A stretch of DNA of 50,485 nt from a virus (lineage: Duplodnaviria > Caudoviricetes): positions 1 through 50,485 of IMG/VR virus record IMGVR_UViG_3300037467_001076. One strand, 5' to 3'. Positions within the stretch are counted from its first letter, which is position 1, and each line of letters opens with the position of its first letter. A model generated the notes under the pieces. That model had not been told where the DNA came from. It worked only from the letters and a program-made list of their open reading frames with translations, and ran no database searches. The position numbers and the translations under genes were made by a program. Below, piece after piece: positions 1 through 50,485 of the stretch.

Positions 1-11
1 CTATCGCAGAT
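1..11 (+). CDS. polA: 3' end of upstream exon of family A DNA polymerase (L-S-Q-I of motif A); gene starts before window
   Basis: CTA TCG CAG AT joined to A GAA CCG CGT GTG at 1074 restores LSQIEPRVIAH, matching Pol A motif A (DYSQIELR). Confidence 0.85.
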
Positions 12-1073
12 GAACTTACGTCTGCCCATGCGGTGACGTATGGAAAACAACCTGCTCAACTGCTGGAACGCCCTTAGAGCCGATGGCGCTACAACGTAGC
101 TGGAAACGGCAAGCGTGAACGCTCGAAAAGACATCGGATTGGGTAATCAGCATCCAAGCGCCTAACGGGTAACGCCTATGGCGAAGGTTCAACGACTACG
201 AGGCAGGCTCTTGGCGAGGCATCACCTGGTACTACATGCGAAAGGAGACAACCGACTGGGCGAGATATACCGTTGTGCCGTTTGCGGCAAGGAGATGCGC
301 GGGTTCGTTAACCCAACCCACGTTAAGACGCACGGCATGACCTGCGAGGAGTATCGACTACTCGATCCAGACGCCAAGTTCACGAAGATAACGGCGTGGA
401 ACAAGGGCCTGACGAAAGAGACGTCCGAGAGCATGATGAAGGCGAGTCGGAGTCACCAGACAGCCGAATACCGTGCGAGGTACGAAGCGTCGATGCTTGA
501 GGCGCATGGCGTTCGTCATCCCGCGCAGCATCCCGACATCATGGAACGCATCTTGGACGGCATGAAGCAGGCGAACCTTGAGCGATACGGCGTCGAGAAC
601 TACGGCCAAACCGAGGAGGGACGCCGGCAGACGGCTGAGATCGGTCGACGATCAGTAATGGCGTCGCAAGACCTTTATCGTCGCACAGGCTATCGCACCG
701 TCTACGAGCAGATGTTTCACGAAATGAACTCGCATCTCGTTTGTAACAAGGCGATTGGAACGGGCATAGGCGGCAAGAAGCGGTATGGCACGCCGAAGTT
801 CGTTCCTGATTTCATCGACGAGGAGCGCATGGTCATCTACGAGATTGACGGCTCGTGGCACGAACACGACGACAAGCAGGCGAAGGACGCGATCAAGACA
901 GCGTTCTACGAATCTCGTGGATATACAGTCGTGAGACTGACGAACGAAGAAGTCGCTGCCATGTACCAGGCGTGGCAGTCGGCATAACGCTTCATCTCGC
1001 CAAGATGAAGATATAGTCTAGGCCGACCGACAATCGTCGGTGTTCAAGTATCTCGAAAGAGACGGTATAACCG
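12..1073 (+). mobile_element. Group I self-splicing intron in polA
   Basis: P1: GCAGAU (6-11) pairs with GUCUGC (20-25), giving U.G at the 5' splice site. Core elements P (AACTGCTGGAA 58-68), Q (AATCAGCA 145-152), R (GTTCAACGACTA 187-198) and S (AAGATATAGTC 1008-1018) are present. P3 51-56/202-207; P8 210-218/996-1004 encloses the ORF; terminal G1073. Splicing restores the frame. Confidence 0.93.
256..987 (+). CDS. Intron-encoded homing endonuclease: C2H2 zinc finger, NUMOD-like linker, C-terminal EDxHD/DUF559 (Vsr-like) nuclease
   Basis: CAVC...HVKTH; AWNKGLTKET; PDF...EIDGSWH...D...RGYTVVR. The ORF-track ATG178 lies inside the ribozyme core, and SD AAAGGAG (241-247) points to CTG256. Confidence 0.8.
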   Translation: MGEIYRCAVCGKEMRGFVNPTHVKTHGMTCEEYRLLDPDAKFTKITAWNKGLTKETSESMMKASRSHQTAEYRARYEASMLEAHGVRHPAQHPDIMERILDGMKQANLERYGVENYGQTEEGRRQTAEIGRRSVMASQDLYRRTGYRTVYEQMFHEMNSHLVCNKAIGTGIGGKKRYGTPKFVPDFIDEERMVIYEIDGSWHEHDDKQAKDAIKTAFYESRGYTVVRLTNEEVAAMYQAWQSA

Positions 1074-1992
1074 AGAACCGCGTGTGATCGCTCACTATCT
1101 CTACACGGCCTACGGCGATAACTCGATGCGGCAGATTTACCTCGATGGCGTCGACCTCTACACGACGATGGCGATGCAGACGTTCAATCTGCCGTATGAA
1201 TCGTGTGTCGACAAGGCGATGGACCCGACCGGAACGTTCTCCCCTCGTCTTCTAATGAAGACTGGCGTGTTGGCGTACCTCTACGGCCAGTCGCCCAAGG
1301 CGTTCGCACGCAAGATGAACGTTACGGACGAAGTTGCCGAGAAGTTCTTCGCTGGCATGACGAGCGCGTTCCCAGGACTCGAACCGTTTCGTCGAGGCGT
1401 CCTTCAGGCGATGGCTACGAAGGGAAACATCGCTCACAGCGAGACGTTGTTCGGTCGGAAGCGTCGATTCCCGAAGTATCGCGATAACCGCGTTGAACTC
1501 CGCAGCCTTGAGGCAAACGCGCGATCGTTGAAGTCGGCGTTGTGGAGGCTGAAGCGACAGATCGATGAAGCGAAAACGGAGGCGGAAGTACGTCGAGCTG
1601 AACGCGAGTACGACGAGGTGAAGGCGAAGATCGACCGCATGTGGGAACTGCGCCGAGCCGTGTCTAGCGACGAGCGTCAGGCGATCAATGCCACGATTCA
1701 GGGCGGTGCGGCGGATATTCTGAAGCAGAACATCATCGCCTTGTTCGAGTTGTGCGAGAGTCGCGACTGGAAGTTCGTCGCGTCGATTCACGACGAAGCG
1801 ATGCTCGAAGTACCGATCGAGGACGTAACGCCTGAAGCGATTGCCGAGATTGAGCGCTGCATGACGAGGACCGTCGAGTTGTCAGTCCCGCTCAAGAGCG
1901 ATACCGTGATTCAGCCTCGTTGGGCCGACGAGTACAAGCCGAAGGATTGGTTCGCAAAATCGAAGGAGGACGATGATTCACATGTCGCATGA
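1074..1992 (+). CDS. polA: Family A DNA polymerase, downstream exon
   Basis: Motif B RLLMKTGVLAYLYG, TLFGRKRR, ERQAINATIQGGAAD, motif C SIHDE, VPLK. Confidence 0.95.
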
Positions 1993-2311
1993 GAACGCTG
2001 AGAAGTCGCAGATCCGTCCGAATGCTGCCGCCGCCGAGTCGATTGAAGCCGCTCGTGTCGCCTACACCGCATTTGCCGACGCCGCGAACAAGGCGATCGT
2101 CGCGCTAACCACGAGTGGCGAGAAGTCCGTCGAGGAAGTACGCCTCATGTCGATGCTTCAGGCGATCACGCAGAATTCGGGGATGATTCAGCTCTCGCTT
2201 CTGATCGCGGGTCTTACGCTCAAGCCGAAGGATGGCGACGAGACGACGACCGACGCGCCTGCGTGGAGTTCCGAAGGAACGAACGGTAAGACGACTGGCG
2301 GCGTGCAGTAA
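1973..2311 (+). CDS. Hypothetical protein
   Basis: SD AAGGAGG and tight coupling to pol; start may be ATG1982. Confidence 0.65.
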   Translation: MIHMSHENAEKSQIRPNAAAAESIEAARVAYTAFADAANKAIVALTTSGEKSVEEVRLMSMLQAITQNSGMIQLSLLIAGLTLKPKDGDETTTDAPAWSSEGTNGKTTGGVQ

Positions 2312-2327
2312 GCGAGGAAGATGCGTA

Positions 2328-2567
2328 ATGTCGACTAGACCGTCTCAGTGGCGAATCAGTCGCCTTGCGAAGAACGGCGTTCCGTTGACGCGTAACGGCA
2401 ATTGGGCGTCGAAGGTCGACGAGAACAACGAGCATCATCGACTTCAGATCGAGTTCCGCGATGCGCTTGCCGCGTGGATGCGCGAGAACGGCTACAGCGG
2501 CGAGATCATGACGCCGTGGCCGATTCCATCGCTCAAGGTCGATGCGCCAACGAAAGGAGTCGATTAG
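2328..2567 (+). CDS. Hypothetical protein
   Basis: GAGGA SD before ATG2328; fills the gap between neighbouring genes. Confidence 0.6.
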   Translation: MSTRPSQWRISRLAKNGVPLTRNGNWASKVDENNEHHRLQIEFRDALAAWMRENGYSGEIMTPWPIPSLKVDAPTKGVD

Positions 2568-3470
2568 TTGCCGAAACTCCCGATTCTAGACGACTCCGAC
2601 GCGCACGACGATAACTTCGACCCAAGCGCCTCCGACACGATCGCCTCGATGTGGAAGGCGCAGGTTGAAGCGTATGACGCACTTCCTCGCCGGCGCTACG
2701 TCAAGGCGAAGTATACGTTCAGTCCTTCGCGGGCTGACGCCTGCCTCCGCGAACTCTACTACGATATGTCAGGCGCTCCAAGCGACGATGAACCGCTTGT
2801 ACCGTGGCAGACTCGACGCGCCCGAAACGGCGACGCGTATCACCGCGAGACTGAGCGACATCATGCGAAGATGGCCGACGTCCTTCGCGCCGCTGGACTC
2901 GGCGATGCCGTCAACTACGAGGTCGTCGCGAACGAGGTCGTCGCTGAGAGTTCGTATCATGTCGTTCTCGGCGGTAAGAAGCGCAACGTGACGATTCGCG
3001 GCAAGACCGACGCGATCCTGCGATACGTCGGTGAGTCGATTCCAGGCGTTATCAGCCACGGCGAGTACGTCCTGCTCGATTACAAGTCGAAGGACAAGAT
3101 GAAGGGCGTTGATGGCGTTCGTCGTCGAGGCGTCCCGTCATACACGACCGCGCAGATGACCGCCTACTCGCTGCTGACGTTCAAACTCGACGACGGCACG
3201 ATCGTCGAAAAGCCTCGGCGGTGCATCGTTCACTACGAGTCCTTCGCCAAGCCCGAAAAGACCGACGAGTCGAAGGACGTTCACGTCGTCGTCGTCGAGT
3301 CGTCGGAGAGCGATGGACATGCGATCGTGCGGCGATTCGCGAAGATCGTCGAGGCTGTCGAGGAAGGGACGATTCCGGTCGCAGAACTTGACAAGTGCAT
3401 GTTCTGCGCGTTCAAGCGTCAGTGTGCGAAGGACGGCGGTTATCGCTTTGAGGCGAAGGAGGGCGAGTAA
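2568..3470 (+). CDS. Cas4-like PD-(D/E)XK exonuclease with 4-Cys (Fe-S) staple
   Basis: SPS..DAC.RELYY, GKTDAIL, LLDYKSK, QMTAY, C-terminal CMFCAFKRQC. Confidence 0.8.
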   Translation: MPKLPILDDSDAHDDNFDPSASDTIASMWKAQVEAYDALPRRRYVKAKYTFSPSRADACLRELYYDMSGAPSDDEPLVPWQTRRARNGDAYHRETERHHAKMADVLRAAGLGDAVNYEVVANEVVAESSYHVVLGGKKRNVTIRGKTDAILRYVGESIPGVISHGEYVLLDYKSKDKMKGVDGVRRRGVPSYTTAQMTAYSLLTFKLDDGTIVEKPRRCIVHYESFAKPEKTDESKDVHVVVVESSESDGHAIVRRFAKIVEAVEEGTIPVAELDKCMFCAFKRQCAKDGGYRFEAKEGE

Positions 3471-3760
3471 TGTCGAAAGAGTTTACCGCAAAGGTCGTCG
3501 GTGATCGTATCGTTATCGAGTTGCCGATTGAGACGTTGGTAATCGCGTGTGAGGAGAAGCCCGACGCTGGATACGTGGTTCACGACAAGGCGAGGTTCGC
3601 GCAGTTCATCGCAGACCACTTGCTGACGTTCGACACGGAATCGCACTCGGACGATGGGCTGACGAACTTCCAGCGCATGACTGACGAGTTGTTCGACGAG
3701 ATGTACATTCTCGGCGATGCAGGCATACATGACAAAGCCGACGAGGACGACGGCGAGTGA
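3470..3760 (+). CDS. Hypothetical acidic protein
   Basis: SD AAGGAGG; TAATG overlap with the upstream stop. Confidence 0.7.
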   Translation: MSKEFTAKVVGDRIVIELPIETLVIACEEKPDAGYVVHDKARFAQFIADHLLTFDTESHSDDGLTNFQRMTDELFDEMYILGDAGIHDKADEDDGE

Positions 3761-3924
3761 TGCCAATCGACATCGTCGCCCTGCGCGAGAAGTTGACGAA
3801 GATGGCCGAGCGATTGGAGAAGTCGTGGGATTTCGGTTGGGACGAGGACCGTTGGGCGGAATTGACCGCTGTTGTCGCCGAACTACGCGAACTCGAAGCG
3901 ACGTTGGCGAAGGAGGAGTCATAG
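3760..3924 (+). CDS. Small hypothetical protein (54 aa, MPIDIVALREKL...)
   Basis: Below the ORF-track cutoff; TGATG overlap and phage-like codon usage. Confidence 0.55.
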   Translation: MPIDIVALREKLTKMAERLEKSWDFGWDEDRWAELTAVVAELRELEATLAKEES

Positions 3925-3927
3925 GCT

Positions 3928-4947
3928 ACGGCTACAGACGAGCGCTGCGCGTACATCTACGCCTTGTACGAGCCTGATTTTAGCGAGGTTCGGTACGTGG
4001 GGAAGACGACGAACATGAGCCGCAGACTCTCGAACCACCTTGCCCCGTCGTCGCTTGCGAGAAAGACGCATCGAGCGAACTGGATTAAGTCCGTTTTGGC
4101 TCGCGGTGAAGCGATCAAGATGGTCGAAATCGAATGTGTGCCGCCCGAAGGCGATTGGGTCGAGCGCGAGCGTTACTGGATCGCTTACTACCGTTCAATC
4201 GGTCATCGACTCACGAATCATACGGACGGAGGCGAGGGCGTTCCTGGCATCGCTATGTCGCCTGAGACTCGTGAGAAAATCGGTCGTTCTCATCGTGGTC
4301 GGGTCCACTCGCCTGAAATTCGTCGACGGATGAGCGAGTCAAGACGTGGGAAGCGCCATACCGACGAGGCAAAGTCGAAAGTGAGCGCGTTTCAGAAGTG
4401 GTTCGGGAATTTACCCGAGGAACGAGAACGCAGAACTCAGCGAGGGCGCAATCGAGTGGTGTCCAAAGAGACCTGCCGACGAATAAGCGAAGCAAAGACG
4501 GGCTATCGATTCTCGCCTGAAGCAAAGTCGAAGATGAGCGAGTCTGCCAAGCGTCGTCATGAGCGAGAACGACAGCAACGAATCGAAAGCGAAGGGGCGG
4601 AGTCTATAGTTACAAATTATGACAGAGGGAAGGCCGCGGAGAAACGAATCCGCGCCAAACTCGAATCACTCGGCTACTACTGCGTCGAATCGCGCGGCTC
4701 GCATGGCGCAATCGACGTCGTCGGTATCGGCAACAATCGCCTGGTCCTCGTGCAGTCGAAGCGAACGAAGCGACCGACGATCACGCCGGCGATGTATCGC
4801 GAGGACATCGACAAGCTGCGTGAGCTGATCGCCAAGTATGCGCTTCCGCCCGATACGAGCGTCGAGTTGTGGGTGTGGCGTGATCGAATCGGTTTCAGTC
4901 GCTATGTGATCGAGGGCGACGAGTTGGTCGAGAAGGAGGCGATGTGA
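3928..4947 (+). CDS. GIY-YIG endonuclease with NUMOD3 repeats fused to an Hjc-type Holliday junction resolvase-like domain
   Basis: YIYAL...[23 protein letters not shown], repeated [19 protein letters not shown]; C-terminal [31 protein letters not shown]. Start uncertain because the GIY motif lies upstream of TTG3964. Confidence 0.78.
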
Positions 4948-5159
4948 TGACGAAGGTCCTTATCAAGAGTCTTGGCGAGGTGGACGACTTCGGCGACGGT
5001 TCCGAGGAGACCGAGGTCTATGTTGACGGCGAACTGATCGGTCGTGGCTCGTATGGCGGCGAGCCAGAGGACAACTATCGCTTCCGCGATTATGCGTGGG
5101 TCGAAGACCTGATCGCGAAGCTGGCAAAGAGACTCGGTGCCGACGTGACGATCGAGTAA
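4947..5159 (+). CDS. Hypothetical protein
   Basis: SD AAGGAGG; overlap with upstream stop. Confidence 0.65.
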   Translation: MTKVLIKSLGEVDDFGDGSEETEVYVDGELIGRGSYGGEPEDNYRFRDYAWVEDLIAKLAKRLGADVTIE

Positions 5160-5168
5160 TCGACATGA

Positions 5169-5237
5169 CGACCCAAAACGCCTCCTGTGCGACTACGTGT
5201 AGGTGAACCACCGAACGGCAGTAACGTGCAGGAGGCG
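5169..5237 (+). promoter_or_regulatory. Putative phage-specific promoter inside an SD-sequestering hairpin
   Basis: CGACCC-N14-GCGACTACGT; CGCCTCCTG (5179-5187) pairs with CAGGAGGCG (5229-5237). Confidence 0.6.
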
Positions 5238-5242
5238 ATCCT

Positions 5243-5701
5243 ATCGACGAAAGGATGCGATCATCCACGGATACGAACCGCAAAGGCGCTCTATCAGAAA
5301 TGACAGTTGAGATCGACTTGGTTCAGCGAGGATTCGTCGTCGGTCGTCCGTTCCCGATCACCGTCTACGACCTCCTGGTCGACGATGGATCGACGGTCGA
5401 CGTTGACGGCGTGAAGTATGCGCTCCTGAAGCGCGTACAGACGAAGACGGCTCGCGTAGAGTCGCGTACCATCGACCCAACGATGAAGGTGTCGCTTGAT
5501 CCGCCGTACGCGAAAGGCGACTACGACGTTCTGGCGATTGTGCGACCGGAGACGTCAGAGACGTTCTACATCGCCAGCGACGAGTTGAGCGATGGACAGA
5601 CGTCCGTGACGCTCAAGTGGATTGAGGCGACTGTGAGCGACGGGACGTATTGGGTCGAGAAGTATCGAGATTGGCCGATGAATACGAAGGGAGACGATTG
5701 A
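5243..5701 (+). CDS. PD-(D/E)XK endonuclease, PDDEXK_5 / I-Ssp6803I-like
   Basis: KGALSE...RGFVV..P....YDLLVD...KRVQTKT. SD AGGAGG points to ATC5243; alternative ATG5255. Confidence 0.7.
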   Translation: MDERMRSSTDTNRKGALSEMTVEIDLVQRGFVVGRPFPITVYDLLVDDGSTVDVDGVKYALLKRVQTKTARVESRTIDPTMKVSLDPPYAKGDYDVLAIVRPETSETFYIASDELSDGQTSVTLKWIEATVSDGTYWVEKYRDWPMNTKGDD

Positions 5702-5702
5702 A

Positions 5703-5978
5703 ATGCTAAAGGTCGTCGTGAAGACGCAGGAACCGAAGGATGCGCCGCATGTCGAGCCGGTCGTTCCGGGCGTTTACCTCAACACGAAGGAGAACGAGTA
5801 CCGACTGCTCGTACGAATCGACGATCGCCTACAGTCGATCATGCTCCGCAACGGCGCTCTCTATGACGGGCATAACGCGCTTGGCGATGAGGCGTACATT
5901 CGCTGTGCGATCGCCGATGGCTGGTACGTCCTCGTCGAGAACGCGGAACTGCACATAACGCCGAAGGAGGGCGCTTAG
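5703..5978 (+). CDS. Hypothetical protein, tandem paralogue 1
   Basis: SD present; shares PG.VY...L.NG...NA.L.I pattern with the next two ORFs. Confidence 0.7.
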   Translation: MLKVVVKTQEPKDAPHVEPVVPGVYLNTKENEYRLLVRIDDRLQSIMLRNGALYDGHNALGDEAYIRCAIADGWYVLVENAELHITPKEGA

Positions 5979-5981
5979 TCG

Positions 5982-6266
5982 ATGAACATCGTTGACCAGC
6001 GCACCGAGGCGAAGAAGGAGCGCGTACCCGTCGTACCAGGCGGTGTCTACGTTCAGGGCGAGAGTGCGATGCTGCTCGTGACCGAATCGAAGAGAGTCGG
6101 AATGTGCGACTACATCGACCTTCTCTACTTCGTCTCGCTGACCAACGGTGAGCGACTCACGGATTCGTACTCCAGCGTCGGCATCGACAACGTGATTCTC
6201 AACACGCCTGACTCAAATATCACGTACATTCCCGACGCAACGTTGGTCTTGAAGGGAGCGCGATAG
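5982..6266 (+). CDS. Hypothetical protein, tandem paralogue 2
   Basis: SD; PVVPGGVY...SLTNGE...YIPDATLVL. Confidence 0.7.
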   Translation: MNIVDQRTEAKKERVPVVPGGVYVQGESAMLLVTESKRVGMCDYIDLLYFVSLTNGERLTDSYSSVGIDNVILNTPDSNITYIPDATLVLKGAR

Positions 6267-6270
6267 CACG

Positions 6271-6528
6271 ATGAAGATCGAGGTCATTCGCAAGGAGTCG
6301 AAGCCGGTCGATGTCGAGTTGCACGTAGGCGGGGTTTATCGTCAGACGCTCGGCGACAATACGTTCCATTACGTTCTCACGAAGGCGAGCGACGGCTATC
6401 GCCTCGTTTGCCTCAACGACGGCGAGACGGACGAGGAGGCTTCGACCGAGGACGAGATTAAGTCCACGATCAAGACGTGCGACCTCGTCTACGTCCCGAA
6501 CGCACGACTGGTCATCGACGAGGGGTAG
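6271..6528 (+). CDS. Hypothetical protein, tandem paralogue 3
   Basis: SD; VGGVY...CLNDGE...YVPNARLVI. Confidence 0.7.
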   Translation: MKIEVIRKESKPVDVELHVGGVYRQTLGDNTFHYVLTKASDGYRLVCLNDGETDEEASTEDEIKSTIKTCDLVYVPNARLVIDEG

Positions 6529-6573
6529 GCGCTTAGGCGTCACTCCTCGATTCCATATCGAAAGGGGTATCGG

Positions 6574-8955
6574 ATGGACTCGACTCACATCGCACGAACC
6601 GTTCTGGAGAAGCGCTATCTACGACTCAAGCCCGATGGAACGAAGGAGACGCCGAACGAGATGATCGATCGAGTAGCGACGACGATCGCTTCTGTCGATA
6701 AGGCGTATGGCGCGACTGATGACGAGGTCGAACGACTCGGCGACGCCTTCTATCGCATGATCGACGACCAGGACTTCATGCCGAACTCGCCGACGTTCAC
6801 AGGCGCAGGAACGCCGCTCGGCCAGATGAGCGCCTGCTTCGTTCTTCCCGTCGATGATTCGCTTGCCGACATCTACGAGACGATGAAGCGTGCTGCGCTG
6901 ATCCACCAAACGGGCGGCGGGACGGGATTCGCGTTCTCTCGCCTACGTCACGACGGCGCATCGGTTCGATCGTCGGGAGGCGTTGCAAGCGGTCCTGTGT
7001 CGTTCCTCAAGGTCTACAACGCATCGACCGAGGCGATCAAGCAAGGCGGCACGCGTCGAGGCGCGAACATGGGAATGCTTCGAGTCGATCATCCCGACAT
7101 TCTCGACTTCATCCACGTCAAGGACGATCTATCGCAGGTTACGAACTTCAACATCTCGGTCGCGATCACCGACGAGTTCATGCGAGCGGTCGAGGAGAAG
7201 CGTTCGTACGACCTCGTGAATCCGAAGGATGGCGCGGTCGTCGGTCAACTCGACGCGAACGACGTCTGGACGCAGCTCATCGAGTCGGCGTGGAAGACCG
7301 GCGAACCAGGCGTGATCTTCATCGATCGCGTGAATCGTCGTCATCCGAACAACCACGTTGAGACGATCGAGGCGACGAACCCTTGCGGTGAGCAACCGTT
7401 GCCTCCGTACGGTTCCTGCACGCTTGGATCGATCAATCTCGCTCGTTTCGTCCTAAACCCGTACACGCCTCACGCACACGTCGATTGGTCACGCCTCGCG
7501 AAGATCACGCACCTTGCCACGCACTTCCTTGACAACGTCCTCGACGCGAATACGTACCCGATCGATGAACTGCGTCAGAAGGCGATGGCCGACCGTCGCA
7601 TCGGACTCGGCATCATGGGATGGGCGGAGATGCTCGTTCAGCTCGGTCTAGCGTACGACAGCGACGAAGGATGCGCGAAGGCTCGTCAGGTCATGTCGTT
7701 CCTTAAGCAGGAGAGCGTGACCGAATCGTCTCGTCTCGCCTTGGAGCGCGGCGTCTACCCCGAATGGTACGGCTCGGCGTGGGAGGCGGCAGGCGTCAAG
7801 GTTCGCAACGCAACGCTGACCACGATCGCACCGACTGGCACGATTTCGATCCTCGCCGCGACGCCGACGATGCCCGTTTCGGGCGGTTGCGAGCCGAAGT
7901 TCGCCCTCGCGTTTACTCGCAATCAGGCGGGTGAGACGATGATCGACGTTGACGGTCAGTTCGCTTCGATCGCCAAGAACGAAGGCTGGTATTCCGATGC
8001 GCTAATGGAGCGCATCGCAGCGAGCGGTTCGTGCCGTGGCGTTGAGGGCGTTCCTGAGCGTTGGCAGCGCGTCTTCGTCGTCGCCAACGAGATTTCGCCT
8101 GAAGCGCACGTAGCGATGCAGGTCGCGTTCCAGGGCGAGGACGACCTCGACGTGATCGACGCACCGATCGACTCCGCCGTGTCGAAGACCGTCAACTTCC
8201 CGAACCATGCGACGATCGACGATGTGCGCACCGTCTACGAGATGGCGTGGACGCACGGCTTGAAGGGCATCGCCGTCTATCGCGATGGTTCACGCTTCGG
8301 GCAAGTGTTGAGCGTGGGCACGACGACTGAGGCGAAGAAGGACGACGACGCGACGATCACCGTCGAGACGATTGTCAAGGCGATTACCAGCGGCGAGACG
8401 CCCGAAGGCGCATACGTACACACGATCACGCTCGATGGTCCTTCGTTCACCAAGCGCCCGTCGCGCGTCTACGGCTTCACCGACAAGATCCACGTCACGA
8501 TCGGCGAGAAGACGACGAAGGCGTATGTGACGATCAACATCGACGAGAACGGACAGCCCTTCGAGGTCTTCGTCAACGCGAACGACGCGACGATCGCTGA
8601 CACGGCTCAGGCGCTCGGTCGAATGGCTACGCAGATGCTTCGCTACGGCGGGACGAGCGATAACGTCGCTCAAGTCGTCGATCATCTTCGTCGCGGTCAG
8701 TCGTCGATGTTCTCGCTGCCGTCGCAGGTTGCGAAGATGATCGATGAGGTCGCGTACAAGGGCGTGAAGTTTCCCGGTAAAGAACGAGTCATCCAGCGAC
8801 CGCCCGTCGAAGGGACGATTCCTCTCGCAGAGATCGAACGCGTCGTCGGCGAAGTGCGTAAGTCGCGCCTGGTCGAGTGTAGCGAGTGCGGCCAGAAGGC
8901 GTTCGACAAGGCGTCATGCGTCTGCCGCGAGTGTGGCGCGTCGAAGTGTTCGTAA
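6574..8955 (+). CDS. nrdJ: Class II (B12-dependent) ribonucleotide reductase with C-terminal TSCPD/zinc ribbon
   Basis: [53 protein letters not shown], terminal CxxC..CxCxxC..SKC; no adjacent beta subunit. Confidence 0.92.
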
Positions 8956-8971
8956 CAAACGAAGGGAGACG

Positions 8972-9157
8972 ATGGAAGCGATGAACGAGAAGTCGCAGAG
9001 CGAGAAGGTCGCGGAGTTGGTTGAGTCGATTAAGGTGGCATTTCCCGATGCCGTACGCGTTCAAGTCGATGTGAGCGGCGAGGGATACTCGGTTGAGCCG
9101 ACCTATGCGAAGACCGAGTTCAATTCGATCAGGACGCTTTCAGGCGAACTCGCATAA
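8972..9157 (+). CDS. Hypothetical protein
   Basis: SD AAGGGAG before ATG8972/8981. Confidence 0.6.
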   Translation: MEAMNEKSQSEKVAELVESIKVAFPDAVRVQVDVSGEGYSVEPTYAKTEFNSIRTLSGELA

Positions 9158-9176
9158 GCGAAAGGAGGAGCGACGG

Positions 9177-9383
9177 TTGACGAAGATTTGGTACGTCATC
9201 GCTGGAAGCGTACCTCTGAACGCTCATGTCGAGGACTTCGATCAGACGATGCGCGACTGGCGGCGAGGTATGAACCTCACGATGTTCCGACAGACATACG
9301 ACGAGTCGGCGAAGGAGTATCGCCTTGTCGAGTTCGAGGCACGCGGAATGCCGGTCGTCGCGATCGGGCGCGAACTGTTCTAA
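9177..9383 (+). CDS. Hypothetical protein
   Basis: SD AAAGGAGG before TTG9177. Confidence 0.6.
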   Translation: MTKIWYVIAGSVPLNAHVEDFDQTMRDWRRGMNLTMFRQTYDESAKEYRLVEFEARGMPVVAIGRELF

Positions 9384-9397
9384 GGGAGGCGTTTCAT

Positions 9398-10180
9398 ATC
9401 GACCCTTCCTCGCTTCGGGTCGAACCATACGTCGCAGAATCGATGGATGACGCTCGCGTCCAGGCGCTCGACTTCTACGTGAATCAGTACGTGATCGTCG
9501 CTGGCGAACCAAAGCGATTCGACGGACGCCAGCTCATCGATGTGCGGTCGAAGCCGATCAAGGACTTCGAGCCGATGAACGTCGAGCAGCGCTGTCTATT
9601 CGATCTGTTGGGCAACGACGATATTCAGGCTAAGTTCGTGCGAGGCGTCGCAGGTTCAGGTAAAACGAAGTGCGTCATGCAGTTCGGCCTCTCGAAAGTC
9701 CTCGACGGCAAACGTTTCGACCGATATCTCGTCGTTCGCAACCCCGTTCCTGTCGGTCCTCAAATCGGCTATCTCAAAGGCGATTTGGGCGCGAAGTTGG
9801 CGCCGTGGCAGAACGCGATCGTCGATAATCTGCCGAATGGCCGCAAGGACTTCGACTATCTTGTTTCAAAGGGCGCTCTCGAATGGGACATACCGGCCCT
9901 TATGCAAGGGCGAGACTTGCGCCGAACGTTTATCCACGTTACCGAAGCGCAGATGCTCACGTTCGAGCAATTGCAGATGCTCGGTTCGCGGGCGTCACAC
10001 GGCGCAGTCATCGTGTTCGAGGGCGACGAGAAGCAAGTCCTCAACGATGCCTACGTTGCCAACAACGGTTTACGCGATATCGTCGGTAAGCTCGTTGGCA
10101 ATCCCGAAATCGGGTACATGCGGCTAACGAAGACCGTTCGCAGCCGCGTGGCCGAGTTGTTCGCAGGGCTGTCGAAGTAG
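9398..10180 (+). CDS. phoH: PhoH-family ATPase
   Basis: P.NVEQ, Walker A GVAGSGKT, IGYLKG, MQGR, EAQ, GDEKQ, RSRVA. SD GGGAGG points to ATC9398; the ORF-track start at 9188 overlaps the upstream gene. Confidence 0.88.
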   Translation: MDPSSLRVEPYVAESMDDARVQALDFYVNQYVIVAGEPKRFDGRQLIDVRSKPIKDFEPMNVEQRCLFDLLGNDDIQAKFVRGVAGSGKTKCVMQFGLSKVLDGKRFDRYLVVRNPVPVGPQIGYLKGDLGAKLAPWQNAIVDNLPNGRKDFDYLVSKGALEWDIPALMQGRDLRRTFIHVTEAQMLTFEQLQMLGSRASHGAVIVFEGDEKQVLNDAYVANNGLRDIVGKLVGNPEIGYMRLTKTVRSRVAELFAGLSK

Positions 10181-10300
10181 GTCGCCCTGGTCTGCTATGT
10201 ACGATTGCACGGAGTTCCGAAGGAACGAGTGGTAACGCGATCGGTGCGGAGTCCCGTTGCGGAGATGTTCGCGAAATTGAACTGACGTAGGAGGTGCGGT

Positions 10301-10594
10301 GTGAAGCGTCTGTGGCGGTTCTATTGGGACTGCGGTCGTCAGGGCGACGTTGAGAGCGTCTTCGTCGCAACAGACGAGGAAGTCGAGGAGGCGATCGGCA
10401 AGCGCATCTACTTCGGCGAAATCCTCGGTAAGCACAGCGAGGTTCACGGCACGCTCGAACGGAGCGACTTGACGCGACTCGACGTGAGCAACGAGGCGAT
10501 CGAGGAAGTGACGAAGATTCTCGGCGAGACGTGGAGCGGTTACAATCCGCTTCGATACGTCCGAGACGAAGAGGACGAAGAAGAGGACGAGTAA
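10301..10594 (+). CDS. Hypothetical phage protein (DCGRQG / EILGKHSE motifs)
   Basis: SD AGGAGGT; acidic tail. Confidence 0.7.
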   Translation: MKRLWRFYWDCGRQGDVESVFVATDEEVEEAIGKRIYFGEILGKHSEVHGTLERSDLTRLDVSNEAIEEVTKILGETWSGYNPLRYVRDEEDEEEDE

Positions 10595-10642
10595 GCGAAA
10601 AGGGGCGTCGATCTGGCGGTGGATCGGCGCTCCTTTCGTTTG
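10595..10642 (+). terminator. Intrinsic terminator
   Basis: Long stem 10595-10613/10622-10639 followed by TTT. Confidence 0.6.
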
Positions 10643-10681
10643 CCCTCGCTCGCCCTTACGGACGCTCGCTACGGTTGCGTG

Positions 10682-10747
10682 CGACACGAAGCGACCTCCT
10701 CGCGACTACGTGTTGGTGAACGACGGTGAAACGAGGAGGAGTCGCTT
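10682..10747 (+). promoter_or_regulatory. Putative phage-specific promoter inside an SD-sequestering hairpin
   Basis: CGACAC-N14-GCGACTACGT; AAGCGACCTCCTCG (10689-10702) pairs with CGAGGAGGAGTCGCTT (10732-10747). Confidence 0.62.
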
Positions 10748-11296
10748 ATGCGGATCAACTACGACGACCCGAACGCGGCGAAGGAGATTGCGGCTGAACT
10801 CGGTTATCTAGCGACTCTGTCGATGCCTGTCGATGCGAAGCTGTGCGTTGTAGGCGTTGGGCACGCGCCGACGATGAGCGACGGACTCGGCCCATACGTC
10901 GGAACGCGTCTCAAGGCGATTCTTGGCGATCAAGTCACGGTCATCGGCACGATGGAGGACTGGGTCGGCGCGGGTCGAGTCGGTGAAGTCGCGGTTGCGC
11001 TTCAGGCGGTAGGCGAGGTGTACTGGACGATCGCGGTCGATGCGGCGGTCGGCCAGCAGATTGGACGTCTAGGCGTGTACGACGAGCCGCTTCGTCCAGG
11101 CGCAGGACAGGGCAAGTCGTTAGCGTCGCTGGGCGACGTTTCGATCATGGGCTGTACGGGTCTAAGCGGTCTTGACGTTCTCCTCGATCGGTGCGACCCC
11201 GACATTGTCCGTCGTATGGGCGATGTTGTCGTGGAAGGCATCGTCGATTTCGTCGCTCGGCTCGACGGGATTCGCATGGAGGCGATAAGCGCATGA
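10748..11296 (+). CDS. yyaC: YyaC-family (GPR-like) spore protease
   Basis: VVGVG....SDGLGPYVGT, VIGT, IAVDAAVG, PLRPGAG..K.L..LGDVSI.G match the YyaC pattern GDSLGP.VG / IDA.LG / PLKPGAG / VGD. Confidence 0.8.
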   Translation: MRINYDDPNAAKEIAAELGYLATLSMPVDAKLCVVGVGHAPTMSDGLGPYVGTRLKAILGDQVTVIGTMEDWVGAGRVGEVAVALQAVGEVYWTIAVDAAVGQQIGRLGVYDEPLRPGAGQGKSLASLGDVSIMGCTGLSGLDVLLDRCDPDIVRRMGDVVVEGIVDFVARLDGIRMEAISA

Positions 11297-11493
11297 AATC
11301 GCAACATGATCGCCCCTGGTCGGAGCGCCGCGAAGGTAAGCGTGTGAAGGCGAAGGTTACGACTGCTCACGGTAGACCCGAAGGGTCGAGTGCAGCGATG
11401 AGCGTGGACGAGCTGTTGCGACTCGTGCCGAAATTACGCGAGGCAGGCGTCGGACGAGCGATGAACGATCTGACAACGAAGGAGGACGAGTAA
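11293..11493 (+). CDS. Hypothetical basic protein
   Basis: SD GGAGG; ATGA overlap. Confidence 0.5.
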   Translation: MKSQHDRPWSERREGKRVKAKVTTAHGRPEGSSAAMSVDELLRLVPKLREAGVGRAMNDLTTKEDE

Positions 11494-11528
11494 ACACGGC
11501 ACGCTATCGGTTCCACGATATCATTCGC

Positions 11529-12044
11529 ATGGCTTACGAGCGAGGATATCGAGCGACGGATGACGGCACGATCCTGAATCCTGAAGGACGCGTTTTGGAC
11601 ATTCGCCTACGCGGTAAGCAGAAGTACCCGACGATCAGTTTTCGATGTGGAACGGAGATCACGTGCAGCGGCATGTACGGCATCCCCGCTCATCGATTCG
11701 CCGCCTACTGCTTCTTCGGCGAGGCGATGTTCGCGCCAGGAATCGTCGTACGTCATCTCGACGGCACACGCACCAACTTCGCCCGATCGAACCTTGCGCT
11801 CGGTACGCACTCAGACAACGTGCGTGACATCGATCCTGTGATCCGCAGTCGTGTTGGCCGACAAGCGCGTGCAGCGCAGGGATATCGAGCGAAGAACGCT
11901 ATGTTTTCGGACGAGCAGGTGCGAGATATCCGAAGACGCGTGCAGGGCGGCGAGCGAATGTCCGATGTAGCGAAGGAATTCGGCGTGACTCGTCAATGTA
12001 TCTACTTAATCGCGAGGAGACGTGCTTACACAGATGTCGACTGA
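11529..12044 (+). CDS. HNH homing endonuclease with C-terminal HTH
   Basis: AHRF..Y...G....VVRHLDG..TN....NL..GT.SDN; DVAKEFGVTRQCIY. The frame is open upstream to about 11490. Confidence 0.85.
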   Translation: MAYERGYRATDDGTILNPEGRVLDIRLRGKQKYPTISFRCGTEITCSGMYGIPAHRFAAYCFFGEAMFAPGIVVRHLDGTRTNFARSNLALGTHSDNVRDIDPVIRSRVGRQARAAQGYRAKNAMFSDEQVRDIRRRVQGGERMSDVAKEFGVTRQCIYLIARRRAYTDVD

Positions 12045-12792
12045 TAATCGCCATATCTCGGTTCTGGATCACGGCTATGTACGCCTGGTCGACCACATGG
12101 GCAGCGATCTAACGCCGGCGAATAGCGCTAGGGCATCGTTTGGAAAACGCTCTGAGACGTTCACCGAACGCGACGCACGCCTTCTCGCCTTCCTCGTCAA
12201 CCACGGCCACACATCGCCCTTTCGACACGCCGTCGTTCAGTTCGAGGTTAAGGCGCCGATGATGATCGCGAATCAATGGCGCAAGTATCGCGTCGGGTCG
12301 CTTCACACGCCTGAAGGCGTTCCGATCCCCGACTACACCGACGATCCGCTTTGGGCGTGGAATGAGTCGTCGCGGCGATACGTGACGGAGGAGCCGCAGT
12401 TCTACGTTCCCAAGGCGACGGAATGGCGATCAGCGCCTGAGTCGAAGAAGCAGGGAAGCGGCGATGCGGTAAGTCCGATGAACGGCTCGATCGCTGAAAT
12501 CGACTTGAGGCGACACATCGCGCGATCGGTCGATCATTACGAGACTGCGATGCGATGCGGCATCTGCGCGGAACAGGCGCGTCTCTTCCTTCCCGCCTAC
12601 GCGATGTACGTGACGTGGTATTGGACGGCATCGCTTCAAAGCGTCTGTCACTTCCTGAACGAACGGCTCGGTCACGACGCTCAAAGCGAGATTCGCGATT
12701 ATGCGTCGGCTGTCTACAGCCTCGTCAAGCCGCTGTTTCCGGTCAGCGTCGATCATTTCGTGAAGCACGATATTGCGAAGGAGGATGCGTAA
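12034..12792 (+). CDS. thyX: FAD-dependent thymidylate synthase
   Basis: LDHGYVRLVD.MG.D, ARASF, H.SPFRH, WNESSRRY, EQARLFLP, AQSEIR. Confidence 0.93.
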   Translation: MSTDNRHISVLDHGYVRLVDHMGSDLTPANSARASFGKRSETFTERDARLLAFLVNHGHTSPFRHAVVQFEVKAPMMIANQWRKYRVGSLHTPEGVPIPDYTDDPLWAWNESSRRYVTEEPQFYVPKATEWRSAPESKKQGSGDAVSPMNGSIAEIDLRRHIARSVDHYETAMRCGICAEQARLFLPAYAMYVTWYWTASLQSVCHFLNERLGHDAQSEIRDYASAVYSLVKPLFPVSVDHFVKHDIAKEDA

Positions 12793-12793
12793 G

Positions 12794-12973
12794 GTGGGCG
12801 ATTGGTTGGTACTCGTAGTCTTCGCAGACGGCGAGGCTGAGCGACTTACGGTTTCAGGTGAAACGATGGCCGACGCTTTGAACGAAGTTTCCGTCAAGTT
12901 AGACGCAGGTAAGCGGGAGACACCCGTACTCGCCGTTCGCGTCGACCCGCTAAACGAACCGTACTTCATTTAA
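12794..12973 (+). CDS. Small hypothetical protein
   Basis: SD AAGGAGG before GTG12794. Confidence 0.5.
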   Translation: MGDWLVLVVFADGEAERLTVSGETMADALNEVSVKLDAGKRETPVLAVRVDPLNEPYFI

Positions 12974-12986
12974 GGAGGACGAGTAG

Positions 12987-13814
12987 ATGTCGAAGTTCAG
13001 CGTTGGACAGCGCGTGCAGACGACCCGCGATTTCGCCGTTCGCTTCAACACCGCTTTCAAGTCGTTCGAGTTGAATATGCCGGAAACGGCGCTGTCGGCG
13101 ACAGTCGTGTCGCACGAATCTCGTGGCACGATCGTTAGACTTGATCTCGAAGGATACGAAACCCCTTTCACCGCCCTTAAACTCGGCGGGTGGCGGAAGG
13201 ACGGTTGGTTCGCAAATGATGACGAACTAGTGCCTCTCCATCGCTTCTCCGTCAACGATAAGGTGACGATCAAGCGACAAAAGGGCGTCGGCACGATCGT
13301 TGATATCGACGAAGTCGAGCAACAACGCCCCTACTGCGTCACCTACGACACGCCAGACGGCAAGGCGTTCTACTTCGTCTCCGACGCCGATCTCGATCCA
13401 TACGTCGAGCCTGCGACCCCAACGACCGCCGACGACAATCCTCGCCTCATCGCCTTGATCGAGGAGCGTCTAGCGAAGGGATTCGCCTCGTACGGTCACG
13501 GCGTTCAGACAGGCGATCGTCAGTACGATTGGCCGACGATGACGTTAGAGGAAATGCTCGACGGAGCGATTTACCTCGCAGCGGCGATCGTTCGCTTGCA
13601 GGACGCTGATCGTCAGCATCGCATCGACGCGCATTACATCGCCGTCGCCCGCGAGTTGGCGACGATCAATGGCTGGACGATCACCAACGCACTCGATGCG
13701 CTCGTCGTCGATGGGTTCGCGAGTGCGTTCTACGACGACCCTGAGACGTACCTGAGCGAGTCGCCGCGTGGGTTGGCGAAGAAGGTCGATGAGAAGCGAA
13801 AGGGGGCGCGGTGA
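12987..13814 (+). CDS. Multidomain protein: two SH3-like repeats plus a MazG-like all-alpha segment
   Basis: Repeated FSVG.RV/FSVNDKV starts; R..KG...YG.....W.....EE..D...Y pattern. Confidence 0.55.
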   Translation: MSKFSVGQRVQTTRDFAVRFNTAFKSFELNMPETALSATVVSHESRGTIVRLDLEGYETPFTALKLGGWRKDGWFANDDELVPLHRFSVNDKVTIKRQKGVGTIVDIDEVEQQRPYCVTYDTPDGKAFYFVSDADLDPYVEPATPTTADDNPRLIALIEERLAKGFASYGHGVQTGDRQYDWPTMTLEEMLDGAIYLAAAIVRLQDADRQHRIDAHYIAVARELATINGWTITNALDALVVDGFASAFYDDPETYLSESPRGLAKKVDEKRKGAR

Positions 13815-13818
13815 GGCG

Positions 13819-14313
13819 ATGAGCGCGTACAAGGTCGGCGATCGCGTCGAGTTCGCACGAGACGGTTCGGCGGGTTGCGCGGTCATCGGTTGCGTCGGAA
13901 CGATCATCGAGGTAAGCGAGTCCGACGAGGAAGGAACGCAATACCTCGTCAAGATCGACGGATGGGCGTCGCCACGCTGGTCGGAGTGGACCGAGTTCCA
14001 CGAGAACTGCGTCTACTACGACGAGAATATCGACCCTTCGCCGACACCGCCTGAGTCTCGCCAAAGCGCCCTCAATCGCCTGCTCGCCGAGCATAAGGAG
14101 CGCAAGGCGGCGTTGGAGGAGACGCGGAAAGCGATCGAGGCGCTTCTTATCGATCAGACGTTGCGACATCGCAAAACGGGAAATTGGTATCACGTCTATC
14201 GCGTTCGCAGGACGCTCTACGTCGACGGTCGTCCACTCGGCCACAACTCATTCGGCGCGGTTACGGCTCAGTCGCTTGAGTTCGTGGATGACGAGGCGGG
14301 TGACACGCCATAG
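13819..14313 (+). CDS. Hypothetical protein with SH3-like N-terminus
   Basis: YKVGDRV...VGTIIEV...YLVK; SD upstream. Confidence 0.6.
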   Translation: MSAYKVGDRVEFARDGSAGCAVIGCVGTIIEVSESDEEGTQYLVKIDGWASPRWSEWTEFHENCVYYDENIDPSPTPPESRQSALNRLLAEHKERKAALEETRKAIEALLIDQTLRHRKTGNWYHVYRVRRTLYVDGRPLGHNSFGAVTAQSLEFVDDEAGDTP

Positions 14314-14672
14314 GTCACGTCAAACGCGACATCTACGCTCAGTCTCGCCGGCTCGACGAAGATTACCCGCTTCATACGGCAGAAGGCGTTCAGGCGTTCT
14401 TGCTCGCGTGGGACCGCTTGAAGGAACGCAAGATTCGCGAGGCGCATCTGCCGCTGGCCGACGCCACGATCGACATGATCGAAGCGCTCGCCGACGTACG
14501 ATTCTCGGATCGAGAGGCGCAAGTCGTCGCCCTGGTCGTGAATCAGTCGATGAACACGCAAGAGGTCGCGGAGGCGATCGGTGTAGGCGAGAGCAGCGTG
14601 AGGACGACGCTGGGACGAGCGTGCGCAAAGATCGCGGAGTATATGAGCGATGAAAGCGAGGAGGAACGATGA
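14310..14672 (+). CDS. Sigma-70 region 4-like HTH transcription factor
   Basis: FSDREAQVVAL....MNTQEVAEAIGV.ESSV...L.RA..KI. The frame is open back to ATA14310 (GHVKRDIY...), preceded by GAGGCGGGTG. Confidence 0.72.
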   Translation: MGHVKRDIYAQSRRLDEDYPLHTAEGVQAFLLAWDRLKERKIREAHLPLADATIDMIEALADVRFSDREAQVVALVVNQSMNTQEVAEAIGVGESSVRTTLGRACAKIAEYMSDESEEER

Positions 14673-14860
14673 ACGCTCTAGCAGGATTCTTGCTAGCGGT
14701 ATACGTCGTTGGGGCGATTTGGCGATTCTTTGACGCGGGACTCGATGGTGACACATTCGCGGAATCAGTCGTCGAAGCGGCGTTCTGGCCGTTGTTCTTC
14801 GTCCTCGCGATTCCGCCCGTTTTGATTCGGCGAATCAAGCGCATCTACGGCAAGGCGTAG
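14669..14860 (+). CDS. Small membrane protein
   Basis: SD GAGGAGG; two hydrophobic segments with FWP motif. Confidence 0.65.
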   Translation: MNALAGFLLAVYVVGAIWRFFDAGLDGDTFAESVVEAAFWPLFFVLAIPPVLIRRIKRIYGKA

Positions 14861-14895
14861 AATCCGTAAAAATCGATACACCACGTCAATATCGC

Positions 14896-14924
14896 TTGAC
14901 CCTCGACGCCCCTTCGCGTAAAAT
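14896..14924 (+). promoter_or_regulatory. sigmaA-type promoter
   Basis: TTGACC-N17-TAAAAT. Confidence 0.6.
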
Positions 14925-14945
14925 TAGCGCGAGGGGGTGTTCGCT

Positions 14946-15239
14946 ATCGTCGACTTTGCGAAAGACTACGTCATACGTTTTCGACTACGCGAACTCCTCG
15001 CTTCACGCGGCTGGAACGTTGGCGCGGGTGATTACGTCGTCGCCCGACAACTGCGCGAACTGTGCGGCGTGCCCGACAGCGTCGGTAAGCGACTCCTTCG
15101 TAACGAATCGAAGGGCGTCGATAATGTGACGCTCATGCGCCTGTCGCTCGGCATCGGCTGTGCGATCGGCGATCTGTTCGAGATAGACGTCGTAAGCGAT
15201 GAAAACGACGAAAACGCCCGTAACGGCGAAAGCGAGTAA
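14946..15239 (+). CDS. Cro/C1-type (HTH_26-like) regulator
   Basis: IRFRLRELL...QL.ELCGV.......L..N....V...TL..L...GC.IGDLFE. SD GAGGGGG points to ATC14946; alternative GTG14937. Confidence 0.78.
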   Translation: MVDFAKDYVIRFRLRELLASRGWNVGAGDYVVARQLRELCGVPDSVGKRLLRNESKGVDNVTLMRLSLGIGCAIGDLFEIDVVSDENDENARNGESE

Positions 15240-15270
15240 TGCCGCTCTCGAATCGTTACGGGCGTTCTAT
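15211..15270. terminator. Bidirectional terminator between convergent arms
   Basis: AACGCCCGTAACG (15213-15225) / CGTTACGGGCGTT (15254-15266). Confidence 0.65.
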
Positions 15271-15274
15271 TCGT

Positions 15275-15907
15275 TTACTTCGAGCCTTCGATCATGCGGC
15301 GACAGATGACGAGAACGCGGATACTCTCGTTGCTCATTGACAACTTGCCGTCCATACCGCCCTTGACGTAACCCTTCGCCTTCATGTCGGCCAGCTCGCT
15401 TGCAAACGGATGGTCGGCGGGAACGTCAACGAACGGTCCAAGGCGATCGAAACGTTTCAGGTCGTACTTCTCGATCAGGGCGAGTAGTTGACGCTCGTAC
15501 GAACTATCGGTCGCATACGGCATCGGCGCGGCGACAAGACCGTGAATCGCCTCTTCAGGCGTCTTGGCAGCGTTGTAGAGCGCGTAGTTCGACCAAGCGA
15601 AGATCTTATCGCGCTCAACGATGTGCTCGTCAAAGTCGTGATAGGCGCGGAAGTCGGCGAGGACGCGGACCATGCGCCCGTCGATCTCCTCGTTCGTCCA
15701 CGCCTTGACGCTTCCTGCGGGACCAACGCCCTTCACGCCTGTTAGGTTAAACGATTCTTGGCCCGTTGTTACGTCCTTGGGCGTCGATTCGCCCCAATTC
15801 GACTCAAGCGCTACCTGCGCGAGTCGCACCGATGCGAACCCGCCGTTCTTTCGCATCGCCTCCTGGCACGGTCCAACGAACTTATCGAAGAACGCTTGTG
15901 GCGTCAT
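15275..15907 (-). CDS. Endolysin: GH73 glucosaminidase plus SLH-like domain
   Basis: AQVALES.WG, NLTGVKG, FRAY, YATD..Y; C-terminal F.DVPADHPF...L.....GYVKG. Confidence 0.88.
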   Translation of the reverse strand: MTPQAFFDKFVGPCQEAMRKNGGFASVRLAQVALESNWGESTPKDVTTGQESFNLTGVKGVGPAGSVKAWTNEEIDGRMVRVLADFRAYHDFDEHIVERDKIFAWSNYALYNAAKTPEEAIHGLVAAPMPYATDSSYERQLLALIEKYDLKRFDRLGPFVDVPADHPFASELADMKAKGYVKGGMDGKLSMSNESIRVLVICRRMIEGSK

Positions 15908-16163
15908 GGACGTTCACCTCCGTCGATGCCTTCGCAACAGGCGCCTTGACGATGACAAGTGCCAGCAGTGCCGTCACGATCGCGCCGATGATGAGGCGAA
16001 GAATCCACGTCGTATTCGACTTGATCTCCTTCAAATCGTCCTTCACGTACTTGATGTCGTTCTCCTGAACGGTCACTCGCGTCTCAAGCGATCCGATGCG
16101 CTTATCGTGTTCCTCGACCTGTCGCTCCAACGCTTCGAGCAGGCGACTCACCTCGTTATCCAC
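15882..16163 (-). CDS. xhlA: XhlA-family holin/hemolysin
   Basis: Coiled coil RI..LE....L.EIK.NT.WI.RLIIGAI followed by a TM segment; adjacent to the endolysin. Confidence 0.8.
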   Translation of the reverse strand: MDNEVSRLLEALERQVEEHDKRIGSLETRVTVQENDIKYVKDDLKEIKSNTTWILRLIIGAIVTALLALVIVKAPVAKASTEVNVHDATSVLR

Positions 16164-16194
16164 TATTCACCAATCCCCTCGATATTGGCGTTGA

Positions 16195-16223
16195 TTGACT
16201 TTCACGTACCGGAACGATACAAT
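16195..16223 (+). promoter_or_regulatory. sigmaA-type promoter antisense to the late operon
   Basis: TTGACT-N17-TACAAT. Confidence 0.7.
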
Positions 16224-16229
16224 ACGACT

Positions 16230-16301
16230 GAGCGAGGTTCATCGTGGGACAAGCACGATGAAAAGCGTAGTCCCTCGACTACGCTGACCTCGCTCCTTTT
16301 T
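16230..16301 (+). ncRNA. Candidate ~72-nt three-way-junction sRNA
   Basis: P1 16230-37/16288-95, P2 16238-46/16254-62 and P3 16264-72/16277-85 are all perfectly paired, followed by TTTTT; starts 6 nt after the -10 box. Confidence 0.6.
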
Positions 16302-16305
16302 GCGT

Positions 16306-16446
16306 CTATGTCGCCTTCGGCTGTTCGCCAAAGACGATCAATACTCGATGCGTGTCGAGAGGCGTGACAGCCGTCGTGATCGTCGTCACCTGTTCGGTGT
16401 CGTTGACTACGACGCGCTTGCCCCCGTCGATTGGCTGTTCGCTCAT
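16306..16446 (-). CDS. Small hypothetical protein (46 aa, MSEQPIDGGK...)
   Basis: Short ORF directly after the 16459 stop, in the late operon orientation. Confidence 0.45.
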   Translation of the reverse strand: MSEQPIDGGKRVVVNDTEQVTTITTAVTPLDTHRVLIVFGEQPKAT

Positions 16447-16458
16447 CTCGATCACGCG

Positions 16459-16863
16459 CTACACCGCCTCTACAGTCGTCTGAGCATCGCCGTAGCCGCT
16501 CAGAGACGCTGAGATTCGGAACATGCGCGTGGTCGATGAAGCGACCTGAAGAATCGCCGTGCCGTCTGGACCGACCTCGACGGTCGTCGGTCGAAGGTTG
16601 ACGCTGAACGTGACTGAACCAGTCGGCGTCTCGCGCAACCAGACGAGTTCACCGTCGACAACGTCGCATCGCTCAAACGTGGCCGTGACCGTCGCCTGGT
16701 CAACGCCGTCAGCGATGAACATCGACTTGTCAACGGAGAGGGCGATGTGAGGCGCCGGCAGCGGGTACTCGACGACCGTGCCTGTGGCGTACGTCTCGAC
16801 GACGACGTTCACAGGCGTTGGGTCGTCGCTGTTAAACGGTTTGGAGACGAGTGATCGTTCCAA
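16459..16863 (-). CDS. Ig-like (invasin-type) virion-associated protein
   Basis: IADGVDQATVTAT and DGTA.L.V.S beta-strand pattern. Confidence 0.55.
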   Translation of the reverse strand: MERSLVSKPFNSDDPTPVNVVVETYATGTVVEYPLPAPHIALSVDKSMFIADGVDQATVTATFERCDVVDGELVWLRETPTGSVTFSVNLRPTTVEVGPDGTAILQVASSTTRMFRISASLSGYGDAQTTVEAV

Positions 16864-16880
16864 GGACGACGCTCCTTTCG

Positions 16881-17276
16881 TTAGGGCGTGAGGATGTACG
16901 TTACGATCGAGTTGATGAACTGCGACGCTACACCATCGCTGTTCGCACTTTCGATCTTCAGCGACGTGTTGAATGGAACGAGGAGTGCCATCGTCTTCGC
17001 GCCTGTACCAGACGTTGTCGCCGCCTGCCCGTAGAAGGGCGAAATGTGTAAGCCGATCACGGTCGCAGTCCCGCCGTCAATCGTAACGCGATGCTTGACG
17101 TTCTCAGCGGAGGTTTCGCCGAACGCGGCGATTTGGACGAGCCAACCGCGTCCTGTAACGTTGATGACCGTTTGATAATCGCTTCCTGTGTTGGCACTAC
17201 TGACTCGAAGTTTCGTCACACTAAGCGCTCCAAAGCGAGAGAGCGATTGAATCTGTCCTGCGAGTACGGGGTCCAT
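16881..17276 (-). CDS. Tail fibre-associated protein
   Basis: Beta-rich; V.G.G.L...RVTIDG...F.TSL.IE pattern shared with the neighbouring gene. Confidence 0.55.
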   Translation of the reverse strand: MDPVLAGQIQSLSRFGALSVTKLRVSSANTGSDYQTVINVTGRGWLVQIAAFGETSAENVKHRVTIDGGTATVIGLHISPFYGQAATTSGTGAKTMALLVPFNTSLKIESANSDGVASQFINSIVTYILTP

Positions 17277-17641
17277 TATTGCGCCCCCCAAATAATCGCG
17301 TAGTTCGTATTAGCCGAACCCGTTCCCTTAAACTCGATGAGAAGAGACGTCTTGAACGTCAGCCCTCCGAGATTGAGCGTGAACCCTGACGTCATGCGCG
17401 GGTAGACGAGCGACGACTGTGGGCTGACGATTTCAACTGGAGTTCCGCTGTCAATCGTAATGCGAATCGAGTTGACATTTACGAAGTTGATCGAGTAGAC
17501 GAGTCCTGCGCCCGTCACGGTCATGGCGGTCGCGTACGTCGACGAACTCATCGTCTGGTTCGTTCCAATCGTCTCGTTGATCTGCTTGACCGCGAACATC
17601 TTTCGTAGTGCCGCCTGGTTGACGACATCAATCGATAACAT
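17276..17641 (-). CDS. Tail fibre-associated protein (paralogue of 16881-17276)
   Basis: VTGAGLV...RITIDS...FKTSLLIE. Confidence 0.55.
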   Translation of the reverse strand: MLSIDVVNQAALRKMFAVKQINETIGTNQTMSSSTYATAMTVTGAGLVYSINFVNVNSIRITIDSGTPVEIVSPQSSLVYPRMTSGFTLNLGGLTFKTSLLIEFKGTGSANTNYAIIWGAQ

Positions 17642-18498
17642 TACGACACCACCCTCGTCTCACCGCTGACCGTGCCGTCCGTGTTGTACGCGTAGGTCGT
17701 CGTCACGGTCGTTCCGTCGAACGTCTCGACGACGGTCGTCAGCACGCCGCTACCGTTGTACGTGAATGACGCTGTGCGAACCGTCGTCGTACCGTCCTTC
17801 CACGTTACAGTCGAGACACGGCCTGACGTATAGCCGTACGTGACCGACAGCGTTCCGACGTACTCGACGAGTCCGATGTGCGTCTCGACCGACTGGTTCG
17901 ACGTGCCCCGACCGATTCGCGTATCCTCGACGAACGCCTTGTTCGCCGCGTCGCCTGAAGCGCTCGGCGTCGGCACGTTGATGATGCGAACGCCGTCGAT
18001 GTACGTGCCCGTCGTGTTGCTCGTCGGAGCGTTAGAGCCGAGATCCGCGTCGGCGGTCGTGTCCGTGTACGACGTTTGACCCGCTGGTATCGTCGCAACG
18101 AGTTTGAGCTGCGCACCGCCCACGGCGGTTCGGTAGACGCGCTTGGCGACGACGGTCGTATCTGCGCTGTTCGGAATCGACGTGAGCGTTGTCGCCTGGT
18201 TGCCGCTCGTGGTCGTGACGCTCTTGGTCGGCGACGGAAGCGTCTCGCCGCTCACAACGACCGTGGCGTCATCCTTGAGGATGCCAGTCACGAACGTTAC
18301 GGCGTACAGGTACGCTCCAACGCCGAGCGACGTACCCGCCGTGGCCGTCGCAACGCCGATCGCCGTCGACGGGTCGTTGATTGCTGGCGCGAAGGTGATT
18401 GCACCTACGTCAGCATCGCCCGACAACGCATCGGCGAGTTGGTTCACGTCGGACGGCATGGGCGTGTCGCCGACGTTAATTCGATAGAATGCGCTCAT
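17641..18498 (-). CDS. Tail fibre / receptor-binding protein
   Basis: T/G-rich; Y.Y.VTFV...GET.PS, RVYRT, YTDT, DAANKAFV, C-terminal YD-like repeats. Confidence 0.65.
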   Translation of the reverse strand: MSAFYRINVGDTPMPSDVNQLADALSGDADVGAITFAPAINDPSTAIGVATATAGTSLGVGAYLYAVTFVTGILKDDATVVVSGETLPSPTKSVTTTSGNQATTLTSIPNSADTTVVAKRVYRTAVGGAQLKLVATIPAGQTSYTDTTADADLGSNAPTSNTTGTYIDGVRIINVPTPSASGDAANKAFVEDTRIGRGTSNQSVETHIGLVEYVGTLSVTYGYTSGRVSTVTWKDGTTTVRTASFTYNGSGVLTTVVETFDGTTVTTTYAYNTDGTVSGETRVVS

Positions 18499-18530
18499 GC
18501 GTTAGTTCCCCTCGTTCCGTGGCGAATTTG

Positions 18531-19004
18531 TCAATTCCCCTCGTGTCTGACTTTCCAGATGACGGCCATCGTTTGGGCTGACGTCTTCGTTGCGCTGATA
18601 ATCGCGTGTGCCCATACGTTTCCATCCTCGTCCTCAAGCGTTGCCTCCGTGTACGAGAGGTCGTTCGCCTCGCTTTGGGCGTAACTTACGATGAACTCCG
18701 AGTAGGTCGTCAGGAACGTGTCCTTCACGTCGACCGACTTGAGCGTGTCGTTCGCAGGCGTCCAGCACGACGTATCGGTCGCGAGGGGTTTCGTCTGAGG
18801 CGGTGTGGGAGCGCCTGTGCCGAGTCGAATGCGCGAAGGCGTCTTGACGTACTGATCGACCCACAACTTCGCTGCTGACGCGACCGCGTGGTTCGTCAGG
18901 CGATTCTTAAACGTCACTTCCGAAACTAAGCGACCAGCCTCGCGCACCTCGACAGTGACGAAGCCGGTCGCTCTTGCGTTATCCTCGTGAACTACGATTG
19001 CCAC
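18531..19004 (-). CDS. Tail/baseplate protein (tail-fibre N-terminal-like)
   Basis: N..TN, I.LGTG...P...DT, EAN...TEA.L, KT.....V.W; start GTG19004 or ATC18998. Confidence 0.6.
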   Translation of the reverse strand: MAIVVHEDNARATGFVTVEVREAGRLVSEVTFKNRLTNHAVASAAKLWVDQYVKTPSRIRLGTGAPTPPQTKPLATDTSCWTPANDTLKSVDVKDTFLTTYSEFIVSYAQSEANDLSYTEATLEDEDGNVWAHAIISATKTSAQTMAVIWKVRHEGN

Positions 19005-19240
19005 ACACCTCCGTAACCCCACGCCCAATTCGCATTCGTCGTAACGCCGCCGTCGCCCCACACGAACGTTGTCGGCGTGAAGTAGGCGACTTCGACCGTA
19101 TCGGACGTGGTGAGGCGTTCTGAGACGGGATAGAACGTGTCCTTGATGACGTTCGAGCCGTCGACGTCCTCGTCGGTCGCGTTGGTGCGACGGTCGAGGG
19201 CGGTGAGGAGTCCGATAAGCGTTTGCGTGCGAAAACTCAC
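18992..19240 (-). CDS. Small tail protein
   Basis: SD AAGGAG; WG..W aromatic C-terminus. Confidence 0.55.
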   Translation of the reverse strand: MSFRTQTLIGLLTALDRRTNATDEDVDGSNVIKDTFYPVSERLTTSDTVEVAYFTPTTFVWGDGGVTTNANWAWGYGGVWQS

Positions 19241-19255
19241 GTCGAACGCTCCTTC

Positions 19256-20584
19256 CTACGTGATCGTGTACGGCTTATCGGCGCACTCGACGTCATATCG
19301 AATCTGCGCGGGTCCGCCGTGATACGCCTGAATCCACGTCTTCTGAACGCGCCATACGAACCATAAGTCGTCGCCGACGAATGTACCGCCCATGCGCTTT
19401 GCGCTGATCGGTATGAACGATTGGCCGGCGAGCCAACCGCTTGTATACGAATGGAAGCGAGCGGCGATCGTCGGGAAGCCGTACTTGGTCGCGAGGAGTT
19501 GCAACTTCGACCGAATCGCAGGCTTCGTTGACTGCGTGAGCGCCTTATCGACTTCCGAGTATTCGTAAACGCCGCTCTCGGTCGCTTCGAGTTCGCGCAT
19601 GTACTCGACGCTCTCGTCGTCCTGGTCGCCTTGCGTACGGTCGATAAGCGGATAGGTCGTAAGTAAGATCTCAGCGCCTGCCGCTGGAGGCGATGCGAAG
19701 CGAATAAGGTGCTGCGTGAAGTGGATGTAGCAGACGCCCTCTTCGCCTCCTTGACCAGGAATCCCGTCGAGTACGTCGCGTTTGACCGCATACTCGGCGC
19801 CGCCGACCGTACACGTCACGTCGCCTGCCGCGCTTGACACGCGATAGCCGAGCGACCATTGGGTCGTCGTCCCGTCGCCTTGATAGCGGAATGTGAACGT
19901 CGTATCTGATCGCATCTTGAACCCGCGCAACGTGAAATGGTTGTAGACGTTCTCGGCGTCTTCCTCGATCTCCAGATCACCGTAGTTCGTCAGGTCGTCG
20001 TCGATGTCAAGCGTATTGTTCGGCAGAGGCGACTCAAGTTGTTCCAATGCATAAACGTGAAGTTTGCGATTGTAGTCGATGTACCATCCGTAGCCGATCT
20101 GATCGCAAATCGCCTTGATGCAGTTCGACGGTCGCTGGTACTCGTATCTCTGCGAAGGGACGACGATCGGAACGTTGATGTCGTCGGCGTCGAAGCCTTC
20201 GCAATACGTATTGACGATCTCGCGAATCGTCGTATCAGCACGTTGCTGTTGCGTCATCATCGTGACCAGGCGACGGTCGAACCAGCGCTGATACGATTGG
20301 GCCTCGCACTCGTAGACGAGCGTTGCGCCTTCGACTTTCTCGCGAACCCTCGTCAACACCCCACCAAATTCTCGTGCCGTTTCGGTACTAGTTGTGAGAT
20401 CGTAGCGTTGCCAAACGACTTCCATCCCTGCGCGTGGAGGTTCTACCTCGCCGTTTAGGTAAACTGTAAACGTCATCGAGTTTTGGTTCTTCTCCAATTG
20501 ATCGGTTGCTGTCGGCGGGTTCTGCGCAATATCGATGTATGGCGCATAATCCACGCCTCGAACGAGAAGTCGAAGGATTTCTAT
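19256..20584 (-). CDS. Tail hub / minor tail protein
   Basis: FGG.L, Y.WYIDY...LH, GDGTT pattern. SD GGGAGG points to ATA20584; alternative TTG20644. Confidence 0.7.
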   Translation of the reverse strand: MEILRLLVRGVDYAPYIDIAQNPPTATDQLEKNQNSMTFTVYLNGEVEPPRAGMEVVWQRYDLTTSTETAREFGGVLTRVREKVEGATLVYECEAQSYQRWFDRRLVTMMTQQQRADTTIREIVNTYCEGFDADDINVPIVVPSQRYEYQRPSNCIKAICDQIGYGWYIDYNRKLHVYALEQLESPLPNNTLDIDDDLTNYGDLEIEEDAENVYNHFTLRGFKMRSDTTFTFRYQGDGTTTQWSLGYRVSSAAGDVTCTVGGAEYAVKRDVLDGIPGQGGEEGVCYIHFTQHLIRFASPPAAGAEILLTTYPLIDRTQGDQDDESVEYMRELEATESGVYEYSEVDKALTQSTKPAIRSKLQLLATKYGFPTIAARFHSYTSGWLAGQSFIPISAKRMGGTFVGDDLWFVWRVQKTWIQAYHGGPAQIRYDVECADKPYTIT

Positions 20585-20644
20585 GGAAGCGTTCCTCCCT
20601 TCGATAGGCGACGAATCTCCGCTCAAAAACGAGCGGAGAGACAA

Positions 20645-21364
20645 TCAGGCTGGCATGCTAGAACGCCTACGTTTCGGTACTCCGTTCTCCCGCAGTATCT
20701 GGTAGAGGGTGCCAGCTGTGATGCCGAATTTGCCGATTATATCCCACACGGCGACTCCAGCCTTGTACTCGTCAACAATCTGTGAGATATACGGTCCAAA
20801 GGCATCATCACGTATCTTCTTTTGCTTCCACGTCCTCCCAATGCACTGAAGTTCTATTCCAGCCTCCGCAAGTGCTTTGGAGATGGTAGCAGTACCGACG
20901 CGCAAGGTCTTCTGTATCGCGTGGAATCCGTTTCCCTCACGATACAGTTCGACAATCTTTGGAAACATCTCAGCCATACGAGGAGCGTACCGCTTATGCA
21001 GTCGCTCCGAGCGGCGTGCCCGTTCGTCCTCACTCACTCGGTAGGACGTGCCGTCAACAATATCGACGGCGTTCGTTAAGTGCCAACCCTGCAAACGACC
21101 CCAAGCGATCCACCACATCTCCTGCGTATCGGCGTCTCCGCCGGGCGGAACGACTTCGAGAATTTCAAGATCCGGTTCTAGCCCGTCAGCCAGGAGAGAA
21201 CGAATCCATCGCTCCTTATACGTAGTTGCTTTCGACTTCGACGAGCGAATGTGGTCAGGCAGACGCCGCTTGATGTCTTTTGACTGACCGACGTACCGCC
21301 GCTCTCTCGTGTACGGATGAACTAGCGCATAAATCGCTACTTCGTCGTGATGGATGTGCGTCAC
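20645..21364 (-). CDS. Free-standing GIY-YIG homing endonuclease with C-terminal HTH repeats
   Basis: IYAL..P....RYVGQS....RR...H, WIRSL, E.WWI, LTN; two HTH-like repeats. Probable start GTG21364. Confidence 0.82.
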   Translation of the reverse strand: MTHIHHDEVAIYALVHPYTRERRYVGQSKDIKRRLPDHIRSSKSKATTYKERWIRSLLADGLEPDLEILEVVPPGGDADTQEMWWIAWGRLQGWHLTNAVDIVDGTSYRVSEDERARRSERLHKRYAPRMAEMFPKIVELYREGNGFHAIQKTLRVGTATISKALAEAGIELQCIGRTWKQKKIRDDAFGPYISQIVDEYKAGVAVWDIIGKFGITAGTLYQILRENGVPKRRRSSMPA

Positions 21365-21399
21365 CGTGCTGCCACGCTCCCGCGCTTCGTTTAGAAACG

Positions 21400-21431
21400 A
21401 CAAAGGCGCCTCCCATCGCAGGAGACGCCCG
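21400..21431 (-). terminator. Terminator-like hairpin
   Basis: GGGCGTCTCC-TGCGAT-GGGAGGCGCC-TTT on the minus strand. Confidence 0.5.
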
Positions 21432-21595
21432 TAACGTTTATGGGACGAATGTCCTATTGAAACGAATATTGATCGTGTGATACGATGAATACGCCACACC
21501 GATGTTGCAAGCGGGAGTGTGGCGTATCGAGCGACTTGGCGTTTAGGCGTCAGGTCGCTCTTTGCGTTTAGCCGTGACCCGCACTCACGGCATCG

Positions 21596-21877
21596 TCAGG
21601 AACGCAGTAGTACCGGCGTCGTCGCGACTGGCGTTAAAACCGCTTGAGCGAGCAAGAACGTCTCGGCCTTGCACATGGCGATATGCTCGTCCTGCGTGAC
21701 GGGCGCTTCCTCTCGCCCCCATCGCTTGCGGTAGACGGTATCGGGGAGGACCGCCTTCGGGTCAGCGTTCAGCATCGCCTCAATCGCTTCCCACGTCACG
21801 CCGCTCGTCTCGGGGTCCATGACGAGGACGCGGTAGGCGTTACGGTCGCAGTCGTCGTACCAGCGAGTCTCTAACAT
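21596..21877 (-). CDS. Hypothetical protein, possible fibre chaperone
   Basis: SD AAGGAGG; directly follows the fibre-like gene. Confidence 0.6.
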   Translation of the reverse strand: MLETRWYDDCDRNAYRVLVMDPETSGVTWEAIEAMLNADPKAVLPDTVYRKRWGREEAPVTQDEHIAMCKAETFLLAQAVLTPVATTPVLLRS

Positions 21878-21893
21878 CGTGTGTATCGCCTCC

Positions 21894-23243
21894 TTAGACG
21901 CTCAGGGCATAGCCGATAGAGTACGTGTAGGATGAACCATCGCCAGCCGTGACCTCCACGCGCCAAGTGCGCGGTAGACGCAAAGAGGTAGCTTGCGCCA
22001 CGTTGCCACCTGCGACCGACGGCGACAACGCGAATTGGTAGCTACCCGTCGCCGTAATCGCCGTCGGCGCCACGTTGAGATAACGGTAGAGCCCGGTTGC
22101 GGGGTCTTTGCCTGCGATTCGCACCGTCAAACCGCCTGTGCCGCTTGCCGCCGTGACGTTCACGTACAGGAGAACGCCGCAATGGTTGTAATTCGTCTGA
22201 TCGGGGCTAACCGTCGTCGCCGTCCTCGCCGCAGACGCGAGGAGCGTTCCCTCGGTGTTGTTGCGCCAGCGGTCCCACGTTGCGCCGTTGTAGGCGTAGT
22301 TGCCTGCGACAACCGCTAAACCCATGTCCGTGCCCGTAATACCATCCGCTCTATCGGTGAACCGCACTAAGTCAAACGCTTGAAGCGTGCCGAGGAACTT
22401 CCCGCCGACCTGCAACGCCTTAGTCGGAGGAGTCGAACCTGTCGCGCCCTCCACGTTTGTAGCCGATACGAACAACGCCTTGTTCGCGTCCACCTTGAGC
22501 GCCTGAGCGTTGGTGCCGTCCGTAGCGCCTAGCATGAGGAACTTCGCCGGTGCCGTTTGCCCTGCCGCCCCCTCGACTGTTGGCAACGTCGCAATCAGCC
22601 GATTGGCGCTGTCCAGCGTAAGGGCGTACAGGTTGCCGCTGTTGACGCCGCCCACCTGCACGATCTTGGACGGGACTGCGGCACCGCTCGCGGCACTCGC
22701 CTGCAACGTCACATTCGCGGGGTTGGCGGCGGTGAACAGTTCGGTGCCGCTACCGTCCACGTTCTTCACGCCGTTAGCGGTCTGGTCGATGCCCGTCTTA
22801 CCGATGATGTTCGTACCTGCGGGGATGGGCGACACGATCGTGGTGTTCGTCGCAACGGTCCCGCTTACCGCCTGAGTCGCGGGGAAGTTCGACACGCTCA
22901 CGCTTCCGTCGATGGTCGTCGTCGAGGGCAGATTGCCCACGTTGACCGTGCCGCTGACCGTGAGCGTGTCGCCTAGCCGCGTGTAAATCGCCTCTAACTT
23001 TGCCCACACGCCTTTGAGCAACGACACGAGCGACCAGGACGATGTACTGTCGCTTGCAGCCGCGTCAGTCGTCGCGCCCAACGCCTCGTTCGCGCCATCC
23101 TCGACTCGAACGTTCTGTGCGCCGCCATCGCCCTGGATCGCTTCAAACGCGTCCGTCGCAGGGTTGTAGTATTGCGGGATGGGCGACTGTCCCATAGGAA
23201 TCGTCTGATTCGTCGTCTGTAACGGCTTGTCATTCGCACTCAA
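21894..23243 (-). CDS. Tail fibre/spike-like structural protein
   Basis: PIPQYY N-terminus, VSGTV/VSNFPATQ repeats, GATWDRWR, C-terminal beta-sandwich; TTG23243 after GAGGCGGTG. Confidence 0.65.
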   Translation of the reverse strand: MSANDKPLQTTNQTIPMGQSPIPQYYNPATDAFEAIQGDGGAQNVRVEDGANEALGATTDAAASDSTSSWSLVSLLKGVWAKLEAIYTRLGDTLTVSGTVNVGNLPSTTTIDGSVSVSNFPATQAVSGTVATNTTIVSPIPAGTNIIGKTGIDQTANGVKNVDGSGTELFTAANPANVTLQASAASGAAVPSKIVQVGGVNSGNLYALTLDSANRLIATLPTVEGAAGQTAPAKFLMLGATDGTNAQALKVDANKALFVSATNVEGATGSTPPTKALQVGGKFLGTLQAFDLVRFTDRADGITGTDMGLAVVAGNYAYNGATWDRWRNNTEGTLLASAARTATTVSPDQTNYNHCGVLLYVNVTAASGTGGLTVRIAGKDPATGLYRYLNVAPTAITATGSYQFALSPSVAGGNVAQATSLRLPRTWRVEVTAGDGSSYTYSIGYALSV

Positions 23244-23250
23244 TCGTCCA

Positions 23251-23583
23251 TCACCGCCTCGCGCCGTTCTTGATTTCGATGGAAACGTAGGACTGCGACG
23301 GGAACGTCTCGAAGCGTCCATCTGCGTGGGTCACGCGGAACTCGCCGAGATAATCGCCGACCGTCGCAACATCGGCGTCTTCCCAGACGTACCAGACTTC
23401 GCCGGTCGTCGGATCAGGCGAATAGACGCTTCCGCCGTCGACCTTCATCGCACCACCCGACTTCGCACGCATATAAAAAAGAACGGTCGCGCCCGTCAAA
23501 TCGACAGGCGTGCCGTTCCGCTCTAGAATCGCCTTCAGCGCTACCTTCGTATCGCCGCGCTTAATCGTATAATCTGCCGTCAT
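23251..23583 (-). CDS. BppU-like baseplate upper protein N-terminal domain
   Basis: IKRGDT...DLTGATV.F....G.V.Y.W...D....G.Y..EF.V...DG..ETFP. Confidence 0.78.
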   Translation of the reverse strand: MTADYTIKRGDTKVALKAILERNGTPVDLTGATVLFYMRAKSGGAMKVDGGSVYSPDPTTGEVWYVWEDADVATVGDYLGEFRVTHADGRFETFPSQSYVSIEIKNGARR

Positions 23584-23762
23584 CTAGTCGCCTCCCGCAC
23601 GACTCGTAGCGTCTGTAGCGACGTCAACCAATAGTGGACCGTCTCAATCGATATCGCGCTTACCGTGACAGTCGTCTCGTACGTCGTGACCATCGCAACC
23701 GTCTCGTAGGACGTGACTGTTGCAGTCGTCGTGTAAGGCGTGACGGAAACGGTGTTGCTCAT
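23580..23762 (-). CDS. Small T/V-rich repeat protein
   Basis: SD AGGAG; three 9-aa VTxYxT repeats. Confidence 0.5.
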   Translation of the reverse strand: MSNTVSVTPYTTTATVTSYETVAMVTTYETTVTVSAISIETVHYWLTSLQTLRVVREATR

Positions 23763-23777
23763 CGTTCATCGCTCCTA

Positions 23778-23814
23778 ACGAAAAGGGGCGACGTACTACA
23801 CGCCACCCCTTCGT
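23778..23814 (-). terminator. Terminator-like hairpin after the tape measure gene
   Basis: GAAGGGG...CCCCTTTTCG on the minus strand. Confidence 0.5.
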
Positions 23815-23818
23815 CTTA

Positions 23819-26443
23819 TTACGCCTGGACGACACTGACCGCCCGACCGACAGCCTGCGCTAGTTTCTCGATGTCGTCGCCTCGACCACCTTGATACGTG
23901 ACGTAGACGTTGATCGGACGCGACCCGCCGCCTCCAACGCGTGGAGTCAGCGACGGCGCGGCGACACCGCCCGTCATGCCGACGTTCATGTCGAGCGCCA
24001 AACCGTTGACTGCGGCTTGGAGGCGAGAACGGTTCGCGTTGATTCCATCGACGAACATGTCGATCATGTTCGGCATCCACGTATCGGAGTCGCTGGCCGG
24101 TCCTTCCTTCGTCGGCGAATGGAAGCCGAGCTTCGACGTGATCGCGTTTCCGATTGAGTCCAACGCTGATCCGAGCAAGCCGCGACCCGATAGCAAGCCG
24201 TCTGCGAACATCGACATAGCGTTGAGTGCCCATTCCCTGAACTTCGCAGGAAGCGCCTCAAACCACGCCTTCATCTGCGTATAGATCACGTCGAGCCCCT
24301 GCATGATTAGGTCGAGGTTGAGCGAATCAACAAGCGCCTTCCACGCCTCGCGGAAGATCAGTACAAGAACGTCCCAATTCGCCTTCACCATCGTCTTGAT
24401 GCCTTCCCACGCCGCGTCCCAATCGCCTGCCATAACCGCGAGGAACGTCTTAACGAGTCCACCGATGAACTCGAACGTAGCCGAGAAAATGCCCTTGATG
24501 ATGTTCCAAGCGCCCTCGACGGCGGGACCGAGAATGTCGACCAGGAATCGAATGAACGCCTCTAACGCGGGCTTGACGTTCGCCCACGCCTTTTCAGCGA
24601 TTGGAGCGATGTCTTCCAGCCACGCCTTGATCGACTCATACGCGCCGCCGAACGTCGCGACGATCTCGCCCCAGATCGCGTTCATCACATCGCGAAGTCC
24701 GCCGAAGTTCGTTTGATACGCCTCGTAGAGCAAGACGCCTGCGGCGACAATCGCTGCGATGATCGCGACGACGGGCGCGGCAGCAGCGACGAGAGCGCCA
24801 AGCGACGTGCCTGCGATCGCAAGACCGATCTGCATAAGCGCAAACGACGTGACCGCCGCGCCGATGACGCCGACGAGTCCAGCGATTGCGGCGGTAAACG
24901 CGAGGGCGACGGCGATCGCCTGCTTGACGCGCGGATCGAGATTGCCGAACCATTCGCTGAGAGGCGAGAGAATGTTCGTCAGAGCGTCTTTAATCATCGG
25001 CAACAGACCGTCGCCGAGTTGTTTCTTCGCGTTGTCGACGTTTTCCGTGAAGACCTGCCACTCGCCCGCGCCCGTCTTCAGCCAGTCGTTCGCCTTCGCC
25101 TGAGCCGTTCCGGTCGCGTTGATCGCTTCCGACAACGCCTTGAACTTCTCGGGCGATTCACCCGCGATCTTCATGAGCGACTGCATCGCGTACTGACCGA
25201 AGATCGCGTGCATCGTCTGCGCCTGTTCTGCATCGCTGAGATCGTTCGTCGATTCGTAGAGGAGACGCTGGATCTCGGTCATCGACTTCAAGTTGCCCTG
25301 CGCATCGACGAACATGTTCGAACCCATGCCCATCTTCTGCGACAACTTCGCGATCGCGTCTGCCGCTTCATCGGTCGGAGCGAGGAGTGACGTGAACATG
25401 CGACGAAGCGCCGTACCCGCCTGCGAACCGCGAATGCCAGAACGATAGAGGATGTCGATCCAGACCGACGCGTCCTCGAACGACTGGCCGAACTCCGACG
25501 CGATCGGCAGCACGTACTTGAACGTGTCGCCCATCGTGTGCAGTTCTGCACCCGTCGTCTGCGACAGGTTCGTGATCGTATCGGTCACGCGCTCCATCGC
25601 CTTGTTCATGTCGCCGTCGAACATCGTCGAGAGTTCGTCGCCCATCGCATGAATGACGCCCGTCATCACCTGTGCGGCAGGCTTCCAGTCCTCGTTCGTC
25701 GCCTGGGCGAGATTGGCGACTGCCTGAATCGCGCCGTCGAGCATCGTTTCCGAGTCGATGCCGTTCTGAGCGAGGTAGGCGACAAGGCTCGCCATGTCGG
25801 ACTCGTTGAACTTCGTCTGCAAGGCGACTTCCGTCGACTTCTTCGCGAGCATGTCGAGGACTGCCGCGAGCTGATCGCCTGAGCGAGCCGTGTCGCTCCA
25901 ATCGACGGCTACGTCCTTGTTAATCATGAGCGCGTGCTTGACGTTGAGCATCGCTTCCTCGAAGTCCATCGACTTTGCGACGCCTTCGCCTAGCAACTCG
26001 AACAATGCCTTCGAGAACTCGGTCAGCTTGTCAAACGCTTGGTGGAGGTTCTGAAGCGCAAACTGGCGATTGAGCAGTTCTATCGACGGGTCGAGTTCCT
26101 TTACTGCGACGTTGGCGTCGAGTACGCGACCGGCGAACGTCGCCAAGTCGCCTGAAGCGACCTGCGATGCGTGCGGTATATCGACACCAAGCGTCTTGCC
26201 GAGTTTCGTCGCCATCTCGTTGTAGAGACGTTCGGCTTCGCTTCGCGTCAGTTCGATCGATCGCTTGATTCCCTCGAACGGGTCGTTGGTCTTCGATTGC
26301 GCAGGCATGTTCATGCCCTTGCCAAGTGCCTGACCGATTTGTGCGCCGGCGTTCTGCGCCTGCTGAATCAGCGACGAAAAGGCGGTGCCGTTCTTGGCGA
26401 CCGCCTCGATGACTAATCGTAGTTTCGCTTCAGCGTTAGCTAT
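23819..26443 (-). CDS. Tail tape measure protein (TP901-type)
   Basis: GIRGSQAGTALR, F.DAQGN.K, IFG, W/F 11-residue periodic region, LGFHSP. The frame is open back to ATA26443 (ANAEAKLRLVIEAV). Confidence 0.92.
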   Translation of the reverse strand: MANAEAKLRLVIEAVAKNGTAFSSLIQQAQNAGAQIGQALGKGMNMPAQSKTNDPFEGIKRSIELTRSEAERLYNEMATKLGKTLGVDIPHASQVASGDLATFAGRVLDANVAVKELDPSIELLNRQFALQNLHQAFDKLTEFSKALFELLGEGVAKSMDFEEAMLNVKHALMINKDVAVDWSDTARSGDQLAAVLDMLAKKSTEVALQTKFNESDMASLVAYLAQNGIDSETMLDGAIQAVANLAQATNEDWKPAAQVMTGVIHAMGDELSTMFDGDMNKAMERVTDTITNLSQTTGAELHTMGDTFKYVLPIASEFGQSFEDASVWIDILYRSGIRGSQAGTALRRMFTSLLAPTDEAADAIAKLSQKMGMGSNMFVDAQGNLKSMTEIQRLLYESTNDLSDAEQAQTMHAIFGQYAMQSLMKIAGESPEKFKALSEAINATGTAQAKANDWLKTGAGEWQVFTENVDNAKKQLGDGLLPMIKDALTNILSPLSEWFGNLDPRVKQAIAVALAFTAAIAGLVGVIGAAVTSFALMQIGLAIAGTSLGALVAAAAPVVAIIAAIVAAGVLLYEAYQTNFGGLRDVMNAIWGEIVATFGGAYESIKAWLEDIAPIAEKAWANVKPALEAFIRFLVDILGPAVEGAWNIIKGIFSATFEFIGGLVKTFLAVMAGDWDAAWEGIKTMVKANWDVLVLIFREAWKALVDSLNLDLIMQGLDVIYTQMKAWFEALPAKFREWALNAMSMFADGLLSGRGLLGSALDSIGNAITSKLGFHSPTKEGPASDSDTWMPNMIDMFVDGINANRSRLQAAVNGLALDMNVGMTGGVAAPSLTPRVGGGGSRPINVYVTYQGGRGDDIEKLAQAVGRAVSVVQA

Positions 26444-26458
26444 CGAACTGCACCGCCT

Positions 26459-26662
26459 TTACTTCGACTTGTTGCGTCTCTCAGCGTCCTTACGCTCGGC
26501 GTTGATGAACGCCAGCGTCAACTCGACCTTCTCGGTCGGTTGTTCGTTGAGTTGCGTGTACGTCCACCCCATCTCGCGGCAGAGCGTAAACTCGATGTAC
26601 TCGGGCGGGACGTTCTTCGAATAACCGCGCAGATGCGACTCTACGCGGTCTACGACTTTTTT
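26459..26662 (-). CDS. Tail assembly chaperone GT extension via -1 frameshift
   Basis: Slippery A AAA AAG (26656-26662) lies just before the stop of 26650-26991; the -1 frame reads VVDRVESH...LCREMGWTYTQLNEQP...KSK*. Confidence 0.75.
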   Translation of the reverse strand, partial: KKVVDRVESHLRGYSKNVPPEYIEFTLCREMGWTYTQLNEQPTEKVELTLAFINAERKDAERRNKSK

Positions 26663-26991
26663 GCGACCTTACCCGCCTGCGACTGCAACTCGCCCCACCG
26701 ATTGATGACGGCAACAACCGCCTCAGTCGGGAACTTCTCGACGGTCGCTTCGTCGAGGTTTGCCAGGTCGATCGGCTTGTCGTCCCAATCGTGGATCAGA
26801 CCGCCCTTGACGAGAGCAACGCAGAGGGCGGAAGCCAACGACATGTTCGCGAGTTCGTCGCCCTTCTTCGCCTTCTCAGCGAGTCCAGCGAGCTTCTGCG
26901 ATAGACCCCACGGAAGCGACTTCGGATTACGGATCAACAAAAAATGATCTGCGCCGAGTTCGGGCAGATCGATTCGGACTTCGTTATTCAT
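26650..26991 (-). CDS. Tail assembly chaperone G
   Basis: Position between tail tube and tape measure genes; slippery site at its end. Confidence 0.78.
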   Translation of the reverse strand: MNNEVRIDLPELGADHFLLIRNPKSLPWGLSQKLAGLAEKAKKGDELANMSLASALCVALVKGGLIHDWDDKPIDLANLDEATVEKFPTEAVVAVINRWGELQSQAGKVAKKS

Positions 26992-27005
26992 CGTTCAGTC
27001 CTCGC

Positions 27006-27923
27006 TTAGTACGTGGTAGTCGTGTTCTTGAGCGTCACGGCGACGGGGCCAGCGTCGGTCGCGTTGTACGTCCCGCGCACTTCCCAATCGACGCGAAGCG
27101 AAACGTCGCCGTCGTCGAACGACGCCTTCTCGATGAAGGCGCGGGTCATCGTAACGACGAGCGAGTTCGACGCAGACGTTCCGAGCGTGAGGACCAGCGT
27201 CTTGTACGCCTGAGCGTCGTACATCGCATACTCCGTGTTGCCCTCGACGTCAAACGTGAGCTTGCCGGTGACTTCGACCGCGCCCTGCGCCGCCTTCGAC
27301 GGGTTCTGCGTGGCGTTCGCACCGAAGATCAACTTGTTCTCGCGCTTGATCGTGACCTCGAACCCGAACAGGTTCGTGTTGGCCGCGCCGTCGATGGTAA
27401 GCGAGCAGTTCACGCCCGTAATCTCGCTCAATGTCGAGGAGATCGCAGGAGTCGAGTTGGCGACGATCGTGCCGCTCTTGCCCTGCGCCTTCCACGAGAC
27501 GGTAACGATGCCTTCGGCGTCGCCCTTCAGCGTCAACTCGTCGATGACGAAGCCGGCGTACTGGCGCTCGTCAGAGCCGTTGAAATGCTGGAAGGTAAGC
27601 GATCGCTGCGTCTCACTCGCCTTGAAGACGTGCGTGTACGGCGATGTGCCGCTGGTCGCACGAGTCGTCAGAAGCGCGTTGAGAATGTGGCCGATCTCGT
27701 TCGTGTACAGATTGCCTTCAACGTCGATCGTCGCGGACTTCGTCGTCGGAATGACGGCGTAGTCCTTCGTGATGTGACCGCGCTTGCCGTTGTCAACGAC
27801 AGTGTTCGTGACGTTGTCGGGCTTGGCGCTGTCAAACGGATACCAGACGGTCGGAGCGACGCCTGTGCCCCACGTCGTCTCCTTCGCGAAACCGAGATAC
27901 GCGAGCTGATTCAGCTTCGGCAT
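27006..27923 (-). CDS. Major tail (tube) protein
   Basis: LGFAKETTWGT, YTH.F, SLT, G..IDEL.L, EVTGKLT; no sheath gene is present, consistent with a siphovirus. Confidence 0.85.
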   Translation of the reverse strand: MPKLNQLAYLGFAKETTWGTGVAPTVWYPFDSAKPDNVTNTVVDNGKRGHITKDYAVIPTTKSATIDVEGNLYTNEIGHILNALLTTRATSGTSPYTHVFKASETQRSLTFQHFNGSDERQYAGFVIDELTLKGDAEGIVTVSWKAQGKSGTIVANSTPAISSTLSEITGVNCSLTIDGAANTNLFGFEVTIKRENKLIFGANATQNPSKAAQGAVEVTGKLTFDVEGNTEYAMYDAQAYKTLVLTLGTSASNSLVVTMTRAFIEKASFDDGDVSLRVDWEVRGTYNATDAGPVAVTLKNTTTTY

Positions 27924-28087
27924 TACTCGCTGTCACTCTCCTTAGCGTTCTTCTTCGATGCTGGAACGTCGGTGAACAGCGCGTTAGAAAAAGAATCGCC
28001 GACCTCGATCTCCTCGCCTGGTTGGACGAGAATACCGAGAGTCGGCAGATCGACGGCGACGTCGCCGTTATAGCGGACCTTCTTCGT
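27923..28087 (-). CDS. Small structural protein (KKVRYNGD...VQPGEEIEV)
   Basis: SD AAGGAGG + 8 nt + ACG28087; no conventional start in the N-terminal region. Confidence 0.55.
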   Translation of the reverse strand, partial: TKKVRYNGDVAVDLPTLGILVQPGEEIEVGDSFSNALFTDVPASKKNAKESDSE

Positions 28088-28100
28088 TGTGAACGCCTCC

Positions 28101-28550
28101 TTAGCCAGTGACGTGAACGACGACGGGGAACGTGATATCGGCGCGTCGATACAACGCCGATTCCTTATCGCCGACTTCGCGTGGATCGTCGATGTGCGAG
28201 CGAATGCGTTCAACGCCGAACGCAAGCACGCGTTCGTCGGGTTGCGGATTCGCACGAATCGCCTCGATGATCGCATCAACCGCGTCCTCAAACGCCTGCT
28301 CGCCGTCACTCGTGTTCTTCTTCGTATCGACCGTGACGACGATCAGATGGACGTCATACTCGACCTTCTTGCGCCCAAGCGGTCGAGGCATCGTCACGCT
28401 CGACTCGTCCGAATCGGGAATCCGGACGAGGACGCTGATGTCGCCACCAGGCGCTTCCTTCGGCAGCGTCGTGTAGACGCGCTTCACGTCGCGAGCCGTC
28501 GATACGACGGTCTTCGTGATCGCCTTTAAATCGCTTCTACGGAATGACAT
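28101..28550 (-). CDS. Tail terminator / completion protein
   Basis: Position before the tube gene; size; D.I.EAIRAN pattern. Confidence 0.6.
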   Translation of the reverse strand: MSFRRSDLKAITKTVVSTARDVKRVYTTLPKEAPGGDISVLVRIPDSDESSVTMPRPLGRKKVEYDVHLIVVTVDTKKNTSDGEQAFEDAVDAIIEAIRANPQPDERVLAFGVERIRSHIDDPREVGDKESALYRRADITFPVVVHVTG

Positions 28551-29094
28551 TCGACACCAACTCGTCTAGAAAGTCTTGAAGCGGTTGTTCCGCAAGTTGC
28601 GGTACGCGCCTGTGAAGATCCTTGACGCCCTTCTCGCTGAAGTTCTTCGGGTATTCGGGCGACGAGTGTCCCATGCCGTGAATGCCCGCGAAGTACCATC
28701 CGATCGCGCCTGCACGCGCTGAAATCGGAAAGGCACGTAGGCCGACGTCACTCGCCTTCATCACTTGATTCGCGGAGAAGTTGCCGACGTCGATCATGTG
28801 CGCGATGTTGCGCGGCTTCGTTCCACCCTGCGACATGTTCGTTCCGACGAAGTTGAGCGTGAAGCCGTCGCTTGACTTCGTCACTTCGTAGCCGATGCCA
28901 CGCGCTGTTTCGCCCGTCGAAGGTTGCCACTTGCCGTTGCCGCGCACTTCGGGCTTGATGAACGCGACTCCCGCCTCACCGAACTCGACCGACAGGTCAG
29001 CGAGTAAATGCGGCAGAGCCGACTTGAAGCGATTGTCGAACGACGTGATCCACGCCTGCGACAGACCGTCCCATCGCACGTCGAAGTCGATCAT
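28537..29094 (-). CDS. Neck / tail completion protein (HK97 gp10-like)
   Basis: Position; TG...RGI and A....VG motifs. Confidence 0.55.
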   Translation of the reverse strand: MIDFDVRWDGLSQAWITSFDNRFKSALPHLLADLSVEFGEAGVAFIKPEVRGNGKWQPSTGETARGIGYEVTKSSDGFTLNFVGTNMSQGGTKPRNIAHMIDVGNFSANQVMKASDVGLRAFPISARAGAIGWYFAGIHGMGHSSPEYPKNFSEKGVKDLHRRVPQLAEQPLQDFLDELVSNVIP

Positions 29095-29780
29095 TAAACG
29101 ACCCTCCGAAGCGACTTCAGCAGCGACTCGGCGACCTCGACGTCGGCTTGGCGCGAAGGACCAGGAATCGACGCCTGCGTCTCGCCGTCGTACGAAATCG
29201 ACGCCGAACCACGACGCTTAATCATCGACGCGGCGTAGAAGATCACGGCTTGCTTGACGTTGGGCGGAATCGTCGCATAACCCGCCTCATACGTGAACTC
29301 GACGGTGATCGGGATGCGGCGCAGGGCGTTCATGTCGTGAGGCGATCGATAGCCGTAGTTAAAGCCGCTGTAACCGACAAGGTCGTGCAGCGGCGCGGCG
29401 AACGACACGCATCCGTCGCCCTTTATAATGAAGCGATTGGTGAGCGTTTCCACGTCTTGGTCGACGTCTAGCGTCGTCCAGTCGCTCCGAGGCGACGTGC
29501 GATACTTGACGCTCGTCACGCTGTTCAGCGGGAAGTTTCGAGGACGAATCGTAATCTCGCCGTTGCGGTCGAGGTACGCCACGACTCGCTCGGTGTGCGT
29601 TGCTGTTTCCAGCGTATCGACACCGACGTACTCGTGAGCGTTCACCCACGCTTCGGCGACGTCTAGAATCGTCTGCAAAGCGTTCTCGTCCTCGATCGGG
29701 TCGTCAGAGTCGTCAAGCGTATTCCAGTCGATGCCATGAACGGGCGAGCGCTTAAACTCGTCCAGAGTTACGTAAGCCAT
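29094..29780 (-). CDS. Head-tail adaptor protein
   Basis: MAYVTLDEFK, L...P...VTSVKY, Y.AGY..IP..VKQAV, LL...RR. Confidence 0.75.
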   Translation of the reverse strand: MAYVTLDEFKRSPVHGIDWNTLDDSDDPIEDENALQTILDVAEAWVNAHEYVGVDTLETATHTERVVAYLDRNGEITIRPRNFPLNSVTSVKYRTSPRSDWTTLDVDQDVETLTNRFIIKGDGCVSFAAPLHDLVGYSGFNYGYRSPHDMNALRRIPITVEFTYEAGYATIPPNVKQAVIFYAASMIKRRGSASISYDGETQASIPGPSRQADVEVAESLLKSLRRVV

Positions 29781-30250
29781 CGCTCACCGCCCTTTCGATA
29801 GCGAGCAATCGTGTTCTTCGATTCGTCAGATAGCGCGTCAAAGCCGCTCCACTCGCCCATCTCGCCACGGTCGATCAGAGACGCGATTTCGTCTATGACG
29901 CTACGTGCGTCGTCGGGCATCTCGTCGAAGCCGGCGCGATAGGCGATGTGGGCAACGTTGTAGGGAACGCCGTAAAGCGAGGAGGGGAGGAGGAACACGT
30001 CACCCCTCGCCTCAACGTGAGAGAGCGGAATGTCGATCCAGTCGGTTTCGCCGAGAACGTCGCTGAACGGATGGTCCTTTACCTTCGCCTTCACGCCCTC
30101 GATCGCAACGACGGGAGCGTGCGTGAGCCGTCCAGTGGACGATCGTACAGGCGTCGTCTCCTCAAAGACCTGGGCGGCAAGGCGTCGGCCAATCGCACGC
30201 TCGAACAACGTCGTCGCGAGGATCGTGTTAGGCGAGGTGTCGTTTGGCAT
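29768..30250 (-). CDS. Second head-tail adaptor-like protein
   Basis: L.HAPV..I, YRAGF..MPDD, I.RYR. Confidence 0.6.
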   Translation of the reverse strand: MPNDTSPNTILATTLFERAIGRRLAAQVFEETTPVRSSTGRLTHAPVVAIEGVKAKVKDHPFSDVLGETDWIDIPLSHVEARGDVFLLPSSLYGVPYNVAHIAYRAGFDEMPDDARSVIDEIASLIDRGEMGEWSGFDALSDESKNTIARYRKGGERWLT

Positions 30251-30252
30251 CG

Positions 30253-30507
30253 TTAGTTGACGTATCCCTTCGCGCGAAGATCGTCGGCGAGCGCCTGTGG
30301 AACACGAGCGACGCCGTCGATGAAGGCGATGCGACGACCCGCGTAGAGCAGGTCGAAGGTAAACGTGGAACCGTCGTGGTAGGCGACTTCGACGAGAGAG
30401 TCGTCGGCGGTCGCATTAGTCGTGACAGCGTCGAGGGTCAGCGCATCGTCAGCGATCGGAGTCGCGTCAGGAGCGTCAGCCTTCGGCTGTGCGGTCTTGC
30501 GAGCCAT
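30253..30507 (-). CDS. Small head-associated protein
   Basis: SD AAAGGAG; F.DGVA.V..ALAD.L...GY. Confidence 0.6.
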   Translation of the reverse strand: MARKTAQPKADAPDATPIADDALTLDAVTTNATADDSLVEVAYHDGSTFTFDLLYAGRRIAFIDGVARVPQALADDLRAKGYVN

Positions 30508-30531
30508 GTCGTACTCCTTTCGAGTAGGGCG

Positions 30532-31176
30532 TTAGGAGGCGGATTCGGACGAAGCGAGTTGTTGTCGTTCTGCGCGACGCCTAGCGCAACGCTGCCGCTG
30601 CGACTCAGCGATCTTTGCGCGAGTTTCGTCTGACATCTTTCGGCCTTTACGCCGTTCAGACAGCAACGCACGCGTTTCCGCAGACGGACGAACTCCAAGC
30701 GAGTTCTTGTTGCCTCGCATCTTTGCTTTCGTCTCCTCGGTATGGCGCTGCCCCTTGTGGGCCTCCGACATGCGTCGCCTCGTCTCGTCCGAGAACTTTT
30801 TTCCTCGCAGATGCGTGTTGCCGCGAAGTGCTTGGCTGATCTTCGCCCGTCCCTCTTCGGTCTGCACGAAATCCCTGACGCCTTCGCCACCACTAGTCGA
30901 GTTGGTAAGCGCGTCTCCGATCAACTGCCGGTAACACGCGATGAAGTATATCTCGCGTTCAATTACCTCTTCGTAGGTTTCAACGCAGTCCAGCTCGATC
31001 ATGATTGGTTTCTGACCGTCACGGAGCATCTTTTTGATCCAGTGGTTCTTGTGCGTGTGACGAGCCAGATTGGACGGCTGAAGATGCCTTCGATATCGGC
31101 GCTCCAAATCGACTGTTTGACCGATATATCGAATGAACCCGTCAGGCTCGGCTAGACCGTAGACATAAAACGGCAA
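30532..31176 (-). CDS. Free-standing GIY-YIG homing endonuclease with NUMOD3 repeats
   Basis: YVYGL...RYIGQT, EREIYFI, LTNSTSGGEG, SDETRRRMSEAHKG repeats; SD GGGAGG + TTG31176. Confidence 0.88.
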   Translation of the reverse strand: MPFYVYGLAEPDGFIRYIGQTVDLERRYRRHLQPSNLARHTHKNHWIKKMLRDGQKPIMIELDCVETYEEVIEREIYFIACYRQLIGDALTNSTSGGEGVRDFVQTEEGRAKISQALRGNTHLRGKKFSDETRRRMSEAHKGQRHTEETKAKMRGNKNSLGVRPSAETRALLSERRKGRKMSDETRAKIAESQRQRCARRRAERQQLASSESAS

Positions 31177-31255
31177 GTAGCGCAACCTCCCGCAAACGCA
31201 CAACGCGAAGAGGAGCGCCGGTTAGACGCTCCCCACGCAATTATTTGGAAATCAA

Positions 31256-32239
31256 TTACAGGGTCGTGCGCTGGACGACGCCCTTGAGATGGGCCTTGTT
31301 GCCGAGCTTGGCGACTGGAGCGCCAAATTTCACGGCTACCACGTCGGTCTTCAGATCGGAAACCTCGCCGAGCGTGAAGACCTGGATGCCAGGCGAACCG
31401 ACCCAGTGGTATTCGAGGTAGGACTCGCTTAGGACGCAGAACGGATAAGCCGTCTCGCCAGCAGGCGCGGCAGCGGCCCACGAGGGGTTCTCCAGTAGGT
31501 CGAAGTCGGGGATGATCGGAAGAAGACCAGCGGCGGTCATGATCGCGTTGACCTTCGTGCCAGCGACGACCTCGACCTGAGCGATGGTGTTGTTCTCTGC
31601 CTTCAGCTCCTCCTCGATGATGTACTGAAGCATCGGGTGGACGTAGACAGCAGACGGACGAACGTCGACGTCAGGGTCAGCGACCATACGAGCGACTTCC
31701 TTGCGGATCTCCGGCACGACGGCGGTGCCGTTGGCGATGACCTTCGTGGCGGTCGTGATCTGCTTCGGCAGTCCGACGTACTGAAGCGTGGTGCCGTCGC
31801 CGATCTGCGAGCCGTTCACGACGTCAGTACCCTGCCAGAGCGACTTGTCGTGGGTACGAACAACGGCGTTGAGCATGTCAACGGTGTCCTTCGCCTGAAG
31901 GTTGCGGTTCATACCGATGTCAGCGACCTGCTGGTTGAACAGGCCGAACTGGACGCGACCAGTAATCGCCTTGATAAGCACGGAGCGAGGTGCGCGATTC
32001 GGAGCGGCGCCGACCGCAGGATTCAGCGCGTCACGAGTGTCGAACGCAGCAGTCGTGATGCTCGTCTGGTCGAACCACTGCGACAGAGCGCCAGTCGCCT
32101 GTACGTTCGGGATGCGACGACCGAGAATACCGGAGCGGCGAACGATGTCGTTGATGACGTCCTGGTACTGATCGATGTGGATGTAGCCCGTCCCGAACGA
32201 TGCAGCGGCTTCGAGGCTTACGAAATTAGCACGAGACAA
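31256..32239 (-). CDS. Major capsid protein
   Basis: 327 aa after the protease/scaffold gene; strongly biased codon usage; HK97-like layout. Confidence 0.8.
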   Translation of the reverse strand: MSRANFVSLEAAASFGTGYIHIDQYQDVINDIVRRSGILGRRIPNVQATGALSQWFDQTSITTAAFDTRDALNPAVGAAPNRAPRSVLIKAITGRVQFGLFNQQVADIGMNRNLQAKDTVDMLNAVVRTHDKSLWQGTDVVNGSQIGDGTTLQYVGLPKQITTATKVIANGTAVVPEIRKEVARMVADPDVDVRPSAVYVHPMLQYIIEEELKAENNTIAQVEVVAGTKVNAIMTAAGLLPIIPDFDLLENPSWAAAAPAGETAYPFCVLSESYLEYHWVGSPGIQVFTLGEVSDLKTDVVAVKFGAPVAKLGNKAHLKGVVQRTTL

Positions 32240-32271
32240 TGCGATTCCTCCATGTGTTCGTAGTTTCGGAC

Positions 32272-32303
32272 ACGAAAAAAGCGCCCTCGCGATGAGAGCG
32301 CTT
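32272..32303 (-). terminator. Terminator/attenuator hairpin between scaffold and capsid genes
   Basis: AAGCGCTCTC..GAGGGCGCTTTTTT on the minus strand. Confidence 0.55.
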
Positions 32304-32323
32304 GTTAGCGAACCTTATCGTCA

Positions 32324-33433
32324 CTACTTCGCCTTGCGCAGCCGATCCTCGGCTTCGAGAATGGCCGTCAACTTCGCAACCGGATCGAGGTCTTCGCGCT
32401 TGCCGATCTCAGCGATTGACGCCTGAAGATCGTCCTTCTCCTCGATCTTGTAGTGCGCTGAGAGCGTCATCGGGAACTCGACGGACTTGCGCTCATACTG
32501 CGCCTGAGACGCCGCCTCTGCGGTCAGCTCGTCGAGCTTCGTCTTCATCTCGTCAGCCTGTGCCTTGAGAGCATCGTACTGCTCGACGCTGACGACCGAA
32601 ACTGCCTCGCGAACCTTCGCAACAAGCGCCTCGACGTCAGTCTCGGCGGAAGCGCTTAGAGTCGCCTTGGCAGCGTTCAGTTCATTAGTAAGAGCCTCGA
32701 CCTTCTCGTTGGAAGCGGTCAGCGCCGCCTCGACCTGGGCGACCTTGTTCGTCAACTCCTCGACCTTGGTCGCGTTCTCGGCTGAAGCGCTCAGATACAT
32801 CGAGAGCGACGCATACGCGCCATTCTCGCCAAGCGCCTTCTTGATCTCGGCGAACATCGCGAGCATGTCCTCGATGTTACCGAGGTTCATGCCCATCGCC
32901 TCAAGCATCTCCTTGAGCTGTTCCTGCGTCATGTTGTCTCCTTCTGCGGCGAGTGAAGTTTTGGTGTACGCCGCCTTCTTCGCATAGAGGATCGTTGCGC
33001 CCGTCCAGATGATCGAATTCACGCGGTAAATCGACCCATCGACTTCCCCCGAAGCCTTCGCCTCGTACGAGAAACCGAGGTCGTCTTTCTCGGCTTGAAG
33101 ATCCGCGACTTCATCGGGGAAATCGGCGGCAAACAAATAACCCTCGACGTGAACCGGCACAGCGCCAGTCTCGTCGGGGTCGCCTACCCACGCCTTTTCG
33201 ATAATGCCGATCTTCTTCTTCTTGTTGTGGCCGCTCAGGTCGTCTCGAACGTTGACGCCCATGCCTTCGAGCGTGTCGAGCGCATTCACGCCGACTTCGA
33301 GCGGGATAAACACGCGTTTACCGTTCGCACCGCCGACCGGATTTTCGCTTGCAGCGTTCAGATACGTCAGCACGCCACAAAACGGGTGCTTGTTCGGATG
33401 CTGCGAATCAGCCGCTAGGAGCGTGATTTTCAT
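32324..33433 (-). CDS. Prohead protease / scaffold fusion
   Basis: N-terminal H..K.IG.I, G.L....FP, GFSYE, TGA.IL domain followed by a long coiled coil. Confidence 0.75.
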   Translation of the reverse strand: MKITLLAADSQHPNKHPFCGVLTYLNAASENPVGGANGKRVFIPLEVGVNALDTLEGMGVNVRDDLSGHNKKKKIGIIEKAWVGDPDETGAVPVHVEGYLFAADFPDEVADLQAEKDDLGFSYEAKASGEVDGSIYRVNSIIWTGATILYAKKAAYTKTSLAAEGDNMTQEQLKEMLEAMGMNLGNIEDMLAMFAEIKKALGENGAYASLSMYLSASAENATKVEELTNKVAQVEAALTASNEKVEALTNELNAAKATLSASAETDVEALVAKVREAVSVVSVEQYDALKAQADEMKTKLDELTAEAASQAQYERKSVEFPMTLSAHYKIEEKDDLQASIAEIGKREDLDPVAKLTAILEAEDRLRKAK

Positions 33434-33455
33434 CGTCTGTCATCACCTCCTTTCG

Positions 33456-34994
33456 CTAATCGTTCTCGCGCTCGTTGGCACGATTAAGCGGCTCGTCCTT
33501 CGGCGTAGGAGCGCCATAGACGCCGTTCCCGCCACGCTTCGTCGGATCGTCGGACGTGTTGTTCTCGTTCTCGCCGAACTCCTTCGCTGAACCATCGCCG
33601 CCATCGTTGGTAGGCGCAGTCTTCGCGTCGGCGAGTTCCTGCGAACGCTTCAACGCTTCTTCGAGTCCAGCGAGTCCCTTGACGCGGAACTCAGCGATCT
33701 TAAGCGCTTCACGGTACGCGGAGACGGTCATACCGCCGATATCCTCGCTGGTCTTCCAATGAAGGAGCGGTCCACGACCCATACGCGCACGCGCCTCATT
33801 CACGGTCATCGAATCCGCCTGAAGCTCGATCTGGTTGACCGTTGCAATCTGCTTCTGATCGCTGACGCTCGTCGTGAACTTGAACTTGAACTCGACGACT
33901 TCGTCCAGGTCGAACAGCGGCAGAAGATGCTTCTGTACGTACTGCTCGATCATGTTCGCGAGTGGTTCGATTGCAACGGAATCGGTCGCATCGGAGAGTG
34001 TGTCGCCCGTCGAGCGGTTAATACCGACGATCAGATTAACCTTTTGTACGTCAATTCCGAAAGCATCTGCAATTACGGCGATTAAGAATTCTTGCCACTT
34101 CAAAAATAAATTTTGATCAGTGGTCATGCCGAGTTCGAGCGTCGATGCCTTCGTGTCAGGAGCGCCCATGATCGGGAACTCGCCGCCGCCAGCGATATCC
34201 GACTTCCACCACGCGCGAATCGTGTTGATCTGCTCCTGGTCGAGTCCTTCGAGCCATAGCAACTTCTTCGGCTGCGCGTTCGACGCGGTTCGACCTGCGA
34301 ACGCCATCGCATCGAGAAGATAGCCGATTTCGGCGAACGCGACCTCGATCGGCGACAAACCGAACGGTGTCGACGTGCGCGGCACGTATCGCCACACCAT
34401 CATCTCGTCGTTTCGGAACGGAACCCATCGACGAGATTCGCTATCAGGACGCTTCAACCAGTTCCATTGCCACCATCGCGGCTTGCGACGTTCGCCCTTC
34501 CACGCGAGGTCGGTTTCGACCGATACGCCGTCAACCGGCCAGAGCGTGTAGGGACGCTCATCGTTGCCGTCGTTCTTGCGGATCTCAGCGACGCCCCAAC
34601 CAGCGACCATCATGTCGTCGACCATCTTACCGAGGAACGATTCGTTCGTGTCGTCGGGGTTCGGCGATCGCCACATGCGCTTGAATCGCTTGATCGCGTT
34701 CTTCTGGTTGCGGTTCAACTTCACGCCTTCACACGGCTCAAGTTCGTACTGAAGCGACGTGATGGAAAATCGTAGATAGTTGATTAAGCGCCTTGGAATC
34801 GGCGTCTCGCTGAACTTCTTCAACTTCGCGTGCGGGATACGTTGAGCCGGCGTACCAGACGACTCCTGAACGCCTGTAGGCGAGTATCCGACGCCAGTGA
34901 AGAACGGTAAGGCGACTGCCTTCTGAGGCGTTACCCCTCGCCAGGCATCGACAGCAGCGGCAAGGCGATAGAGGACGTTGGGCTTATCGGAAAT
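33456..34994 (-). CDS. Portal protein
   Basis: PN, L.PVDG, GLSPIEVA, IA.AFGI, MTVNEARA.MG. The ORF-track GTG35003 is part of the SD; probable start ATT34994. Confidence 0.9.
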   Translation of the reverse strand: MSDKPNVLYRLAAAVDAWRGVTPQKAVALPFFTGVGYSPTGVQESSGTPAQRIPHAKLKKFSETPIPRRLINYLRFSITSLQYELEPCEGVKLNRNQKNAIKRFKRMWRSPNPDDTNESFLGKMVDDMMVAGWGVAEIRKNDGNDERPYTLWPVDGVSVETDLAWKGERRKPRWWQWNWLKRPDSESRRWVPFRNDEMMVWRYVPRTSTPFGLSPIEVAFAEIGYLLDAMAFAGRTASNAQPKKLLWLEGLDQEQINTIRAWWKSDIAGGGEFPIMGAPDTKASTLELGMTTDQNLFLKWQEFLIAVIADAFGIDVQKVNLIVGINRSTGDTLSDATDSVAIEPLANMIEQYVQKHLLPLFDLDEVVEFKFKFTTSVSDQKQIATVNQIELQADSMTVNEARARMGRGPLLHWKTSEDIGGMTVSAYREALKIAEFRVKGLAGLEEALKRSQELADAKTAPTNDGGDGSAKEFGENENNTSDDPTKRGGNGVYGAPTPKDEPLNRANEREND

Positions 34995-35012
34995 GTCGTT
35001 CACCTCCTTCGA

Positions 35013-36674
35013 TTAAGTGCTTCCAAGCGTGCCGAGAACGACCTTACGCTGCTTCGTGAACAGCGAAACGGCCATTTCAAGCGCATCTAATAAGTCGCGC
35101 TTGGAAGATTTCGGAAAAGTTTCGAGCTGCGTCAAGAGGTCGAGTTGATGACGTGCGACACGCACGTAACCACTCGAAATCGTGGGTTCCATCGCCTTGA
35201 TCCGATCATCTTTCGGGATATTCTTCGTGTCGTACGGTCGAAGCGGAATATAGACGTGATGCTTCGCGGCTTCCTCGATGATCTTTTCTCTGTAGTAGCT
35301 TTGGAAGGCCGTATTATCCGCGCAGCCATCGACGAACTTGTATCGATTCGTCAGGTTGAATAGATACTTAACGCTCACGTCGGGATGCTCACGTACTGCT
35401 CGCGCCTCAAGCACATACATCAAACCCGTCTTCTTCGACCGCCCCAAAACGATTGTCGCCGTAAGGTCGCTTCGCTTCGTCTTCGACATCGAAGGGTCGA
35501 GTGAGAAGACGATTTCGAGTTCCTTCGGATCGATGTCTTCGGGACTATAGAACGTCCACTGACGGAAGAGACGTGTCGAAGCGTCGGCACAAATGTTCAT
35601 AAATTCGGAAAGAAAGCTAGACCGTCTAGTCGCCCAGATCGTCATGAGCGCCTTCAAGCCCATGCGTTCCGGCCAGAGAACGACCGCTCCTTCGTGAAGC
35701 GCGTCCTTGTTCGCCTCATAGAACTCTTCGGCCTTGCGACCTGCGATGCGAGCCGCTTCTATCGGTGTGTCGCCTTCAACGCGATCGTTGAGGATGCGTG
35801 CGTACTCTTCCCAAAGATCCAGGCGATTCGGGTATTCGACGATCGCGCTGTAAACACGTACGTCCCAATCGGGCATCTCCGTCAGAACCGAATAAAAAAG
35901 ACTGTTCTGCGAAAGAACAGTACCTACGTAAATTATGCGCGTTCTGGCAGGAGTTCCCAGTTGCTGAACCGTTTTATTGAACCATTCCTTGAGGAACGCC
36001 ACGCGCACTTCCGATGAAACGTCAGAATCTTCTTCAAGATCATCTGCGACCACGACGGGACGATACGACAGGTAGCGCAGACCACGCAAACTCTCGCCTG
36101 CGCCCGCTGCTTGTAATCGACAGCCGTTCGCTTCGCACTCAATCGCATTCCATCGCGATTGATTTTTCATCGATCCGAAGTCGGCGATTAGCTTTTCGTT
36201 GAACTCGATCTCGTTCTTGACAATATCGAGGAAGCGACGAGCACCGTCTTGCTTGGCCGAGATGATGACGAAGTATCGCTCGCCGATGTCCTCCGCGTAG
36301 CAGACGCACCAGAGTATAAAGATGTTGTTCGCCAGGGTCGTCTTGCTATGGCTTCGAGGAGCGGCGATCGCGAGTTTCTTCGTCGTCGGCGCGAGCATCA
36401 TACTGCGAAGATCCGTCGCAATCTCGTAGTGGAACGGCGGCGACGGCGTTGACGGATGCATGAGTCCCGTTTCGCTCATGCAGTACGTCTTGGCGAATTC
36501 CATGATGTCTTGGAACCCCGTCTCAATTCGCTTCCACTTCGCCAGCTCTCGCAGATATTCCGCGTACTTCTTCGCTTCCTCGCCTTTCAACTCGCCGGCT
36601 CTACGTTTCGTCGCATACAACTCGGTCAGTCTCGTCAGTTGCTCGATCTTAGCGAGCCGTTCCGCCTGCTTCAA
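35013..36674 (-). CDS. terL: Terminase large subunit
   Basis: APRSHSKTT, RGLR, VVADDLE, VGT, LDPS...SD.TA, FP....D.LDALEMA. Confidence 0.93.
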   Translation of the reverse strand: MKQAERLAKIEQLTRLTELYATKRRAGELKGEEAKKYAEYLRELAKWKRIETGFQDIMEFAKTYCMSETGLMHPSTPSPPFHYEIATDLRSMMLAPTTKKLAIAAPRSHSKTTLANNIFILWCVCYAEDIGERYFVIISAKQDGARRFLDIVKNEIEFNEKLIADFGSMKNQSRWNAIECEANGCRLQAAGAGESLRGLRYLSYRPVVVADDLEEDSDVSSEVRVAFLKEWFNKTVQQLGTPARTRIIYVGTVLSQNSLFYSVLTEMPDWDVRVYSAIVEYPNRLDLWEEYARILNDRVEGDTPIEAARIAGRKAEEFYEANKDALHEGAVVLWPERMGLKALMTIWATRRSSFLSEFMNICADASTRLFRQWTFYSPEDIDPKELEIVFSLDPSMSKTKRSDLTATIVLGRSKKTGLMYVLEARAVREHPDVSVKYLFNLTNRYKFVDGCADNTAFQSYYREKIIEEAAKHHVYIPLRPYDTKNIPKDDRIKAMEPTISSGYVRVARHQLDLLTQLETFPKSSKRDLLDALEMAVSLFTKQRKVVLGTLGST

Positions 36675-37165
36675 TTGACAACGTCACCGCCAAGCTCACG
36701 CTCCAGGCGTTCAATCTCGCTCTCGACGTCGTCCTGACGCTTGTCCTCGACCGAAACGTTAGCCTCGACGGTGCGTACTTCCTTGAGCATCCCGCGACTC
36801 TTCATAAAAAGTTCGACGAACTTCGAATTCCCCGCCTCAAGCCCCTTCTTCATCGCTGCGACGAAGATCGGGTATAGTTCGCCATAGACGCTCTCGGCGA
36901 CTTCCTGCGCGTATTTCTTGAACGCAGGCTTCTCGTTCATATACCGCTGGACGCTTCGAAGCGAGAACCCGCTCTTCTCCGCGAGCTGTTCCTGCGTGGC
37001 GCCAAGCATCGACGGATCGCATAGGAGATAAGCGAGCTTGACCGCAGAGGACGACCACGCGCCTGCCTCGCCGTCCTTCTCGTCAGGGTCGACGCCCTTC
37101 GCCTTTGCGTCAATCCTCGCCTGGACCTTCTTGTCAACGAAGATCTCACGCTTTTGCTTCGCCAT
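36671..37165 (-). CDS. terS: Terminase small subunit (HTH)
   Basis: TQEQLAEKSG.S.RSV.RY HTH directly upstream of terL. Confidence 0.75.
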   Translation of the reverse strand: MAKQKREIFVDKKVQARIDAKAKGVDPDEKDGEAGAWSSSAVKLAYLLCDPSMLGATQEQLAEKSGFSLRSVQRYMNEKPAFKKYAQEVAESVYGELYPIFVAAMKKGLEAGNSKFVELFMKSRGMLKEVRTVEANVSVEDKRQDDVESEIERLERELGGDVVN

Positions 37166-37203
37166 TTCGTAATCACCTTCTCTTGCGTCGATTTGTCGAA
37201 AAT

Positions 37204-37247
37204 AGTACGTACGTTCGCTTGTCAGCGTCGTCGTAAGCGACTATAAT
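37204..37247 (+). promoter_or_regulatory. LexA (Cheo/SOS)-box-like site abutting a sigmaA promoter
   Basis: AGTACGTACGTTCG (37204-37217; one mismatch to GAAC-N4-GTTC), then TTGTCA-N17-TATAAT. Confidence 0.65.
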
Positions 37248-37301
37248 TGGAAACAGTTGGAAGACCCCGCACGACGGCGACGACAACGAGGAGGAATCGA
37301 C

Positions 37302-37610
37302 GTGAGCGATCTTCTTGACCAGACGATGGAAGCGCTCAAGGCGACGACCGAACGACCCTTCGACCCCGCCGCCCAAGAACGTCACGCCACGCTTCTCGCC
37401 GCTTCAAACTCGCATTACAACGCTGCCAGCGCTTTCGCAACCGCAGCGTGGCTCTATCGTCGTAACCACGACTACAGCGCCGCCGTACGCATGACGCTCC
37501 ATGCATCGACGCTTTATCGCAAGGCGTTCTGCGAAAATCTCGCAGATGCGATGCTGAATGACGCATCTCGCATGGCGCAGAAATACGGCGTGACGTCTCA
37601 TGCGCGATAA
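37302..37610 (+). CDS. Small all-alpha TPR/SNAP-like protein (102 aa)
   Basis: SD GAGGAGG + GTG; AA..F..AA.LY / AA....HA..LY helical repeats; has its own promoter. Confidence 0.65.
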   Translation: MSDLLDQTMEALKATTERPFDPAAQERHATLLAASNSHYNAASAFATAAWLYRRNHDYSAAVRMTLHASTLYRKAFCENLADAMLNDASRMAQKYGVTSHAR

Positions 37611-37742
37611 GCAACGCATCGACGACGTGAACGATTCGCCCATAAACAAGCGAGGCGGTTCGCCCAAATCGACTCCACGAAGGGTCTGACGCTCACGCGT
37701 CTTGCCCTTGTTCAAACTCGGTTCTCACAAGGAGGTGTCGCC

Positions 37743-37892
37743 ATGCGTCGTTTCGTATCGCTTCTAGTCGCCATGATCGCCCTGGTCGCTTTTGCATCGT
37801 TCGCCAGCGCCGAAGGTCGTCCGATCGTTCCGCAAGGACGTGACCTTGTCGTTCCCCAAGAGGGCCGTCCCATCGTTCCTTCGGCGATGTAG
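37743..37892 (+). CDS. Secreted propeptide with three 8-aa repeats (putative signalling peptide precursor)
   Basis: SD AAGGAGGTG; MRRFVSLLVAMIALVAFASFASA | EGRPIVPQ GRDLVVPQ EGRPIVPS AM*. Absent from the ORF track. Confidence 0.75.
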   Translation: MRRFVSLLVAMIALVAFASFASAEGRPIVPQGRDLVVPQEGRPIVPSAM

Positions 37893-37928
37893 ACGACCCG
37901 TTCCGTCTCTCAATCACTCACAAGCTCC

Positions 37929-37976
37929 GACGAGAAAAGCGCCTCCCGCGAAGGGAAGCGCCTACTCGTCGTTTTG
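37929..37976. terminator. Bidirectional terminator
   Basis: CGACGAG..GCGCCTCCC-GCGAA-GGGAAGCGC..CTCGTCG-TTTT. Confidence 0.6.
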
Positions 37977-38013
37977 CTCGTTTCACAGGCGCACTCACGC
38001 CCATCGGCGAGCT

Positions 38014-38200
38014 GTATCGTCATCGTCGGCAGGTGACAATCTGCATTTCCAATCGCTAGGCCACGTGTGACACGCGCTTTCGCGTGGTGACGGATGCCTG
38101 TTCCGTCCTCGACGATGATCGGTTATTGCGTCTCCGACCGATTGTTAGCGTTGCGCAGTCGTTCGGTGGCGACAGCATAACCGTCGTATCGGTTCAGGTG
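38014..38200 (-). ncRNA. Candidate multibranched structured RNA
   Basis: 9-bp stem 38020-28/38110-18 encloses three hairpins, one with a GAAA tetraloop on the minus strand; no convincing ORF. Confidence 0.3.
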
Positions 38201-38233
38201 CGTGCTAAACGCGGCGAACCGCGCCACGCGACG

Positions 38234-38584
38234 TTACTTCGTAAAGCCGATCGTCTTCTCGCTCTCCGTCTCGTCCTCCGCGCCTACAGGCGAGATAGCG
38301 AGGTTGACCGCCTGTTCGCTAAAGTCGATCGACGACTTCTTCGACAGACCGCTCACAGCGCGGTACAGACCCGCCGTAGTCGCGCCGGCGATCACACCCG
38401 CCTGAAGCGCAGCCTGGACGCTTCCGCCGAAAATGAGCGCGTTGGCGACGTTGAGCGCACCAGCGATAACGATCGTCAGAAGGGCGTTCAAGTCGCTCGT
38501 GAACAGCGACGGTAACTTTCGCTTGCCGTACTCAACGAGTCCAACCGTCAGAATCATGATGACCTCGATACTAAGCGTCTCCAT
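38234..38584 (-). CDS. Holin-like membrane protein
   Basis: I..LTVGLVE..K and G.IAG....GLY; 2-3 TM segments. Confidence 0.65.
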   Translation of the reverse strand: METLSIEVIMILTVGLVEYGKRKLPSLFTSDLNALLTIVIAGALNVANALIFGGSVQAALQAGVIAGATTAGLYRAVSGLSKKSSIDFSEQAVNLAISPVGAEDETESEKTIGFTK

Positions 38585-38825
38585 CGTCGAAGAACACCTC
38601 CGTTAATGCGCCCCGAACGTCTTCGGGCGAGAAACAGGCGCGTCCGGCCGATTCAAGCGTCTCGACGATGCGCTCGATCAGTTCATTGATGTCAGCGGTA
38701 GATCCGCCGAAGACGCGAATGCGAGGTCCGTCGATTTCGTCAGTCGTCATCGGATCAGGCGCTTCGTCTTCGACGACCGCTTTCAGGTCGAGGAGAGCGA
38801 GAGTGTCGTCGTCATCGAAGGTCAC
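38571..38825 (-). CDS. Hypothetical acidic protein
   Basis: SD AAGGGGAG + GTG38825. Confidence 0.55.
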   Translation of the reverse strand: MTFDDDDTLALLDLKAVVEDEAPDPMTTDEIDGPRIRVFGGSTADINELIERIVETLESAGRACFSPEDVRGALTEVFFDDGDA

Positions 38826-39748
38826 GCGCTCATCTCCCCTTTCGATTCGGCGTGGACTGCGTAGATCTCTTCGCTTAACATCGCAAAGAACGGAGGAGGG
38901 CACGCGTTGCCGATTTGCATCGCCTGCTCGACGACCTTACCGTAGAAGGCGTAGTCCTTCGGGAAGCCTTGGAACGTCGCCCAGTGTTCAGGCTTACCTG
39001 CGACTTCCTCGCCAGGACGACCGAGCTTCGGACGACCTCCGCTGCGAGCGTCGACTGTCGGCGCAGGCCGCTTAGAGAGGTCGAAGACACGAGGCTTTCC
39101 GTCACGGCTCGGCTTGTTGTACGTATCGTCGACCCACAGGAACGGCTCGCTGTCATCGACGCCAAGCGCCTGAGCGCCTGTGATCCAAGCCGATTTATCG
39201 TGAGTAGGCGCAGGGAGTTGAAGTTTTCCGTCCATATCGCCTACTAAGATCACTCTCTCTCTCGTCTGTGAGACGCCGTAGTCGGCCATATTAACGACCC
39301 GCCAACCTAGCGTATAACCGAGTCCACTAAGTGCCGAACGCCAATCCTTAAATGCATCAGCATACTGGCGGAAGGACAACCCCTTAACGTTCTCCATATC
39401 AATCGTGCGTGGAAGTGTCCCTTCGATCATGGCTTCACGGAGAAGGCGATACGGTTCCCACATCAAGCCGCCCCGCTCGCTTTCCCAACCGCCTCGTAAA
39501 CCGAGGGGCGAGAACTCCTGACAAGGCGGCGAGAAGTGCAAGTGGTCGATGGGTCCGAATCGCTCGATCAGCATTCGCCACGACACTTTGCGAATGTCCT
39601 CGACGATGACGTGATCGCCGTGGTTTCGCCGATATGACTCGGCGGCAATCGGATTCCACTCGACGGCGCCGACCGGCTTGAGCCGTCGCTTCAGTCCCGC
39701 CGTGGCACCGCCTGCTCCCGCGAACAGATCAACGAAGCGAACTTCCAT
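38822..39748 (-). CDS. C5 cytosine DNA methyltransferase (orphan)
   Basis: DLFAGAGG, SPPCQEFS, MENVKG, Q.RERV, QGFP, QIGNACP. Confidence 0.93.
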   Translation of the reverse strand: MEVRFVDLFAGAGGATAGLKRRLKPVGAVEWNPIAAESYRRNHGDHVIVEDIRKVSWRMLIERFGPIDHLHFSPPCQEFSPLGLRGGWESERGGLMWEPYRLLREAMIEGTLPRTIDMENVKGLSFRQYADAFKDWRSALSGLGYTLGWRVVNMADYGVSQTRERVILVGDMDGKLQLPAPTHDKSAWITGAQALGVDDSEPFLWVDDTYNKPSRDGKPRVFDLSKRPAPTVDARSGGRPKLGRPGEEVAGKPEHWATFQGFPKDYAFYGKVVEQAMQIGNACPPPFFAMLSEEIYAVHAESKGEMSA

Positions 39749-40031
39749 CTGCGCCCTCCTCGCCAGGTGCGTCGTCGTACTCGATTGTCACGACCGCACG
39801 AGGGACAACAACCGCACATCTAACGGTGTCCTTCTGGTTCGGGTAATCCTCGCCGTCCCATTTCCGCCCGAATGCGCTTGCAATCCACACGCTTCGAGTA
39901 CGATAGAACGCGCCGGAATGCTCAAATACGAAGATGTCGTCCCACGCCCAATACTCGCTACTGTTCTCGATCTGTGCGATCCGCTTCGCACTCTCGACGA
40001 CGTGCTTCGGTAAGTCAACGATTCTCGCCAC
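39729..40031 (-). CDS. Hypothetical protein
   Basis: SD GGGAGG + GTG. Confidence 0.6.
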   Translation of the reverse strand: MARIVDLPKHVVESAKRIAQIENSSEYWAWDDIFVFEHSGAFYRTRSVWIASAFGRKWDGEDYPNQKDTVRCAVVVPRAVVTIEYDDAPGEEGADGSSLR

Positions 40032-40282
40032 TATTGCGCCTCCCTGTTCAAAAGGCGCATGTCTTCAACGGATATACCGACGCCTGCCAACAGGTCAGAG
40101 CCGAAACCAGACGAGTCGGGCGCGTAACCGTACTTCACGATTCGCATGAGCATCGGATAGGATGACGCTGGAAACCACTTGTAACCTGTGAAGCGGTCCT
40201 TCGCTTCCATCGATCGCTTAAACTGCTCGAACTGGCTCGCCGTCTCGATTACATACGTTTGGGCATCGACCATCTTCGCCAC
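40031..40282 (-). CDS. Hypothetical protein
   Basis: SD GAGGAGG + GTG40282; SD covered by hairpin 40284-40297/40345-40357. Confidence 0.55.
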   Translation of the reverse strand: MAKMVDAQTYVIETASQFEQFKRSMEAKDRFTGYKWFPASSYPMLMRIVKYGYAPDSSGFGSDLLAGVGISVEDMRLLNREAQ

Positions 40283-40413
40283 TATCGCGCCTCCTCGCTT
40301 CAAATCGACTAGGCGCACTACGCGCCCGTTCAAAGCGATGTAGTCGAGGAGAGCGATGTCTGCGTCTCAAACGAAAAAAGCGCCGCCTCGAAGGACGACG
40401 CTTCACCTCGCTT

Positions 40414-40857
40414 CTATCGCACGCTCTCGACGAGCCGATCAACCTCGCTGCAATCTCGCCCCGCACGCTCCCCAACGCTCGAATAACATTCGGCGAATAG
40501 GTCGGCCAGGCGTTCGTCTTGCGACCAGCGATATTCAGCGGCGAGCGCGTGGTACGATTCGTGGACGCTCAACCGCCTGATCGTCGGTTCGTACCACCAT
40601 CGCCATTCCTCGACGACGATCACCGTCTTGACCGGCGTGGGCGTAATGATCGTGATCGCGTCCCTCTCGCGTGTATCGAACGAGGCGACCGACATCGTTG
40701 GAAGCGTGATGATCGCATCGATGCGACTCAGCTCGTCCAAGACGACGTTCATCATCGCCTCGCGTCCCTGACGTACGATTGTCGAGGTAGCGTTCGCCAT
40801 CGGCGCGATCGTCGCCAGAGCGAGTAGAGCGGTAAGAAAAGCGATGCGTCGAAACAT
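40414..40857 (-). CDS. Secreted HExxH zinc metallopeptidase-like protein (ImmA/IrrE-like signature)
   Basis: SD GGAGGTG; signal peptide MFRRIAFLTALLALATIAPMANA; VHESYH...DERLADLFA. Confidence 0.65.
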   Translation of the reverse strand: MFRRIAFLTALLALATIAPMANATSTIVRQGREAMMNVVLDELSRIDAIITLPTMSVASFDTRERDAITIITPTPVKTVIVVEEWRWWYEPTIRRLSVHESYHALAAEYRWSQDERLADLFAECYSSVGERAGRDCSEVDRLVESVR

Positions 40858-40966
40858 ACGAACACCTCCGCGATGATGTAGCCGATGTAAGTCGCTTTCA
40901 CGCTGCAACGCGAAAAGGGCCGACGCTTTCACGCCGACCCCTCTCGCCTATGTCGTTGTTATGACG

Positions 40967-41335
40967 CTACTTCAGCGCCACGCCGTAACTCGTTCGACCG
41001 CCCCCGCCGACCATCGAACACGACGAACTCGACGTGCGCTTGACCGTATTCGGGAACATCACGCCGACCGCGAACTCGATCGTCTTCTCGCGTACAGGGG
41101 CGATTGATTCGGCCAGCGTGCACGTCGCCGACCGCGCCTTCGCCGCACAGTTCGCTCCGTCGTACAAACACGACCCGACGACTCCTGCCGCCACACCGCA
41201 GATCAGAACGCCTTCAGCGGTCGTGCAGACGCTCAGGCTCGATTTCGGACGAGCGCTGCGCTGTCCAGCCGACGCAGGCGAAACGATGAGAACGACGAGC
41301 AGGATCGACACGACGAGACTTAACGCCTTTCGCAT
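40967..41335 (-). CDS. Secreted six-Cys protein with hydrophobic GxxxG segment
   Basis: SD AAGGAGG; signal peptide ending PASA; six Cys; GVAAGVVG. Confidence 0.65.
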   Translation of the reverse strand: MRKALSLVVSILLVVLIVSPASAGQRSARPKSSLSVCTTAEGVLICGVAAGVVGSCLYDGANCAAKARSATCTLAESIAPVREKTIEFAVGVMFPNTVKRTSSSSCSMVGGGGRTSYGVALK

Positions 41336-41348
41336 GTCAAACGCCTCC

Positions 41349-41429
41349 TTATCGTAAATACGACCAGTACAGCAGGACGCCGATCACGATGCCGATCGGA
41401 AAGAGAACGAGACGTAAATCGACTCTCAA
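41349..41429 (-). CDS. 26-aa single-TM peptide (MRVDLRLVLFPIGIVIGVLLYWSYLR)
   Basis: SD GAGGTG + TTG; its stop overlaps the SD of the next gene. Confidence 0.5.
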   Translation of the reverse strand: MRVDLRLVLFPIGIVIGVLLYWSYLR

Positions 41430-41512
41430 CGACACCACCTCGCTATGTTGTCGTATCAATCGCTTCCGCCCGTTTAGTCGAGTTGGGAATCGTTGGAAGC
41501 GACTGTATCGAC

Positions 41513-41542
41513 ATCATAGCACGCGATGGAAATGATTGTCAA
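41513..41542 (-). promoter_or_regulatory. sigmaA-type promoter (extended -10)
   Basis: TTGACA-N18-TATGAT with TG at the extended -10 position. Confidence 0.6.
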
Positions 41543-42475
41543 CGCCTTATGCGAAGGTGATGCGAGAACTATCGTATAGTGAGCGAGAAGGGCGATTTCC
41601 AACGATTGGAAGACGATGTAGAACGCAACGCCGCGAAATTTTTCGGGCGACGTGGCATGTCGATTGAGTCGAATGACAGGCGAGGGTGGCTCGTACTCGC
41701 TTCGCTCGCACGATCGCACAGGCTCGTCTCTTCGAGACTCGGTGTACCGCTCGGTCCTTCGGACCTCCGCGTGGCACGTCCAACATCGATAGCCATCGAT
41801 CAGAATCGCGTCCGAACGATTAGGCGTGAGATATCGACAGCGTTCGTGATTGGCAGCGAGGTAATCGACTTCCATCGATTGACAGCGTGAAGTATCGTCG
41901 AAAACGCGGAAATGCGTCGACAAGTTGGCGTATCGTCTAGGCGCTTGTGGGTCGCTCTTGCTCGTCGGTGGCACGTCTCCATGCGCCTTAGACGCCTCAA
42001 ACGACGCTATATCGCCATTCTCGCCAATCGCTACAAACCGCCATGCCACGCCATTCATACGATGATGCTTGCAAAACCGCATGAATACGAGGTTTGAGCG
42101 ATGCGATATCGTGGTATGAGCGTATGAGGCGAAAGTTTTTCGATAAGAGACGTCTTGCCGCGCAACTTAGCGCGACGCGTTATCGATGCCATACGACGTA
42201 TCTCGATGCAGTCTCGCCTACATGCGCATATCCTCGTATCAGCTCGCCTGGTAGCGTCCGTCAACGTGGCCGAACGACGTCCATAGGACCACGCCGGCAG
42301 CGACGACGGAACGACCAAAGCGCATGGCGCCTATTTCGTACCAATCGAAAATAAAACGTGGGTATCGTAGGGGCGGGGGTAGCACGTCGGAGAAACGACG
42401 AAGGCGCCTCCCGCGAAGAGAAGCGCCCCAGGTCGTATAGATGCGATCGGCGATCGCTGGAGGCGACTTAATGCG

Positions 42476-42517
42476 CCTCTCACTATATAGGGGACAAAAT
42501 CGACCAAAACGCGACAA
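42476..42517 (-). promoter_or_regulatory. Putative phage-specific promoter
   Basis: TTGTCGCG-N17-CCCTATATAGTGAGAGG; near-repeat at 43805-43846. Confidence 0.55.
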
Positions 42518-42553
42518 CTCCAAACGCTTTTTTCAAATATTTCTCGCCTGGTC

Positions 42554-42847
42554 CTAACTCTTCGCCTTAGAGTGCCGGTCGGATCTCGTTCCCTGGCGCA
42601 TGAGCTGCGCATCTGTGTAGATGGGCGGTCGATCGTTGGATCTGCGCCTCTTCGTCTGATCGCTCAAATCGTCGTGTAAGATCACGTTCGCCAATCGCTC
42701 TAAGAGCGCGGGGGAAGGCGTTTCTCCTCGCGCCTGTACGTATCGCTCAATCAAATCGTTCGTCGCCTTCTTGCGTCTCTCAACGTTCATTCCCTTCGCT
42801 TTAGATTCAAGTTCTGCGACTTCCTTCGTAAACTGTTCGTTGGTCAC
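42554..42847 (-). CDS. Hypothetical phage protein (LERLANVIL..DL.D)
   Basis: SD AAGGGG + GTG; promoter motif at 42933-42963. Confidence 0.7.
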   Translation of the reverse strand: MTNEQFTKEVAELESKAKGMNVERRKKATNDLIERYVQARGETPSPALLERLANVILHDDLSDQTKRRRSNDRPPIYTDAQLMRQGTRSDRHSKAKS

Positions 42848-43148
42848 GACTACACACGCGCCCCTTAGCGTTTAGTACGTCGGCCACAACAGACAAGGTC
42901 TGACGCGGGCCGGCGTCGCTGCGCTATACTCGTATGTAGTCGCAATATAAGCGTCAGGTGTCGCCAACGAACGAAAAAAGCGCTTGCCCCTATTGGATCT
43001 TCTTTTCTTTCTTCTTCCGCCCCTATGCCCTATGTTTCATAGATCGAATGAAATGTGTGATAGACTATCATTTATCATCTACGAACGATAGTGAGTAGAT
43101 GATAAATCTGTCTTTGTCTCGATATGCGCTAAAGCGTCTCGTATATTA

Positions 43149-43252
43149 TGGATATCGTTATATGGATATCGTTTATTGGATCTAGTTAGTCGTAAGAATC
43201 CTTACGTATCCACCGAAAGAATCCTTACGGGTGTAGCGTAAGAATCCTTACG
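43149..43252. repeat. Iteron-like repeats, putative replication origin
   Basis: CG(T/A)AAGAATCCTTACG at 43191, 43214 and 43237 (23-bp period); TGGAT(ATC/CTA)GTT at 43149, 43163 and 43177 (14-bp period); AT-rich flank. Confidence 0.7.
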
Positions 43253-43676
43253 TTGGTTCGCCTTCTCGCTTCCTCCTCACCCGTCTCGCCTTCTCGATGT
43301 TCGCAGGATCAACGTTGCGAACGACCGGCGTCGTATCAGGGTCGATTCTCTTCGGTTCGGCGCCGAATATCGTGACCTGGCACCAATCGGCGATTCGATA
43401 GACGTTGTTGCCGTACGAACCGTTGTTGCGCCTCTCGACGGTTACGATCGGTCTGCCGTTCCATCGAAACTCGCGCATCTTGCGTAGATAGGCGTTTAGA
43501 GTCGGTTCACTCACGCCCAATTGATCGGCTAACTGCTTCTTTGTCGGCCAGCATACGCCTTCCTTGTTCATGTACGACGCCAGAACGAGTAAAAGCGCGA
43601 TACAGTCCGGTCCCAATCTCGCCCCTAATCCCGATCGCCAAAACGATACATAGACCTTTGCGAACACTCCCGACAT
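43248..43676 (-). CDS. HTH-type phage replication initiator
   Basis: LL.LASYMN..G.CWPT..QLA..LGVS..T....L...N.Y; iterons at the 3' end. Confidence 0.75.
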   Translation of the reverse strand: MSGVFAKVYVSFWRSGLGARLGPDCIALLLVLASYMNKEGVCWPTKKQLADQLGVSEPTLNAYLRKMREFRWNGRPIVTVERRNNGSYGNNVYRIADWCQVTIFGAEPKRIDPDTTPVVRNVDPANIEKARRVRRKREGEPT

Positions 43677-43804
43677 TCTGCGATCCCCTTTCGCCAACTA
43701 TCCCCATACGTGATTAAATCGACAGGGAAGCGATTGGGGTTGTCGCTTGTCGGCCCGCGAAGCCTATCCCTGCCGATGCCTATTGGTGGATTTCGCTAAA
43801 AGAT

Positions 43805-43846
43805 CCTCTCATATATAGGGCATCTAAAACGCCCTTTTCGCGACAA
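43805..43846 (-). promoter_or_regulatory. Putative phage-specific promoter
   Basis: TTGTCGCG-N18-CCCTATATATGAGAGG. Confidence 0.55.
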
Positions 43847-43913
43847 GGTTAAGTGAAGTCGAAACTAACGTTATCTATCGATCGATACGTTTTGATAGAT
43901 AACGCCTATAACG

Positions 43914-44031
43914 CAAAATAGACGCCTCCCCACGATCGCAGACGACTAAGCGCCTGCCATACGTCGCCCCAAAGGGGCAGGCGTGGCCGGTCGCTTTGTG
44001 TGTCGATGCGTTACGTTGAGGGGCGTCTATA
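43914..44031 (-). ncRNA. Candidate ~115-nt sRNA
   Basis: Begins just after promoter motif 44036-44066; the ends pair (ATAGACGCC/GGCGTCTAT) and are followed by TTTT; internal hairpins. Confidence 0.4.
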
Positions 44032-44331
44032 CCGCTATGTAGTCGCTACCTGGTCGATCTGTGCCGACATTCGAACGTCGTGCCGCCTCAACGAAAAAGC
44101 GCCGTAGCGACTCACCTTCGCTTACGACGCCTGCACTCGTATTCCTTCGTATGAGGCGCTAGGAGAGGCGTTTTCCATCGACCCTATACGTGGGTATCCC
44201 CTTTCGGCTGTAGGCGATTGTGGCAATTCTTACGCCTGTAGTCGGGTATATCGATTGGCTCTACAGGCGGGTTTGCGGGTTGGCGATTATTGACAAATAA
44301 TGTGGTTTGGCGATCCTGGTCGATGAGATAA

Positions 44332-44368
44332 CGAAAATGACGCCTCCAGCGATTGGAGGCGTCTTATC
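44332..44368 (-). terminator. Intrinsic terminator
   Basis: GACGCCTCCA-GCGAT-TGGAGGCGTC with a T-tract on the minus strand. Confidence 0.6.
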
Positions 44369-44373
44369 TTCGC

Positions 44374-44574
44374 TTACTTATCGACCACTTCGGCCTTGCC
44401 GACGATGTTCCCGTTAATGTCACGCAGGGTCAGCGAACCGAAGACCGTTACGACTGCCATTCCTCGCCCTTCGACCTTGTCGGCCAACTCGCTCAGAATG
44501 CGAGCAATCTCGTTTTCGGGCGCATCCTCGAACGCTGCGTTGTCTGTCTCGATCGATACAACGAATTTCGCCAT
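44374..44574 (-). CDS. Hypothetical phage protein (TDNAAF...EIARIL...LRDINGN.VG)
   Basis: SD GAGGAG; motif recurrent in small phage proteins. Confidence 0.75.
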   Translation of the reverse strand: MAKFVVSIETDNAAFEDAPENEIARILSELADKVEGRGMAVVTVFGSLTLRDINGNIVGKAEVVDK

Positions 44575-44592
44575 CTTCGCTTCTCCTCTCGC

Positions 44593-44769
44593 CTAGCACG
44601 TCACGTACGATAGACCGACACCACGCGTGTACGAGTAGGCGATAACCGGACGACCCTTGCCGTTGTAGACCGTCGCCCCGCCATTCTCGTATGCCAACGC
44701 CTGGGCCGTCTCCATCGCCTGCCGCTTCGTCTTCGCCTTGATCGTCTTGCCGCTGCTGTAGACCGTCAT
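44593..44769 (-). CDS. Small hypothetical protein (58 aa)
   Basis: SD AAGGAGG; ATGA overlap; below the ORF-track cutoff. Confidence 0.6.
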   Translation of the reverse strand: MTVYSSGKTIKAKTKRQAMETAQALAYENGGATVYNGKGRPVIAYSYTRGVGLSYVTC

Positions 44770-45014
44770 GCGCTTAACGCCTCCTTGTCGTTTGTGCCGT
44801 TGCTTAACGTCTTAACCGTCTCAAGCGCCTCGATCGCCTCTGCCGCATCCCACGCCAACACGCATACCGAAACGCTGCCGTCGCCTTCACGAACCAGGAT
44901 CGATGCCACGCCTTGAGCGTCTAGGAGTCGCTTGTCTGCGATCGCTTCACGCGGCTGGACGTGATTGGCGATCGTGGCGAGAAGGGTCGAAAGCATCGAT
45001 GGATCACGCTTCAT
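44766..45014 (-). CDS. Hypothetical protein
   Basis: SD AAGGTG; fits the operon. Confidence 0.55.
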   Translation of the reverse strand: MKRDPSMLSTLLATIANHVQPREAIADKRLLDAQGVASILVREGDGSVSVCVLAWDAAEAIEALETVKTLSNGTNDKEALSA

Positions 45015-45019
45015 ACACC

Positions 45020-45172
45020 TTACGCCCCCTTCGTCGCCTGTGCGATGATCTCCGCGATCTCATCACTCTCACGCCGTAGGCGCTTGACCTCGTTCTCATC
45101 GACCTTCAGCGTACCGTCAACGCCAAACCATGCGCGGGAGTCGATGCGATCGCCTAGCGGATCTCGTAGCAT
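45020..45172 (-). CDS. Small hypothetical protein (50 aa)
   Basis: SD AAAGGGG; downstream of promoter 45218-45246. Confidence 0.55.
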   Translation of the reverse strand: MLRDPLGDRIDSRAWFGVDGTLKVDENEVKRLRRESDEIAEIIAQATKGA

Positions 45173-45217
45173 GTTCGTCGCCCCTTTCGTCTCACATCGT
45201 TCGTCTTTCCATCTCCT

Positions 45218-45246
45218 ACGTTATCACCGTATACGACGATAGTCAA
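45218..45246 (-). promoter_or_regulatory. sigmaA promoter with shared ACGGTGA spacer motif
   Basis: TTGACT ATCGTCGTATACGGTGA TAACGT. Confidence 0.6.
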
Positions 45247-45323
45247 GCGGGATTTTACGATTTTTTCGATGGAACGTGAGAGAGGCGCCAACCTGCGATG
45301 GGGAGGCGCCTCTTGTGCGTGGT

Positions 45324-45557
45324 CTAGTCGTTCTGGCCGTAGAAGGAAACAACTTCGCCAGTGTTGGAATCGTGGTGGCTAATGATGTCGAATCCATTCG
45401 TCTCAAAGTCGCGTGTATGCGACTCTAGCAGGATCGCCGCGTACTCGTTACCCCTCCCAGTGTAGCGATCTCGCTTATAGTACCGTGCGAGAAACTCTTC
45501 GACGGTAGCGACGTCTGTGACGCGATACTTTTTGAACGACTCGAATGCCGAATACAT
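45324..45557 (-). CDS. Hypothetical protein
   Basis: SD GAGGAGG + ATG45557. Confidence 0.65.
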   Translation of the reverse strand: MYSAFESFKKYRVTDVATVEEFLARYYKRDRYTGRGNEYAAILLESHTRDFETNGFDIISHHDSNTGEVVSFYGQND

Positions 45558-45873
45558 CTCGTTTCCTCCTCGTAAATATCGCTCGTCCAATCCACGTTAT
45601 GACCACGATAAGCGCCAGGGTCGACGCTATGACGCCTTGAGCGTTTGGTTCGGGAGGAGGCGACGTGAAGCGCACCGCGCCTATTGTCGCTTCTGGAATC
45701 GCAGGAGGCGTGGCCGGCGCTTTGATCGTTTCCGCCCTTTTTGGCGGCGTCGATGTCTGCGCTTGAGGCGATCGGACGGGAGGAGGCGCTTTATTCGTCT
45801 CCTCCCATGCGTCGTGAAACGTCGATAGGTTAGGCGTGACGGTCGATGGACGGCGGTAAGGCGTTTCGGTCAT
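45475..45873 (-). CDS. Pro-rich membrane-anchored hypothetical protein
   Basis: Pro/Thr-rich region plus a TM segment; the 3' overlap with the next gene makes the end uncertain. Confidence 0.45.
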   Translation of the reverse strand: MTETPYRRPSTVTPNLSTFHDAWEETNKAPPPVRSPQAQTSTPPKRAETIKAPATPPAIPEATIGAVRFTSPPPEPNAQGVIASTLALIVVITWIGRAIFTRRKRDVFGIRVVQKVSRHRRRYRRRVSRTVL

Positions 45874-46049
45874 CGAATCTCGACCTTGACGCCGTTGACG
45901 TGGGCCACGTAAATGTCGCTCTTGGCGTACCCCTTCGCCTTCGCCAGCTCGACCGGAGCGACGTTAGGCGATGCAGCTCGAATCTGTTCGTGGTACTGTG
46001 CGCCGTTTGCGAGAATGAGACGGACGGTGTGCGTGTGAGTCGTTGTCAT
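45870..46049 (-). pseudogene. Small gene with compensating +1/-1 frameshifts
   Basis: SD AAGGAGG + ATG; start and end share a frame with an internal TAA, while the middle reads protein-like in the shifted frame. Confidence 0.4.
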
Positions 46050-46067
46050 CGGGCAGGCGCCTCCTTG

Positions 46068-46274
46068 CTATTGAACGATGGCGCTTGACTTCGCCAGGAT
46101 ACGCGTACGCTTTCCGCGTACCTCTGCGTGCAGAATCGCGTCGCCGTTCGGGAGCACTCGCTCAACCTCGGCAGGCGTATCCGTTGTGAAGCGCATCCAA
46201 TCGTTAAACTGACCGAACAGCTCGACCTTTGCGCCCCATCCCGCCTTAATCGTCACATGCTGACCTTGCGTCAT
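46068..46274 (-). CDS. Hypothetical protein
   Basis: SD AAAGGAG; downstream of promoter 46331-46359. Confidence 0.6.
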   Translation of the reverse strand: MTQGQHVTIKAGWGAKVELFGQFNDWMRFTTDTPAEVERVLPNGDAILHAEVRGKRTRILAKSSAIVQ

Positions 46275-46330
46275 CCCTCGCATCTCCTTTCGATTGACCG
46301 TCGCTTACGACGGCTCTTTCGCTTGAAACG

Positions 46331-46359
46331 ATCATATCACCGTCTCATACGAAGATCAA
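46331..46359 (-). promoter_or_regulatory. sigmaA promoter with shared ACGGTGA spacer motif
   Basis: TTGATC TTCGTATGAGACGGTGA TATGAT. Confidence 0.6.
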
Positions 46360-46597
46360 GCGCCTTTTGCGAAAATCGCACGAAGATTTTTCGCTTCATC
46401 TATAGGAGCGAGAGAAGTGCCGAACCGATGCCATGCGGCCAGCTCGCCAGGATCGCAGCAAGGCGCCGGCGTCGATGATGCCCGACTCTTGACGCATGGC
46501 AGGCGACTTGATACGGTTAGAGCGAGAGGCGCCTATACCGTAATGTAGGCGCAGGATCTCGCTTAGGCGTCGCACGAAAAATTCTCGAAAATGACGC

Positions 46598-46626
46598 TTG
46601 ACTATCGGCGTATACGGTGATACGAT
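46598..46626 (+). promoter_or_regulatory. sigmaA promoter with shared ACGGTGA spacer motif
   Basis: TTGACT ATCGGCGTATACGGTGA TACGAT. Confidence 0.65.
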
Positions 46627-46667
46627 CAAGGCGACAAAGGCGAACGACACGAAGGAGGAAACGATAA

Positions 46668-46897
46668 TGGCGCAGGATCGCATGACGCCGGCTCAAGCGT
46701 GGGAAGGATTCGTAGGGTCGCAGACGGTCGCGGATTTCATGGCGTACTCTCGCCGAAACGGTCGCACGACTCCCGCCGAAGCGGTAACGGCGTATGTGGC
46801 CGATCTCTCCCGCATGTTCCCCGCCGAGAACATCACCGCCGATGACCAGGCGACGATCGCCCCGCTGCTGATCGCCTACATCGAGGCGAACGAGTAG
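46668..46897 (+). CDS. Hypothetical protein
   Basis: SD AAGGAGG + ATG. Confidence 0.65.
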
Positions 46898-47000
46898 GGC
46901 GACGGCCAGAACGACGAAAGGCGCGGGCGACTCCTGCGAATCGCCCTGGCCGACCTCGCCCCGCTCGCGATTTAACCGACCCGCGCGGTGCAAGCGCCTC

Positions 47001-47161
47001 TAGCCACGAATGAAGCGATCTAGCCGCGATTTCTTCGAAATCCGCGTAGCCGCAACTTTAACTAGCCGCGATTTTCAATTAGCCGCATTTTCTATTGCTC
47101 CAACGACTAACTACGACTAGCCGCATATTCGAAGGAGGACGATCTAGCCGTGACTAGCCGC
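47001..47161 (+). repeat. Cluster of eight TAGCCGC-like direct repeats
   Basis: Copies at 47001, 47021, 47047, 47063, 47080, 47118, 47145 and 47155. Confidence 0.75.
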
Positions 47162-47665
47162 ATCATCGATGACCCCACGACTCTCAACGAGCTGATCCAC
47201 GTTCACGTTTTCGGCGGAAGCGTCGAGCCGACGAAGGAGTACGACATCTCGCAGGCGGTCGAGAGCGGAAGTCACGGCGCAGGAGCGAATTGGGGCGGCG
47301 CTGGCAGAGACGTGTGGGTGCGCACGTATCAATGGAACGGTTCATTCCACCGCATCACGTACGAGAGCGACAACTTCGGTCATCGCCTTTACGACGACCG
47401 ACACGGCAAACCGTACCAGGCCGACATTGAAGCGCACGTTGCCGCCTATCGCGGTCACATACCCGATTACGTCGGTGATGGAGCGATGTTGGCGAAGGGA
47501 ATCGCGAAGTACATCGGCGGTCAAGGCGTCCGGTTCCTGCGCACGCTCAATGACTCGACCAAGTGCGTGATTTACGGCGCGAATGAGGCCATCCATAGCG
47601 ACCTTTCGATCGCGTTCTGGAACGCGGCGATTCAGGCGAGCGGATACAGCGAGGAGGAAGCGTAA
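47150..47665 (+). CDS. Hypothetical protein
   Basis: SD AAGGAGG + GTG. Confidence 0.7.
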   Translation: MTSRIIDDPTTLNELIHVHVFGGSVEPTKEYDISQAVESGSHGAGANWGGAGRDVWVRTYQWNGSFHRITYESDNFGHRLYDDRHGKPYQADIEAHVAAYRGHIPDYVGDGAMLAKGIAKYIGGQGVRFLRTLNDSTKCVIYGANEAIHSDLSIAFWNAAIQASGYSEEEA

Positions 47666-47932
47666 ATGGCGAAAATCGATTCATCCGAGTACCACCCGAT
47701 CCACTTCGTAACCAAGAATGGCGAACTCATCGGTGTTTGCGTCGAAGACAACTCAGACGACGAGCGCATCTATGCGCACATCAACGAAGTTGAAGTCGCT
47801 ATGGGCGACGTGATCGCGTACAACCTTGGCGCGATGGAGCACATCGACTACGGCAGGCTCGACCTGAACGACCGGAACACGACGAAGGCGTTCCGACGCA
47901 AACTCGCGGAGACGCCGTTGACCAACAACTGA
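47666..47932 (+). CDS. Hypothetical protein
   Basis: SD GAGGAGG. Confidence 0.65.
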   Translation: MAKIDSSEYHPIHFVTKNGELIGVCVEDNSDDERIYAHINEVEVAMGDVIAYNLGAMEHIDYGRLDLNDRNTTKAFRRKLAETPLTNN

Positions 47933-47972
47933 CAATCGCTTACAATCGACCTAACGAGGAGGGGAGACGGTT

Positions 47973-48197
47973 ATGTCCGACAACCACGCTCTTGCGACGG
48001 CTGCGCTTAAGCGTCTCCTCAACGCATCACCCGACTTGCTCGGCGATCGTGCGTACATGCGCGACTTCACCGCTGGATACATCGCCTGTTGCGAGGCAGT
48101 AGACGTTGGCGGCGATCTAGTCGCTCCGGTCGATTCGAGCGATGCGTTCATCGCAGGATTCGAGGAAGCGATGAAGGATCTCGGCATAGTCGAATAG
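47973..48197 (+). CDS. Hypothetical protein
   Basis: SD GAGGAGG; followed by a terminator. Confidence 0.65.
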   Translation: MSDNHALATAALKRLLNASPDLLGDRAYMRDFTAGYIACCEAVDVGGDLVAPVDSSDAFIAGFEEAMKDLGIVE

Positions 48198-48232
48198 ACG
48201 CTTAGGCACGGTCATGCGCCTAAGCGTCTTTT
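48197..48232 (+). terminator. Intrinsic terminator
   Basis: GACGCTTAGGC...GCCTAAGCGTC-TTTT. Confidence 0.7.
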
Positions 48233-48272
48233 CGTAAATGGAAACATAAAGATTACGTTAACATCGATAAAT

Positions 48273-48316
48273 AGAACGCACGTTCGCTTGTTAAGATCGT
48301 ATCAGGACGATATAAT
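48273..48316 (+). promoter_or_regulatory. LexA (Cheo/SOS) box abutting a sigmaA promoter
   Basis: AGAACGCACGTTCG (GAAC-N4-GTTC), then TTGTTA-N17-TATAAT. Confidence 0.75.
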
Positions 48317-48352
48317 ACGTAGTAAAGACGCCCACAGAACGAGGTGACAGCG

Positions 48353-48991
48353 ATGCCAACGCAGGTTGAGCGCATGGACGAGATGATGCGATTCTTCGGA
48401 TTCGTAAACCCGCGATTCCCCGATCAGGTGTCGGCCAACGCTCTGGCCGCGTTTGTAGGCGTCACCAATCCGACAGCCGTGCGCTGGCAGCGCGGCGAGA
48501 TACGCACACCCGACGAAGTATGCGACCGGCTCGGCATCAACACCGCCTGGATCGTCGGTCGCTCTAGCCGCATGTGGAGCGAGGCGTTCGAGGAGACGCG
48601 CCGCGAGATTCGCGCCAAGTTAGCCAGGCGTGACTGGTCGACTGTGACGAGAACCGCACGAGTCGCGCAGGCGCTCGACATGGCGCGTGCGACGGACTTC
48701 CGTCTGTTTACGTGCGAGTTGGTATCGTCAGTCCTTCGCCTCGACGAGAAGACGATTCGGGCGATCGGCGCAGGAACGACGTCGGTCAACGACGGGACGA
48801 TCAAGCGCCTGAGCGAGTGGCTGGACGTGCCGATCGCCTGGTTCAAGTCAGGCGATCCGAAGACACTGCGAGACGTGGATTGGACGCATCCAATCGAGAA
48901 GGCGATCAAGTCGGGACTGAGCGCCGGCGACGTCGAGCGACTGATCGAACGGTTCGTGAAGGAGCGCAGAGACGTCGAGTCGCTGATGTGA
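48353..48991 (+). CDS. Double XRE-HTH transcriptional regulator
   Basis: ALAAFVGVT..TA.RW.RG...LGIN.AWI; second unit L.L...TI..I..G......I.RL..WLDVP..WF..G. Confidence 0.75.
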   Translation: MPTQVERMDEMMRFFGFVNPRFPDQVSANALAAFVGVTNPTAVRWQRGEIRTPDEVCDRLGINTAWIVGRSSRMWSEAFEETRREIRAKLARRDWSTVTRTARVAQALDMARATDFRLFTCELVSSVLRLDEKTIRAIGAGTTSVNDGTIKRLSEWLDVPIAWFKSGDPKTLRDVDWTHPIEKAIKSGLSAGDVERLIERFVKERRDVESLM

Positions 48992-49047
48992 CGCCAATCG
49001 ACCTATACACCATGTCAACGTATCTAGCCGCAATCATACGTTATAGC

Positions 49048-49092
49048 AAACGACAAGACCGCTTGGAGCGTTTCCAAGCGGTCTTCGTCGTT
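49048..49092. terminator. Bidirectional terminator
   Basis: AAGACCGCTTGGA-GCGTT-TCCAAGCGGTCTT. Confidence 0.7.
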
Positions 49093-49109
49093 ATGGTCGG
49101 TTCAGGCGA

Positions 49110-49235
49110 CTAGCCCTTGACGTTAGCCGTGAAGCACGCGTCGGGACCGCCTCCGCTACTGCAAGCGGAGACGATCGGAGCGGCGATCGCGGAGACGACG
49201 AGAAGCACGAGAGCGACGATCGAAACCTTGTGCAT
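49110..49235 (-). CDS. Secreted 41-aa propeptide with two Cys (putative RRNPP-type signal precursor)
   Basis: SD AAGGGGG; MHKVSIVALVLLVVSAIAAPIVSA-CSSGGGPDACFTANVKG*; starts 12 nt after the TPR gene stop. Confidence 0.72.
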   Translation of the reverse strand: MHKVSIVALVLLVVSAIAAPIVSACSSGGGPDACFTANVKG

Positions 49236-49247
49236 CGAATTACCCCC

Positions 49248-50144
49248 TTATTCGATATTCGGCACGCCTCGCTTTACCATGTCGAGTTGATCTCGAAGGT
49301 ACGGCGAGCCGTTGTCGCAGAGCAGCATGGCGAGCTGGTGGGCGAGCCAGAACGAGTCGATGTCGCCGATCGCCTTGTACGCACAGCAGCGATACAGGGC
49401 GATCTCACCCATTGTAATCGTCTCCTTCAACCCTGCCGCGAGCCTGTACGCCTGGTCGAGCGGAGCGCGAGCGTCGTTGACGCGCCCTTCGTAAATGGCG
49501 ATGACGCCACGAAGGAACTTCGTCCAGCACTCGACAGACGACGCACCTTCGCCCTTTTCGGCTAAGTCAGCCCAGCGCCTGGCGTCGTCAAGATAGCCGA
49601 GCCGAGCGCAGCATAGACCCACATGAGCCGCTGCTGATCGTTTATAGCCGTCATAGCCGCTCTTTGGGTCGCACACCGCAAGAACGCTCATCGTTTCGAT
49701 CGCCTCGTCGAGACGGCCTGTCGCCATGAGGATTCGACCAACGTTGAACGTGTGGAGCGCATGAAACGTGGGGAAATCGTAGAGAGCGAAAAAGCGATCA
49801 GCCACGACCTTGACGCGCTCCATCTCGCCGATGGCACCGAGCATGTACGAGAGATACGAGGCACGAACGATGGCCTTCGCGTGTGTCTCGACGTCCTCGA
49901 CGGGACACTCGGTTACGGCGAGAATCGCCTTCAACGCCTCGTCGCTTCGGCTCGGATACTCGAAAGCCGTGACATGTGCGTTCCAGTACGTGATGACCGT
50001 CGAGGGAGCGTCGCTGACCGTCAGCTCGTCGTCGATGATGCGACGGGCGAGCGGTAGATCACGCTTGGACACACGCATGGCTTCGGTTAGTCGTTCGACA
50101 ATCGCATGGTACGATGCCGGAACCGGCGGCGATGCGTGAGCCAT
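49248..50144 (-). CDS. TPR-repeat protein (putative RRNPP-like peptide receptor, no evident HTH)
   Basis: N.G.I....G..DEA, VG.C...LG..DDA..W, G.I....G....A...L.QA TPR consensus; SD GAGGAGG + ATG50144. Confidence 0.75.
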   Translation of the reverse strand: MAHASPPVPASYHAIVERLTEAMRVSKRDLPLARRIIDDELTVSDAPSTVITYWNAHVTAFEYPSRSDEALKAILAVTECPVEDVETHAKAIVRASYLSYMLGAIGEMERVKVVADRFFALYDFPTFHALHTFNVGRILMATGRLDEAIETMSVLAVCDPKSGYDGYKRSAAAHVGLCCARLGYLDDARRWADLAEKGEGASSVECWTKFLRGVIAIYEGRVNDARAPLDQAYRLAAGLKETITMGEIALYRCCAYKAIGDIDSFWLAHQLAMLLCDNGSPYLRDQLDMVKRGVPNIE

Positions 50145-50229
50145 AGCGACTCCTCCTCGATTCAGGTCGATGGTTGCGTGTTGCTTCGTGTATGATTCGT
50201 TGGAACAGCGAGACATTCCTGCTAGGTCG

Positions 50230-50259
50230 AGTGTATCACCGTGTACGACGATTTGTCAA
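50230..50259 (-). promoter_or_regulatory. sigmaA promoter with shared ACGGTGA spacer motif
   Basis: TTGACA AATCGTCGTACACGGTGA TACACT. Confidence 0.6.
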
Positions 50260-50454
50260 CGATCAACTATCGTCTTTTGCGAAGATTCGCCCGACGAATC
50301 GTAGCGACTCTTACGAATAGATTCGCAAGGGCGTGACGTCGATGTGACGGTCGCCTCATATTTCGATAAGTCGCGTAAGAAGGCGATTGTCCTCGCAGCA
50401 CAAACTTCGATCACCTCGACTACTTCTCGCTAAATAGGCGAGGAGGAAGCGGTT

Positions 50455-50485
50455 ATGGGCGAGAAGACGTTTGTCGTCGATGGCG
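50455..50485 (+). CDS. Start of a gene truncated by the window edge
   Basis: SD GAGGAGG + ATG GGC GAG AAG. Confidence 0.45.
   Translation, partial: MGEKTFVVDG

What the first reader, a model, noticed from the sequence alone, without database searches (positions are those of the whole stretch)
37201..37976. SOS-box-controlled island: mini-TPR protein plus secreted propeptide with three repeats (candidate new phage communication system)
Seen: an opposite-strand unit directly ahead of terS, made of a LexA-box-like site with TTGTCA-17-TATAAT, a 102-aa helical TPR-like gene, a 49-aa ORF absent from the ORF track, and a terminator. The ORF has a strong SD, a Sec signal ending A-S-A, then EGRPIVPQ-GRDLVVPQ-EGRPIVPS. 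Established: RRNPP systems (Rap-Phr, AimR-AimP) pair a TPR receptor with a downstream secreted propeptide; Phr pentapeptides typically have Arg at position 2, as GRPIV and GRDLV would, and some precursors carry duplicated signals. The putative receptor is about a third of normal RRNPP size and has no HTH. Inference: a DNA-damage-induced peptide signal with two variants, positioned to influence late-gene expression or lysis-lysogeny.
Basis: partly seen in the sequence, partly recalled or inferred. Interest (0 to 1): 0.88.

Follow-up and report, generated by a model that had tools for sequence, protein, structure and literature searches.

The report
Phage damage-induced peptide signal, miniature receptor
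A soil phage carries a two-gene unit behind a likely DNA-damage switch, coding for an unusually small helical-repeat protein and a predicted exported peptide whose repeated seven-residue word is identical to that of a chromosomal sensor-plus-peptide pair in Symbiobacteriaceae, so the phage likely signals in its probable host's own peptide language.

Summary
In detail: promoter, LexA-type box, 102-aa TPR-like gene, 49-aa signal-peptide ORF with three repeats, and a terminator. Both genes are under protein-level selection and stay linked in other strains. A 40%-identical mini-TPR probably shares a contig with a two-copy version of the peptide (inferred from equal contig length).

New here: the word EGRPIVP also opens a chromosomal propeptide in a Symbiobacteriaceae genome, behind a 287-aa HTH-less TPR. 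That family is widespread: 22 of 30 loci have a propeptide, 9 with an x-x-R-P-I/M start. The phage also carries a full-size module of this type (TPR, peptide, XRE) at 48353-50144. The scan noted that three-gene family before in another prophage (e1-6395092), but not this mini-TPR unit.

The peptide is very likely a real RRNPP-type signal, probably a 7-8-mer rather than a Phr pentapeptide. Mimicry of a host signal is the main rival. Nothing shows control of late genes.

The parts
37205..37216 (.). LexA-type box (GTAC-N4-GTTC), directly upstream of the -35 hexamer
   Evidence: sister box 48274-48285; no listed difference in 37193-37256 in the 3 runs that cover it; same box at Symbiobacteriaceae lexA promoters
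37219..37247 (+). sigma-A type promoter TTGTCA-17-TATAAT
   Evidence: 11 of 12
37230..37241 (.). second palindrome GTCG-TAAG-CGAC inside the promoter spacer; possible phage operator
   Evidence: 4 matches against 0.78 expected; 0 of 100 shuffles reach 4
37289..37294 (+). Shine-Dalgarno of the mini-TPR gene
37302..37610 (+). 102-aa TPR/SNAP-like protein with no HTH (candidate miniature receptor); its last helices come in two alleles around 37499-37560
37729..37736 (+). Shine-Dalgarno of the propeptide gene
37743..37811 (+). predicted Sec signal peptide, residues 1-23, ending A-S-A
   Evidence: sequence; hydropathy scan; SignalP not available
37812..37892 (+). mature region: EGRPIVPQ (37812-37835), GRDLVVPQ (37836-37859), EGRPIVPS (37860-37883), short tail and stop
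37928..37971 (.). hairpin; terminator for the converging holin-side transcript, probably bidirectional; the sequence beyond 37975 differs between strains
48269..48316 (+). sister promoter with a perfect GAAC-N4-GTTC box (48274-48285) and TTGTTA-17-TATAAT
48353..48991 (+). 212-aa XRE-type regulator, related to the regulators that converge on chromosomal TPR-propeptide pairs
49110..49235 (-). second propeptide, 41 aa, with SD and signal peptide; mature part starts with Cys (lipobox-like) and holds a second Cys
49248..50144 (-). 298-aa HTH-less TPR protein (ORF open to 50216), full-size receptor candidate of the second module

Best explanation
The unit is a two-gene operon, likely switched on when DNA damage removes host LexA, whose predicted exported propeptide would be cut into 7-8-residue signals of the Symbiobacteriaceae RRNPP-like type, and these are most likely read by the 102-aa TPR-like protein encoded beside it. 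Shown: the anatomy; selection on both reading frames; linkage in other strains; identity of the word EGRPIVP with a chromosomal propeptide; a family-wide TPR-propeptide-XRE layout; the same box at lexA promoters of that family. Inferred: LexA repression and SOS induction; Sec export and cleavage after Ala23; trimming to two EGRPIVP(Q/S) and one GRDLVVP(Q); re-import by an oligopeptide permease; binding to the mini-TPR. The mini-TPR has no DNA-binding domain, so it would act like Rap, by holding a protein target until peptide builds up. The likeliest target is an XRE regulator such as 48353-48991, which sits behind the sister box. The net effect would be that induced or infected cells announce themselves and damp further lysis. 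Because a chromosomal propeptide carries the same word, cross-talk with host receptors is predicted.
For: The order and gap (TPR, 132 nt, propeptide, hairpin) copy the chromosomal pairs, whose gaps are 0-216 nt. With the signal part held fixed, the mature part scores 35.8 bits against a profile of 21 chromosomal propeptides (L114 left out); 0 of 500 shuffles reach that, and the two-copy variant P0021 also gets 0 of 500. Linkage: single contigs span promoter, both genes and hairpin at about 95-96% identity in 2 of 8 runs (X3 record 23, X4 record 27). JGI variants of both genes share contig lengths of 22656 and 3611 nt. The 40%-identical P0026 and the two-copy P0021 share a contig length of 1234 nt (circumstantial). 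The mini-TPR's best alignment to the chromosomal receptors falls on their conserved central repeats, positions about 100-187. The phage's XRE and 298-aa TPR match the chromosomal module. Precedents: LexA plus peptide control in phage phi106 (10.1101/2021.09.20.460909, passages); duplicated pheromones in phage Phr (PMC11343458, Introduction).
Against: The mini-TPR is 102 aa; validated receptors are 285-473 aa (PMC10075063, passages). Its match to the chromosomal receptor profile (3-11 bits) lies below the median of generic TPR windows (17 bits, n=24), and two of the four sequences (5.6 and 3.2 bits) score under the best shuffle (8.1), so descent from those receptors is not shown. The Asn kept in 22 of 27 chromosomal receptors is not kept in either register. 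Only one distant relative exists among 1.84 billion representatives, and none in 210 genomes of the class, so co-variation could not be tested. The host is inferred only: no spacer-like match in 19 genomes over 40 kb of the window and no terminase relative in 101 genomes. No integrase among 54 ORFs scanned; the record is 86% complete. The island box has one mismatch.
Confidence: 0.45

Rival explanations
1. Host-signal mimicry: the phage overproduces a copy of a host pheromone on induction to drive or jam chromosomal ~290-aa receptors (and so sporulation or other density-dependent programmes), while the mini-TPR is a separate effector or a decoy that binds a host receptor or regulator.
For: The word is identical to the propeptide beside chromosomal receptor L114, and near-identical words sit beside others (L137, L144, L116). 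Two or three copies would raise the dose. The mini-TPR lacks the family's conserved Asn. The phage also carries a YyaC-type spore protease, which suggests it acts on sporulation.
Against: The exact word was found as a propeptide in only 1 of 15 family genomes; the other pattern hit, L118, is not a propeptide. Similar words sit beside receptors only 25-26% identical to L114, so keeping the word while the mini-TPR diverges does not need an outside target. The TPR-then-peptide order is kept.
Confidence: 0.3
2. The peptide is a second ligand for the phage's own 298-aa TPR (49248-50144), giving an SOS input into the TPR-XRE module; the mini-TPR is an accessory.
For: The 298-aa protein has receptor size and a Pfam TPR match, and its C-terminal half aligns to the chromosomal family (hhalign probability 85.6). 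The XRE of that module has the sister box.
Against: It has its own adjacent propeptide (49110-49235). Its alleles diverge to 60-65% while the island word stays fixed.
Confidence: 0.1
3. Not signalling: two SOS- or phage-regulated accessory genes, for example an exported inhibitor peptide and an unrelated helical protein; the box may be an operator for the phage's own XRE rather than for LexA.
For: No binding or expression data. The only two such boxes before strong promoters include the XRE's own promoter, which fits autoregulation.
Against: The mature part matches a receptor-linked propeptide family specifically (0 of 500 shuffles); the box matches lexA promoter boxes in 5 of 5 family genomes.
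Confidence: 0.15

Closest known systems
Rap-Phr cassettes of Bacillus phages phi3T and phi105 with duplicated pheromones (PMC11343458, abstract and Introduction read)
   Same: HTH-less TPR gene followed by a Sec propeptide carrying several identical or varied copies; phage-borne.
   Different: Receptor here is 102 aa, about a third of validated receptor size; no sequence match to Rap; the word starts directly after the signal site and is 7-8 residues; LexA-type box on the operon itself.
Arbitrium AimR-AimP of phi106-type phages (10.1101/2021.09.20.460909 and 10.1101/2025.11.23.689978, passages read)
   Same: Phage peptide signal joined with LexA control.
   Different: There LexA acts on aimX downstream and AimR binds DNA; here the box precedes the TPR and peptide genes, there is no HTH and no aimX/aimC/aimL layout beside the island.
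Rap-Phr-Rco of plasmid pLS20 (recalled, no call)
   Same: HTH-less TPR protein thought to act on an XRE repressor, gated by a peptide; matches the TPR-peptide-XRE layout of the chromosomal family and of 48353-50144.
   Different: The island has no XRE of its own; a target is only inferred.
Chromosomal TPR-propeptide(-XRE) family of Symbiobacteriaceae (noted by the scan as e1-6395092; not found in print by my searches)
   Same: Same signal-peptide build and mature word; same gene order; duplications in 3 of 22 propeptides.
   Different: Receptors are about 260-310 aa with a conserved Asn, Arg pair and Trp; the island protein is a third of that and not shown to be homologous.

Membership tests
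RRNPP(A) systems (criteria of PMC10075063) | small propeptide, 10-100 aa | tested here: met
   49 aa; variants of 33-49 aa
RRNPP(A) systems (criteria of PMC10075063) | Sec signal peptide | tested here: met
   basic start, hydrophobic core (mean hydropathy 3.16 over 10 residues) and A-x-A; judged by rule, SignalP not available
RRNPP(A) systems (criteria of PMC10075063) | receptor of 250-500 aa | tested here: not met
   101-102 aa (116 with a longer start call) in all relatives; longer forms were open, which found only generic repeat proteins
RRNPP(A) systems (criteria of PMC10075063) | receptor matches TPR HMMs at E<1e-5 | tested here: not met
   no Pfam TPR family for the window protein; P0026 SNAP E 0.0046; profile against designed TPR E 2e-4 and Sec17 E 0.0045: TPR-like, below the threshold
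RRNPP(A) systems (criteria of PMC10075063) | adjacent genes, -60 to 400 bp | tested here: met
   132 bp, same strand
RRNPP(A) systems (criteria of PMC10075063) | mature peptide binds the receptor | not testable with these tools
Rap-Phr | sequence homology to Rap; Phr-type pentapeptide | tested here: not met
   no Rap family or structure hit; conserved word is 7-8 residues with Arg third
Arbitrium (AimR-AimP-AimX) | AimR with N-terminal HTH; aimX, aimC and aimL beside aimP | tested here: not met
   no HTH; a hairpin, a variable stretch and a converging holin follow the peptide
Symbiobacteriaceae TPR-propeptide family | propeptide with family-type mature word after the signal site | tested here: met
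   identical word in L114; 0 of 500 shuffles reach the score
Symbiobacteriaceae TPR-propeptide family | homologous ~290-aa receptor with conserved Asn120 and Trp163 | tested here: not met
   mini-TPR scores no better than generic TPR windows and lacks the Asn; the 298-aa protein of the second module does match in its C-terminal half
LexA (SOS) regulon, Gram-positive box | GAAC-N4-GTTC box overlapping the promoter region and bound by LexA | tested here: inconclusive
   one-mismatch box 2 nt before the -35; perfect sister box; same box at family lexA promoters; binding untested, and a phage operator is not excluded

The most novel reading that the evidence does not exclude
A 102-residue, five-helix protein is a working peptide receptor, a third of the smallest validated RRNPP receptor. 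The phage switches it on together with a host-identical pheromone on DNA damage, so one signal reaches both phage and host receptors. Such systems would be invisible to every screen that uses the 250-500 aa filter.
Probability: 0.3. Interest if true: 0.88.

Novelty: new variant of a known kind. Interest (0 to 1): 0.72.

Why it matters
Phage peptide communication has been shown experimentally in phages of Bacillus (papers read). This phage likely infects a distant spore-forming soil lineage and carries two peptide modules. One uses a word identical to a chromosomal propeptide and sits behind a probable SOS switch. If the mini-TPR binds, it sets a much smaller minimal receptor and points to a class that size-filtered screens miss. 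If it does not, the unit is a clean case of a phage copying a host pheromone. Either result can be reached with three synthetic peptides and three purified proteins.

Tried and rejected
Structure prediction of the mini-TPR and complex prediction with the peptide were not available (queues full), so there is no model and no binding verdict.

No relatives of the mini-TPR in viral contigs, genome contigs, 15 family genomes or 210 class genomes. The one metagenome hit L002 is a chance match to 35 residues of a long unrelated ORF. L001 is a chance peptide match inside a 132-aa ORF. None of 33 viral loci with the peptide pattern is a propeptide (29 translated to the motif), and 61 of the 62 translating genome loci are not (77 loci in all). 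L118 and L165 are chance matches. P0027-P0030 are generic TPR or ankyrin repeat proteins. No relative of terS or of the 298-aa TPR in viral contigs, and none of the TPR in annotated phages. The mini-TPR and the 298-aa TPR are not alike pairwise.

The second propeptide's mature part is not significantly like the chromosomal family (45 of 500 shuffles reach it). YyaC identity to family genomes is only 27-40%, so it does not fix the host. No spacer-like DNA match (window 1-10485 not searched). No RNA holder listed. Run X1 lacks cover over the peptide gene, which proves nothing. Boxes upstream of chromosomal receptors: 0 of 27 exact, 12 of 27 with one mismatch, which does not discriminate. Atlas hits for the peptide were below 0.9. 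Rejected: the Arg-2 pentapeptide reading, and late-gene control argued from position alone.

Full report
Setting. The window is a 50,485-nt linear phage record, 86% complete, with portal, capsid, tail tube, tape measure, DNA polymerase and ribonucleotide reductase genes, terS and a holin, and a YyaC-type spore protease, which points to a spore-forming Bacillota host. Related DNA occurs in soil and rhizosphere runs. No integrase was found among 54 ORFs scanned. A replication initiator with three 17-nt repeats would fit a plasmid-like prophage; that is inference.

The observation. Between terS (36671-37165, minus) and the holin (38234-38584, minus) lies a plus-strand unit: box 37205-37216, promoter 37219-37247 (11 of 12), a 102-aa gene and a 49-aa gene each with a strong SD, and a hairpin. 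Both frames are under selection: of the strain differences listed (table cut) and 71, 16 of 21 changed codons in the TPR gene and 4 of 6 in the peptide gene are silent, including a two-base Ser switch beside the cleavage site and a stop-to-stop change. The hairpin works better on the minus strand, so it probably ends the holin-side transcript and may serve both. Beyond 37975 the strains differ.

The box. Alone it is not significant (20 one-mismatch matches, 33 expected). But the only perfect GAAC-N4-GTTC in the window (48274-48285) lies in a sister promoter, 81% identical over 32 nt, at the same distance from a -35/-10 pair. The stretch 37193-37256 shows no listed difference in the 3 runs that cover it, while both flanks vary. 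lexA promoters in 5 of 5 Symbiobacteriaceae genomes carry three such boxes each, and 3 of 5 recA genes carry one within 300 nt. SOS control is likely, but an operator for the phage's own XRE is not excluded. A second palindrome in the spacer occurs 4 times against 0.78 expected.

Linkage. In 2 of 8 runs one contig spans promoter, both genes and hairpin. Variants of both genes share JGI contig lengths. A profile search of 1.84 billion representatives gave 6 hits: the query, one true relative (P0026, 102 aa, 40% identical, E 1.7e-11) and four generic repeat proteins. P0026 and the two-copy propeptide P0021 both have a longest contig of 1234 nt; I infer, but could not show, that it is one contig.

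The peptide belongs to a host family. A pattern scan of 185,579 genomes gave 77 loci; 62 translate to the motif and 1 is a short signal-peptide ORF, L063 in a Symbiobacteriaceae MAG. There the word EGRPIVP follows the signal site, behind a 287-aa HTH-less TPR and ahead of a converging XRE gene. Relatives of that receptor occur in 12 of 15 family genomes (40 matches, 30 fetched); a second query finds them in 16 of 210 class genomes, 14 of the family and 2 more of the order. Of the 30 loci, 22 have a downstream propeptide; 9 of these start x-x-R-P-I/M and 3 carry duplications. The phage's mature part matches this family even with L114 left out (0 of 500 shuffles). Duplicated members end right after an 8-residue word, so I expect 7-8-mers with Arg third, not Phr pentapeptides.

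A second, full-size module. At 49248-50144 the phage has a 298-aa TPR, followed by a 41-aa propeptide and a converging 212-aa XRE behind the sister box. The TPR aligns to the chromosomal family in its C-terminal half (probability 85.6). The XRE matches the chromosomal XREs (E 2e-4 pairwise; 18.7 bits against a profile of 7 others). Three independent genes therefore point to Symbiobacteriaceae or close kin as host, though no spacer or prophage confirmed it.

Is the mini-TPR the receptor? It looks like SNAP/TPR helices and aligns best to the central repeats of the chromosomal receptors. But its scores (3-11 bits) are below the median of generic TPR windows (17), and the Asn kept in 22 of 27 receptors is missing. 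It fails the 250-500 aa rule (PMC10075063). I put a cognate, Rap-like miniature receptor at 0.45, host-signal mimicry at 0.30, a second ligand for the 298-aa TPR at 0.10 and no signalling at 0.15. That the peptide is a signal for some TPR receptor is thus about 0.85. Nothing shows an effect on late genes; the box lies 40 nt from the terS start, so a shared effect is possible but untested.

Comparison and novelty. It works like phage Rap-Phr with duplicated pheromones (PMC11343458, abstract and Introduction) and shares LexA input with phi106 arbitrium (10.1101/2021.09.20.460909 and 10.1101/2025.11.23.689978, passages), but it is a member of neither. PMC9765709 (passages) describes multi-pheromone and receptor-only systems; the word 'truncated' does not occur in it. 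Six paper searches (listings only, apart from the papers named) gave no miniature receptor and no Symbiobacteriaceae system. The stored supplement of PMC10075063 has one Symbiobacterium row, a different receptor with a 10-codon ORF; the file was cut when stored, so unseen tables may hold the chromosomal family. bioRxiv supplements were closed and subscription journals are not covered. The pLS20 analogy and the general steps of Sec export and Opp import beyond one search are recalled. The scan had noted the three-gene family in another prophage (e1-6395092) but not this unit. Verdict: real, a new variant of a known kind, interest 0.72.

Noticed in passing
window 48269-50260: Complete second module: 298-aa TPR with alleles only 60-65% identical, a 41-aa propeptide with a lipobox-like Cys and a second Cys, a bidirectional terminator (49047-49092) and a converging XRE behind a perfect LexA-type box.
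   Followed up: partly
L114-L116, L119-L145, L177-L184 (G001-G015, G113, G058): Large chromosomal family of HTH-less TPR receptors with Sec propeptides, up to 10 matches per genome, often with a converging XRE; some copies (L123, L126, L132) have the XRE but no propeptide found.
   Followed up: partly
window 37499-37560: The last helices of the mini-TPR come in two distinct alleles in otherwise near-identical strains; both occur in run X1. Could be a swapped target-binding surface.
   Followed up: no
window 40414-40857 and 40967-41335 (minus): Two more predicted exported proteins: one with an HExxH motif (possible peptide-processing protease) and one Cys-rich; no family match in Pfam, PHROGs or NCBIfam.
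   Followed up: no
window 45222-45249, 46335-46362, 46598-46626, 50234-50261: Family of related extended -10 sigma-A promoters sharing a TATCACCGT core; one drives the 298-aa TPR operon. Probably the early regulon.
   Followed up: no
window 10748-11296: YyaC-type spore protease carried by the phage.
   Followed up: partly
window 43191-43697: Replication initiator with three 17-nt repeats at 23-nt spacing, next to a long gene-poor region (about 41500-44300).
   Followed up: no
window 15189, 37230, 44117, 46300: Palindrome GTCG-TAAG-CGAC four times (0.78 expected); one copy lies inside the island promoter.
   Followed up: partly
window 37975-38190 and 36673-36803: Strain-variable patches: after the island hairpin and at the 3' end of terS.
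   Followed up: no

Follow-up and report, generated by a model that had tools for sequence, protein, structure and literature searches.

The locus studied here raises the question of whether a tailed phage can read a secreted peptide with a TPR receptor devoid of HTH, and on which partner such a receptor would act. The locus lies near one end of the window (the whole stretch of DNA analyzed, 50,485 bases), which is one phage contig with 57.8% GC.

Phage Contig and Probable Host

The contig encodes terminase, portal, tail, endolysin, holin, PolA, ribonucleotide reductase, ThyX, PhoH and a YyaC-type spore protease. It is an incomplete tailed-phage genome, since its ends do not overlap and PolA is represented by its C-terminal part only. 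The terminase was closest to those of Paenibacillus and Bacillus phages (about 30% identity), and the named hosts of the 10 spore-protease matches, as well as those of the listed endolysin matches, were all Bacillota. These three lines point to a host that is probably a spore-forming member of the Bacillota. Searches of 50 ORFs with Pfam and PHROGs, and of 29 further ORFs with PHROGs (one of them a repeat of the endolysin ORF), yielded no integrase or partition gene. For this reason, and because the contig is incomplete, the phage is only a candidate temperate phage. The metagenome runs holding the locus came from soil and rhizosphere.

Several other features of the contig were recorded. The phage-borne spore protease (DUF1256; 10748–11296, +) is 23–31% identical to other phage copies. 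Five homing-endonuclease-like genes were detected (178–987, 3964–4947, 11529–12044, 20645–21499, 30532–31203), the first of which, directly before the C-terminal fragment of PolA, may be intron-borne. Three 17-nt repeats with a 23-nt spacing (43191–43253), just downstream of a replication-initiator-like gene, are origin-like. Also, CTAGCCGC is present in 7 copies in the window against 1.4 expected (0 of 100 shuffles), at sites including 47020–47161, 48564 and 49024; four of these copies cluster with further near-copies in an AT-richer gap and are possible iterons or binding sites.

Organization of the Locus

The sequence-only reading had described a TPR gene, a 12-nt gap, a 41-aa ORF, the promoters and a convergent HTH gene, and all of these coordinates were borne out by the sequence (Table 1). 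The TPR ORF starts at an ATG behind the ribosome site GAGGAGGAG, and the peptide gene, which has its own ribosome site, is translationally coupled to this cytoplasmic TPR protein's gene. The bidirectional terminator proposed between the convergent genes is likely. The hairpin showed folding z-scores of −6.0 and −6.6 on the two strands, none of 200 shuffles being equally stable, but it was not in the terminator-scan output because its T tails are poor. Run X7 retains a stretch matching the hairpin, and a left arm resembling that of the hairpin occurs in run X5. No aimX-like ORF was evident in the 118-nt spacer between the peptide and regulator genes. Since this spacer contains no ribosome site and is largely absent from a contig of run X5, in which the segment 48995–49047 is missing, no AimX-like relay is evident.

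Table 1. Positions of the features of the locus and of related sites in the window.
Feature	Position	Strand	Basis or remark
Promoter of the TPR-peptide operon, sigma-A-type	50230–50259	−	10/12 consensus, TG extension
Imperfect 18-bp palindrome, candidate operator between −35 and −10	50235–50252		Pattern match
TPR gene (298 aa), HTH-less, Rap-like predicted fold, candidate peptide receptor	49248–50144	−	
Ribosome site of the peptide gene, overlapping the stop codon of the TPR gene	49242–49249	−	Sequence
Propeptide gene (41 aa)	49110–49235	−	Alleles in runs X2, X3, X4, X7
Hairpin between the convergent genes, likely two-way terminator	about 49047–49095		Folding z-scores
Regulator gene (212 aa), two XRE-like HTH units, variable 40-aa C-terminal part	48353–48991	+	
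Promoter of the HTH gene, ATCGT-N6-ACGAT palindrome in the spacer	48288–48316	+	10/12 consensus
Presumed SOS box (LexA/Cheo-type), 2 nt before −35 of the HTH gene	48274–48285		GAAC-N4-GTTC
Second copy of the 18-bp palindrome, promoter of rightward small early genes	46604–46621		Pattern match
Third copy of the 18-bp palindrome	45223–45240		Promoter of leftward genes leading to the replication-initiator-like gene

The TPR Protein

The AlphaFold2 model of the TPR protein (pLDDT 84.8) contains 15 helices forming about seven TPRs. No HTH was detected in this model or by Pfam, nor in the scanned relatives of about 300 aa. Among solved structures, the top Foldseek match was the Rap of phage phi105 with its peptide (PDB 8rte; TM 0.66, E 3e-4), with LGN, RappLS20 (rank 4), MalT and RapI (rank 11) ranking below. 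TPR folds are generic, LGN/GPSM2 and MalT scoring nearly as high as the phi105 Rap, and identity with the Rap structures was 11–14%. A family profile of 15 members (alignment A5) retrieved designed TPRs in first rank, RappLS20 (6t3h) with E 5e-8, and RapI and RapF lower. Against RappLS20 this profile gave a probability of 94 (E 1.4e-7; 115 columns aligned, 20% identity), versus 35 against a phage AimR. AimR, Rap and NprR had been put forward for comparison with this protein. A Rap-like fold emerged, whereas the AimR match was weak and neither AimR nor NprR was among the Foldseek matches listed.

Domain searches gave a Pfam TPR_2 match just under the family cut-off (E 6.6e-6), and two relatives (P0017 and P0019) pass the TPR_12 cut-off. 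No Rap family match was obtained in Pfam, NCBIfam or PHROGs. Given this result and the 115 columns at 20% identity to RappLS20, the protein was rejected as a Rap by sequence. The model shows one short helix followed by 14 others over 298 aa, whereas RappLS20 has 3 + 14 helices over 368 aa. Because of this difference (15 helices versus 17), the three-helix effector bundle of the Raps is probably missing from the TPR protein, although the TPR register of the model is ambiguous.

The TPR family is small and unannotated, with five close homologues besides the window's own protein. Out of 51 profile hits, 11 distant relatives of 212–332 aa (P0017–P0026 and P0036) entered alignment A5; the rest, for the most part long generic TPR proteins, stayed out of it. 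The distant relatives in A5 keep a Cys at positions 166 (9 of 15) and 253 (10 of 15) of the window's TPR protein; a thiol or metal link from these residues to a peptide Cys would be speculation.

The Peptide and its Alleles

The 41-aa propeptide comprises a hydrophobic signal region (residues 4–19) followed by a C25-x8-C34 motif with the core GGPDAC and a tail of 7 aa. According to hydropathy and motif reading, residues 22–25 are V-S-A-C, with a Pro at −5 and Val-x-Ala at −3/−1. V-S-A-C corresponds to the lipobox pattern, and a cut at A24|C25 is compatible with both SPase I and SPase II, the Pro at −5 favoring SPase I. Judging from these motifs, cleavage at A24|C25 and export of the peptide are likely. 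Lipidation is possible, but an ordinary SPase I site appears to be the better fit because of the Pro at −5. The mature peptide would contain 17 aa.

An identical peptide sequence was called on 2 contigs, and contigs in runs X2 and X4 carry an unchanged peptide over the parts covered. Two divergent alleles were found, each on one contig. The allele of run X3, on a 163-base contig, shows 19 differences, of which 12 were listed (10 of them in codons 1–18) and 7, near the contig ends, were not. The changes in codons 1–18 are six silent third-position changes together with ATG to TTG, H2R, V10L and A18T. None of the listed changes falls in codons 19–25, which include the first Cys, and despite the loss of one base and the gain of another at 49155/49158 the frame is preserved; codons 26–35 of this allele are unreadable, and a stop is possible there. 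In run X7, a 1204-base contig matches 49055–49114 and the same hairpin follows. Read by hand over 30 letters back from the stop, this allele ends in T-N-A-S-G-G-P-D-P-C-stop, and the codon before T-N-A-S ends in GC (Cys, Ser, Arg or Gly); its mature peptide would count about 11 aa. Because of the silent and in-frame changes in X3 and of the X7 allele, the peptide frame appears to be conserved and under constraint.

Since the X7 allele ends in GGPDPC-stop, the kept element is GGPDxC with the second Cys, and not the FTANVKG tail. GGPDPC forms the C-terminal hexapeptide in X7, whereas GGPDAC is internal in the window's peptide. The hexapeptide TANVKG, suggested earlier as a possible signal, is absent from the X7 allele and was dropped as a shared signal. 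A disulfide ring is possible, but a cytoplasmic receptor is located in a reducing space; as the active form such a ring appears doubtful, and a linear GGPDxC hexapeptide is as economical. Re-import of the mature peptide and its binding in the TPR groove are predicted. We found no RRNPP system with a disulfide peptide in the literature consulted, mostly non-subscription papers, and the word "cysteine" is absent from the main text of PMC10075063 and PMC9765709.

A second ORF resembling a secreted propeptide was observed elsewhere in the window (37743–37892, +; 49 aa), with a strong ribosome site and a Sec-type signal. It contains three near-repeats (EGRPIVP, GRDLVVP, EGRPIVP), like tandem Phr pheromones. 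No TPR-family gene adjoins it; perhaps it is an orphan signal read by receptors of the host or of phages.

The HTH Regulator, Its Promoter and the Palindromes

Two HTH units had been read in the regulator. Atlas models align XRE domains to both halves of the protein, but only the second HTH has a Pfam match, below the cut-off (E 0.0085). The PHROG matches, among them phrog_8 over residues 29–173 (E 3e-5), are repressors and weak, and comparison of the HTH profile with Rco was not significant (probability 0.6).

The HTH gene had also been described as driven by an SOS box. Its promoter is preceded by GAAC-N4-GTTC, which corresponds to the consensus of such a box. The window contains one exact copy against a chance expectation of 1.7. 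By itself, the motif is thus not significant, but its position against the −35 is. Boxes with at most one mismatch lie 2 nt before −35 in 2 of 9 promoter-like sites, chance being about 0.002 per promoter, although these two promoters are 32/48 identical and thus not independent. The other one, with its SOS-like box at the same place, belongs to a helical 102-aa ORF with a weak DUF2225 match (E 0.008), both lying in the region 37205–37610 (+) upstream of the 49-aa peptide. Because DNA damage would raise the HTH protein, an SOS-box promoter fits an immunity repressor badly, and this is the main unexplained point of the locus.

The 18-bp palindrome is present in three copies in the window, each right behind TTGAC in the promoters at 45246, 46598 and 50259, with 0, 0 and 1 mismatches. 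Controls contained 0.1 sites per sequence at up to two mismatches, a comparison that flatters the pattern, as it was derived from the same three sites. The spacer of the HTH promoter contains the same half-sites at another spacing. The place of the palindromes between −35 and −10 would suit a repressor, and the HTH protein may bind these candidate operators. In run X4, one contig follows the window to the point where the −35 of the HTH promoter begins, after which it has a different 17-nt spacer and again TATAAT; the candidate operator may vary with the HTH allele.

Linkage, Covariation and Predicted Complex

Four of the five close TPR homologues and an HTH homologue have equal-sized longest contigs (22656, 15021, 2968 and 3464 bases); the remaining TPR homologue is a fragment, located on a contig of 1607 bases. 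Among seven HTH homologues, four match in this way, two are on contigs shorter than 1.4 kb and one (4714) has no listed TPR partner. The TPR and HTH genes are thus likely to be paired on four other contigs, as deduced from equal contig sizes only. With these size-matched contigs treated as pairs, HTH residues 173–212 were 92% identical where the TPR proteins were 99% identical. In the nine other pairs, out of 10, they were 25–45% identical; residues 74–172 were 72–93% identical across pairs. The first HTH (residues 1–73) varies independently, the window being an outlier (58–60% versus 95–99% among the others). The last 40 residues of the HTH protein therefore track the TPR allele. Such covariation would fit a cassette made of TPR, peptide and HTH tail, but physical hitch-hiking explains it too, because the 3′ end of the HTH gene abuts this cassette. 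The HTH tail of one allele has a faint SinI-type match (E 0.035).

ESMFold2 scored the TPR-HTH complex at 0.48, versus 0.00 for the best of 3 controls; runs agreed in at least 85% of contacts and partner pLDDT was at least 81. The mark was reached by 116 of 157 solved pairs and 2 of 215 mismatched pairs, but scores of 0.60 or under comprised only 18 solved pairs and both mismatches, so that the predicted complex weakly supports direct binding. The sequence-only reading had proposed a split system in which the TPR protein binds the HTH protein. Linkage, covariation and the predicted complex all speak for it, and we consider direct binding rather probable; the novelty that this proposal implied did not survive, as Rap and Rco of pLS20 interact in this way.

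Comparison with Known Systems

The RRNPP signature of Bernard et al. (PMC10075063) has five criteria, including a receptor of 250–500 aa, TPRs, an adjacent propeptide gene and a Sec/SPI signal. According to PMC9765709, no RRNPPA members other than Raps lack an HTH. The present receptor has 298 aa, a TPR solenoid supported by model and fold matches, no HTH, as in Raps, and a directly adjacent small propeptide gene (41 aa, 12-nt gap, ribosome site). The RRNPP-type layout first seen in the sequence is supported. The locus agrees with every RRNPP criterion that could be tested, but it is not an arbitrium and, by sequence, its receptor is not a Rap. The TPR and propeptide genes very probably form a peptide-receptor cassette.

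The closest counterpart is RappLS20-PhrpLS20-RcopLS20 of a B. subtilis plasmid, where the same three elements occur, an HTH-less TPR gene, a propeptide gene and a convergent XRE gene. The convergence of the rap-phr cassette with rco is reported in PMC8014075, and the coordinates are 75–1181 (+) for rap and 1483–1968 (−) for rco. In pLS20, according to PMC7430634, Rap binds Rco directly and the peptide releases Rco. The receptors are alike in profile and fold, and the direct binding known for pLS20 is predicted here. Thus, an HTH-less receptor acting on a separate repressor was rejected as a new logic. The present locus differs in being carried by a phage and not by a conjugative plasmid, and its regulator has two HTH units and no detectable homology to Rco. 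Phr* is the linear C-terminal pentapeptide QKGMY, whereas the element here is GGPDxC, which is internal in one allele but forms the C-terminus of another. What differs from pLS20 is the phage setting, the distant Rap-like receptor apparently without three-helix domain, the Cys peptide and the SOS-box promoter.

In extended arbitrium (AimR-AimP-AimX-AimC-AimL), too, a convergent HTH gene lies after the receptor and peptide genes of the phage. According to Kabel et al. (10.1101/2025.11.23.689978), such a gene, controlled via AimX, is present in about 80% of AimR systems. However, AimR binds DNA and acts via the small antirepressor AimX, whereas the receptor here is HTH-less and no AimX-like ORF is evident; the regulator has 212 aa versus 80–140 for AimC, and no divergent cro-like gene faces it. 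An arbitrium (AimR-AimP-AimX) was rejected on the basis of the HTH-less receptor, the AimR probability of 35 and the lack of an aimX-like ORF. In Bacillus phage 268TH002, a distant terminase relative (29%), aimR lies beside two small HTH genes in the replication region (L040 13153–15013).

Phage Rap-Phr systems, such as those of phi105 and phi3T, are likewise phage-encoded and HTH-less, the phi105 Rap being the best fold match. They comprise full-length Raps predicted to target host regulators, whereas the protein here is shorter. The Rap of phi3T has 379 aa and is 48% identical to RapC (PMC8027211).

Proposed Switch and Alternatives

We hypothesize that the locus is a phage-borne switch of the Rap-Phr-Rco type, a reading that we regard, with its anti-repressor cycle, as evenly balanced between true and false. 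Upon infection, TPR protein and peptide would be made from the early promoter. Free TPR protein would prevent the HTH protein from occupying the 18-bp palindromes of early promoters, that of the TPR gene included, so that lytic genes would stay on. The propeptide would be cut at A24|C25, giving a Cys-first peptide with the core GGPDxC. As it accumulates, this peptide would be re-imported, fill the TPR groove and free the HTH protein, which would shut down early transcription. The C-terminal 40 residues of the HTH protein would be the likely TPR-binding and oligomerizing part.

The SOS box upstream of the HTH gene, 2 nt from its −35, would be better accommodated if the sign were opposite. In such a split AimR-like AND gate, DNA damage would induce the HTH protein, a pro-lytic regulator that either requires peptide-free TPR protein for its activity or is sequestered by peptide-bound TPR protein, and induction would need both damage and few neighbors. 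Direct binding is assumed here as well, and the covariation of the HTH C-terminus and, weakly, the predicted complex agree with it. We hold this AND gate to be rather unlikely, as the palindromes occupy a repressor position, the weak PHROG matches are to repressors, and in pLS20 and extended arbitrium the convergent partner is a repressor too. The boldest reading, a new family of phage communication systems, seems unlikely. In it, a bare TPR receptor devoid of both HTH and three-helix effector would read a disulfide-closed peptide ring and, through direct binding, gate a DNA-damage-induced regulator, while phages would exchange receptor, peptide and the C-terminal part of the regulator as specificity cassettes; the ligand of this RRNPP-type receptor would then be cyclic and redox-sensitive.

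The HTH gene could also be a mere neighbor of an ordinary phage Rap-Phr-like cassette aimed at a sporulation or competence regulator of the host. The closest fold is indeed a phage Rap, phage Rap-Phr systems are predicted to act on Spo0F/ComA (PMC8027211), and this phage carries a YyaC-type spore protease. Yet the three-helix domain through which Raps reach their targets seems absent, and the HTH linkage, the covariation and the complex score would be left aside, which makes this explanation quite improbable. Very improbable in our opinion is a small ORF that encodes no diffusible TPR ligand but a lipopeptide (SPase II, lipid on C25) or a membrane peptide active at the envelope, for example for superinfection exclusion. 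V-S-A-C fits a lipobox, and the listed changes of the X3 allele leave it untouched, but Pro at −5 and Val-x-Ala fit SPase I, the mature part is short in both alleles (17 and about 11 aa), the kept element is the distal GGPDxC, and the gene is coupled to that of a cytoplasmic TPR protein.

If the Rap-Phr-Rco-type switch is true, phages would possess a third type of link between a peptide census and their genetic switch, besides AimR-AimX and host-directed Rap-Phr, namely the pLS20 anti-repressor logic with an unrelated short receptor. Also, a Cys-bearing and possibly cyclic ligand would widen the RRNPP signal chemistry. In the allele series, at least four types of TPR protein, each apparently accompanied by an HTH tail of its own, and three forms of the peptide can be told apart, so that specificity is directly testable.
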